NCBI RefSeq assembly: GCF_000765475.1
Contig: NZ_JRHO01000014.1
Coordinates: 61,574-93,573 of the forward strand
From: Methanococcoides methylutens
GTDB taxonomy: Archaea; Halobacteriota; Methanosarcinia; Methanosarcinales; Methanosarcinaceae
Direction of reading: 5' to 3'
DNA length: 32,000 nucleotides
Shown here: positions 1-32,000 of the stretch, piece after piece
How the letters are laid out: every line of letters begins with the position of its first letter
Position numbering within the stretch: position 1 is the stretch's first letter
Notes under the pieces: generated by a model
The model's input: only the letters and a program-made list of their open reading frames with translations
Databases searched by the model: none
What the model was told of the DNA's origin: nothing
Made by a program: the position numbers and the translations under genes

Positions 1-2
1 CG

Positions 3-1532
3 ATCCCACAGGCAGTTCCGCAATCGGCTTACATCGACAATGAGTTCTGTGTTGGCTGCGGATTATGCAAACAGGCCTGCCCTGCAGATGCTATTGATTA
101 CAACCTCAAAGAAGAAGAATTCTCATTCACCGTCGGAGCCGTGATAGTTGCAACCGGTTATCAGGGGTTCGATGCAAAACGCAAGGAAGAATATGGTTAC
201 AGTGTCTATCCGGATGTCCTGACCAACATGGAGCTGGAAAGGCTTCTCAATGCATCGGGACCAACACGCGGTAGAGTGGTCGTTCCATCCACACACGAGA
301 CACCTGAAAAAGTTGCTTTTATCCAGTGCGTCGGATCAAGAGACGAGACCGTTGGAAACCCCTACTGCTCCCGTGTCTGCTGCATGTCATCCATGAAGAA
401 TGCACAGATGATCAAGGAGCGCTATCCTGACACCGATGTCACCATTCACTATATTGACATACGTGCAGCCGGTGAGATGTACGAGGAATACTACGTACGC
501 AGCCAGATGATGGAGATCAATTTCATCCGCGGCAAGGTCGCGGAAGTACAGCTTGACCCACAGGGACAGATGCAGCTCCGGTATGAGGACACACTTGAGT
601 GTGCCATTCGGGAGGAACCTTACGATCTAGTCATCCTGGCAACAGGAATGGAAGCCAGCACCACAACAGAGCCTATCGCAAAGATGTTGAACCTTTCAAA
701 AAGAACTGACAGGTTCTTGTCCATTGCACACCCGAAGATGAGGCCTGTGGATGCTCACATAAACGGCGTCTTCATCGCAGGCTGTGCATCGGGACCAAAG
801 GAGATACAGGCAGCCATCGCACAGGGAAGTGCAACTGCTGCAAGGTCCACCCGCCTGCTGGCAAAGGGAGAGCTTAAGAACGATCCATTCAGCGCACATG
901 TAGATCCGGAAAAATGTATCGGATGCCGCATATGTGAGAGTGTCTGCAATTTCAATACGATCAATGTCATAGACGGTAAAGCAGTGGTTGATGAGATCTC
1001 CTGCCAGACATGCGGTTCATGCAGTGCATCCTGTCCCACAGATGCCATAACCATGCCTCATAGTACCGATGAGCAAATCATTGCACAGATAAGGGCGGCT
1101 GTTGAGATCAAGGATGAGTTCCCGCTTATCATTGCGTTCCTCTGCAACTGGTGCAGCTATGGTTCCGCCGACCTTGCAGGAACATCAAGGATACAATACC
1201 CGACCAACGTAAGGATCATAAAGGTCATGTGCGCCGGACGTGTAGACCCTGACTTCGTACTGGAAGCATTGCAAGGGGGCGCGGACGGAGTACTTGTTAC
1301 CGGCTGTCGTCTTGATGAATGCCACTATATTCTGGGCAATATCGATGCAAAGCACAGGATGGAGAATCTCAAGGAAGTTCTCGATGAGATAGGCCTGGAT
1401 CCGCGAAGGCTGAGACTGCAATGGATATCCGCCGCAGAAGGGGATAAATTTGCAAAGACCATCGAGGATTTCGTTGACGAACTCACCGAACTTGGACCTG
1501 TTGGTTCCGAGTTGCCGGAGGAGCAGGAATGA
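3..1532 (+). CDS. hdrA: Heterodisulfide reductase subunit A-like flavoprotein with a fused C-terminal MvhD/FlpD-like domain (HdrA-MvhD fusion). The 5' end lies outside the window.
   Basis: The frame of the 141..1532 ORF stays open back to nt 3 (IPQAVPQSAYIDNEFCVGCGLCKQACPADAI...), so the window edge truncates the gene. HdrA-type motifs are present: FIQCVGSRD, CSRVCC, and ferredoxin motifs CIGCRICESVCN and CQTCGSCSASCP. The C-terminal LCNWCSYGSADLAG...IIKVMCAGRVD...GADGVLVTGCRLDECHY matches the methyl-viologen-reducing hydrogenase delta-subunit domain. The stop overlaps the next start (ATGA at 1529-1532). Confidence 0.85.
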   Translation: MPQAVPQSAYIDNEFCVGCGLCKQACPADAIDYNLKEEEFSFTVGAVIVATGYQGFDAKRKEEYGYSVYPDVLTNMELERLLNASGPTRGRVVVPSTHETPEKVAFIQCVGSRDETVGNPYCSRVCCMSSMKNAQMIKERYPDTDVTIHYIDIRAAGEMYEEYYVRSQMMEINFIRGKVAEVQLDPQGQMQLRYEDTLECAIREEPYDLVILATGMEASTTTEPIAKMLNLSKRTDRFLSIAHPKMRPVDAHINGVFIAGCASGPKEIQAAIAQGSATAARSTRLLAKGELKNDPFSAHVDPEKCIGCRICESVCNFNTINVIDGKAVVDEISCQTCGSCSASCPTDAITMPHSTDEQIIAQIRAAVEIKDEFPLIIAFLCNWCSYGSADLAGTSRIQYPTNVRIIKVMCAGRVDPDFVLEALQGGADGVLVTGCRLDECHYILGNIDAKHRMENLKEVLDEIGLDPRRLRLQWISAAEGDKFAKTIEDFVDELTELGPVGSELPEEQE

Positions 1533-2818
1533 GTGATGAAGAAAAGTCCATGGAAGTCTCAAGGGAGATGGACATACAGGGCAACCACATCCTTTACAAG
1601 CTGATCTCCGACCGATCTGAAAAGACACTTGATTACGATTACAAAAGATGTGTGGGATGCGGGATCTGTGTAAGGATCTGCCCCACAAAAGCACTCGAAC
1701 TCGGACCTATCAAGGAAATAGCCACAGGCATGGATGCACCACCGGTGATGATGGACCTTGATAAGTGCACATTCTGTTCCATGTGCGTGAACTTCTGTCC
1801 TGTAACAGCTCTGGAAATGAGAACAGAAGGAGATTTCCCTGAAGAAGAACTCTATCCTGTGCTGGAATACAAGGTCGAGATGAACGAGAAATGTGTACCT
1901 TGTTCCCTCTGTGAGGCATCATGCCCGGAGGATGCCATTACTCTGGAATACACATTCCCTAAAAAGGAAGAGATAGCACCCCTGAAAGAGAACGCAGAAG
2001 GCGAGATAGAGATAGACACCGATAAGTGTAACCTCTGCGGCATATGTGCACATTTCTGTGATGCCTTCCTCATGCTGGAAAAGGAACCCACAGCAACTGA
2101 CCCCATGCCTTTTGAGCAACTTATTGTTGACGAGGATATGTGCGACTACTGCATGCTCTGCCAGGACATCTGTCCAGAGGATGCGATCAAAGTAAAGGGA
2201 GAGCGTCCCTGTGAACCGCCTGTAGTGTCAGGACATGTGACGGTCGATGATGATAAATGCACACGATGCGGCTGGTGTGATGCAGTCTGCCCTTATGATG
2301 CGGTCGATCTGGTAAAGCCATTCGAAGGCGATCTGGTACTTGTTGAGGAACACATCGAGAAATGTGACACACAGGGGTGTCATGCCTGCTTTAACATCTG
2401 CCCATCGCACCTCTGGTACGTCCCGGAAGATGGGAAGAACATCGCTGCGGTACACGACCTTTGCACCTATTGTGGAGCCTGCGTCAATGCCTGCCCCGTG
2501 GATGTGATGAAGGTAGCACGCAGCAAGGTCAATCATACGGATATACCCGATACGCCCTGGGCATCCGAATGGAAGGATGCCATTGATTCACTCCTCACAA
2601 AAGAAAGAAAGCGACCTGACCTCTCAAGGGCACTTGAGGTCGAGACCGAGCCACTGAAAGAGCATGTGGATATCGCATTCCCGGATGTCGATAAAGAGAT
2701 GATGGACAAGGTTTCCGAGAAGATGCAAACAGCCAGGGATGCACTGACCAAACCAAAGTTCAGGAAGATCCTGAACAAAGGTAAAGCAGAAGAGATACAC
2801 AGGTCCATGAAAAAATAA
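1529..2818 (+). CDS. Polyferredoxin (MvhB-like) with eight [4Fe-4S]-type Cys motifs and a Cys-free charged C-terminal tail
   Basis: Eight CxxCxxCxxxC(P/D) motifs counted by eye: CVGCGICVRICP, CTFCSMCVNFCP, CVPCSLCEASCP, CNLCGICAHFCD, CDYCMLCQDICP, CTRCGWCDAVCP, CDTQGCHACFNICP, CTYCGACVNACP. The last ~100 aa (nt ~2516-2818) contain no Cys. The ATGA overlap with hdrA suggests translational coupling. Confidence 0.8.
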   Translation: MSDEEKSMEVSREMDIQGNHILYKLISDRSEKTLDYDYKRCVGCGICVRICPTKALELGPIKEIATGMDAPPVMMDLDKCTFCSMCVNFCPVTALEMRTEGDFPEEELYPVLEYKVEMNEKCVPCSLCEASCPEDAITLEYTFPKKEEIAPLKENAEGEIEIDTDKCNLCGICAHFCDAFLMLEKEPTATDPMPFEQLIVDEDMCDYCMLCQDICPEDAIKVKGERPCEPPVVSGHVTVDDDKCTRCGWCDAVCPYDAVDLVKPFEGDLVLVEEHIEKCDTQGCHACFNICPSHLWYVPEDGKNIAAVHDLCTYCGACVNACPVDVMKVARSKVNHTDIPDTPWASEWKDAIDSLLTKERKRPDLSRALEVETEPLKEHVDIAFPDVDKEMMDKVSEKMQTARDALTKPKFRKILNKGKAEEIHRSMKK

Positions 2819-2839
2819 ACCGGGAAATGCATCGAAGGA

Positions 2840-5455
2840 TTATTTTTTCAGGAAACAGATAGCATCCTGCTTCTCCGGGTCTGCTGATACACAAGCATGA
2901 GAACCTGTAACAGCAGGAACGTCGATCAGTTTTATTATATCGCTGAAGCTATCGTACCCAGGAAGTATATCAGAGAACGAATTTGCTGACCTCGCGAAGA
3001 ACTTCTCATTGAACTGCGACTCGGGCTCATCAGGATACAAAGGCAGGTAAATGATCTCTTCCTCGACAAGGTCCTGGAAGAAATGTGTACCATAGGAAAC
3101 ATCAGGCCTGTGCTCGGTGGTCTGGATGGCAACCTCGATTAGCACGGATGTGTTCCGGATCTCAGAATAGGTTACATTCACACCAAGTTCGAGGTTGCTG
3201 CTACCCCACCTTCCAGGACCCATCAGTATGAACTTCTCACCATCTTTGCCCAGTTTCTCGTTCAGATGACCTATGATCCTTCCAAGGGATTGCTTCTCTT
3301 CAAAATCAACATCTGTAGAATATATGATAGGGTCCACATAGACGATATAACGTATATCGGGAACAACCCCTCCGGAAATGGTCTTTGAAGACCTGAACAA
3401 TATTTCATCCTGACCCAGGTCAGCGGGCACTGAAAAAGATTCAGCCTTGCCGGGGATCTTCATCGGCCTGCACTGGAGGATGTTAAGCTTGATGTTGTTC
3501 GACTTACCTATAAATGCCGTGAATTCCACATCTACAGGCTGACCATATGCTTTTTCGATCGTCTGGATGGCATTGCCGATGATCTCAACGAGCTTTGTTT
3601 TGAATATTAGGTTATTGAAGGTCAGTATCAGCTTTCCATCAGCAGCCGAAATGAAATTTGTAACAGGATCCTTGACATAATCATCTTTGAGCAGTGAAGC
3701 ATACATATTCAGCTTAGGGTAATCGAAATCCTTAAGCAATGCAGAGACAGGAACAGTCCTGAACTCGTTTCTTTCAAGGTCCAGAAGGTCCACCTCTATC
3801 TGGGAATACCTGGCGACCTGACGCCCTCTCTCTGGTCTCAGCTGAGGGTGACTTACCGAGATTATGCGCGGGTAATCACGGTCAACGCGATCCACGGCCC
3901 GCGTACCCAATCCGAATACCAGACGGATCATGCCTTTGTTCGGATCGATCTGCTCGCTCCAGGCAAAGAGGTTCCTGGAGAATGTCACACCTGCCAGGGC
4001 CGGGAAGAAATAGTCCTTATAGTGAGTTCCTGATACACGCTGCACAAGGATAGCCATCTGTTCATCAGTGTTATCAAGACCATGCACTTTCCTGTAGATG
4101 AGGGCATCCGGGTCCAGTGCACTGGCATAGACAAGTTTAACGGCTTCCAGGAATGCTGCCATCCTTTCCTCAGGATCACCCTGGTTGGTACAGAACTCGC
4201 TCCGATATTTTCCTGCAAAGGCATTCCCGAAATTGTCCTCCAGCAGGCTGCTTGACCTGACGATTATGGGAGCCTGACCGAAGTAATCCAGCATACTGCG
4301 GAACTGCTCCATGATGTCATCCGGGAATGTTCCCTCAAGGAAGCGCTGTTCGACACTCTGGAATTCTTCTTTTGAGAGTCTGTATCCATTGGAAAGGTCC
4401 ATCTTCAGGCGAAAGAGGTCGTTGTTGATGAGGAATGTAAAGAAAACATCGGAACCGATGTAGAATGAATCATGAGGCTCCATGATCTTTGCGAATTCCC
4501 CGGAATCATCTTCCTTAAGGACTATGTTCCTTGAAAGCAGCATCCCGACACTTTTGCCTCCGATCATTCCGGAACCGATGATCCTTTCCCTGGTATAGAG
4601 CAGGTCATCGATATCGAAATACTTCTCAGCGAGTTCCCTGAACCGTGGCCTTTCCCCTATGATCATACGGCACAGTTCACTTTTGAGTGCCATCATTTCC
4701 TGTAGAGGGACCTTATCTTCCTCATAGAGCATTTGATACTGCAATGCCTTTCTATAGATCGTGTCCCAGGGAGCTATGCTACTTGCTCCGGGGTCAAGAA
4801 TATGATGGTCTTTCCCCCCTGATACAGAGGCTGCCTCCCCGCTATTGAACAATGGTACCCACTTGTCATCCTGCATGAGATGAGGAAGGAACATCTGGCT
4901 TGAATAGCGTCCATACACCTTCAGCGGATGGAGATATGCATTGCCTTCCACATGGTAGAAGTTCAGGAGCAACTGGGTAGTCTCCCTGATAGCCGCAATT
5001 GCCTGATGACCATGCCTACCTTTTGTAAGTGCGAAATACGTAACCGTATCAAGTTCATAGAGATAGGGGCATGTGGCCTTGAAGAAATTCGCGAGTAACT
5101 CGTCCGTTGCCCATTCCACAACCAGGGTGGAGAGGTTATCGAATACATAAAAGGTCTCACGGCCATAGCTCTCAATGATCCGGTGGACCTCAGTACTGAA
5201 ATAATCAAAACCATTTGCGGGATCTACTTCAACAATTTCAAGACCATCCATTGGCCTCAGGATCGGCTTATGAGGCGCGAACCTGATGTAAACGCACCTG
5301 TGACCTTCTTTTATCGCATTTTCCGTGAACTTCTCTGCAAAGAATATGTAATCTTCAAGTTCATCCACCTGCCAGACAACATTATCGCCGTACCAAAGGT
5401 TCTGAAGCAGTTCATCGAGTCCCCCTAATCCACTGCTTGCAATTCTTTTATCCAT
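2840..5455 (-). CDS. Large PEP/pyruvate-binding (PPDK_N, ATP-grasp-like) domain protein with an N-terminal KaiC/RecA-like domain that lacks a P-loop. Function unknown.
   Basis: IVRSSSLLEDNFGNAFAGKYRSEF is the hallmark of the pyruvate phosphate dikinase/PEP synthase N-terminal nucleotide-binding domain. The N-terminus MDKRIASSGLGGLDELLQNLWYGDNVVWQV resembles the start of KaiC/RadA-like proteins (xGIxGLDxLL), but no GxxxxGK[ST] follows. I found no phosphohistidine swivel motif (GGxTSHAA). I prefer the ATG at 5455 (MDKR...) over the GTG at 5509 used by the ORF track. Confidence 0.65.
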   Translation of the reverse strand: MDKRIASSGLGGLDELLQNLWYGDNVVWQVDELEDYIFFAEKFTENAIKEGHRCVYIRFAPHKPILRPMDGLEIVEVDPANGFDYFSTEVHRIIESYGRETFYVFDNLSTLVVEWATDELLANFFKATCPYLYELDTVTYFALTKGRHGHQAIAAIRETTQLLLNFYHVEGNAYLHPLKVYGRYSSQMFLPHLMQDDKWVPLFNSGEAASVSGGKDHHILDPGASSIAPWDTIYRKALQYQMLYEEDKVPLQEMMALKSELCRMIIGERPRFRELAEKYFDIDDLLYTRERIIGSGMIGGKSVGMLLSRNIVLKEDDSGEFAKIMEPHDSFYIGSDVFFTFLINNDLFRLKMDLSNGYRLSKEEFQSVEQRFLEGTFPDDIMEQFRSMLDYFGQAPIIVRSSSLLEDNFGNAFAGKYRSEFCTNQGDPEERMAAFLEAVKLVYASALDPDALIYRKVHGLDNTDEQMAILVQRVSGTHYKDYFFPALAGVTFSRNLFAWSEQIDPNKGMIRLVFGLGTRAVDRVDRDYPRIISVSHPQLRPERGRQVARYSQIEVDLLDLERNEFRTVPVSALLKDFDYPKLNMYASLLKDDYVKDPVTNFISAADGKLILTFNNLIFKTKLVEIIGNAIQTIEKAYGQPVDVEFTAFIGKSNNIKLNILQCRPMKIPGKAESFSVPADLGQDEILFRSSKTISGGVVPDIRYIVYVDPIIYSTDVDFEEKQSLGRIIGHLNEKLGKDGEKFILMGPGRWGSSNLELGVNVTYSEIRNTSVLIEVAIQTTEHRPDVSYGTHFFQDLVEEEIIYLPLYPDEPESQFNEKFFARSANSFSDILPGYDSFSDIIKLIDVPAVTGSHACVSADPEKQDAICFLKK

Positions 5456-5662
5456 AATAGTACCCGGAAATAAGTTTCTGAATACTACAATAAATAATTT
5501 ACCAGTCACTTATGAATGATAAAAAATTAGGGACTTCTAAGCTAAAAGATCAAAATACAAAATGTTATAATACATTCCAGTGAACGGATAGCAAACAATA
5601 CTTTTATAATGGCTAACACGTTTTGTTGTCTAGATCGTGACAGAGTAATTGGTGATACTTCT

Positions 5663-7564
5663 ATGAGCAAAAAGATCGACTACCGTGAACTTGGATTAAA
5701 ATGCGGACTTGAGATTCATCAGCAGTTGAACTCAAAAGAGAAACTTTTCTGTAAATGCCCTACTAAGATACGTGACACGGATGAGTCGAACTTTGAATTT
5801 TTCCGTTACCTGCGCCCTACTGCAAGTGAGATGGGAGAGACCGACAGGGCAGCACTTGAGCAGACAAAGGTCAACAGGAAATACATCTACAAAGCATATG
5901 ACAGCACCTGCCTTGTGGAAAATGATGAGGAACCACCTCGTGAACTTAACAAAGAGTCACTTGACATCGCATTGTCGATCGCAAAGCTATTGCACATGAT
6001 ACCAGTGGAGCAGCTCCACGTCATGAGAAAAATAGTTGTGGACGGATCGAACACCAGTGGATTCCAGAGAACCGCTTTCCTCGCCGGAGGCGGACATCTC
6101 GACACTTCCGAAGGAGCCGTAGGCGTTGATGTCCTCTGTGTAGAGGAAGAGGCCGCACAAAAGATAGAGGACAAAGGCGACTCTATTCTTTATTCACTTG
6201 ACAGACTGGGAATACCGCTTGTGGAGATCGGTACAGCACCTGACATAATCTCACCGGCACATGCAAAGGAGACTGCTGCCAATATCGGCATGTTGCTTCG
6301 TTCTACCGGTAAGGTAAAAAGAGGTCTTGGAACCATCAGGCAGGATGTCAACATATCCATAGCAGAAGGAGCCCGTGTGGAGGTAAAAGGTGTCCAGGCC
6401 CTTGATCTTATCGAAACTATTGTTGAAAGGGAGGCCGAGAGGCAGGTTAACCTTCTCGAGATACGCAGGTCCCTTCAGGAAAGGAATGCAAGCGTCCATG
6501 ATGAGATATTTGACGTGACCGAAATGTTCAGTGGAACTGAATCAAAGGTCATAAAGAAGGCACTCAAGAAAGGGAAGGTACTCGCAGTCCTCCTGCCCGG
6601 ATTTGCAGGACATGTTGGAATGGAAGTGCAGCCAGGAAGACGCCTGGGCACCGAGTTCTCCGACCGTGCAAAGACCTCAGGCGTAGGTGGCATATTCCAC
6701 ACCGATGAACTGCCCAATTATGGCATAACCGAAGATGAGGTCGCTTCATTGCGTGAATTCGTTGGTGCGAAAGAAGGCGATGCTGTCGTTATGGTAGCAG
6801 ACAAAGAGAAACGTGCACTCGGTGCCATGGAAAGTGTGCTTATCCGTGCGCAGGAAGCACTTGAGTTCGTTCCCGAAGAAACAAGACGTGCACTTCCTGA
6901 CGGTAACAGCGCATACATGAGACCGCTTCCCGGAGCTTCGAGGATGTACCCCGAGACAGATGTACCACAGGTAGAGATCAAAAAGGAGTACTTTGATACT
7001 ATCGAGATCCCGGAGCTTCTAACAGAAAGGGCAAAGAGGTTCAGCAAAGATTACGGGCTCAACGAGGAACTTGCAGAGAAGATCGCATATTCACAGGACC
7101 TGGCGCTTTTCGAGGAATTGATGAGCAGGTACAACAATGACAAGAATGTCACTGCAACCCTTATCGTGACAACATTCACAGGACTTGTGCCTGAACTCAA
7201 ACGTGATGGTGTGGATGTCACGAAGATCAATGACGAGCACTTCAAACAGATGTTCGAGATCATATCTTCAGGTGATGTGGCCAAAGAGGGTATGGAGCAG
7301 ATACTCCGCTATGTTGCAAAGAAACCAAAGGCAAATATAAGGGACAGTCTGGAAGAACTTGGACTTACAGGTATTGACACATCCCAGATAGAAGAATTCA
7401 TTGCAAAGATCGTGGAAGAAAGACAGGACTTTGTGAAAGAAAAAGGACCGGCCGCCGTAGGACCTCTCATGGGAATTGTCATGGGCGAGTTCCGCGGAAA
7501 AGTTGACGGAAAGGTCCTCAGTGAACTCCTGAAACAAAAGATTAATGAGTGTATTAATACATAA
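5663..7564 (+). CDS. gatE: Glutamyl-tRNA(Gln) amidotransferase subunit E (archaeal GatE)
   Basis: [22 protein letters not shown]..., [20 protein letters not shown] and RQDVNISI are GatB/GatE-family motifs. The length (~633 aa) and the inserted domain fit GatE. I prefer the ATG at 5663, which has GGTGAT 8 nt upstream and a TTTTATAA box at 5602-5609. The track's 5609 start adds an unconserved 18-aa extension. Confidence 0.9.
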
Positions 7565-7579
7565 TATTCGTTAGATATT

Positions 7580-8644
7580 ATGACACTTGGGAGAAACAAC
7601 ACTGGTACATTAGTCTTAAAGATTGCATTGATCGCGTCAATACTATTGATATCAACAGCTTTAGCAGGTGCTATATCGTTAGGAGAGACAGAACAACTTA
7701 CCTTTGACGTCAACCAGAGATCACCTGCCTGGAGTCCGGATGGCCAATTGATAACATATTCTTCTGAGCAGGCCATCTGGATAATGAATGCAGACGGATC
7801 TGATCAAACAAGGATATATGACACCATTGCATGGGAGGGGGAGCCTTCTTTCAGTTCAGATGGAAAATTCATATATTATGCTACAGAACATGTCCAGCCA
7901 TTCTCTTCCAAGTTCGTAAGTATCCGTGTAGTAGAGCTTGCTGACAAAAGCAATACTTCACAGATAACAGAAAATGCTGACAAAAGGGAACCCGTCATGA
8001 GTCCTGACGGAACAAAGATAGCATACCTTTCAAAGACTGCAGGAAACTATGACATATGGACAATGAACCCTGATGGTAGTGAGAACAGGCAAATAACCGA
8101 TTCATCCAGTAATGAAGGGGCACCATCCTGGTCACCTGAAGGCGACATGCTGGTATATTCACTGGAAGGAAAGATATGGACCGTTGACCCTGATAACAGG
8201 GTTCCAAAGCTCCTCAGGAATGATAATTTTGTGAACACAAATCCGGTGTTCAATCCTGATGGAACAAAGATAGCATTTGTATCTGACAGGTCAGGCAATT
8301 CTGATATATGGGTCATGAACTCAAATGGTGTAGGAATTGAACAGGTCACATTTGAAAATTCAACTCAGGAACATCCTGCATGGAGTCCGGAAGGCGATAA
8401 AATTGCGTTTTCATCTAACGAAGGTGGTGACTACAACATCTGGACAATTGCACTTTCAGACACAGATAGTCTGGTTGAGTTAGGACCTGATGAGGAACTG
8501 CTGGTGGAGGAAGAAAAGTTTGACATATTAAAAGAACTTGAAGCTTTTGCAACAAAGTCGCCACTGAGAACACTCATTATATTATTCTCACTCTCCGTAA
8601 TTGTAATAGTGATGTTCCTCAGGAACTTCCTGAAAGGGCTGTAA
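7580..8644 (+). CDS. PD40/TolB-like beta-propeller repeat protein with an N-terminal signal/anchor and a C-terminal transmembrane anchor
   Basis: At least six PD40-type repeats: WSPDGQLITYSS, SFSSDGKFIYYA, VMSPDGTKIAYLS..YDIWTMNPDG, SWSPEGDMLVYS, VFNPDGTKIAFVSDRSGNSDIWVMNSNG, AWSPEGDKIAFSSNEGGDYNIWTI. There is a hydrophobic N-terminus (LVLKIALIASILLISTALAGA) and a hydrophobic C-terminus (LRTLIILFSLSVIVIVMFL). It starts 15 nt after gatE. Confidence 0.7.
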   Translation: MTLGRNNTGTLVLKIALIASILLISTALAGAISLGETEQLTFDVNQRSPAWSPDGQLITYSSEQAIWIMNADGSDQTRIYDTIAWEGEPSFSSDGKFIYYATEHVQPFSSKFVSIRVVELADKSNTSQITENADKREPVMSPDGTKIAYLSKTAGNYDIWTMNPDGSENRQITDSSSNEGAPSWSPEGDMLVYSLEGKIWTVDPDNRVPKLLRNDNFVNTNPVFNPDGTKIAFVSDRSGNSDIWVMNSNGVGIEQVTFENSTQEHPAWSPEGDKIAFSSNEGGDYNIWTIALSDTDSLVELGPDEELLVEEEKFDILKELEAFATKSPLRTLIILFSLSVIVIVMFLRNFLKGL

Positions 8645-8794
8645 GAACAGTCCTCTTATTTTCTTTTGCATACATTACCTTTTATTATTCTATTATTTTG
8701 GAATTAAGAGTTCTATCACTCACATCTGTTCTGAAATCTATAAATTCCATCGTAACGCTTATAGCCTATTCATGACATGTATTCGCAGGTTCGG

Positions 8795-9892
8795 ATGATG
8801 TCTGCAGTAATAGGATTAGAAGATGGAACAATTTTAAAAGGTACTGGTTTTGGTGCCGAAGGTATCGTTTGCGGAGAACTTGTTTTTACTACCCAGTACA
8901 CAGGATATGAGGAGTCTCTTACAGACCCGTCCTACACTGGTCAGATATTAATGTTCACGTACCCTTTGATAGGGAACTATGGTGTTAATAAGGACACTTT
9001 TCAGTCAGATGGTGTGAAGGCCGAAGGCCTTGTGGTAAGGGAAGCATGCCCTTCTCCAAGTCACCACCTTTCCACACGTAATATCTACAAATTAATGGAA
9101 GATGAAGGTAAGCCGGGAATTTCCGGCATTGATACCCGTATGCTTACCATCGGTACCAGAGAGCATGGTACCATGCGTGCTGCACTGATAAACGGCAGTG
9201 ACGATGGTGAAGAAGCAGTCAGGCTGGCAAGGGAACAACCTGATATTTCAAACCTTGATCTTGTTTCAAGGGTCACCTGCAAAGAGCCATATACAATAGA
9301 AAGTCAGGTAAAGACCGCTGACAGAAAGCACGTTGTGCTCTTTGATCTGGGCATGAAAAAGAACATCTCGTTAAGTCTTCTGAGAAGAGGCGTTGATGTT
9401 ACAGTAGTACCTGCCAATACACCTGCTTCTGTGATCGAGGATTACAACCCTGATCTGCTTTTCCTTTCCAATGGGCCGGGAGATCCACAGAACGCACAGA
9501 ATTCTATTGATGTTGTCAAGGATCTGGCAGGAACAATGCCAATATCAGGCATTTGTCTCGGACACCAGGTCATCTCAAGAGCACTTGGAGCAGATACATA
9601 TAAGCTCAAATTCGGACACCGTGGAGCAAACCAGCCGGTCAAGGACCTGGAATCCGGAATTGTCCATATAACATCACAGAATCACGGTTTTGCTGTTGAA
9701 GGTGACACATTTGACGATACAGATGTGACTGTCACACAGATCAACACTAATGATAATACTGTAGAAGGTATCGAACACAACGATCTTGACATATTCAGTG
9801 TCCAGTACCATCCGGAAGCACATGCCGGACCAAGGGACACGGAGAAGATATTCTTTGGGAAGGTCATGAAAGCTATGGGAGGCAGGGTATAA
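8795..9892 (+). CDS. carA: Carbamoyl-phosphate synthase small (glutamine amidotransferase) subunit
   Basis: Conserved CarA N-terminus (AVIGLEDGTILKGTGFGA...GELVFTTQYTGYEESLTDPSY). GATase triad region GICLGHQ and HGFAV...SVQYHPEA. The start is ambiguous among 8777, 8795 and 8798; homolog-like N-termini favour 8795 or 8798. Confidence 0.92.
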   Translation: MMSAVIGLEDGTILKGTGFGAEGIVCGELVFTTQYTGYEESLTDPSYTGQILMFTYPLIGNYGVNKDTFQSDGVKAEGLVVREACPSPSHHLSTRNIYKLMEDEGKPGISGIDTRMLTIGTREHGTMRAALINGSDDGEEAVRLAREQPDISNLDLVSRVTCKEPYTIESQVKTADRKHVVLFDLGMKKNISLSLLRRGVDVTVVPANTPASVIEDYNPDLLFLSNGPGDPQNAQNSIDVVKDLAGTMPISGICLGHQVISRALGADTYKLKFGHRGANQPVKDLESGIVHITSQNHGFAVEGDTFDDTDVTVTQINTNDNTVEGIEHNDLDIFSVQYHPEAHAGPRDTEKIFFGKVMKAMGGRV

Positions 9893-12800
9893 TGGCAAAA
9901 CGAACAGATATTAACAAGATCCTGCTGATAGGCTCCGGACCGATCATGATCGGACAGGGAGCAGAATTCGATTTCTCAGGAAGCCAGGCTTGCAGGTCAT
10001 TAAGAGAAGAAGGATATGAAGTAGTCCTTGTAAACTCCAATCCGGCAACCATTATGACAGATCCGGAGATGGCAGATGCTGTTTACATCGAACCCCTTGA
10101 AGCAAAGATAATAGCAAAGATAATCGAGAAGGAACTCCCCGACGGTATCATTGCAGGTATTGGTGGTCAGACCGGACTGAACCTTACAAGTGAGCTTGCT
10201 GATCTGGGAGTTTTCGAAAAGTTCAATGTCGAACTACTTGGAACATCTCTTGAAGCTATCAAGAACACCGAGGACCGTGAGCTTTTCAAGAAGAAGATGG
10301 AAGAGATCGGAGAAAAGGTCCCGAGAAGTGTGGCTGTTTCCACACTGAAAGAAGCTGAAGCGCTCATTGACGAGCTCGGACTTCCACTTATCATTCGTCC
10401 CGCATACACCCTTGGTGGTGCTGGTGGCGGTATCGCATACACAAGAGAACAGCTTCTCGAGATCAGTGAAAGAGGACTGCGCCGCAGCAGGATCAATCAG
10501 GTGCTTATCGAAGAGAGCGTACTTGGCTGGAAAGAGTTCGAATACGAGGTCATGCGTGACTCCAATGATACATGTATAGTTATCTGTAACATGGAGAACC
10601 TCGACCCGATGGGAGTTCACACCGGTGAGTCCATTGTGGTAACACCATCCCAGACACTGAACGATATCGAACACCAGATGCTGAGAACAGCAGCTATCAA
10701 GATCATACGTGCTTTAGGAATTGAAGGTGGATGTAACATCCAGTTCGCTGCAAAAGACGGTGAATACAGGATCGTAGAGGTCAACCCGCGTGTTTCAAGA
10801 TCATCAGCCCTTGCATCAAAGGCAACAGGTTACCCGATCGCCAGGGTGACTGCTAAGATCGCCATAGGCATGACACTTGATCAGATCCTTAATGATGTCA
10901 CAAAGAAGACACCTGCATCCTTTGAACCTACCATTGACTACGTAGTTACAAAGATCCCAAGGTGGCCTTTCGACAAGTTCGTGACCGCGGACAAGACATT
11001 GACAACCGCTATGAAGAGTACCGGTGAGGTCATGTCCATCGGACGCACCATTGAGGAATCACTCCAGAAAGCAGTCCGTTCCCTTGATATCGGAATGAAG
11101 TTCGGAAGCAAGACATGGGACCAGGCAGAAGCCAAAACCCTGCTAAAAACACCTACCAGTGAGAGGCTTTTCGTTATCTTCGATGCATTGAAGAATGGTA
11201 TGAGCGTTGAAGAGGTCTCGGAACTTTCAGGTTATGATATATTCTTCGTAACAAAGATCAACAACATCGTCGAGATGGAGAACGAGCTTGAGAACAGGCT
11301 TTTCGCAGGTGAGCCGGACATTGAGATGCTCAGGTCTGCCAAGCAGATGGGATTCACCGATGACAGGATCGCAGAGCTCACAGGCAAGAGCCGCGAGGAG
11401 ATCAATGACCTTCGCCGTGAGAACATCAGTGCGACCTACAAGATGGTAGATACCTGTGCTGCAGAGTTCGCTGCAGAGACTCCTTACTATTATTCATGCT
11501 ACGAGACCATGTGCGAAGACCAGCCAACTGACAGGAAGAAGATCCTGATCCTTGGTGCAGGTCCTATACGAATCGGACAGGGTATCGAGTTCGACTACTG
11601 TACCGTCCACGCTGTCACAGCCATCCGTGATGAAGGCCTTGAGGCGCACATAATCAACAACAACCCTGAGACGGTATCAACTGACTACGATACATCCGAC
11701 AAGCTGTTCTTCGAGCCTCTGACACTCGAGGACGTCATGAACATTATCGATCGTGAGAAACCATACGGTGTGCTTGTCCAGTTCGGTGGACAGACATCTG
11801 TCAACCTTGCAATGCCACTCCAGAAAGAGCTTGACCGCCGTGATGACATCGATACGATAATTCTCGGAACATCTCCGGAAGACATCGACATGGCAGAGGA
11901 CAGGGAGAAGTTCAACCTGATGATGAGCAAGCTTGACGTTGCACAGCCTGAAGCAGGTTATGCAACATCCGAAGAAGACGCCATTGCGATCGCAACACGA
12001 ATCGGATACCCTGTACTTGTCAGGCCATCATACGTTCTCGGTGGACGTGCAATGGAGATCGTCTATGAACAGTCTGACCTTGAACGCTACATGATCGAAG
12101 CAGTTCGTGTGTCCCCTGAGCATCCGATCCTTATCGACGACTTCCTTGAGGGAGCAGTCGAGATCGATGTGGATGCTGTCTGTGACGGCAAGGACGTGCT
12201 TATCGGTGCCATCATGGAACACATCGAAGAAGCAGGTGTGCACTCCGGTGACTCTGCATGTGTGATCCCACCATACTCACTCTCCGAGGAAACTCTCGCA
12301 ACAGTACGTGATTATACCCGCAAGATCGCACTTTCGCTCAATGTTAAGGGACTTATCAACATCCAAATGGCAGAGCAGAATGGCAAGGTATACGTGCTTG
12401 AAGCAAACCCACGTTCCAGCCGAACGATCCCATTCGTATCAAAAGCAGTAGGGATGCCACTTGCCAAGATAGCTGCACAGGTCATTATCGGACATACCCT
12501 TGAAGACCTTGGATATGCAGAACTTGATGAGACACCCGTAAAACATTACTCTGTCAAGGAAGTATTACTTCCATTCGACAAATTGCCAGGTGCAGACCCT
12601 GTGCTCAGCCCTGAGATGAAGAGTACCGGAGAGGTCATGGGAGTTGACTATGATTTCGGACGTGCTTTCTTCAAGGCACAGATCAGTGCAGACAATATAC
12701 TGCCACTTAGCGGTTACGTTTTCATGTCCATCAGACAGAACGACAAGGAAGCCTTTGTTGAAACCGCCCGCAAGATGCAGGATGCAGGGCTTAAGCTCAT

Positions 12801-13119
12801 CGGTACCAAAGGTACTGTGAACTTTTTAGCCGAGAAAGGCATCAATATGGAAGCGGTGATGAAAGTGCATGAAGGCAGCCCTAATGTCATCGATATGATG
12901 CGCAGGGATGAGGTTGCACTCATTGTGAACACACCAACAGGAAAGCAGTCACGAAAGGACGGATACACTATCCGCCGTGCAGCAGTGGACTTTAAGGTGC
13001 CGTATATCACCACGATCCAGTCTGCAAAAGCTGCGGCTGATGCTATTGTCTCAATGAAGGAAGGAGACCTTGCCATCAAGTCCATCAATGAATATCACAA
13101 AGAGATCGTCAGGAACTAA
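9892..13119 (+). CDS. carB: Carbamoyl-phosphate synthase large subunit
   Basis: 1075 aa with duplicated ATP-grasp halves ([21 protein letters not shown]... and [20 protein letters not shown]...), two copies of [20 protein letters not shown], and a C-terminal MGS-like domain. The start overlaps the carA stop (TAATG at 9890-9894). Confidence 0.95.
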
Positions 13120-13144
13120 TTATCAATTAACGGAGCGAATCAAC

Positions 13145-14329
13145 ATGTCAAAGAAAGTAGTACTTGCTTATTCCGGTGGATTGGACACATCCATCTGTAT
13201 CCCCCTCCTCAAAGAAGAATACGGATACGACGAGGTCATAACCGTAGCAGTCGATGTGGGACAGCCAAAGGAAGATGTCGCACAGGCAGAAGAGAAGGCA
13301 AAGAAGATCAGTGACCTTCATTTCACCCTTGATGTTCGCGAGGAGTTCGTGAACGATTACATTTTCCCTTTAATAAGAGCCAATGGTGATTATGAAGGCT
13401 ATGTTATGGGAACCTCCATTGCACGCCCGCTTATTGCCAAAAAGGTCGTCGAGATCGCAGAACAGGAAGGCGCTGTTGCACTTGCACACGGTTGTACCGG
13501 TAAAGGAAACGACCAGCTTCGTTTCGAGGCTGTGTTCAGGCTCACTGATATGGATGTCATCGCACCTATGAGAGAGATGAACCTGACCCGAGAATGGGAG
13601 ATCGAATACGCAAAGGAACACGGTATTCCAGTAGGTGTCACCACTGCAAAGCCATGGAGCGTTGACGAGAACATCTGGAGCAGAAGCATCGAGGGCGGAA
13701 AGCTCGAAGACCCTGGATACATCCCACCTGAGGAGATCTACAAGTGGACAGCTTCACCTGAAGATGCACCTGATGCACAGACCATCGTGATCGGTTTCGA
13801 GAACGGTGTGCCAGTGTCACTTGATGGTGAGAAGATGGACGGTGTTGAGCTCATTGAAAAGATGAACGTCATTGCAGGCACCCACGGTGTCGGACGTACT
13901 GACATGATCGAAGACCGTGTCCTCGGACTTAAAGCACGTGAAAACTACGAGCACCCTGCAGCAACCGTACTCCTTGCAGCACACAAAGACCTTGAAAAAC
14001 TGGTCCTCACCCGCTCTGAACTCAAGTTCAAGGCAATGGTAGACGAACAGTGGTCCGAGCTTGCATACTACGGTCTTGTGGACGAACCACTCTACGATGA
14101 CCTGAATGCATTCATTGACAAGACACAGACACGTGTAAACGGTACAGTCACCATGAAACTGTACAAGGGAAGCCTCACAATTCTTGCAAGGACATCCCCG
14201 GCAGCACTCTACTCAGAAGAACTTGTGTCCTTTGATGGAACAAGCATCGACCAGAAGGACGCCGAAGGATTTGCAAAATATCACGGATTCCAGGCACGCC
14301 TGTTCAGGAAATTCGTTGATAAGAACTAA
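13145..14329 (+). CDS. argG: Argininosuccinate synthase
   Basis: [16 protein letters not shown] (N-type ATP pyrophosphatase P-loop), [14 protein letters not shown], and [16 protein letters not shown] prefer the ATG at 13145, which has GGAG about 9 nt upstream. The track start at 13070 lies inside the carB 3' end. Confidence 0.95.
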
Positions 14330-14340
14330 AATTAATTACT

Positions 14341-14379
14341 CGTATGCGGTTGTCGCATACGGGCTTCTTTTTTCTTTTG
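14341..14379 (+). terminator. Hairpin plus T-tract terminator downstream of argG
   Basis: An 8-bp perfect stem (CGTATGCG at 14341-14348 pairing with CGCATACG at 14354-14361, loop GTTGT) is followed by GGCTTCTTTTTTCTTTTG. Oligo-T tracts are the known archaeal termination signal. Confidence 0.55.
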
Positions 14380-14742
14380 TTGGTCTTGATTTGGATTGTT
14401 CTAAATTTATTACCCGGCTACTCATACTGTTTAAACGCATATTTTAAAACATACCCCAATTCTTAGGGTATGTTGCACTGCACTAACCCAAAAAAGTTAG
14501 AATCACTTCCCCCGCACAATCTTGCGGGGATATAGGTAAGTTGAATTTTTTGTACGAGATTGTGTGAATTGTTTGCACAACCTGTCTGTAAACATCTAAG
14601 AGAATCTAGCTATACTATTTTGGATGCTAATCAATTACAAATAAAAATATTATATATTATTATGTTATTACTGGTAATGTAAACTCTAATAACAAATTAT
14701 TTTTCTCGTTAAAATTTTGTGGTTATATTTGAAGGTAATATT

Positions 14743-15708
14743 ATGAACAAAATTGACATAGTTCCAGCTTGCAAAGGGATAATAACTAATTTAGACTTAT
14801 TAAAATCAGAAGGTACACTTCAATTTACTACGAGTCTTAGTGACTTAAAAGCTGGAGGAATCATTTTTGAAGTAAGTGGACCAGAGTTCAGCTTCATATT
14901 TGGTTCAAACGAAAAAGGACTTTTTGTAAAAAGAAACGAAGTTTTTTCAATATTGACTTATGATGATATAAAAGAAACCTCAGTAGAACCAATGATTTTT
15001 CTGACTTGGTCCTACAATAAAATTTCATTATATTTTTGTAGTGAAATTAAACATAAAAAAGCAGAAGCTCCAACAAAACCCTGTTCTCCTCCTCCATCAT
15101 TAATTAAATGGGCACGTAAACAAAATTTACTCCCAATGGTTGAATATGAAAGTGAGGAAAAATTACGCGAAAAAGTATATTCATGTTTGTTATCAATACA
15201 AGACAAAATTGATGAATATGGTGCAATAAATCCTTTTTGGGACATTAGTTATTCTGGTAAGAGTATTGTTAGCAGAACACCTAAAAAAGAAACAGATGTT
15301 CAACCTGTAATCAGCCTTTTGCTGTCGGATCAAATGCTAATGGCTGGAATAGAAGTTATACCTGAATATCAAACGGGCAGAGGTAATTTGGATTTTATGT
15401 TTATGGGGAATGTAAAAGACAATGGTATAACTAAAATATGTGCAGAATTTAAAAATGCTCATTCAAAAGATTTGTTTCATGGGCTTGAAAATCAACTTCC
15501 CCTCTATATGAAAAATCGTGAATGCAATTATGGGGCATATTGTGTCTTAAACTATAAAGGGGAATGGTTTACTAAACCTGACACATTTGAAAATAAATTG
15601 GATGTGGAACTCTCTATTCATCAAAGCAAATCTATCAATCCATTAGTCCATAACGGTATAAGGTGCTTTATATTTTCATTATCAAAAAAGAAAACTGCTA
15701 GTAAGTGA
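14743..15708 (+). CDS. Hypothetical protein with a C-terminal RecB/Cas4-like PD-(D/E)XK nuclease motif set and an unrecognised N-terminal domain
   Basis: It is the only long ORF in the AT-rich island. Motifs occur in canonical order: GNLDFMF (Asp, nt 15391-15393), ICAEFK (ExK, nt 15445-15453) and ENQLPLYM (QxxxY, nt 15493-15507). The N-terminal ~110 aa looks beta-rich and is followed by a Pro-rich linker (APTKPCSPPPS). I prefer the ATG at 14743 over the GTG at 14719. Confidence 0.55.
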   Translation: MNKIDIVPACKGIITNLDLLKSEGTLQFTTSLSDLKAGGIIFEVSGPEFSFIFGSNEKGLFVKRNEVFSILTYDDIKETSVEPMIFLTWSYNKISLYFCSEIKHKKAEAPTKPCSPPPSLIKWARKQNLLPMVEYESEEKLREKVYSCLLSIQDKIDEYGAINPFWDISYSGKSIVSRTPKKETDVQPVISLLLSDQMLMAGIEVIPEYQTGRGNLDFMFMGNVKDNGITKICAEFKNAHSKDLFHGLENQLPLYMKNRECNYGAYCVLNYKGEWFTKPDTFENKLDVELSIHQSKSINPLVHNGIRCFIFSLSKKKTASK

Positions 15709-15819
15709 AATTATTATATAACATCCGAAACTATTTTGTAACCTAGACAAACTATTATACCCATATATGTTTTAATCCTTTTAGCAATAGGAATAGATAG
15801 GCGATAATTTTTGCATAAA

Positions 15820-16149
15820 TTAAGAAACGTCTATCTTTTTCCCCCATCCATCTAATCTCTCCCTAACATGAGCATTGAGAGTAAACGTGTTCTCACTTCT
15901 GACATTTTGCTTCATATAATGCAACGTACCTTTTGAGAAACCCATCTTCTTCCATTCAGTGTAGGATATATCAATGATCTTCTTCCTCAAATCATCCGAA
16001 TCATACCTTTCAATCTTATAGGAGGGCTTAACAAACTCAATCGTTTTCCTCTTCCTAACAAGATGATGACTCAACTCTCTCGCCTTAACCAACAGGATAG
16101 ATCCCCAGGAACTATTCTTTTCCCTGTACTCAACCTTCCCGTTAACCAC
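15820..16149 (-). CDS. Hypothetical small protein, possibly a 5'-truncated gene remnant, with a putative C-terminal DNA-binding-like segment
   Basis: The ORF starts at GTG. The frame stays open 23 more codons upstream (IIFDKNVSSIKTRFAQYYVYEDD) to a TGA ending near 16221, with no in-frame ATG. The C-terminal ISYTEWKKMGFSKGTLHYMKQNV...LNAHVRERL looks helix-turn-helix-like, which is my inference only. AT-rich composition, convergent with the nuclease ORF. Confidence 0.35.
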   Translation of the reverse strand: MVNGKVEYREKNSSWGSILLVKARELSHHLVRKRKTIEFVKPSYKIERYDSDDLRKKIIDISYTEWKKMGFSKGTLHYMKQNVRSENTFTLNAHVRERLDGWGKKIDVS

Positions 16150-16285
16150 ATCATCTTCATAAACATAATACTGAGCAAACCTTGTTTTGATACTCGATAC
16201 ATTTTTATCGAATATTATTCAATGAGTATATTGTAAAATTTGCAAATAGTGCAAGTTAAAACAACTTAAATGGGAGAAAATAATA

Positions 16286-16462
16286 ATGGTAGCTATAGTT
16301 AACAGAGACGAATGTGTCGGATGCGGAGTATGTGTAGATGACTGCCCGGCCGAAGCAATATCAATGGACGGCGACAACATCGCTGTAGTAGATGCTGACA
16401 AATGTACTGAATGTGGTATATGTGTGGACTCCTGTCCATCCGAAGCAATTTCAATGGAATAA
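16286..16462 (+). CDS. Small 2x[4Fe-4S] ferredoxin (58 aa), absent from the supplied ORF track because it is under 60 aa
   Basis: My manual translation is [58 protein letters not shown]. It has two perfect CxxCxxCxxxCP motifs with clostridial-type spacing. GGGAG lies ~11 nt upstream of the ATG, and a T-rich tract (TTTATCTTTCTATTTTTAAT) follows the stop. The antisense track ORFs 16219..16401 and 16299..16700 are shadow ORFs. Confidence 0.8.
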
Positions 16463-16536
16463 GCAGGTTTATTCCATTTATCTTTCTATTTTTAATATTC
16501 AGTAGTTTCGTTTCCAATTCCTGCCTACCTGTTGAT

Positions 16537-17172
16537 TCAATTCTTCCTGTCCTTAAATTTAGCATTGGAGTGCTGGCCATCACAGAATGGTTTATTTCCA
16601 GACGCACCGCATCTGCAGAGAGCATAATGGTCCTGGGTTTCAGGTACTGAATCATCAGGATCATCAAGACTGACTCCTGTAACATTGTAAGGTCCATCAT
16701 TCAGAACAAAAATTTCCGGGCCATGTGAATAATCCTTATACAATTTTCCATTAACAGTATAGCTCAATGCGCCAGAAGGACAGGTCCTGATGAGTTTTGC
16801 TATCTCTTCCGGATCAGCAGCATCCGGATCTGCCCAGGGTTCTTCACCCTTTCTGAAAACAGAAGGTAGATTACGAACACAATGGCCTACGTGAGAACAC
16901 ACATCCCTGTTACGATGAATGGTAATATGTTTTCCGACGTAAGTATCAACCCTGTCGGGAACACGGTCTTTTTCTTTTTCTCCGGAAAAATCGTTCTTTA
17001 CATGTGTTCCATCACAAAATGGCATATTTGCCGACCCTCCACATCTGCAAAGTGCCATAGCAGGTTTTGTCTCGATGAAAACACCCTTTGAATTCCTGAG
17101 TGTTTTAAGATCTTTCACAATATATGGTCCATTTTTTGATACTTTTATTGAAGGCCTGACTTCTTTCTCCAC
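16537..17172 (-). CDS. CDGSH-type iron-sulfur protein: two zf-CDGSH domains flanking a divergent 4Fe-4S mono-cluster-like domain
   Basis: Two CDGSH signatures are present: CRCGGSANMPFCDGTH and CRCGASGNKPFCDGQH. The central CSHVGHCVRNLPSVF...PWADPDAADPEEIAKLIRTCPSGALSY matches the divergent mono-cluster ferredoxin-like domain. GTG start codon. Confidence 0.8.
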   Translation of the reverse strand: MEKEVRPSIKVSKNGPYIVKDLKTLRNSKGVFIETKPAMALCRCGGSANMPFCDGTHVKNDFSGEKEKDRVPDRVDTYVGKHITIHRNRDVCSHVGHCVRNLPSVFRKGEEPWADPDAADPEEIAKLIRTCPSGALSYTVNGKLYKDYSHGPEIFVLNDGPYNVTGVSLDDPDDSVPETQDHYALCRCGASGNKPFCDGQHSNAKFKDRKN

Positions 17173-17517
17173 TCAAACACCTCTGTAAGAAAATCTGTTG
17201 ACATCGCATTTCTAATTTTTGTAAGGAACCGTTTTTTAACAAAATTAGTGATAGAAGCTGAAAAACTTATATTCTGTTCATTTAAAATGTTTACTGCAAC
17301 ATGATCTTTTTATGGCATACTTGATTCCAATTTCCGCCATATACAAGGTTTTCAAACTTTTTGAGATATATCAGATCTGCATGAAAGTTAAATTCTATAC
17401 CAAAGGAATTATATTTTTATTTATGTATTCAAGAAAATATAAGTACATATAAGATCAAATTATTAGATGGAGTAGAACTCTATAGTTAATTCTAACAATA
17501 AAAGTGGGGGTATTGAT

Positions 17518-18651
17518 ATGAAAACTAAACAAAACTTGCTTATTTGTTTCGGAATGTCCTTGATATTACTAATAATGTCTGCAGGAACTGCTGTAGCTCC
17601 GACAGTTACTTGTACAGATGTTGGGATAGGCGATCTCGTATGGGAAGACCTCGACGGGGATGGCATAAAGAATGCAGGCGAGCCAGGTATTGCTGGTGTG
17701 ACCGTTAAACTTTACGAGTGTGGAGCTACTAATCCTATTGCAACCACAACAACTGATGCAAATGGAATGTACCTGTTCACAGGTCTTGCACCTGGTGACT
17801 ACTATGTTGAGTTTGTTGCTCCGGTTGGATACATCTTCACACCACCGGATCAGGGTGCTGACGATGCAATGGACAGTGATGCAGATCCAACCACAGGAAA
17901 GACTGTATGCACCAACCTTGAGTCAGGTGAGACCGATCTTACGTGGGATGCAGGAATGTTGGGTACAACTGGCATTGGTGATCTCGTATGGGAAGACCTC
18001 GACAGAGATGGCATAAAGGATACAGGCGAACCAGGTATTGCTAGTGTGACCGTTGAACTTTATGAGTGTGGAGGTAATGCTCCTATTGCAACCACAACAA
18101 CGAGTTCTACTGGAATGTACCTGTTCACAGGTCTTGCACCAAGTGACTACCATGTTGAGTTTGTGGCTCCAGCTGGATACATCTTCACACCACAGGATCA
18201 GGGTGCTGACGATGCAATGGACAGTGATGCAGATCCAACCACAGGAAAGACTGTATGCACCAACCTTGGGTCAGGTGAGACCGATCTTACGTGGGATGCA
18301 GGATTTTATATGATAGTTACTAAAATCAATATTGATATCAAACCAGGTTCATTCCCAAATTCCATTAATCCAAATAGCAAAGGTGTTATTCCAGTTGCAA
18401 TATTGAGTACAGACGTTTTTGATGCAACAATGGTAGATCCTGTGACCGTGGTATTTGGTCCGAATGATGTATCACCACTAAGGTGGGCAACTGAAGATGT
18501 CGATAAAGATGGAGATCTGGATCTGGTATTTCACTTTAGAACTCAGGAAACTGGAGTAGAAGCAGGGGATACAGAGGCAACTCTGACAGGTGAAACTTTT
18601 GATGGCACAAACATCGAAGGCACTGATTCAGTAAAAATTGTTCCTTCATAA
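17518..18651 (+). CDS. Secreted or cell-surface protein with two SdrD B-like (Ca-binding, Ig-like) repeats and a C-terminal beta-rich domain
   Basis: N-terminal signal-like segment (LLICFGMSLILLIMSAGTAVA). Two copies of IGDLVWEDLDxDGIKxxGEPGIAxVTVxLYEC...TTTTxxxGMYLFTGLAPxDYxVEFVAPxGYIFTPxDQGADDAMDSDADPTTGKT, which is typical of SdrD B-like repeats. No C-terminal membrane anchor. Confidence 0.7.
   Translation: MKTKQNLLICFGMSLILLIMSAGTAVAPTVTCTDVGIGDLVWEDLDGDGIKNAGEPGIAGVTVKLYECGATNPIATTTTDANGMYLFTGLAPGDYYVEFVAPVGYIFTPPDQGADDAMDSDADPTTGKTVCTNLESGETDLTWDAGMLGTTGIGDLVWEDLDRDGIKDTGEPGIASVTVELYECGGNAPIATTTTSSTGMYLFTGLAPSDYHVEFVAPAGYIFTPQDQGADDAMDSDADPTTGKTVCTNLGSGETDLTWDAGFYMIVTKINIDIKPGSFPNSINPNSKGVIPVAILSTDVFDATMVDPVTVVFGPNDVSPLRWATEDVDKDGDLDLVFHFRTQETGVEAGDTEATLTGETFDGTNIEGTDSVKIVPS
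17623..18303 (+). repeat. Tandem in-frame duplication: two 333-nt units (17623-17955 and 17971-18303) separated by a 15-nt linker
   Basis: My hand alignment, codon by codon, gives 30 mismatches in 333 nt (~91% identity). The last 129 nt of each unit differ at only 2 positions (CCG/CAG and GAG/GGG). The off-frame track ORFs 17720..18016 and 18053..18313 mirror the duplication. Confidence 0.9.
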
Positions 18652-18656
18652 AAAAT

Positions 18657-18694
18657 GATTCTGGTTTAAAATCAGAATCTATTTTTTCTTTCTT
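18657..18694 (+). terminator. Hairpin plus T-tract terminator after the SdrD-like gene
   Basis: A 7-bp perfect stem (GATTCTG at 18657-18663 pairing with CAGAATC at 18673-18679, 9-nt loop) is followed immediately by TATTTTTTCTTTCTT. Confidence 0.55.
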
Positions 18695-18746
18695 AATTCA
18701 GAATTATTATAGATTAGTTTTAAGCTAATTTTTAGACCTTCAGCCA

Positions 18747-19922
18747 TCACCCATTCAGGAAAGTATCGAGCCTCTTCATTCCCTCTTCAATATTCTCCAA
18801 ACTATTAGCATACGAGAACCTTATATACCCTTGCGCACCATCACCGAAATCAATTCCCGGTGTGACTGCCACGCCTGCTTCATTCAATATTGTACGACTC
18901 ATTTCCAGGGAATCTGTCCCGAACTCACTGGCATCAGCAAGCACATAGAACGCCCCCATTGGTTCGTATCCAACTCTGAAACCGATGTCCTTCAGTCTCT
19001 TCAGCATGTGTTTCCTGCGTTCGTCATATGTGGCCACCATTTCACCAACATGGTCCTGCGGACCACGAAGTGCAGCAATACCTGCCTCCTGCACAAAGCT
19101 GTTGGCACATATGAAGAAGTTCTGCTGGAGCTTTTGCAGCACCCTCATGCAATCAAGAGGTGCGATCATGTATCCAAGACGCCAACCTGTCATACAGTAT
19201 TTCTTGGAAAATCCATTGAGTACAAAGGCATTGTCAGTGTATTCCAGAATGCTGTGGTCTTTTCCACCATAGATAAGACCCTGATAGATCTCATCAGAGA
19301 TTATCGGGATATTGCCTTTATTTTCTGCTATCTCTGCGATTCCCTGCATCTCTCCTGATGACATAACATAGCCCGTTGGGTTTGAAGGGCTGTTGATCAG
19401 GATCGCACTGGTATCAGCATCAAGGTTCTCAGAAACAAGCTCCGGCGTCAGGCCAAATCCATTCTCTTCGGAGGTGTATGCAAAATTTGATTGGCAACCA
19501 AGAGCACTGACGAAGTTGGGATAGCATGCATAATGTGGATTTGACATCAGGACTCCATCACCCTGGTCCAGCAATGCCATGAAGGTTAGCATCAATGCAG
19601 GGCTTGTTCCGGATGTCACAAGGACCTGCTCAGGAACAAGGTCCAGCCCGAAGCGGTTGTTATAATCATCCACGATGGCACTTCTCAGTTCAGGCAGGCC
19701 CAGACTGTGAGTATAGCGGGTATTGCAGGATGCAAGGGATTGGTTTGCTGCCTCACAAATGTGAGGTGCTGTTGGGAAATCAGGCTCGCCTATCTCAAGA
19801 TGGATTATATCCCTGCCGGCTTGTTCCAGCTTCTGGGCACTTTCCAGCACCTCCATGACATAGAAAGGAGGTATGTTCATGGATCTTTCAGATAATGATA
19901 AAGAGGCAGGTGGATGTGACAT
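18747..19922 (-). CDS. Pyridoxal-phosphate-dependent aminotransferase, class I/II (aspartate/aromatic aminotransferase-like)
   Basis: DIIHLEIGEPDFPTP, the NPSNPTG-type motif (INSPSNPTGYV), and the PLP-lysine motif NGFSKKYCMTGWRLGY. The track start at 19952 is a TTG. I prefer the ATG at 19922 (MSHPPASLSLSER...), which has AGGAG ~11 nt upstream. Confidence 0.85.
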   Translation of the reverse strand: MSHPPASLSLSERSMNIPPFYVMEVLESAQKLEQAGRDIIHLEIGEPDFPTAPHICEAANQSLASCNTRYTHSLGLPELRSAIVDDYNNRFGLDLVPEQVLVTSGTSPALMLTFMALLDQGDGVLMSNPHYACYPNFVSALGCQSNFAYTSEENGFGLTPELVSENLDADTSAILINSPSNPTGYVMSSGEMQGIAEIAENKGNIPIISDEIYQGLIYGGKDHSILEYTDNAFVLNGFSKKYCMTGWRLGYMIAPLDCMRVLQKLQQNFFICANSFVQEAGIAALRGPQDHVGEMVATYDERRKHMLKRLKDIGFRVGYEPMGAFYVLADASEFGTDSLEMSRTILNEAGVAVTPGIDFGDGAQGYIRFSYANSLENIEEGMKRLDTFLNG

Positions 19923-20041
19923 TCTTGGTAGCTCCTGATCCTGGGTTTTCAATGTGTATTCTCTTGAGGTTTATGCAAGGATAACTTATAATACATATGA
20001 TAGAAGAAGATATTTCTTAACCAAAAATAAGGGATGATAAT

Positions 20042-20359
20042 ATGACAAAGATAACTGTCGATTCGACAATATGTGGATTTACCCATACGATTACCGGCCA
20101 GTTGGAAGGCGATAAGGTCATCATAGATATCGATACACCATGTGAAAAGATCAAGGAATTTTCCCACATGGAGGTCCCTACAATGGAGATATTCGGGATC
20201 GATGATAACTATGTCATCAGGAAAGCAAAGGATGCAAAATGCAGCTCTACTTGCCTGATCCCTTGTGCAGTACTTCACATGTGCAATCTTGAAGCAGGTT
20301 TCCTTTCAAAGAACCTGGCAGAGAGATCCGGAAGTATCAGTATAATTTTTGAACCGTGA
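20042..20359 (+). CDS. Small Cys-rich hypothetical protein (105 aa)
   Basis: ORF with coding-like composition, divergent from the aminotransferase. It has six Cys, including a CSSTCLIPCAVLHMC cluster (Cx3Cx3Cx5C). I recognise no family with confidence. Confidence 0.5.
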   Translation: MTKITVDSTICGFTHTITGQLEGDKVIIDIDTPCEKIKEFSHMEVPTMEIFGIDDNYVIRKAKDAKCSSTCLIPCAVLHMCNLEAGFLSKNLAERSGSISIIFEP

Positions 20360-20394
20360 AGATCCTCCTGCTCACAAAATAAGAGAATCTTTCA

Positions 20395-21606
20395 TCACTT
20401 ATTGCAATATTCCTTTTCATCAGCAAGACAGGCTTCATATAGCTGTTCACGAAGGTCCGGCATAGCTGAAAGGGCACGGGTCCAATCAGGCATGAGCACA
20501 TCTGAAGGATGTTCAAGGTAATCTTCACCTGATCTCCTGATAACATTTGCGAACATATCAACATATAGCTCTTCTTCATGCCTGTTATAGCACAGACCAT
20601 TGCAAAGGGCATCAGCATGATACCTGCGTATAAGGTCCTGACCGAGGCGCTTGTATTTTACATGGATACCATGCAGGTAAGAAGGTGAAATTATATTATC
20701 CGTGGATTCTGTTGTGATCCTCATAAAGGTCGTGAAGATATCACCGACCATTTTGCATAGACCTTCTGATCTGTTGGAACCTACATCCTGATGCTTATGA
20801 TCATAGTAACCAAGATCAGTCTGGCAGATCTTCTTAGTTGTTGTGTTTCTGTAGACCTCTGCAAGAAGACCGACTTCAAGTCCCCAATCTGCAGGGATCC
20901 GTATGTTCATGGCAAGATCACTTGTCATAGCAAATTCACCTGCAAGAGTATACCTGAAAGCAAGAAGATATCGAAGTATGTCAGCCTTGGAATCCGCCTG
21001 TAAAGTATCGAGCAAAGGACGTACAAAAAGCCTGAAAACACGACCATGCATGGTCTTTGTTTCCATATTTATCCTTGCATAATAGCCTTTATTGAAAAAG
21101 AAGTTCAGTTCCGGTTCCACAATAGGATACAATAACTTTGCCGGGAAATCCTTGGAATAAGTGACAATATCAGCATCATGATAAGCGATAGCATAGGAAT
21201 CAAGGGTGGCGATCCCCGTAGCCAGCCAGACATCTTTCCCTTTACCCTTATAAGAAGTAATATCGATCCCCATCTTTTTCATCGTGAATAAAATGTGCTG
21301 GGCTCTGGGGCCATCACACCATACCACAATGTGAGGAGTTTTCAATTCTTTGAAAAATTCCACCACATGAACATATTCTTCTTCAGTTTCAGCTGCAAGG
21401 GCGATAACGACCTGATTAAGGCAAGTACACTCATTGAGATTGGAAATTATGTTCTTAAGAGGGGGATTGTTAACCTCTTCATACAAGATAGGAATGATGA
21501 GTGATGCAGGTCTGCGAGTTTTAAGTTCATGTATTCTTTTGATAAGCCTTTCTTTATCGATACTAAAATCATGAATTGTCGTAATATATTCTTGGTAAAA
21601 ATCCAT
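20395..21606 (-). CDS. gpgS: Glucosyl-3-phosphoglycerate synthase-like glycosyltransferase (GpgS/MpgS-related GT-A fold)
   Basis: GKGKDVWLATGIA...AYHDADIVTY (DxD-type HDAD) ...FNKGYYARI...GRVFRLFVRPLL...LAGEFAMT...DWGLEVGLL parallels the conserved blocks of characterised GpgS enzymes (GKGEALW...DSDL...GRVTELVARPLL...GGEYA...GYGVEIGLL). It is divergently paired with an MpgP/GpgP-family phosphatase. The sugar donor specificity (glucose versus mannose) cannot be read from the sequence. Confidence 0.7.
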   Translation of the reverse strand: MDFYQEYITTIHDFSIDKERLIKRIHELKTRRPASLIIPILYEEVNNPPLKNIISNLNECTCLNQVVIALAAETEEEYVHVVEFFKELKTPHIVVWCDGPRAQHILFTMKKMGIDITSYKGKGKDVWLATGIATLDSYAIAYHDADIVTYSKDFPAKLLYPIVEPELNFFFNKGYYARINMETKTMHGRVFRLFVRPLLDTLQADSKADILRYLLAFRYTLAGEFAMTSDLAMNIRIPADWGLEVGLLAEVYRNTTTKKICQTDLGYYDHKHQDVGSNRSEGLCKMVGDIFTTFMRITTESTDNIISPSYLHGIHVKYKRLGQDLIRRYHADALCNGLCYNRHEEELYVDMFANVIRRSGEDYLEHPSDVLMPDWTRALSAMPDLREQLYEACLADEKEYCNK

Positions 21607-21844
21607 CTAACTCCCCAGTAGATCTGATAGGCTGCAAAGTGTTCATAGCCCGGAATAAAGACTGGATCGAAATGCATTCCCCCAACTGTAGATGCATCCC
21701 AATATTCCCGTTATGATATGTTGAATATCTATATATAGAACATTTAATATAAGCTTTTATACAGACGGGGAATTCAAAACTGGCATCGGTAGACTAAAAT
21801 ATTTACATGCTGCCAAATATTTTTAAAAACTGCTGGCAGGAGGA

Positions 21845-22672
21845 ATGATCTTGGGGTATATTATATTTACAGATCTTGATGGCACTTTAATAGACCATGA
21901 TACTTATTCTTATGAAGCAGCAAGGCCTGCGCTTAACCTGCTAAAACAAAAAGATGTACCTCTAATTTTCTGTACCAGCAAAACCCGTGCAGAGATCGAA
22001 GTCTATGTTGAGGAACTGGACTGTCGCCATCCCTTCATATCAGAGAATGGAGGAGGCATCTTCATACCGAAAGGATATTTTGATATTGATCTGAAGTTTG
22101 ATCACAGGATCGGGGACTATAATGTCATAGAACTTGGAACCAACTATTCCAATCTAAAAGATGCCCTCGTGGAGATTAGCAAGAGCGCCGGTATTGAGAT
22201 AATCAATTTCGCAAACATGACCACTGAAGAAGTAAGTGAGGATACAGGACTCGATATTCACTCTGCAGGACTTGCAAAGCTACGCGAGTATGACGAGGTC
22301 TTCCGGATAATTGATGAAACTGAAGAAAAAGCCTCCCTGATGATGGAACTTATAAGATCTGCAGGGTACAACCACACCAGAGGTGGCAGATACTGGCATA
22401 TTATCGGGAACAACGATAAAGGCAAAGCTGTCAGGATGCTAAGTGACATCTACAGAAAGCAGTTCACTGATATCACTACAGTAGGTCTGGGCGATAGCCT
22501 GAATGACCTGCCAATGCTGGGATCTGTGGATATACCTGTTCTTGTACAAAAGCCGGGCAGCTTACACGACCCATCAATAACCGATCCGAAAATAAAGCGT
22601 GTAAAGGGTATCGGACCCATAGGGTGGAACAATGCAGTCAGCGAGATAATAGAGAAGGGGTCTGAAATTTAA
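21845..22672 (+). CDS. gpgP: HAD-IIB phosphatase of the mannosyl/glucosyl-3-phosphoglycerate phosphatase family (MpgP/YedP/GpgP)
   Basis: IIFTDLDGTLIDHDTYSYEAARPALNLLKQKDVPLIFCTSKTRAEI...FISENGGGIF...KGKAV...GLGDSLNDLPML closely follows the MpgP/YedP pattern (SDLDGTLL...VPVILCSSKT...ENGA). GGAGGA lies directly upstream of the ATG. Confidence 0.78.
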   Translation: MILGYIIFTDLDGTLIDHDTYSYEAARPALNLLKQKDVPLIFCTSKTRAEIEVYVEELDCRHPFISENGGGIFIPKGYFDIDLKFDHRIGDYNVIELGTNYSNLKDALVEISKSAGIEIINFANMTTEEVSEDTGLDIHSAGLAKLREYDEVFRIIDETEEKASLMMELIRSAGYNHTRGGRYWHIIGNNDKGKAVRMLSDIYRKQFTDITTVGLGDSLNDLPMLGSVDIPVLVQKPGSLHDPSITDPKIKRVKGIGPIGWNNAVSEIIEKGSEI

Positions 22673-22699
22673 TTTTAAGAACATAAAGGGGTACATGGA

Positions 22700-23230
22700 A
22701 TGATACGAATTGAGAATATGATATCAAGAGCCTTTTTGATAGGGATTATCAAGATGGTGGACAAGAATGGGGTCCAGAATGCACTGGAATGGTTACGTGA
22801 GATCGGGGAAGAATTAGCTGAGATCGAAGGACCTGGATTTGAAGGTGCTCGTGAAGATGACATTAACTATTTGCCGGTCTGTCCGTTTTCAAATACTCTC
22901 CTTGATTTTATAGCGATATATGGAGAGAGACCATCACAATTCGTAGAACTTGTAAACCTTTCCAACAAGCAAATGATGGAGGCAGAAGATGGATGGGAAT
23001 ATCCGGCACTGACAACTGTCACAGGCATACTTCATCACAGCTACATTAAAAAACGAGGATTGTTGGCAGGTGTTGAACTTCTTAACGTGGGATCAAGATG
23101 TCCCCGTACCAACAATATAGTCTACAACGAAAAAGCCCTTGAAAAAGCAAATATGACAAAAGAAGATGTGGATAAGTATCTTGAAAAAGCATATTACGTT
23201 TGTAAGATCAATTACCTTAAAAAGGAGTGA
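22700..23230 (+). CDS. Hypothetical protein (176 aa) between gpgP and the GH15-like gene
   Basis: Same strand, starting 27 nt after gpgP. Its stop overlaps the next gene's start (GTGA at 23227-23230). I recognise no family confidently. A weak resemblance to V4R or methanogen regulatory-domain proteins is not enough for a call. Confidence 0.5.
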   Translation: MIRIENMISRAFLIGIIKMVDKNGVQNALEWLREIGEELAEIEGPGFEGAREDDINYLPVCPFSNTLLDFIAIYGERPSQFVELVNLSNKQMMEAEDGWEYPALTTVTGILHHSYIKKRGLLAGVELLNVGSRCPRTNNIVYNEKALEKANMTKEDVDKYLEKAYYVCKINYLKKE

Positions 23231-24459
23231 ATTCTTTGAACCTGATCGAAGCTGAAAAACTCTACGAGAACAGCGTAAAGATCCTGAAGAACAACCAGCA
23301 TGAAAAAGGAGGATTTTATGCAAGTCCGCCAGGAACACGATATCCTTTTATCTACCCTCGAGACCACTCGGTGGCAATACTTGGCTGCATTGATGCCGAA
23401 ATGCTGGACGAGGCCAGAAGGGGTCTTGAATTTGTCCTGAACTCCCAAAAGCCCCTGGGAGAATTTTCCCAGAGATATGATGTTGACGGAAATGACGCCA
23501 GCTACAAGGACCTGCAGATCGATGGGAACGGACTGGTCCTTTTTGCAATGGGAAAATATTTCGAAGCAACGGGCGGACTCTTCTTTGAATCGATGGCCGA
23601 CAGGACTTTTGTGGAAAAGCACTGGGAAACTGTCAAGAAAGCCGTTGAGTTCATACTGATGAACAAGAACGAAGAGGTCGACCTGATCCATACCGTGAAC
23701 AGCATCCACGAATATCCCGCCTACGAGCATGGTTTTGAGATCTATGCCAACTCTGCCTGTTGTGCAGGGATCCTCGCAGCAGTAAAAATGGGAGAAGCTC
23801 TTGGTGAAGATGTCGCCAACTGGAAAGCTGAGGCTGAAAAGATAAGGGAAGCCATTCTTACACGGATGTATAGCCCGCGTAGGCGCTCATTTATCAAATG
23901 TATCCGTGTAAAAGAGAAAAGCAGCAACCCTATCGGATATGATGCATTCGCCTCAAGCGTCATCGATGTGGATGTTGTGGAATACGCACCTGCATATTTT
24001 GAGCTCATCGATCACCATGACATAAAGAATCGTTATACTGTCAGGAGGATACATGATAGGCTCTGGGACAAAGAGATCGGAGGCTTGAACCGCTATCCGG
24101 AAATGTGGGACAGGAATAACGGAGGATATGGCCCATGGTGCCACTTCACCTGCCAGCTTGCAAACCATTATATTGCTATTGATGACCAGGATATGGCAGA
24201 GATGTATATGGGCTGGGTAGTGGATATGGCACACAACTACCTCCTGCCTGAACATATCTCAACAATTGAAAGGTTTGAGATATGGCATGAAGACTATACC
24301 AACGCAAAGATCCTCAGGGATAGTAAACTCACCATGATCGAGAAAGTGCGTAACCATCCAAAATGGAAAGACGGGATGGCATACGTAACGATACCCCTGA
24401 TATGGCCTCATGCAGAGTATATCAGGACTTACAAGAGCTATATTGAGAAGTTTGGATAA
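23227..24459 (+). CDS. Glycoside hydrolase family 15-like protein (glucoamylase/trehalase-related (alpha/alpha)6 barrel)
   Basis: GH15-like blocks: YPFIYPRDHSVA (YxxxWxRD region), DLQIDGNGLVLFAM (QxDxxG region), GGLNRYPEMWDR, and the C-terminal PLIWPHAEYI (the LxWSHAE motif of GH15). The GTG start is coupled to the upstream ORF; a TTG at 23236 is an alternative start. Confidence 0.72.
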   Translation: MNSLNLIEAEKLYENSVKILKNNQHEKGGFYASPPGTRYPFIYPRDHSVAILGCIDAEMLDEARRGLEFVLNSQKPLGEFSQRYDVDGNDASYKDLQIDGNGLVLFAMGKYFEATGGLFFESMADRTFVEKHWETVKKAVEFILMNKNEEVDLIHTVNSIHEYPAYEHGFEIYANSACCAGILAAVKMGEALGEDVANWKAEAEKIREAILTRMYSPRRRSFIKCIRVKEKSSNPIGYDAFASSVIDVDVVEYAPAYFELIDHHDIKNRYTVRRIHDRLWDKEIGGLNRYPEMWDRNNGGYGPWCHFTCQLANHYIAIDDQDMAEMYMGWVVDMAHNYLLPEHISTIERFEIWHEDYTNAKILRDSKLTMIEKVRNHPKWKDGMAYVTIPLIWPHAEYIRTYKSYIEKFG

Positions 24460-24601
24460 GAGAGGAACATTCCTTTATTCGAGAAATCGTTCTTTTTAAA
24501 AGCAAAAATGAGTGCAGGTATCATGTTCCTACTATTACAGGATGTCTGCACTTGTTTATAATAATCGCTTATTTTTACCCCGAATAAACAACAAGAGCAG
24601 A

Positions 24602-25372
24602 TCAGAGCGGGAGACAGACCTTCCTTTGTACGGAACTAACATGATCGATAGCAACATCGATCCCATATGCAAGTGTCATGTTCTCTTTTGTTATTACTTC
24701 TTCAGCAGTCCCCTGAGCTATGAAATTATTCTCAAGCATTATGGCAACATTTTTTGAACCTATAAAAGCATGATCCGGGAAATGTGTGCTCATTATTACA
24801 GAAGTCCCCTGAGAAGAAAGTTTGTCAATAAGGTTCAAAACACGTACCTGGTTCCCAAAATCCAGATGGGATGTCGGTTCATCCAGGAGCAATATTTCCG
24901 GTTCCTGAGCCAGTGCCCTTGCGATCAAAGCCAGTTGCTTTTCACCACCACTTATTTCTGTGACAGAACTATCCATCAGATGAGAAATGCCTACTTTAAC
25001 GATGGCATTTTCCGCGATCTTAAGATCCTTTTCGCCCGGAGAGGAGAAAAAAGGAAGATGCGGTGCTCTGCCAAGCATTACAAAATCCAGAATGGAAAAG
25101 GGAAATACCGACTGATCTGCCTGTGGGACATAGCCTATCTTTTTAGCTATCTCTGTTCTGCTCATCGAAGAGACATCCCTGCCGTCAATATATGCATTCC
25201 CATTACTCAAATTCAGCACGTTGCCAAGGCATTTGATCAGGGTTGATTTACCTATCCCGTTCGGACCAAGTATGCATAAGGTTTCACCTTTATTTAAAGA
25301 AAAAGATATGTTCTCAAATACATTCTTCTTCCCGTCATACGAATATGAAGCATTGTTCACTCTTAAGATCAT
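24602..25372 (-). CDS. ABC transporter ATP-binding protein, iron-siderophore/cobalamin (FecE/BtuD) type
   Basis: Walker A GPNGIGKST, signature ISGGEKQ, Walker B ILLLDEPTSHLD. The ATG at 25372 overlaps the permease stop (ATGA at 25372-25369); the track start at 25378 is a TTG. Confidence 0.9.
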   Translation of the reverse strand: MILRVNNASYSYDGKKNVFENISFSLNKGETLCILGPNGIGKSTLIKCLGNVLNLSNGNAYIDGRDVSSMSRTEIAKKIGYVPQADQSVFPFSILDFVMLGRAPHLPFFSSPGEKDLKIAENAIVKVGISHLMDSSVTEISGGEKQLALIARALAQEPEILLLDEPTSHLDFGNQVRVLNLIDKLSSQGTSVIMSTHFPDHAFIGSKNVAIMLENNFIAQGTAEEVITKENMTLAYGIDVAIDHVSSVQRKVCLPL

Positions 25373-26478
25373 GACCAACCAACCTTCTTTCTTTGTAAAA
25401 GATAAGCAAAAAACGGAGCTCCTATTAGTGCCGTAAGAACTCCCAGGGGAATCTCTATACTCATTAAACTCCTTGCCAGATCGTCCACCACCAAAAGGAA
25501 GGATGCACCAAGGAAAATTGACATTGGCAAAAGCTTTTTGTGCTCAGGCCCGACGATCATTCTTGCAATATGAGGCACAACAAGACCAACCCATCCAATG
25601 ATCCCGCTTATACTGACTGCGGAAGTGGTGATCAGAGTAGCACAAATTACAACCAATATTGTCATTTTCCGGGTATCTATTCCCAATGATTTTGCCTCGT
25701 CCTCTCCTAAAGAAAGTATATTGATGCGCCATCCGATTAGAACTAAGATAAGCATAGAGACCAGCATCCCGGGTGCTACATAGACAAGATCATCAAACCG
25801 GACAGAGGACAGGCTTCCCATAAGCCAGAATACCATCTCAGGAAGCTTGTCGTATGGATCTGCAACATATTTTACCAGGGATGTCAAAGCAGTGAAAACC
25901 GCACCTACAATAATACCTGAAAGCACCAGGACCAATGTAACCGTTGCCCTGCAGAATCTGCTCAGACCGTAGGACAGAAAAGCTGCAGATAAACCAAAAG
26001 AAAACGCCATTAATTGGATCATGATTATGTTCTCACTTATCAGGATACCAAAACAAGCGCCAAACCCGGCACCTGCTGCCACACCCAGAATATGGGGAGA
26101 AACCAGCGGATTGCGGAAAAGCCCCTGGAAAGAAGCTCCAGATACTGATAATCCAGCACCTACCAGCATGGCGGCAATGATCCTTGGAAGACGGACCTGA
26201 AATATTACAGTATCCACATTTGAAGAGCTTGCAGGATCCACCGACACAAAAAGCGAAACGATCAGGGATACCAAATGGGAAACAAGGCTGCTCATTATAG
26301 TAAGCGGAGGAATCGAATACCTCCCAATGAAAAAGGAGAATCCAAAAAGAAAGACCATAAGGAAAAATACAAGGAGAATCTGATTATTACTACCAGACAG
26401 CCTGTGAATGATCCACCATAACCTTGAACTTTTTTTTATTCCAGTATCAGACACCATATCAAACCCATATCCTAACAT
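25369..26478 (-). CDS. ABC transporter permease, FecCD/BtuC family
   Basis: A polytopic hydrophobic protein with FecCD-family blocks: RLPRIIAAMLVGAGLSVSGASFQGLFRNPLVSPHILGV, LSLGEDEAKSLGI, GIIGWVGLVVPHIARMIVG, and GVLTALIGAPFFAYLL. Confidence 0.9.
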   Translation of the reverse strand: MLGYGFDMVSDTGIKKSSRLWWIIHRLSGSNNQILLVFFLMVFLFGFSFFIGRYSIPPLTIMSSLVSHLVSLIVSLFVSVDPASSSNVDTVIFQVRLPRIIAAMLVGAGLSVSGASFQGLFRNPLVSPHILGVAAGAGFGACFGILISENIIMIQLMAFSFGLSAAFLSYGLSRFCRATVTLVLVLSGIIVGAVFTALTSLVKYVADPYDKLPEMVFWLMGSLSSVRFDDLVYVAPGMLVSMLILVLIGWRINILSLGEDEAKSLGIDTRKMTILVVICATLITTSAVSISGIIGWVGLVVPHIARMIVGPEHKKLLPMSIFLGASFLLVVDDLARSLMSIEIPLGVLTALIGAPFFAYLLQRKKVGWS

Positions 26479-26508
26479 GCATACATGATAATTTTGTTGA
26501 ATCAGTTA

Positions 26509-28251
26509 TTACTTAGATGAAGCACCGTAAAAAGACCTGTTCTGCCTTGAAGGATCAAAGGAAAAACCATAGAACTTTTCATAAAACCGGTTTGCTTCCT
26601 TTTCAATGTCAAAATCAAAGATATCCGGATGCAACTTGTTTGCGATATACATCAGTCCCAATATCCATCTCGGACTTCCGAAATCCCAGGATGGCCGAAG
26701 GCCGTATATCTGTCTGCTCTTTACAGCATCTGCCGAAAGACCATGCTTTTCACAATAATCATATGAATCGGAAACAGGGGTTGAAAGAAAACCGGATATG
26801 AATATAAATTCAGGATTCATTTCGGCAAATTCTTCCTGAGAAATATTAACTCCGGGTTTACCCTCTCTCTTGATCAGCTGATTTACACTTTCCCCGCCGG
26901 CAGCTTCAACAAGATTGTTCTCAATACGCTCTCCGTTGAGCGCAAAAAGAGGATATCCCATAGAATAATAAACCCGTGGCCTTCCAGTGTTTTTTACTCC
27001 CGACCTGATAAGGTCCAGTTTCTCCTTCATATAATCCACAAGTTCCATTCCTTCCCTTTTTTTGTCTGCAAGGGCGGCAAAATGCTCAATTACATCAAAA
27101 TAGGAATCAAGGTTCTGTGAACTGGTATGAAGCTCCTCCAAATATCCGGTTTCCATGACATTTAGCCATATTTCGGCAAGTTTCCTGTCGTCTCTTATCC
27201 CAAGGCAGATCAGAATCGCATGGATCATCTCCAGAGCCCGGGTAAGCCTGTATCCTCCCATAAAACCCGGTTCATGATGATTTTTTTTGCTGATGTAGCC
27301 CCTGAAAAGATCCGGGACGGAGCATTCACATTTTCCTTCAGGCAGGTATGCTATTGTGCGTGAACCCATGGGACCGAAGAACTCCCTTTGAAAAATCACC
27401 TGACCACATTCGGGACATACCGTATTCAAATATTCGGTACCCGGAGAATTAAACAAATAGACATAAGTAAGATCTTGCCTTAATTTGTCACACAGAATTT
27501 CAGCGTCCCTGATCGTTGGTTCGATCTGCGGGACTGCATCCCCAAAAGGCACAAACCTCATAATCTGGAACGGTATATCCTTTGAAAGAGAAAAAACATA
27601 TTTAGCAGTATTTATAACCTCATCTTCTGAACCTTTGATGTAGATGGTAGAAACTTCAACATGAACATCACTTTCATTCAATAGTTTCAGATTCCTGAAA
27701 ACAGGTTCTGAGCTTTTGACCCCGCAGGAAATATATCTTTCATCGGAGAAGCCTTTTATTCCGACATTTACAAAATCAATTAACGGGATAAGTTCTTTTA
27801 ATGCGCTTTCTGCAAAATAGCCATTTGTTGAACACCCGATAAACAGGTCGTTTTCCTTAGCCTTTCTGGCAAGGTCCTTAAACGTGAAAAATGAAACGAT
27901 CGGATCGTTAAGACAAAAAACGATCCCGATACAATCTTCCTCAAGAGCTTTTTTTATTACCTGGTCATTACTCATTCCGCCATTCTTTTTACCTGAAACA
28001 AGCCGTGAAGCAATGATCTCTGATACGCAACCCTCACATTTAAAATTGCAGCCAATGGTACACACCTGCAGGAATTTTCCTCGTGGATGAAAATGAAGGA
28101 TCGGAACAGTTTCAATAGAAATTGGCAGCATCGTAAAGTAGTTGCATGGGAATCTCTCAACGATCTTATCGCCCTCAATGGCATACATACGACATTGGCC
28201 ATATTTTCCTTCTGCGATATTGCAACCGATCTCACATATGGTGCATTGCAT
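26509..28251 (-). CDS. Radical SAM enzyme (PflA/AmmeMemoRadiSam-like activase fold) fused to a C-terminal periplasmic-binding-protein type 2-like (SBP C-lobe) domain
   Basis: The CxxxCxxC motif CNFKCEGC lies at nt 28027-28050. Before it come an N-terminal Cys cluster (CTICEIGCNIAEGKYGQC) and PILHFHPRGKFLQVCTIGCN, as in COG1180-type radical SAM proteins. A second Cys4 is present (CPECGQ...CEC). The C-terminal ~180-230 aa (nt ~26557-27249) align by eye with the C-lobe of the operon's SBP. Its start lies 2 nt after the methyltransferase stop. Confidence 0.75.
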   Translation of the reverse strand: MQCTICEIGCNIAEGKYGQCRMYAIEGDKIVERFPCNYFTMLPISIETVPILHFHPRGKFLQVCTIGCNFKCEGCVSEIIASRLVSGKKNGGMSNDQVIKKALEEDCIGIVFCLNDPIVSFFTFKDLARKAKENDLFIGCSTNGYFAESALKELIPLIDFVNVGIKGFSDERYISCGVKSSEPVFRNLKLLNESDVHVEVSTIYIKGSEDEVINTAKYVFSLSKDIPFQIMRFVPFGDAVPQIEPTIRDAEILCDKLRQDLTYVYLFNSPGTEYLNTVCPECGQVIFQREFFGPMGSRTIAYLPEGKCECSVPDLFRGYISKKNHHEPGFMGGYRLTRALEMIHAILICLGIRDDRKLAEIWLNVMETGYLEELHTSSQNLDSYFDVIEHFAALADKKREGMELVDYMKEKLDLIRSGVKNTGRPRVYYSMGYPLFALNGERIENNLVEAAGGESVNQLIKREGKPGVNISQEEFAEMNPEFIFISGFLSTPVSDSYDYCEKHGLSADAVKSRQIYGLRPSWDFGSPRWILGLMYIANKLHPDIFDFDIEKEANRFYEKFYGFSFDPSRQNRSFYGASSK

Positions 28252-28253
28252 AT

Positions 28254-28907
28254 TTATTCCACCTTCCTGAACAGTATCCAGAAACCGGATTCATCTTCTA
28301 TTATCTCATAATGCCCTATTTCGGCAGTTAACAGCGCCTTTTTAAAAGAGTCGAGTTTGGATCGTTCCAATCTTTTTGCGGCAGTTTGGGACCAGTTCTC
28401 ATCCCTTTTTTCCATTTCCCGTGTGATCTTTGACTTCAGTTCAGCTGTTCCGAAGCCACCCCCTATATAGGCTGATCCACCGGGTTTCAGTACCCGGTAT
28501 ATCTGCCTGAAGGCTTCAGGCACATTTTCCCAGAAAAAGAGGGAACCACGACTTACGATCAGCTCAGCAAAGTTATCATCAAAAGGCATGTCATGAACAT
28601 CCCCCAGTACAGGGATCACCTTCTCGTCGAGGTTGCCTGAATCAATCCTTTTCTTTGCTATAGCAACCATTTTTTCAGAGAAATCCATTGCATAGACCTG
28701 ACCAACCATGATCTTGCTAATGGCAATTGCAAGTGATGCGGGACCACTGCCCACATCAATGCAAATCCCACTGTTGATATTGCACCTGTCTATAATCTGC
28801 TCTGAAATAACAGGATATATAGGTGCAAAGACATTGGTCGCAACATCTTCAAACTCTTCGGCATAATCATCATGAAATCGAACTTTATCACTTGATCTGT
28901 CTATCAT
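28254..28907 (-). CDS. Class I SAM-dependent methyltransferase (Methyltransf_11/25-like)
   Basis: Motif I ICIDVGSGPASLA (nt ~28737-28757), post-I acidic AMDFS, VLGDVHDMPFDDNFAELIVS, and LKPGGSAYIGG. AGGTGG lies ~8 nt upstream of the ATG. Confidence 0.8.
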   Translation of the reverse strand: MIDRSSDKVRFHDDYAEEFEDVATNVFAPIYPVISEQIIDRCNINSGICIDVGSGPASLAIAISKIMVGQVYAMDFSEKMVAIAKKRIDSGNLDEKVIPVLGDVHDMPFDDNFAELIVSRGSLFFWENVPEAFRQIYRVLKPGGSAYIGGGFGTAELKSKITREMEKRDENWSQTAAKRLERSKLDSFKKALLTAEIGHYEIIEDESGFWILFRKVE

Positions 28908-28936
28908 TTAATCCACCTTCTGTTTTGTAAAAACCA

Positions 28937-30019
28937 TTAATTGGATTTAGAAGCTGGATTCAATAGTTCATCCAACTCAGTTCCCGACAGTTCATAGTGA
29001 TAGAACTCTGAATAGAATTCCTTAACAAAACCCCTGAGGTCAAGATCGCTGAACTCTTCCGGATACAGCACTTTGGCTGTCCATGGTATACCGATTATCC
29101 TGTTCACTCCCGGTGGCCTGTCAAACCAGCAAAAAGGAGCATCCGGGAATAGATATACCTCATGGTCCTTTACCGCAGTGATATCATGCCAGAGAGGGTC
29201 TTCATATATATTTTCATAGAAGTCACGGTCACCTGTGATGATGACTTCAGGATCCCATTGCAATACCTGTTCGATGGATACCTCTGACCTTCCGTATCCT
29301 ATGTCAAGCGGACATTCTGCTACGTTGATGCCACCACATATTTCGATCAATTGACTGTGGGGAGAGCCCTTAGGATCTGTCAGCAGCCCTTCCGGACCTT
29401 CTGCATAATAGACACGCTTCCTTTCATCTTCAGGTATCTGTGAGACCTTTGTAGTGACAGTGTCAAGTGTTCCTTTATAGAAAGAGATTAATTGCCCTGC
29501 CCGTTCTTCTTCCCCCAGAAGTTCACCCATAAATCGTATTGGTTCTTCATAGGCCGTGGCATCGGTTGTCGATTCAATACCTACAACAGGAATTGTACCA
29601 AACTTTTCCTGTCTTGCATTGATAGTAGAAGTAACATCCCCTCCGCTATTGTAGCCTTCAAAGACAACATCAGGACCGATAGATATAATGGTTTCATAAT
29701 TTCCATCCTGTTTACCAAACCACCCGCCAATCACAGGAACAGCCTGGTACTCTGGTTTCAGATATGTTTCCGATTCCTGTGGCAGAAAATTCCAGCCTGC
29801 CAATTTATCGGGAGCCAGCATGTAAATGAGCATTGTTGCAGGAGGAGAGGTAGCAACTACTTTGTTCACATCGGCTGGAATTTCAACTGTCCTTCCTGCC
29901 ATATCGGTTATCGATATTGTGTTCTGCGCATAAGTTTCTTTTTGATCAACACATGCGCTTGAGCATACCGCAAACAAGACCACACATATCAATAAAATGG
30001 ATCTGAATTTTTTATTCAT
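28937..30019 (-). CDS. ABC transporter substrate-binding (lipo)protein, Fe-siderophore/heme/cobalamin type (periplasmic binding protein type 2)
   Basis: Signal/lipobox-like N-terminus (MNKKFRSILLICVVLFAVCSSAC). GRTVEIPADVNKVVATSPPATMLIYMLAPDKLAGW, DVVF, RVYYAEG, WDPEVIIT and AVKDHEVYLFP are characteristic of FecB/BtuF-like class III SBPs. Confidence 0.85.
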   Translation of the reverse strand: MNKKFRSILLICVVLFAVCSSACVDQKETYAQNTISITDMAGRTVEIPADVNKVVATSPPATMLIYMLAPDKLAGWNFLPQESETYLKPEYQAVPVIGGWFGKQDGNYETIISIGPDVVFEGYNSGGDVTSTINARQEKFGTIPVVGIESTTDATAYEEPIRFMGELLGEEERAGQLISFYKGTLDTVTTKVSQIPEDERKRVYYAEGPEGLLTDPKGSPHSQLIEICGGINVAECPLDIGYGRSEVSIEQVLQWDPEVIITGDRDFYENIYEDPLWHDITAVKDHEVYLFPDAPFCWFDRPPGVNRIIGIPWTAKVLYPEEFSDLDLRGFVKEFYSEFYHYELSGTELDELLNPASKSN

Positions 30020-30054
30020 GGAATATCCTCTATAATAAGAACTTTACTTCTACC

Positions 30055-30070
30055 ACATATTGCGATATGT
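30055..30070 (-). promoter_or_regulatory. Inverted repeat ACATAT-N4-ATATGT between a TATA-like box and the SBP start codon; candidate operator
   Basis: Perfect 6-bp arms at 30055-30060 and 30065-30070, 36 nt upstream of the ATG at 30019. A TATA-like TTTATCTA (minus strand, 30088-30095) sits ~25 nt upstream, which places the expected transcription start inside the palindrome. The arms are short and AT-rich, so chance occurrence is plausible. Confidence 0.25.
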
Positions 30071-30140
30071 TTGGATGAACATAACGATAGATAAAGTTTT
30101 CTAAATGAGTCGAGATGCTAACAGGACCAAAAAGATTCTC

Positions 30141-30205
30141 AAAGAAGAAAAGAAAAGAAAAGAAAACCGAACAACTCGAATTAATCAAGCCAGTCTTTAA
30201 AAAAA
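30141..30205 (-). terminator. Oligo-T tracts downstream of the adenine deaminase gene (minus strand)
   Basis: On the minus strand, a T7 run (30199-30205) lies 35-41 nt after the ade stop. It is followed by GGTTTTCTTTTCTTTTCTTTTCTTC (30141-30168). These are archaeal-type oligo-T termination signals. Confidence 0.45.
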
Positions 30206-30239
30206 GAAAGTGGAAATACAGATCAAAACATTTATGCCT

Positions 30240-31985
30240 TTAAATTTTTTTATCTTCCACTATTGGAGATACCAGACTAAAAGTATCTACATCAAAAAGC
30301 CCCATATCCGTAAGCCTTAAAGAGGGAATCACCGGGAGAGCTATGAAAGAGTGGGTTATGAACGGTGCCGGAAGGCTGCAACCGATACTTTTTACTGCCA
30401 TGTGAAGATCGTTCAATCTTTTTTCAACCTCTTCGACCGGAAGAGTGCTCAACAGCCCGGCAAATGGTAGTTCAAGCTTGCCCACCACCTTACCATCGCT
30501 GACAACACATATACCGCCATTCATCTCACGGATGGTATTGGCACACAATGCCATATCCGAATGGTTGTCCCCGGTTACAACAACGTTATGACTGTCATGA
30601 CCTATACTCTGGCCGATAGCACCATTGCTGATACCTATTCCTTTGATAAAGCCAAGACCGATGTTACCATTCCTGCCATGCCTTTCGATTACGACAACAC
30701 TCAAGATATCGTTACCAAGGTCCGGAAGCAGTACACCATTGGTGTCTGAATGAAGTATAACACTTTCTTTTTCCGTAAGGATCAGGTCGGGCAGGACCTT
30801 TATCACTGAAACTCGGTGATCACTGTCGGGACCTGCTGTCAGTTGCAGATCAGACGGCCTGACCTGTGGGAATCGCACCGTATCAAAAACCACATTCGGA
30901 TAGTCATAGGAAGCAGTAAAACCTTCAACAGCCTTTCCTGCAGCATATACCGAATCTATGCTGAAAGTATCAAGGTCGTTAAGTACGACCAGATCGGCCT
31001 TCCTGCCAATTGAAATAGAGCCAACGACATTGTCAAGATGATAGTGCTTTGCGGTATTGATGCTTGCCATGCAGATCGCATCGATAGGGGAAAGTCCCAT
31101 TGCTATAGCTCTCCTGACGATCACATCCATATAGCCTTTCATCAGGTCGGATGGATGCTTGTCATCGGTCACAAAGAAAACGTTCTCAAGGGAAACTCCA
31201 TCCTCAATAAGTCTTGGAAGGAACCTATCAAGGGATTTAGCTGCAGACCCCTCCCTTATCATAAGCTTCATTCCAAGACGCAGTTTCTCCAGTGCCTCTT
31301 CATATTCAATAGATTCGTGGTCCGTAGATATTCCGGCTGCCATATAACCCCATAATTGTTCTCCGGAAATTGCCGGACAGTGACCATCGACCACGAGCCT
31401 GTCCTTAAGTGCAGCCCTTATTATGGACAACTTGTTCTCATCCCCGAACAATACGCCGGGATAGTCCATCATCTCACCAAGGCCAACAACATTCTCGTTA
31501 TCGATCAGCGAATCAATATCATCTGCACTGATGGATGCACCTGCTGTTTCAAAAGTGGTTGCAGGAACACAGGATGAGATTGCTACAAAAGCATTCAAAA
31601 GCAGTGATGACGCTTCTTCAAGCACAAGTTCGATGCCTTTTTTACCAAGGACATTGGCTATCTCATGGGGATCAATCACAACAGATGTTGTACCGTGTTG
31701 CAGAGCAGGTACCGAAAACTGACTCAGGGTAACCATACTTGATTCAAAATGGACATGTCCGTCGACAAGCCCCGGACAGATGTAGCGACCACTTACATCG
31801 ATGAGATGAGTGGCATCTCCTTTAAGGCAGGAAACATCACCGATGCCTACAATGTAACCGTCCTTAACTGCAATGTCCCAGTCCAGAATCTCTTTCGTAT
31901 TAACGTTAACAATACAACCACCAGTAAAGATCGTGTCTGCTTTAACTTTGCCTGTAGCTGCAAATATCCTGTCCTTTATGTCCAT
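30240..31985 (-). CDS. ade: Adenine deaminase (amidohydrolase superfamily)
   Basis: GRYICPGLVDGHVHFESSMVTLSQFSVPALQHGTTSVVIDPHEIANV matches the adenine deaminase metal-binding HxH block, and downstream TDHES and GHDSHN blocks are present. The length of 581 aa is typical. Confidence 0.87.
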   Translation of the reverse strand: MDIKDRIFAATGKVKADTIFTGGCIVNVNTKEILDWDIAVKDGYIVGIGDVSCLKGDATHLIDVSGRYICPGLVDGHVHFESSMVTLSQFSVPALQHGTTSVVIDPHEIANVLGKKGIELVLEEASSLLLNAFVAISSCVPATTFETAGASISADDIDSLIDNENVVGLGEMMDYPGVLFGDENKLSIIRAALKDRLVVDGHCPAISGEQLWGYMAAGISTDHESIEYEEALEKLRLGMKLMIREGSAAKSLDRFLPRLIEDGVSLENVFFVTDDKHPSDLMKGYMDVIVRRAIAMGLSPIDAICMASINTAKHYHLDNVVGSISIGRKADLVVLNDLDTFSIDSVYAAGKAVEGFTASYDYPNVVFDTVRFPQVRPSDLQLTAGPDSDHRVSVIKVLPDLILTEKESVILHSDTNGVLLPDLGNDILSVVVIERHGRNGNIGLGFIKGIGISNGAIGQSIGHDSHNVVVTGDNHSDMALCANTIREMNGGICVVSDGKVVGKLELPFAGLLSTLPVEEVEKRLNDLHMAVKSIGCSLPAPFITHSFIALPVIPSLRLTDMGLFDVDTFSLVSPIVEDKKI

Positions 31986-32000
31986 GACAGGTTTTTTGGC

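Follow-up and report, generated by a model that had tools for sequence, protein, structure and literature searches.

LI82_08025, a solitary DUF8371 protein of Methanococcoides methylutens, is a candidate single-gene defence nuclease of the PD-(D/E)XK type

The gene LI82_08025 of the methanogen Methanococcoides methylutens encodes a plausible candidate for a single-gene defence nuclease. Judging from its conserved motifs and predicted fold, we have high confidence that the protein is a RecB-type PD-(D/E)XK nuclease whose active site is intact, from which we infer nuclease activity. It has no close characterised relative. As to its role, the best-supported reading, to which we give about even odds, is a solitary, horizontally transferred endonuclease acting against foreign DNA, with an N-terminal β-sandwich as its recognition or control domain. 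The existence of the protein family, DUF8371, has already been catalogued; what is new here is the functional prediction, the finding of a module in common with antiphage proteins of the NACHT kind, and the gene's passage across domains to a methanogen.

The coding sequence occupies positions 14743..15708 (+) of the window, by which we mean the whole 32,000-nucleotide stretch of DNA analysed, and comprises 321 codons and a stop. The product is identical to M. methylutens LI82_08025 (KGK97718.1, WP_048194732.1), annotated in the databases as a hypothetical protein, and assembly GCA_900773915.1 also contains this stretch. The reading frame described in the earlier note is present; in its longest form it opens with a GTG and covers 14719..15708 (+). 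The sequence supports the ATG at 14743 as the preferred start, giving a product of 321 amino acids, because the aligned first Met of all homologues falls there and a Shine-Dalgarno-like GAAGGT, recognised by reading the sequence, lies 6 nt before it (14731..14736, +). Residues are numbered from this ATG, so D217 and K237 are the residues previously called D225 and K245 in the numbering from 14719.

An AlphaFold2 model based on a 32-sequence alignment has a pLDDT of 90.5 and a pTM of 0.85, and the C-terminal 210 residues modelled separately reach a pLDDT of 89.2. The N-terminal domain (residues 1-110; 14743..15072, +) is a jelly-roll β-sandwich with strands spanning residues 3-110. It is LamG/LNS-like, with Foldseek matches to neurexin LNS, SHBG and laminin-G domains at probabilities of 0.98-0.99 over ~100-119 columns. 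A Pro-rich linker or adaptor follows (residues 111-182; 15073..15288, +), delimited by the model and by conservation, and consists of a helix at 118-126 (WARKQNLL), a long helix at 138-158 and a β-hairpin at 166-180 ending in an invariant P180-K181. The model, Foldseek and conservation together define the remainder (residues 183-321; 15289..15705, +) as a PD-(D/E)XK nuclease core, in which AlphaFold2 places the elements in the order αβββαβ: α1 183-199, β1 204-210, β2 215-224, β3 228-238, α2 244-258 and β4 263-270. This layout agrees with the β-rich module, Pro-rich linker and helical segment that had been proposed for the N-terminal ~185 residues. That part had also been described as matching nothing recognisable, and no model in Pfam, PADLOC, NCBIfam or PDB sequence searches annotates it. 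A PDB sequence search with the protein gave no meaningful match and one with the family profile gave nothing; Foldseek of the full model against PDB and BFVD returned weak, domain-wise matches only. The suggestion that the N-terminal domain is a variable sensor has to be abandoned for this family, as the domain is conserved across DUF8371 with near-invariant R64 (190/194 members), N65 and W89.

The three motifs reported previously, GNLDFMF, ICAEFK and QLPLY, are present as described and are no chance occurrence, being conserved in 189-191 of 194 family members. They comprise D217 in GNLDF, the predicted metal-binding Asp (15391..15393, +; 189/194 members), the ExK motif E235-F-K237 (15445..15453, +; each residue in 191/194) and the QxxxY motif Q251-L-P-L-Y255 (15493..15507, +; each in 190/194). 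E208 and H240 are each found in 189/194 members, and P180-K181-x-E183 is kept too. Overall, E208, D217, E235, K237, Q251 and Y255 each occur in at least 97% of the 194 members. In the model, β1 carries E208, D217 lies at the beginning of β2, β3 contributes E235 and K237, and helix 244-258 bears Q251 and Y255; from the strand limits, D217 should pair with position 235 by hairpin register. Motif conservation and the αβββαβ model thus bear out the proposal of a PD-(D/E)XK nuclease with the RecB-type set GxxD, ExK and QxxxY.

Like PDDEXK_9 and other RecB-type proteins, LI82_08025 has GxxD, ExK and QxxxY on an αβββαβ core, but it comes without helicase or AAA partner domains. Its match to PDDEXK_9 (PF08011) has an E value of 0.0047, below threshold, and among 57 diverse members (mutually <45% identical in the C-terminal region) 14 show a sub-threshold match to the same model, the best scoring 22.1 bits against a gathering score of 25.5. 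With the C-terminal domain as query, Foldseek found weak matches, among them BamHI (probability 0.96, TM 0.45), CinB, XPF, Mus81, Cap4, PaqCI, HamA, EndoMS and PspGI, and no solved structure is close. All of these matches to solved nucleases are weak (E >0.01, TM <=0.45), the full-length match to EndoMS/NucS having an E value of 1e-3.

Membership of the Shedu, Cas4, NucS or HamA groups, the first three of which the earlier note had brought into consideration, fails on profile tests in Pfam and PADLOC. The likeness to Shedu (SduA, DUF4263) is one of architecture, a protein encoded alone whose N-terminal part is non-catalytic and whose PD-(D/E)XK nuclease is C-terminal, but the N-terminal domain of DUF8371 is conserved and not variable. 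DUF4263 was not found in Pfam at E <= 10, and PADLOC detected no SduA in this protein or in the 57 diverse members. Cas4 is defined by four conserved Cys that hold an Fe-S cluster; here only C267 is partly conserved (139/194), and neither a Cas4 nor a PDDEXK_1 hit appeared in Pfam at E <= 10. NucS/EndoMS has the same order of a β-rich N-terminal domain and a RecB-like nuclease with QxxxY, but DUF8371 has an extra 70-residue adaptor, and LI82_08025 is accessory and foreign rather than core. It has no Pfam hit to NucS, and its structural fit to NucS/EndoMS is very weak (TM 0.15-0.27); the Foldseek match to EndoMS at E 1e-3 comes with a TM of 0.15-0.20 and an rmsd of about 19-20 Å. LI82_08025 resembles the single-protein defence proteins that join a sensor to a PD-(D/E)XK nuclease, but its N-terminal domain is a fixed part of the family.

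The sole significant NCBIfam match of LI82_08025 is to the NACHT domain-containing antiphage protein EruA (NF058535; E 8.6e-8). Residues 101-269 align with positions 1109-1270 of the 1318 in the profile, covering the linker helix, the long helix, the hairpin and the nuclease core through β4. The same model is matched by 26 of the 57 diverse members (best E 1.7e-11), and the HyoA model (NF058534) by 4 of them. On this sequence evidence, the adaptor and core are homologous to the C-terminal module of EruA and HyoA, a likeness that rests on the NCBIfam model and its name and not on an EruA sequence. LI82_08025 is not itself a member of either family: it lacks the NACHT NTPase region, has 321 residues against about 1300, reaches 30.8 bits where the family cutoff is 1000, and carries its β-sandwich in the place of the NACHT and sensor region. 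A literature search for EruA and HyoA found no source paper, and the role of the module within these proteins is assumed here. Because residues 101-269 match the C-terminal part of EruA and HyoA, the idea of a defence function gains indirect support. Residues 136-271 also match positions 313-436 of the 478 in the phage family phrog_30194 (E 7.6e-7), whose overall architecture is unlike that of LI82_08025; the nuclease module therefore occurs in phage proteins too. An exchange of sensors is seen at a higher level only, with the β-sandwich here, NACHT in EruA and HyoA, and a ~185-residue domain in longer members of DUF8371.

LI82_08025 carries a precomputed Pfam assignment to PF28130 (DUF8371), an uncharacterised family. 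A search of 5.8 billion proteins returned 75 homologues, all full length except one short fragment (P0075), and PF28130 is precomputed in all of them except that fragment; membership is based on these precomputed hits together with full-length alignment. When 1.84 billion cluster representatives were searched with a profile, 974 reached E <= 1e-3, of which 260 also reached E <= 1e-30. Two architectures exist. Most members have ~325 residues, and a minority of ~490-530 residues have an extra N-terminal domain of ~185 residues with its own conserved motifs, for which there is no Pfam match. A second nuclease domain, hinted at by BLAST (E about 0.007), was rejected for this extension, whose alignment shows no conserved D/ExK pattern. 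In a search for fusions to other domains, NACHT for instance, made with a diverse profile, the matches listed belonged to the DUF8371 family only. A literature search on DUF8371/PF28130 found nothing relevant.

The distribution of the family over many bacterial phyla is patchy, with occurrences in Patescibacteria, Planctomycetota, Bacteroidota (including Flavobacteriia), Proteobacteria (including Gammaproteobacteria), Cyanobacteria (including a Nostoc plasmid), Acidobacteriota and Micavibrio. Two archaeal occurrences were seen, a Bathyarchaeota MAG and Methanococcoides. Full-length identity across phyla is 35-58%. Beyond its own 90%-identity cluster, the nearest relatives of LI82_08025 are 51-58% identical; few of these have a source name, and those that do are bacterial, e.g. 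Patescibacteria. The copy in Anabaena catenula has an in-frame stop and that in a Micavibrio MAG is split, and two such broken-looking copies fit a dispensable accessory gene.

In the window, LI82_08025 is flanked by argG and a gene for a 2x[4Fe-4S] ferredoxin (fdx), within a variable low-GC region (14330..16285, no strand assigned) delimited by composition and by comparison with a relative's contig. The foreign composition noted previously for this islet is evident from a composition count of the window: LI82_08025 has a GC content of 0.318 and a GC3 of 0.22, against a mean GC of 0.450 (sd 0.030, minimum 0.397) for the 21 other long ORFs, placing it >4 sd under the mean of the host genes. On the closest relative contig found, where ArgG is 87% identical, the argG-fdx gap is only ~660 nt and holds neither LI82_08025 nor its 109-residue neighbour. 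Exact ferredoxin matches, used as a route to sister strains with or without the islet, led to the same genome only. We searched around the islet for terminal inverted or direct repeats, tRNA genes and Rfam families and found none bounding it. LI82_08025 is, in our reading, a recently imported gene.

The description of a nuclease encoded alone in this islet holds in part: the gene is solitary, but the islet also contains a decayed Cas1/casposase-like fragment. This 109-residue ORF, LI82_08030 (15820..16149, -), was placed by comparison with its homologues, a family of proteins of 85-190 residues found in Methanosarcinales only, multi-copy per genome and labelled Cas1. The longer relatives carry PF01867 and keep a ...GFLHE...AYDLQEPFRF... 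segment, which is followed by a C-terminal tail, ...YTEWKKxGFSKGTLHYMKQN.... Casposases have a C-terminal helix-turn-helix. From these sequences, we interpret LI82_08030 as the decayed remains of the C-terminal end of a Cas1/casposase-type gene. It is host-like in composition (GC3 0.50), family copies elsewhere stand without a DUF8371 gene, and no relative of it adjoins the DUF8371 genes at the other loci compared. It is probably not a partner of LI82_08025, and we regard it as a sign of earlier foreign DNA landing in the argG-fdx gap. With argG and this fragment as the neighbours in the window, the observation that no methyltransferase, helicase or ATPase gene is adjacent is correct.

When the ORFs of the window and of 19 genome loci were compared all against all, no family of neighbours recurred beside the DUF8371 gene, which we take to work alone or with host factors. 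The earlier exclusion of a classical restriction-modification system or Hachiman stands, given that neither an adjacent methyltransferase nor HamB is present and no neighbour family is common. Some contexts are plainly housekeeping, such as a position after recQ in a Bacteroidota contig and another between lysA and an M16 peptidase gene. Others bear hallmarks of mobile elements or of defence: one locus has Fic together with a tyrosine integrase and a DDE transposase, the Nostoc plasmid locus has an integrase, a Gp157-like gene and YpsA, and a third has an IS110 transposase about 6 kb off. Another copy, on a 460-kb contig with many unannotated genes, has DUF4145 and a small PLD nuclease beside it, and one further copy comes directly after a gene for a Type IIG restriction-modification enzyme. 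Of 120 neighbour proteins, a few match PADLOC mREase_II, MzaE and DzbA, and one matches Pfam AIPR. No match was obtained by tblastn against INPHARED phages and PLSDB plasmids; among the 2.9 million contigs of IMG/VR there is one locus with DUF8371, which, judged by eye from its translations, appears to sit amid structural and lysis-type genes. PADLOC (2023 models) gave no match for LI82_08025 or the 57 diverse members.

What kind of nuclease LI82_08025 may be has to be weighed against these data. A sub-case of defence, in which control would be constitutive and modification-targeted, is a solitary restriction endonuclease, likeliest a modification-dependent (Type IV-like) one, whose β-sandwich would read a modified base or DNA feature. 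A lone nuclease could most simply leave its host unharmed in this way, and such an enzyme would not need the conserved methyltransferase that is missing here. An N-terminal binding domain with a C-terminal PD-(D/E)XK domain is a fitting layout, BamHI is the best structural match of the C-terminal domain, one copy directly follows a Type IIG restriction-modification gene, and the sporadic, horizontally transferred distribution also suits. However, the LamG/LNS-like jelly roll is to our knowledge not among the readers of modified DNA (SRA, EVE, YTH, winged helix), no PADLOC model for Type IV or methyl-directed restriction matches, and 35-58% full-length identity across phyla is unusually conserved for a restriction enzyme, leaving this explanation fairly unlikely. 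We regard as distinctly unlikely a nuclease in the service of a mobile element and not of the host, either cargo of the adjoining, now-decayed casposon-like element or a free-standing homing-type endonuclease that inserts itself at intergenic sites. It would account for the adjoining Cas1/casposase remnant, for the integrase, DDE or IS110 transposase genes near other copies, for single-gene insertions between unrelated housekeeping genes in many lineages and for the copy amid structural genes of a phage contig. Yet neither terminal repeats nor a tRNA were found at the islet, similar Cas1 fragments are scattered through Methanosarcinales without DUF8371, and of the viral and plasmid collections INPHARED and PLSDB yielded nothing and IMG/VR a single locus. 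The GC3 of the Cas1 fragment (0.50) also differs from that of LI82_08025 (0.22), and the two are therefore probably separate arrivals.

A housekeeping role in DNA repair or recombination, analogous to that of NucS/EndoMS, is highly improbable. Among the full-length Foldseek hits EndoMS/NucS ranks first (E 1e-3), its motif set is the same, and RecQ or AddA-like genes adjoin some copies, but EndoMS superposes with a TM of 0.15-0.20 and an rmsd of about 19 Å, there is no Pfam NucS hit, LI82_08025 has a foreign composition, the nearest relative lacks it, and the family has a patchy phyletic pattern and some broken copies.

Our preferred explanation is a stand-alone, horizontally acquired, metal-dependent PD-(D/E)XK DNA endonuclease, which would most likely serve as a single-gene effector against invading DNA, be it a virus, a plasmid or another mobile element. 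In this protein the β-sandwich would take the place held by the NACHT sensor in EruA and HyoA, and could either recognise the target or prevent the nuclease from attacking host DNA before a trigger arrives. In favour of this reading we count the conserved catalytic motifs, the EruA/HyoA match, the absence of a conserved neighbour, the patchy spread, the foreign GC, the absence in the relative, the mobile- and defence-type neighbours and the broken copies. Against it we count that none of the 57 members has a PADLOC match, that many loci are plain housekeeping neighbourhoods, that the defence-type hits come from few of the 120 neighbours, that the Foldseek nuclease matches are weak and that no ligand is suggested by the fold of the β-sandwich. 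A bolder version, which we put forward tentatively and rate somewhat below an even chance, is that DUF8371 is a family of single-protein immune nucleases of bacteria and archaea, a minimal counterpart of EruA and HyoA in which the small jelly-roll β-sandwich, in place of a STAND ATPase, senses the invader and licenses the RecB-type nuclease; Methanococcoides would then have acquired a functional defence gene recently and across domains.

If DUF8371 does defend against viruses or plasmids, it would be a compact, one-gene system of 320 amino acids, at work in bacteria and archaea alike and not recognised by the PADLOC models of 2023. Such a system would also mean that the nuclease module of the large NACHT immune proteins can run with a much smaller and very different front end. 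Even if LI82_08025 were merely an orphan restriction or mobile-element nuclease, DUF8371 would still gain a functional prediction and a set of catalytic residues. Tests in archaea have covered few defence systems other than CRISPR and restriction-modification, and the Methanococcoides copy offers a concrete candidate.

Upstream of the DUF8371 nuclease gene (LI82_08025; window 14743-15708, plus strand) is a low-GC spacer of 413 nt with two tight hairpins, AACATACCC..GGGTATGTT (14448-14474) and CCCCGCA..TGCGGGG (14510-14530). Folding of this region is stronger than that of shuffled sequence (z = -3.1), and no match to it was found in Rfam. On the other side of the gene, the minus-strand, 109-aa ORF LI82_08030 (15820-16149) belongs to a family of proteins labelled Cas1. 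Members are 85-190 aa long, occur in several copies per genome and are spread across Methanosarcinales, and the longer ones among them contain PF01867. LI82_08030 looks like the C-terminal remnant of a decayed Cas1/casposase gene. In a second M. methylutens genome region (L113), three Cas1-type fragments of this kind occur inside 4 kb. Elsewhere in the window, a 377-aa, secreted-looking protein (17518-18651), apparently a surface protein of an ordinary kind, has two SdrD_B-type repeats of ~130 aa each that are near-identical, an internal duplication that shows in its translation.

About one tenth of the DUF8371 family representatives are long forms of 490-530 aa (P0005, P0007, P0009, P0012, P0106, P0125 and others; L018:9443-10990). 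The added N-terminal domain of ~185 aa has conserved motifs of its own (RFGL; CALxFxID..Y..W) and no match in Pfam. A copy from Bathyarchaeota is also N-terminally extended, by a similar length. Two family copies look broken: that of Anabaena catenula FACHB-362 (L009:9962-10963) has an in-frame stop following residue 92, and that of a Micavibrio MAG (L011:9715-10720) is split between two frames. Both are probably either pseudogenes or artefacts of assembly.

In a Flavobacteria MAG, the DUF8371 gene lies ~150 nt from the end of an upstream gene encoding a 1249-aa Type IIG restriction-modification enzyme (L005:6092-9838; DUF7149, DUF7814, Eco57I and TaqI_C). On the 460-kb JGI contig Ga0604671_0000014 (L024:7376-8984), a DUF8371 gene adjoins a divergently oriented gene for a small PLDc_2 nuclease, and DUF4145 and an Imm_superinfect gene are close by. 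Pfam matches are nearly absent among the genes of this region, which could be a variable island or a very large phage. Among the 2.9 million contigs of IMG/VR, a single DUF8371 gene was identified (L115:7995-8996; IMGVR_UViG_3300048833_000740). Its flanking ORFs, as judged by eye, resemble phage structural and lysis-type genes, and its placement is like that of a moron gene.

Follow-up and report, generated by a model that had tools for sequence, protein, structure and literature searches.

Why does an importer operon in a methanogen encode two SAM-dependent enzymes, and could these act on whatever the importer brings in? The question is raised by positions 24602-30019 of the window (the whole stretch of Methanococcoides methylutens DNA that was analysed, 32,000 nucleotides long), where five tightly packed genes, all on the minus strand, follow one another in the order SBP-MT-rSAM-permease-ATPase:

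28937-30019, minus strand: SBP, class III substrate-binding protein
28254-28907, minus strand: MT, class I SAM-dependent methyltransferase
26509-28251, minus strand: radical SAM (rSAM) / half-SBP fusion protein, 580 aa
25369-26478, minus strand: FecCD/BtuC-type (type II ABC importer) permease
24602-25372 (to 25378 with an upstream TTG start), minus strand: ABC ATPase

A preliminary description, made from the sequence alone, had listed these five genes in a methanogen, with gaps of 29 nt (SBP/MT), 2 nt (MT/rSAM) and 30 nt (rSAM/permease) and an ATGA overlap of the permease stop with the ATPase start (TCATGA at 25369-25374), all of which held exactly. Its placement of ribosome-binding sites inside the preceding genes held only in part. 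The AAGGTGG ahead of the rSAM gene lies within the MT 3' end and AAGGTTGG ahead of the ATPase gene lies within the permease gene, but the AAGGTGG ahead of the MT gene is in the 29-nt gap, outside the SBP gene, and no recognisable SD precedes the permease gene in the junction sequences inspected. No gap exceeds 30 nt, and the sole conserved promoter-like block of the operon is upstream of the SBP gene:

30087..30102, minus strand: candidate archaeal promoter, BRE/TATA-like AGAAAACTTTATCTAT, ~70-85 nt 5' of the SBP start codon
30054..30071, minus strand: inverted repeat AACATATCG-CAATATGTG, candidate operator just downstream of the TATA-like box

Across four orthologous loci of Methanohalophilus the BRE/TATA-like block shows little or no variation, whereas the sequence farther upstream diverges (alignment A4); the inverted repeat is conserved in the same alignment, taking the form AACAT-N8-ATGTT in relatives. 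The promoter role of the AGAAAACTTTATCTAT block is inferred. That of the repeat as an operator is inference only, and its regulator is unidentified.

One domain assignment in each of the five proteins passes the Pfam gathering cut-off: Peripla_BP_2 in the SBP (82.8 bits), Methyltransf_11 in the MT (74.7 bits), Radical_SAM in the fusion (47.3 bits), FecCD in the permease (300 bits) and ABC_tran in the ATPase (112 bits). The lipid- or membrane-anchored class III SBP, FecCD permease and ABC ATPase together form a type II importer. The SBP is extracellular, its N-terminus being a hydrophobic, Cys-containing anchor, and its nearest solved relatives are 4PAG (E 2e-54), 4OVK, MolA (3PSA, E 1.7e-24) and YiuA. 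Its orthologs are 50-57% identical in Methanosarcinales and Methanomicrobiales, and 65% in Methanolliviera. No operon component reached the curated cut-offs for the B12, heme, siderophore, PflA or AmmeMemoRadiSam families. The MT matches PDB 3DLC over its full length (E 2e-61) and is the ortholog of the Methanococcus maripaludis protein in that entry, MMP1179; the 3DLC structure contains bound SAM and shows a large cavity for substrate (PMC5289526). The MT is also 100% identical to a protein of M. methylutens, in agreement with the methanogen origin guessed earlier.

The rSAM protein had been described as a PflA-activase-like enzyme, and this has to be corrected. It is predicted to be cytoplasmic, without a signal peptide, and consists of a PflA/AmmeMemoRadiSam-like barrel, a zinc-ribbon-like Cys motif and an invariant loop, followed by part of a class III SBP, of which the C-terminal lobe alone is present:

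27352..28251, minus strand: rSAM catalytic half, aa 1-300
27238..27273, minus strand: interdomain loop E327-P-G-F-M-G-G-Y-R-L-T-R338, with invariant columns
26527..27129, minus strand: half-SBP module, aa ~375-575, a backbone helix plus the class III SBP C-terminal lobe

In an alignment of 68 sequences (A2), the Cys columns of the rSAM half are invariant or nearly so. They comprise an N-terminal motif (C3-x2-C6-x3-C10-x9-C20), the CX3CX2C cluster motif (C68/C72/C75, aa 68-75, 28027-28050), the zinc-ribbon-like element (C279-x2-C282 ... C308-x-C310) and the invariant C107 and C176. Loop residues E327, G329, G332, G333, Y334, R335 and R338 are invariant in all 68; the AF2 model (pLDDT 90.8, pTM 0.90) places the loop in a long coil that runs from the zinc-ribbon-like element to a helical linker, and no role is assigned to it. 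Within the half-SBP module, C500 and W522-D-F-G-x-x-x-W529 are invariant (WDFGSPRW in the window, with S526, P527 and R528 less strictly conserved).

A referee may object that the half-SBP scores 27.2 bits against Peripla_BP_2, just under the Pfam cut-off of 27.5. It is supported by PDB sequence matches to 9.5e-11 and Foldseek matches to 6e-13, and by BLASTP with the operon's own SBP, in which SBP aa 150-344 align with fusion aa 377-565 (26% identity, E 2e-9); the SBP N-lobe is missing from the fusion. Both the fused lobe and the operon SBP match 4PAG, 4OVK, 4HN9, MolA and 2ETV, placing them in the same SBP subfamily, the YiuA match of the fused lobe coming via Foldseek. There are systematic differences at conserved polar positions between the SBP C-lobe and the fused lobe. 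Foldseek matched the N-terminal part of the fusion to PflA (8fo0/3cb8, E ~1e-9) and NifB (E ~1e-7), and the C-terminal part to 4hn9, CeuE and MolA. An exhaustive search found a half-SBP joined to a catalytic domain solely in rSAM proteins. Membership of a characterised rSAM family, which would have refuted the earlier proposal, was not found: the top NCBIfam match, AmmeMemoRadiSam, spans aa 1-294 and reaches 114 of the 220 bits required, and PFLA (TIGR02493) 25 of 231. The view that this is not a recognised, characterised pathway also held, with no component at a curated cut-off, no solved structure in the Foldseek results covering both parts of the fusion, and no paper describing it in the literature searched.

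More than 500 homologs of the fusion, ~50% identical across domains of life, were found, and it is present in 282 species genomes, among methanogens of several orders, ANME-1, Desulfobacterales and Spirochaetota. The carriers are strict anaerobes. The MT gene is directly upstream of the fusion gene in 78/81 loci, and of the 39 loci with full flanks, 32 have a FecCD permease gene no more than 5 kb away and 4 more have one within ~8 kb, so the synteny on which the earlier proposal depended is conserved. A locus picked on MT similarity alone (L089) again held the full cassette. Operon packing by itself is ordinary; a pairing kept across archaeal orders and two bacterial phyla is far beyond chance, and the two cytoplasmic SAM enzymes are co-inherited with type II importers. 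Their enclosure by transporter genes holds in the window but is lineage-specific, as elsewhere the MT-rSAM pair forms one end of the cassette or faces the permease and ATPase genes in convergent orientation. The window's five proteins each share 40-65% identity with their counterparts in class A loci (Methanosarcinales, many Methanomicrobiales, Methanolliviera), which makes the cassette one orthologous unit. The fusion (48-56%) and MT (40-48%) keep their identity to the window's proteins even beside an SBP that shares no more than 25-33% with the window's; enzyme and SBP are thus not tightly co-evolving. Because ~46%-identical MT homologs also occur alone, the dependence is one-way.

The preliminary description inferred a cytoplasmic modification of the imported ligand, and this is better supported now that half an SBP is known to be fused to the rSAM enzyme, with the chemistry itself still inferred. 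On our favoured reading, which we consider as likely to fail as to stand, the module serves strict anaerobes in the uptake and processing of a bulky metal chelate, as yet unidentified, which would be a metallophore or a metallo-macrocycle. The imported ligand would be captured by the fusion protein, whose SBP C-lobe would form half of the binding cleft, with the rSAM barrel's open face standing in for the missing N-lobe (an inference, as model coordinates were not inspected). SAM would be reductively cleaved at the [4Fe-4S] cluster to give a 5'-deoxyadenosyl radical, which would abstract hydrogen from the bound chelate, and the partner MT would methylate the same molecule before or after the radical step. 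The chelator may in this way be altered or broken, releasing the metal or making the scaffold usable, in an O2-independent counterpart of siderophore esterases/reductases or heme oxygenases. A bulky chelate is suggested by two Desulfobacterota loci (L084 and L085) with a TonB-dependent receptor gene between the SBP and rSAM genes, since such receptors are typical of chelates too large for porins. Of the ligands guessed at earlier, an unknown metallophore fits best but is unconfirmed.

Several points count against the favoured reading. The ligand is unidentified, and for no family member has a reaction been demonstrated; PflA-type activases, the nearest rSAM relatives, act on proteins rather than small molecules; and SBP/enzyme co-evolution is loose, the SBP and fused lobe differ at polar positions, a few loci (L015, L018 and L039) have MT-rSAM without an importer nearby, and MT homologs can be solitary. 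An uncharacterised arrangement conserved in ~280 anaerobe species probably marks an unknown O2-free use of imported metal chelates.

A possible alternative is biosynthesis with re-uptake, in which the MT and fusion (joined by DUF364, O-MT and additional MTs in the loci that have them) would build or tailor a secreted SAM-derived metallophore and the importer would retrieve its metal-loaded form. The staphylopine cnt operon and siderophore clusters are precedents. In its favour, DUF4213/DUF364 genes lie inside the operon in ~12/83 loci, across Methanomicrobiales, Methanolliviera, Spirochaetota and Desulfobacula, and clusters carry up to three further SAM enzymes. The sole characterised DUF364 enzyme cyclises a SAM derivative to azetidine carboxylate (PMC12930334), and a JCSG structure paper associated DUF364 with metal ABC transporters (PMC2954201). 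The azetidine carboxylate moiety occurs in nicotianamine-type chelators. However, the window and most class A loci hold MT and rSAM as their only biosynthetic genes, few for chelator synthesis; the scanned ORFs of the window include no evident exporter; and an SBP-derived lobe suits a finished, metal-loaded ligand better than a precursor. Chelate use rather than synthesis fits, because the MT-rSAM core is universal and the biosynthesis-like genes (DUF364/DUF4213, O-MT, extra MTs) are patchy accessories.

Salvage of heme, a corrinoid or another metallo-tetrapyrrole (e.g. F430-type), followed by anaerobic remodelling or opening as a functional analogue of ChuW/HutW or cobamide remodelling, is unlikely. 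For it, the permease has BtuC as its top NCBIfam match (238 bits, cut-off 461), the ATPase scores alike against F420-0, heme, corrinoid and FecE ATPase models (NCBIfam, each ~175-184 bits and below cut-off), the L085 TonB receptor is nearest a heme-receptor subfamily (184 bits, below cut-off) and the accessory O-MT weakly resembles BchU, a tetrapyrrole C-methylase (32 bits). Cobamides are required by the host lineages, and a precedent for an MT then an rSAM enzyme acting on a metallo-tetrapyrrole exists in BchM/BchE. Against it, all these scores are far under curated cut-offs, and the SBP is much nearer MolA (90 bits) and YiuA (79 bits) than BtuF (31) or IsdE (29; last two NCBIfam). The TonB receptor lacks FRAP/NPNL heme motifs, no riboswitch, cobalamin or other, was found in 16 bacterial homolog loci, and the rSAM is not HemN-like. 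The earlier guess of a corrinoid is weakened by the riboswitch and BtuF results, although not excluded.

Protein- or cluster-directed chemistry would make the importer a mere metal supplier, either for a radical-installing activase whose target might be its own invariant GGY loop, which would make it a minimal in-cis glycyl-radical-type enzyme, or for NifB-like cluster maturation with the SBP/nitrogenase-like lobe as scaffold. The nearest folds (PflA, NifB) and HMMs (protein-directed activases), the invariant E-x-G-x-x-G-G-Y-R-x-x-R loop, C107, C176 and C500, two extra Cys motifs that could hold auxiliary clusters, and the M. maripaludis ortholog SBP MMP1176, up under N limitation (PMC2723118) when Nif proteins are induced, speak for it. 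It is nevertheless very unlikely, as the loop, read directly, mismatches the RVxG[FWY] glycyl-radical signature, no glycyl-radical protein is encoded among the window's scanned ORFs, and the obligate MT partner, TonB receptor and accessory DUF364 are left unexplained.

Orthologs in M. maripaludis (MMP1176-1183) and Methanosarcina acetivorans (Q8THI2) are good experimental handles for the favoured chelate-processing reading. Counting in favour of that reading, MMP1176 is expressed, and is down under H2 limitation, as are CbiX and a putative Ni transporter (PMC2723118). Its gene decays in laboratory strains, for which the authors' tentative cause is iron-replete medium (PMC8479958).

Among known systems, the importer components are clear members of the type II superfamily of BtuFCD, HmuTUV, FhuDBC, MolABC and CeuE/FecDE, with MolA, YiuA and Helicobacter pylori CeuE the functionally studied SBPs nearest to the window's. 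They fall below every equivalog cut-off, and a cytoplasmic enzyme bearing an SBP lobe is absent from all the known systems. The closest sequence family of the rSAM half is AmmeMemoRadiSam rSAM (TIGR04337; ~30-32% identity, with the N-terminal Cys motif inside the HMM alignment), which is without the SBP lobe and for which no characterisation was found in the literature searched; the scanned ORFs of the window hold no AMMECR1 or Memo partner genes. PflA and other glycyl-radical activases share the partial TIM-barrel rSAM fold and a CX3CX2C motif near the N-terminus, to which the window's enzyme adds the N-terminal Cys motif, the zinc-ribbon-like one and, at its C-terminus, a half-SBP of 250 aa, and their glycyl-radical enzyme partner is absent from the window.

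In ChuW/HutW/HmuW, too, an rSAM enzyme goes together with a chelate importer operon, an imported metal chelate is put to use without O2, and SAM serves as both radical source and methyl donor. The contrast drawn earlier with these HemN-like enzymes held: ChuW is a single HemN-like class C rSAM methyltransferase, whereas the window's rSAM is PflA/AmmeMemoRadiSam-like, lacks HemN_C and bears an SBP lobe, methyl transfer is assigned to a separate class I MT, and the ligand has not been shown to be heme. NifB, too, carries behind its rSAM barrel a C-terminal domain that holds a ligand or cofactor, and uses SAM as methyl donor and radical source, but there the domain is NifX rather than an SBP lobe, while in the window methyl transfer falls to a separate enzyme and the context is an importer rather than nif genes.

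The preliminary description had placed five minus-strand ORFs in this operon, and these held, with coordinates exactly as claimed. All five encoded proteins exceed the Pfam gathering scores. The genes and two further elements are as follows.

30054-30102, minus strand: BRE/TATA-like block AGAAAACTTTATCTAT, then inverted repeat AACAT-N8-ATGTK; kept in four Methanohalophilus orthologous loci
28937-30019, minus strand: class III substrate-binding protein (SBP); Peripla_BP_2, 82.8 bits, above the Pfam cut-off
28254-28907, minus strand: SAM methyltransferase (MT); Methyltransf_11/25, 74.7 and 66.1 bits, above cut-off
26509-28251, minus strand: radical SAM (rSAM) fusion; PF04055, 47.3 bits vs a cut-off of 29.5
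27238-27273, minus strand: invariant loop E-P-G-F-M-G-G-Y-R-L-T-R, aa 327-338 of the fusion
25369-26478, minus strand: FecCD permease; 300.4 bits, above the Pfam cut-off
24602-25372, minus strand: ABC ATPase; ABC_tran, 112.1 bits, above the Pfam cut-off

The intergenic gaps are 29 nt, 2 nt and 30 nt, with an ATGA overlap at the last junction. A Shine-Dalgarno-like AAGGTGG or AAGGTTGG precedes the MT, rSAM and ATPase genes, while inspection of the junction sequence found no such element ahead of the permease gene; the earlier claim that ribosome-binding sites lie inside the preceding genes is therefore true only for the rSAM and ATPase genes. Sequence around the promoter-like block and repeat diverges among the four Methanohalophilus loci, and 30054-30102 may represent a promoter and operator, for which the regulator is unidentified and a metal response is conceivable. 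An Rfam search for RNA elements gave zero matches in the window.

A Methanococcoides methylutens protein matches the MT at 100% identity, and the window is that of a Methanosarcinales methanogen. Housekeeping genes flank the operon (MvhD/ferredoxin-like proteins, GatE, CarAB, ArgG, adenine deaminase), as does a mannosylglycerate-type cluster. The latter, adjoining the operon at 21845-24459 on the plus strand, encodes a mannosyl-3-phosphoglycerate phosphatase (TIGR02461, 262 bits), a 176-aa ORF without family match and a GH15/MGH1-like hydrolase, and possibly serves compatible-solute (mannosylglycerate) turnover. Further away, the stretch 14001-16000 has a GC content of 0.32-0.37 vs ~0.45-0.50 nearby and holds a 329-aa ORF (14719-15708) without a Pfam match; it is perhaps foreign DNA. 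The adenine deaminase gene (30240-31985, minus strand; TIGR01178, 583 bits) lies 220 nt upstream of the operon on the same strand. Adenine is a breakdown product of 5'-deoxyadenosine and SAH, which the two SAM enzymes between them generate. No such linkage was seen in other lineages, and the proximity is likely a coincidence.

What the preliminary description called a radical SAM enzyme was underplayed there, as it turned out to be a fusion. Residues 1-300 form a PflA-like rSAM barrel that carries the canonical C68-x3-C72-x2-C75, invariant in 68 homologs, and both this motif and the PF04055 score place the protein in the Radical SAM superfamily. Further cysteines occur N-terminal of the motif (C3-x2-C6-x3-C10-x9-C20) and C-terminal of it (C279-x2-C282...C308-x-C310), and C107, C176 and C500 are invariant without explanation. 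The invariant loop at aa 327-338 (E-x-G-x-x-G-G-Y-R-x-x-R) is followed by a helical linker and then, at aa ~375-570, by part of a class III SBP, namely its backbone helix and C-terminal lobe alone. With a PflA-like barrel next to it on one polypeptide, the 'small-G-Y' core of the loop loosely recalls a glycyl-radical loop; the RVxG[FWY] pattern is not matched. The AlphaFold model of the fusion is predicted with confidence (pLDDT 90.8, pTM 0.90). Foldseek matched the N-terminal part to PflA, NifB and MoaA and the C-terminal part to 4HN9, 4OVK, 4PAG, H. pylori CeuE, MolA and YiuA, and returned no solved structure covering both halves.

The linker and half-SBP module was queried exhaustively against 1.8 billion representative proteins. 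It adjoins a catalytic domain only in rSAM fusions, all other matches being ordinary or tandem SBPs. The operon's own SBP matches the same subfamily as the fused lobe; 17 of 32 co-conserved columns are identical between the two C-lobes, mostly core residues, which makes this a weak test of a shared ligand. Some SBPs of this subfamily (P0228, P0266) carry an N-terminal Oxidored_molyb-like domain (sulfite-oxidase-type molybdopterin binding), a hint that in other lineages the ligand undergoes redox chemistry outside the cytoplasm. Short rSAM matches were considered as split variants of the fusion and rejected, as those checked were assembly artefacts or paralogues. The match on a contig related to Desulfosarcina cetonica (L085) is a frameshifted fusion, another (L086) is truncated by the contig end, and downstream of the one in D. 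cetonica itself (L084) lie small ORFs that would fit frameshifts. The Desulfobacula match is a true stand-alone paralogue, 31% identical to the fusion's N-half.

The fusion family has no curated model in NCBIfam release 20, no PDB entry was found for it, its only NCBI name is 'radical SAM protein', and the searchable full-text literature yielded no paper on the fusion or on what the operon does. We therefore regard the family as uncharacterised. The importer is of type II (FecCD/BtuCD-type) with a class III SBP, its SBP, permease and ATPase genes lying in one contiguous run, and no operon component reached the curated equivalog cut-offs for B12, heme, siderophore or F420-0 systems. The MT is a class I SAM-dependent methyltransferase with SAM motif I (CIDVGSGPA) and reaches no specific equivalog (UbiE, ArsM and BioC, 47-51 bits vs cut-offs of 158-263). 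Arsenic methylation of the ArsM type was rejected, since the scores fall far below the cut-offs and the only cysteines are C42 and C49, the latter within SAM motif I; ArsM needs additional arsenic-binding cysteines.

In a scan of one genome per species, relatives of the fusion were found in 282 species, with hosts including Methanosarcinales, Methanomicrobiales, Methanococcales, ANME-1, Methanolliviera, Desulfobacterales and Spirochaetota. In 78 of 81 cases (83 loci fetched) the MT gene directly precedes that of the fusion and shares its strand. Where at least 5 kb was available on both sides (39 loci), a FecCD permease occurs within 5 kb in 32 and within ~8 kb in four more, leaving just three without one nearby. 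Gene order is SBP-MT-rSAM-permease-ATPase in Methanosarcinales, ANME-1 and Methanococcus and permease-ATPase-SBP-MT-rSAM in Methanoregulaceae, and many Methanoculleus loci have convergent permease and ATPase genes. Because order varies in this way, the enclosure of the enzymes by transporter genes, as first described, is lineage-specific, though their linkage is general. Among three MT homologs picked by MT similarity alone, one sits in a full cassette (L089) and two are solitary; the dependence of the MT on the cassette is thus weaker than that of the fusion on the MT.

In Methanosarcinales, many Methanomicrobiales and Methanolliviera, all five proteins are 40-65% identical to those of the window, unusually high for an SBP, so that the cassette forms a single orthologous unit in these lineages. 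The enzyme pair keeps this level of conservation in bacteria and some archaea, but there the neighbouring SBPs are only 25-33% identical. In a neighbour-joining tree the window's copy groups with ANME-1 and Methanolliviera, adjoining a bacterial clade and apart from Methanosarcina, and up to three fusion paralogues occur per Methanoculleus genome, which together point to horizontal transfer and duplication. Such paralogues, two or three per genome (L048 1468-5060, L049 3242-6699; L014 with L035, L015 with L033), include tail-to-tail pairs, and one type (L014-L018) has a longer MT, with no importer near the long-flanked L015 and L018.

A long same-strand cluster is present in Desulfobacula (L020, L022, L024, L028 and the Desulfobacula toluolica locus L002), shown in full for L002 alone. 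There, at 534-10519, it runs from an MT, SBP, FecCD, ATPase and stand-alone rSAM paralogue (31%) through a ~390-aa protein without Pfam match, a cytidine-deaminase-family protein and a 56-aa ORF to an MT, the fusion and a DUF364 gene. Directly downstream of the last, and co-directional with the MT-rSAM cluster, is a molybdopterin oxidoreductase gene (10723-13494) with an in-frame TGA (…CART*HAPT…), probably selenocysteine.

A clue to the size of the ligand comes from D. cetonica and the related contig L085, where the order is ATPase-FecCD-SBP-TonB-dependent receptor-rSAM fusion-MT. MolA (3PSA) is among the nearest solved relatives of the operon's SBP (E 1.7e-24), and oxyanion uptake of the MolABC type should need no outer-membrane receptor. 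As TonB receptors take up ligands too big to pass through porins, a bulky ligand rather than a free oxyanion is suggested despite this kinship. A conserved association with molybdenum or tungsten was rejected, as the molybdopterin oxidoreductases that seemed enriched among neighbours were confined to three loci.

What is established is a type II importer together with which both SAM enzymes are inherited. Import of a chelate followed by processing in the cytoplasm is the reading best supported, and it could as easily prove wrong as right. In such a scheme, which is inferred, an imported chelate would be held between the fused SBP lobe and the open side of the rSAM barrel, the barrel taking the place of the missing N-lobe; a 5'-deoxyadenosyl radical would attack the ligand, the MT would methylate the same molecule, and the metal may be released or the scaffold converted. 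Its weaknesses are that the ligand is unidentified, the interdomain geometry is inferred, conservation of the enzymes and of the SBP is decoupled, and the nearest rSAM relatives act on proteins. A bolder version, which we consider less likely than not, would have the fusion be an intracellular 'hybrid SBP' that clamps a metal chelate over a radical-generating cluster and, with the MT, dismantles the chelator and frees the metal, in a hitherto unknown, O2-independent pathway that horizontal transfer would have spread among methanogens, ANME archaea and sulfate reducers.

Among the alternatives, biosynthesis and re-uptake of a SAM-derived metallophore is possible but not likely. The commonest extra neighbour is a DUF4213/DUF364 protein (~12 of 83 loci), followed by additional SAM methyltransferases, one of them an O-MT with a weak likeness to BchU that the M. 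maripaludis locus has too. An association of DUF364 with metal ABC transporters was noted early on (PMC2954201), and the first DUF364 member to be characterised cyclises methyl-SAM to azetidine carboxylate (PMC12930334). Azetidine carboxylate is a building block of nicotianamine-type chelators, and it is on this ground that such metallophores are considered. A salvage or degradation system specific to tetrapyrroles is unlikely. BtuFCD identity was rejected (BtuF 31 bits vs 234, BtuC 238 vs 461, BtuD 119 vs 281), as was a heme importer of the IsdE/HmuT type (IsdE 28.6 bits vs 298). The L085 TonB receptor scores 184 bits vs a TonB-hemin cut-off of 317, all its subfamily scores are below cut-offs, which leaves it without a subfamily assignment, and FRAP/NPNL heme motifs are absent. 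A corrinoid ligand is weakened by the lack of riboswitches in the window and of riboswitch or other Rfam elements in 16 bacterial homolog loci. Radical chemistry directed at a protein or cluster, with an in-cis radical at the invariant GGY loop as one variant, has the protein substrates of the nearest relatives in its favour and is very unlikely, with no Gly_radical/PFL-like protein among the window's scanned ORFs.

Returning to import and processing, the operon is directly testable in model methanogens. Three cultured methanogens that carry the cassette, M. maripaludis, M. acetivorans (Q8THI2) and Methanococcoides, are genetically tractable. The orthologous M. maripaludis operon is MMP1176-1183, in which MMP1179 is the MT ortholog (PDB 3DLC, SAM-bound, with a large cavity and no assigned function), MMP1180, judging by its position, is the fusion, with MMP1181 as a second SBP. 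Published data show that the SBP MMP1176 is expressed, goes down under H2 limitation alongside CbiX and a putative Ni transporter, and goes up under N limitation. It also gathers mutations in laboratory strains, for which the authors tentatively blame iron-replete medium. How strict anaerobes in sulfidic habitats acquire trace metals (Fe, Ni, Co, Mo/W) is poorly understood, and a broad review of methanogen iron acquisition omits chelate-type uptake altogether (PMC8351635). Here a cassette in ~280 species, ANME-1 included, carries an rSAM architecture without solved structure or curated family model, and a crystal structure of its partner MT exists already. Once identified, the ligand and reaction may reveal a new class of rSAM reaction, explain O2-free metal release from chelates and, possibly, offer a lever on metal supply in methane production and anaerobic methane oxidation.

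Comparison with known systems gives a different nearest neighbour at each level. By fold, PflA and NifB are closest; PflA activases share the fold alone, and a glycyl-radical activase was rejected (25.2 bits vs 231.75 for TIGR02493, 24.9 vs 174.35 for TIGR02494). By sequence, the uncharacterised AmmeMemoRadiSam rSAM is nearest, though its model was rejected at 114 bits where at least 220 are needed (TIGR04337), and no scanned window ORF matched an AMMECR1/Memo domain. At the level of the operon, ChuW/HutW, paired with heme importers, comes nearest. It is HemN-like and unites both SAM roles in one protein, whereas the operon here splits them; membership of the ChuW/HutW class C rSAM methyltransferases was rejected, the fusion having no HemN_C or HemN-family match in Pfam or NCBIfam. 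As read here, the operon is of a known kind, in which a chelate importer is accompanied by a processing enzyme in the cytoplasm, and it is the architecture of the enzyme that is new.

Follow-up and report, generated by a model that had tools for sequence, protein, structure and literature searches.

A radical SAM protein joined to half of a class III substrate-binding protein and encoded with a FecCD-type importer in Methanococcoides methylutens

ChuW is a radical SAM (rSAM) methyltransferase that is encoded in the heme-uptake operon of Escherichia coli O157 and opens imported heme anaerobically. ChuW and HutW are cytoplasmic rSAM proteins encoded with a class III substrate-binding protein (SBP) and a type II importer, and their chemistry, which combines a radical step with methyl transfer, replaces oxygenases in anaerobes. 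ChuW thus provides a precedent for an uptake operon with its own radical processing enzyme. The locus described here, which encodes a cytoplasmic rSAM protein likewise with a class III SBP and a type II importer, lies in the window, the 32,000-nucleotide stretch of Methanococcoides methylutens DNA that was analysed. In contrast to ChuW, which is HemN-like, performs both steps alone and has no SBP-derived domain, the rSAM protein of this locus has a PflA-like core, a separately encoded methyltransferase and an SBP-derived C-terminal module. In comparison with NCBIfam family profiles, the fusion protein had no HemN-family match.

MolBC-A of Haemophilus influenzae (HI1470/71/72) is a type II ABC importer for molybdate and tungstate. 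To our knowledge, no rSAM protein or methyltransferase is associated with it. Among PDB entries the window permease was closest to HI1471 (MolB), at 245 bits compared to 173 for FhuB, 167 for HmuU and 137 for BtuC, and the operon SBP matched MolA (3psa) at 90 bits. However, the operon SBP was closer to 4pag (189 bits), with 4ovk at 105 bits, and the conserved residues E207, H221, D300 and R301 of its family were common to 4pag and not to MolA. MolA binds molybdate and tungstate (PMC4031551); molybdate is a possible cargo, although its transfer from MolA lacks support from the conserved cleft residues of the operon SBP, which are not found in MolA.

NifB-NifX fusions, cobalamin-binding class B enzymes and Mmp10/DUF512 proteins resemble the fusion protein in combining a partial TIM-barrel rSAM core with an alpha/beta domain that holds substrate or cofactor by the cluster; the fusion differs in that its appended domain is SBP-derived. 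Neither the Mmp10 structure paper nor a review from 2025 on the cobalamin-binding domains of rSAM enzymes mentions an SBP-like domain. A likeness of the Mmp10 cobalamin domain to BtuF was considered and dropped because neither source mentions BtuF, ABC transporters or binding proteins.

The fusion gene is almost always translationally coupled to the gene for a UbiE-like SAM methyltransferase and lies in or beside a FecCD/MolBC-type importer operon. In the window (Table 1), the methyltransferase gene, an ortholog of MMP1179 of M. maripaludis (PDB 3dlc, E 2e-61), stops 2 nt ahead of the rSAM start, the ATPase and permease genes overlap by 10 nt, and the SBP has a hydrophobic N-terminal signal sequence (KD 2.38 at residues 7-25). 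Gene order is the same in M. maripaludis and M. acetivorans. The methyltransferase gene was directly upstream of the fusion gene in 73/78 loci; all three transporter parts were present in 39 of the 43 loci of at least 15 kb, a nearby transporter being missing from four. In D. toluolica the methyltransferase-rSAM pair is kept and the transporter is encoded a few kb upstream.

Table 1. Features of the fusion protein and its operon (window coordinates)
Feature	Coordinates	Strand	Support
Radical SAM / half-SBP fusion protein, 580 aa	26509..28251	-	ORF; Pfam Radical_SAM + Peripla_BP_2
N-terminal Cys-rich beta domain, residues 1-58	28078..28251	-	Invariant C3, C6, C10, C20 in alignments
Radical SAM core, residues 59-270	27442..28077	-	PF04055, 47.3 bits (cut-off 29.5)
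Zinc-ribbon-like insertion, residues 271-330	27262..27441	-	C279, C282, C308, C310 nearly invariant
Family-specific helical linker, residues 331-380	27112..27261	-	G332, G333, Y334, R335, R338 invariant; H375 nearly invariant
SBP-derived module, residues 381-569	26545..27111	-	BLASTP, hhalign, Foldseek
C-terminal tail	26512..26544	-	N571, R572, F574 invariant in alignment
Extracytoplasmic class III SBP, 360 aa, first gene of the operon	28937..30019	-	Pfam Peripla_BP_2, E 3e-23
Class I SAM-dependent methyltransferase, 217 aa, UbiE/Methyltransf_11 type	28254..28907	-	Pfam Methyltransf_11, E 1e-20
FecCD-family permease, type II ABC importer, 369 aa	25369..26478	-	Pfam FecCD, E 2e-89
ABC transporter ATPase, 258 aa	24602..25378	-	Pfam ABC_tran, E 4e-32

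An AlphaFold2 (AF2) model of the fusion protein was of high overall confidence (pLDDT 91, pTM 0.91). The cluster motif of the rSAM core, CNFKCEGC (nt 28027-28050), supplies C68, C72 and C75; the C68-x3-C72-x2-C75 pattern was invariant in the family alignment and, together with the PF04055 score above threshold, places the protein in the radical SAM superfamily. Residues 1-294, a stretch that takes in the N-terminal Cys-rich extension, had their best family match in the AmmeMemoRadiSam rSAM enzymes (TIGR04337), but the score of 114 bits was far under the cut-off of 220 and the protein is not a member. Nor does it belong to the glycyl-radical activases, whose profiles TIGR02493 and TIGR02494 (cut-offs 232 and 174) scored 25 bits, or to the cobalamin-dependent (class B) enzymes, as there was no B12-binding family among its Pfam and NCBIfam matches. 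By Foldseek, the rSAM core was structurally closest to PflA (8fo0/3cb8, TM 0.63-0.68), and NifB (7jma) was also matched. The fusion protein has three parts: a PflA/AmmeMemoRadiSam-like core, about 330 residues long, the helical linker and the SBP-derived module. The AmmeMemoRadiSam and PflA-type enzymes differ from the fusion, which carries an additional 250-residue C-terminal module, and neither AMMECR1/Memo partners nor a glycyl-radical enzyme were seen among its recurrent neighbours. The linker forms helices at residues 335-349, 355-368 and 371-377 of the model, and residues 571-580 of the tail were of low model confidence (mean pLDDT 57).

The C-terminal module is homologous to class III (Peripla_BP_2) SBPs, the operon's own SBP included. 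An earlier sequence-only reading had pointed to this likeness from five blocks aligned by hand, and all five lie within one BLASTP alignment of rSAM residues 377-578 with SBP residues 150-357 (26% identity over 217 columns, pair E 5e-9). In agreement with this result, profile-profile comparison by hhalign of 81 fusion C-domains with 61 SBPs gave a probability of 99.3% (E 2e-20, 182 columns; rSAM 382-569 against SBP 155-348), while rSAM residues 1-320, compared with the SBP family as a negative control, gave 0.1%. The match of Pfam Peripla_BP_2 (PF01497) to rSAM residues 379-519 (E 3e-6) was limited to positions 91-232 of the 235 in the profile. The window protein scored 27.2 bits against a gathering cut-off of 27.5, which was exceeded by two relatives, P0287 (43.7 bits) and P0296 (31.8 bits). 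When the AF2 model was compared to the PDB by Foldseek, class III SBPs were the best matches, led by 4hn9 (E 5e-13, rmsd 2.2 Å, 195 columns) and followed by 4ovk, 4pag, MolA 3psa and CeuE, with BtuF also among the matches; rmsd values were 2.2-3.0 Å over about 195 columns. Derivation of the module from a class III SBP, as originally suggested, is therefore upheld by BLASTP, hhalign and Foldseek. Its extent had been overstated, since homology can be demonstrated only from about residue 381 (window 27111) onwards and not from residue 335 (27249); linker residues 331-380 had no detectable SBP homology by hhalign.

The retained piece, equivalent to SBP residues 154-348, comprises the last N-lobe helix, the backbone helix and the complete C-lobe, and shares with class III SBPs the core motifs VYY, GG, NP, AV, W..P, LG and FY..FY. 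Unlike those proteins, in which a long backbone helix connects two alpha/beta lobes and which are secreted or anchored outside the membrane by means of a signal peptide, the fusion C-domain lacks the N-lobe and is covalently joined to an enzyme. The fusion protein had no hydrophobic N-terminus, signal peptide or transmembrane segment, and its maximum KD(19) of 1.47 fell within the rSAM core. In contrast to the signal-bearing operon SBP, the half-SBP module is therefore cytoplasmic, as the initial reading had it. Judged from its sequence, the C-domain is best described as a derived half-domain that is incomplete as an SBP.

The stronger suggestion that the module is a paralog of the operon's own SBP in particular did not hold. 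Fusion C-domains scored 30-50 bits against the SBP family of the window. Scores were higher with another SBP type from related loci (54-63 bits), and with unlinked stand-alone SBPs they reached as much as 79 bits. In a neighbour-joining tree all fusion C-domains formed one clade apart from every SBP group (60/60 bootstraps); this tree was built from BLOSUM-score distances, Kimura distances being saturated, and is crude and unrooted by any outgroup. These data indicate a single, ancient origin of the fusion, with the neighbouring SBP gene not its source. The architecture had also been taken to be unusual, and it proved to be common, with more than 500 clusters of full-length homologs at 90% identity and full-length fusions encoded in at least 253 species genomes. 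The family is a widespread one of strict anaerobes from two domains of life, its hosts including methanogens, ANME-1, Desulfobacterales, Spirochaetota and Desulfotomaculia.

A stand-alone rSAM paralog of 340 aa that lacks the SBP part was 30% identical to the fusion over residues 1-335, retains the zinc-ribbon-like insertion and ends at about residue 335. This short paralog is also found at the end of an SBP-FecCD-ATPase operon, which indicates that the link between this rSAM clade and importers is independent of the fusion. In Desulfobacula a conserved 390-aa protein follows the short paralog; it was considered as a detached half-SBP and rejected, as BLASTP revealed no similarity.

The retained lobe was under strong constraint, on a par with the catalytic core, and 21% of its columns were at least 98% conserved compared to 16% in the rSAM core; the backbone helix, unlike the C-lobe, was free to vary. 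Invariant motifs followed each beta strand of the module (MGxPLFAxNxxRxE, GKPG, SGF and WDFGxPRW), and the invariant residues were grouped in the loops that follow strands 426-438, 482-485 and 515-517, loops that line the inter-lobe ligand cleft in true SBPs. The cleft-loop positions were M431, N439, R442, E444, N457 and D523 in the fusion C-domain and E207, D215, S219, H221, D300 and R301 in the operon SBP. As these residues were conserved inside each family yet different between the two, the proposal that both proteins bind the same ligand was not borne out; the two proteins probably recognise related, not identical, ligands or ligand states.

The best explanation of the whole, to which we assign a probability of about 55%, is that the half-SBP is a ligand-holding module that offers importer cargo, or a compound derived from that cargo, for radical and methylation steps. 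The half-SBP would hold its ligand in the cytoplasm, and the conserved C-lobe loops and the open side of the rSAM barrel would together form a substrate pocket, a putative facing arrangement in which the barrel replaces the lost N-lobe. The substrate would be the importer's small molecule or a derivative, an organic metal chelate being the likeliest candidate. From this substrate the rSAM core would abstract a hydrogen atom, and the partner methyltransferase would add a methyl group to it. The result could be that the metal is set free without the need for oxygen, or that the cargo becomes a cofactor which the cell can use. In favour of this ligand-holding model, the AF2 prediction reads as a rigid two-domain protein (pTM 0.91). 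In the role proposed, the fusion would clearly illustrate how an extracellular binding fold can be taken over as the substrate-recognition domain of an enzyme.

More tentatively, the fusion proteins may constitute a new class of post-import radical enzymes, in which the half-SBP, with the rSAM barrel as its missing lobe, takes the cargo of a type II importer and, with the dedicated methyltransferase, transforms it independently of oxygen, so freeing or activating its metal, for example by tetrapyrrole or metallophore breakdown. Methanogens and sulfate reducers are strongly dependent on Fe, Ni, Co, Mo and W, whose acquisition in sulfidic anoxic habitats is poorly understood, and the methyltransferase-rSAM pair is conserved from Methanococcus to Desulfobacula within chelate-type importer operons. 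If true, the post-import reading would describe a general trace-metal acquisition route in methanogens, ANME archaea and sulfate reducers.

The context offers only hints of the cargo, and these disagree. A tetrapyrrole or metal chelate would fit with a BtuB/heme-like receptor and a pair of CcsA/ResB-like proteins, whereas the MolB-like permease, DUF364 genes and one MOT1 transporter hint at molybdenum or tungsten (bioRxiv 10.1101/2024.03.05.583561). Diderm bacterial loci include a TonB-dependent receptor and ExbB/ExbD/TonB, which argues for a large or scarce chelate. No cobalamin, Moco or NiCo riboswitch reached the gathering threshold in the window or in any of 13 bacterial loci.

Biosynthesis is an unlikely alternative, though the one that survives best. 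Here the methyltransferase-rSAM pair, with accessory genes in some loci, would build a SAM-derived metallophore or cofactor that is secreted and then recovered by the importer, and the half-SBP would bind a product-like intermediate. A DUF364 gene was present in 13/83 loci from five phyla, an O-methyltransferase gene in nine loci and a gene for a further, 278-aa methyltransferase in about 12. Only one DUF364 enzyme has been characterised; it cyclises a methylated SAM, which gives an amino acid with an azetidine ring, and genes for DUF364 proteins are found together with those for radical SAM C-methyltransferases (PMC12930334). A role in metal chelation has been proposed for DUF364 (PMC2954201). 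However, these accessory genes were absent from the window and most loci, the only invariant set being the methyltransferase, the rSAM protein and the importer, and neither an exporter nor a scaffold-builder (NRPS or NAS-like) recurred in the clusters.

It is quite improbable that the half-SBP instead holds a permanent prosthetic group, such as a corrinoid methyl carrier loaded by the methyltransferase, in a split analogue of the cobalamin-dependent radical SAM methylases. Consistent with such a role, BtuF is itself a class III SBP and among the structural matches, coupling to the SAM methyltransferase is strict, that methyltransferase has a weak likeness to CpaM, a corrinoid-protein-associated methyltransferase (33 bits, with the cut-off at 180), and the invariant M431 and C500 could be axial ligands. 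By sequence, however, BtuF was a poor match to the C-domain (E of about 0.4 compared to 1e-10 for 4hn9), Pfam and NCBIfam revealed no B12-binding domain or motif, the 13 bacterial loci contained no cobalamin riboswitch, and reviews of rSAM cobalamin-binding domains describe none that is SBP-like.

A purely structural or docking function, in dimerisation or in contact with the methyltransferase or the cytoplasmic face of the transporter, with ligand binding lost, is more doubtful again. Half-domains often complement each other through dimerisation, and the N-lobe, which provides half of every SBP binding site, is gone. Against this, invariant polar and aromatic residues are gathered in the former cleft loops, the C-lobe is as constrained as the rSAM core, and the high predicted pTM suggests packing on the protein's own rSAM core and not on a partner. 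The Pfam score 0.3 bits under threshold could have meant that the similarity is due to chance or to faulty annotation, for instance a frameshift that joins two genes. This reading is refuted by hhalign (99.3%), Foldseek (E 5e-13) and an unbroken 580-aa ORF whose length is conserved in hundreds of genomes across two domains of life.

The ligand-holding reading makes the half-SBP an experimental handle, since the ligand of the isolated domain or of the cognate SBP would be the candidate compound on which a new radical SAM reaction acts. The methyltransferase-rSAM pair is present in M. maripaludis (MMP1179-1180) and in M. acetivorans, both of which are genetically tractable. Neither a curated family nor a paper on the fusion was found, and the literature search returned no papers for the PDB codes of the nearest SBP structures. 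Searches by locus tag (MMP1176-1183 and others) and architecture terms returned incidental mentions, with no functional data. The MMP1176 protein falls under H2 limitation (PMC2723118), and MMP1179 has been cited as a structural neighbour of CouO.

According to the sequence-only reading, a hand alignment made the C-terminal third of the radical-SAM (rSAM) protein a paralog of the C-lobe of the operon's own substrate-binding protein (SBP). When the two proteins were compared by BLASTP, all of the hand-aligned blocks fell inside the single alignment returned (rSAM 377-578 with SBP 150-357, 26% identity, E 5e-9). Pfam Peripla_BP_2 matched fusion residues 379-519 at just profile positions 91-232 of 235, scoring 27.2 bits where the cut-off is 27.5. 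When the profile of 81 fusion C-domains was aligned with that of 61 SBPs, the probability was 99.3% (E 2e-20, 182 columns), and the negative control, the first 320 rSAM residues against the SBPs, gave 0.1%. The AlphaFold2 model of the fusion protein, built with 81 homologs in the alignment (pLDDT 91, pTM 0.91), was of high confidence. Its top structural match in the PDB was the class III SBP 4hn9 (E 5e-13, rmsd 2.2 Å, 195 columns), followed by 4ovk, 4pag, MolA (3psa) and CeuE; the N-terminal half matched PflA, NifB and MoaA. The homology of the half-SBP is real and well beyond chance, and what the fusion has kept is the backbone helix together with the C-lobe.

The left boundary had been placed too early, at residue 335. 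The approximately 45 residues there form a family-specific helical linker without detectable SBP homology; the profile-profile match began at rSAM 381 (SBP 154), also with a longer query. The alignment of a 340-aa paralog from Desulfobacula loci with the fusion protein covered residues 1-335 and no more (30% identity, E 1e-53), which marks the fusion point at about residue 335. The absence of a signal sequence was upheld: neither a signal peptide nor a transmembrane segment was found in the fusion protein sequence, whereas the SBP has a hydrophobic N-terminus typical of a signal. An identical protein in a public record (P0001, 96% of the query covered) was called as 559 aa, 21 residues shorter than the window ORF; if the missing residues are N-terminal (window 28189-28251), the C3/C6/C10/C20 motif would be lost, though all homologs keep it.

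Features of the window, the fusion protein and related loci
Feature	Position	Strand	Description
SBP	window 28937-30019	minus	class III, 360 aa; Peripla_BP_2, E 3e-23
Methyltransferase	window 28254-28907	minus	UbiE/Methyltransf_11-type, SAM-dependent, 217 aa
Radical-SAM fusion protein	window 26509-28251	minus	580 aa
FecCD permease	window 25369-26478	minus	
ABC ATPase	window 24602-25378	minus	
Adenine deaminase	window 30240-31985	minus	TIGR01178, 583 bits
Compatible-solute genes	window 20395-24459		
Low-GC stretch	window 14001-18700		GC 0.345-0.395 vs ~0.44-0.50 elsewhere
CDGSH/Fer4_19 iron-sulfur protein	window 16537-17172		in low-GC stretch
SdrD_B-repeat protein	window 17518-18651		in low-GC stretch
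Cys-rich beta domain	residues 1-58		C3, C6, C10, C20 invariant
rSAM core	residues 59-270		C68-x3-C72-x2-C75
Zinc-ribbon-like insertion	residues 271-330		
Linker	residues 331-380		three helices; GGYRxxR motif invariant
SBP-derived module	residues 381-569		
C-terminal tail	residues 570-580		N571, R572, F574 invariant
Diderm additions	L084 1354-8728; L062 2866-7987; L013 7029-8651 (partly)		
Second Desulfobacula operon	L003 4210-6420; equivalent positions in L020, L022, L024, L027, L028		SBP-FecCD-ATPase
Spirochaete operon	L085 13553-18574	minus	SBP-FecCD-ATPase-DUF4213/DUF364-MFS_MOT1 (molybdate-transporter family)
MMP1176/1177	L001 4602-5746		M. maripaludis SBP, two overlapping ORFs, 194 + 204 aa
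Second fusion gene, Methanoculleus	L048 3333-5060; L049 4972-6699	minus in L049	575 aa

The five operon genes were closely packed over 24602-30019, with intergenic gaps of 29, 2, 30 and -10 nt; an adenine deaminase gene lies directly upstream on the same strand, 220 nt apart. It may have a part in disposing of the adenine-containing by-products of SAM enzymes, or may be no more than a neighbour. Proteins from Methanohalophilus were 83-86% (SBP) and 79-81% (fusion protein) identical to those of the window, and the methyltransferase is the ortholog of MMP1179, the structure of which is PDB 3dlc (E 2e-61). A protein search with the fusion protein returned 520 clusters at E ≤ 1e-5, and the best 120 of these were nearly all 560-616 aa long and 48-81% identical. 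They came from Methanococcoides, Methanococcus maripaludis (CAF30736), Methanosarcina acetivorans (AAM07874), Methanothrix, Methanoculleus, Desulfobacula toluolica and Spirochaetes. Relatives were encoded in 253 genomes (one per species), among them ANME-1, Ca. Methanolliviera, Desulfatiglandales and Desulfotruncus. When the C-domain by itself was searched against a representative library, remoter fusion subfamilies (28-30% C-domain identity), likewise Radical_SAM plus Peripla_BP_2, were recovered as well. No NCBIfam model reached its cut-off (best, AmmeMemoRadiSam rSAM, 114 bits against 220), and full-text literature searches found no paper on this architecture.

Of the 78 loci whose upstream sequence was long enough, 73 had the methyltransferase gene directly upstream of the fusion gene, in many cases overlapping its start; of the 43 loci spanning 15 kb or more, 39 contained SBP, FecCD permease and ATPase together. 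Gene order was unchanged in M. maripaludis (MMP1178-1183) and M. acetivorans; in D. toluolica the methyltransferase-rSAM pair was kept, with the transporter operon a few kb upstream. The fusion is a radical SAM enzyme to which a probable ligand-binding domain, here SBP-derived, is appended; its family is widespread, uncharacterised and strictly coupled to a methyltransferase. Accessory genes occurred in a minority of loci: DUF364/DUF4213 (13 loci, five phyla), a Methyltransf_2 O-methyltransferase (9 loci), a 278-aa methyltransferase (about 12 loci) and a 390-aa protein (7 Desulfobacula loci) without Pfam matches or similarity to the C-domain. The second Desulfobacula operon ends with the 340-aa rSAM-core paralog, which lacks the half-SBP, followed by the conserved 390-aa protein. 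The divergent second fusion gene in two Methanoculleus loci (36% identical) is convergent with the first and lies inside the permease-ATPase operon. One paper annotates MMP1176 and MMP1177, immediately upstream of the cluster in M. maripaludis, as the N- and C-terminal halves of an SBP for iron transport; either a split gene or a frameshift could explain the pair.

Against the SBP family of the window, the window C-domain scored 30-50 bits; the score was 54-63 bits for a second SBP type in related loci and reached 79 bits for stand-alone, unlinked SBPs. In a neighbour-joining tree of 65 C-lobes, crude (score distances, midpoint root) but consistent in signal, the fusion domains, distant subfamilies included, grouped as a single clade in all 60 bootstrap replicates, and fusion-adjacent SBPs were spread over at least three SBP clades. 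By these scores and this tree, the half-SBP was captured once, long ago, and not from its current neighbour. The earlier interpretation was partly supported: paralogy holds in the broad sense, and not in the specific sense of descent from the operon's own SBP. The nearest non-fusion relatives of the C-domain (P0275, P0283-P0286, P0293, P0297) include proteins carrying two or three Peripla_BP_2 domains in tandem (at most 964 aa) and fusions of Oxidored_molyb with Peripla_BP_2 (488-1020 aa).

Conservation of the C-lobe (421-569) was on par with that of the catalytic core, with 21% against 16% of columns at least 98% conserved and mean major-residue frequencies of 0.67 and 0.65; the backbone helix had zero invariant columns. 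The invariant C-lobe residues form four motifs (MGxPLFAxNxxRxE, GKPG, SGF and WDFGxPRW), mostly just past beta strands. In the Rossmann-like lobes of class III SBPs, crossover loops after strands line the inter-lobe cleft. A merged alignment of both families gave a common structural core (VYY, GG, P, A, W, G, A, P, F) and loop positions conserved inside each family but different between them: M431, N439, R442, E444, N457 and D523 in the C-domain; E207, D215, S219, H221, D300 and R301 in the SBP. This pattern is compatible with a retained, specific binding function, although the proposal of the same ligand as the SBP does not fit in its simple form.

In the mechanism considered most likely, the half-SBP, packed rigidly on the rSAM core (pTM 0.91), would form one wall of a substrate pocket, and the open side of the rSAM barrel would stand in for the lost N-lobe. 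As substrate, the pocket would take the importer cargo or a close derivative, from which the rSAM enzyme would abstract a hydrogen atom and which the coupled methyltransferase would methylate. Because the family is confined to strict anaerobes, its reaction may be an oxygen-independent equivalent of the oxygenase or reductase reactions of aerobes. ChuW, from the heme-uptake operon of E. coli O157, is a precedent.

Evidence on the cargo was conflicting. A large organic chelate or tetrapyrrole is favoured by the additions in diderm bacterial loci: a TonB-dependent receptor with BtuB and heme receptors as best, though weak, matches; ExbB/ExbD/ExbD/TonB; and a short CcsA-like (Cytochrom_C_asm)/ResB-like membrane pair with a degenerate WWD-like motif (WGSPFRWGTRH). 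This pair and the TonB genes may be a sign of tetrapyrrole handling. For molybdenum or tungsten, the window permease was nearest MolB (245 bits, against 137-173 for BtuC, HmuU and FhuB), the window SBP scored 90 bits against MolA, and one locus (L085) encodes a MOT1-family transporter in the spirochaete operon, which adjoins methyltransferase-rSAM-SBP-methyltransferase genes. DUF364 has also been associated with transporters of Mo, W and V and, in M. maripaludis, is cofit with nif (PMC2954201; bioRxiv 10.1101/2024.03.05.583561). However, the conserved cleft residues of the window SBP family are common to 4pag and absent from MolA, which weakens a simple transfer of Mo/W from MolA.

Instead of modifying an imported substrate, the enzymes might make a SAM-derived chelator. 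We regard this as unlikely, but metallophore biosynthesis stays alive because the one DUF364 enzyme characterised so far converts methyl-SAM by cyclisation into an azetidine amino acid (PMC12930334). It is improbable that the half-SBP holds a permanent cofactor such as a corrinoid, given that BtuF matches poorly, that no B12 domain is present and that a riboswitch search of the bacterial loci found none. A purely structural or docking module is likewise improbable, being weakened by the conservation pattern. A chance or artefactual SBP likeness has next to no probability.

Elsewhere in the window, the compatible-solute genes, which are in keeping with a halophilic methanogen, encode a methanogen-type glucosyl-3-phosphoglycerate synthase (NF040724, 748 bits, above cut-off), a mannosyl-3-phosphoglycerate-phosphatase-family enzyme (TIGR02461, 262 bits), a 176-aa ORF without a family match and a 410-aa GH15-like protein weakly matching oligosaccharide amylase. 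The low-GC stretch also contains a 329-aa ORF, the only match of which was a weak one to the C-terminal portion of EruA, an antiphage protein.
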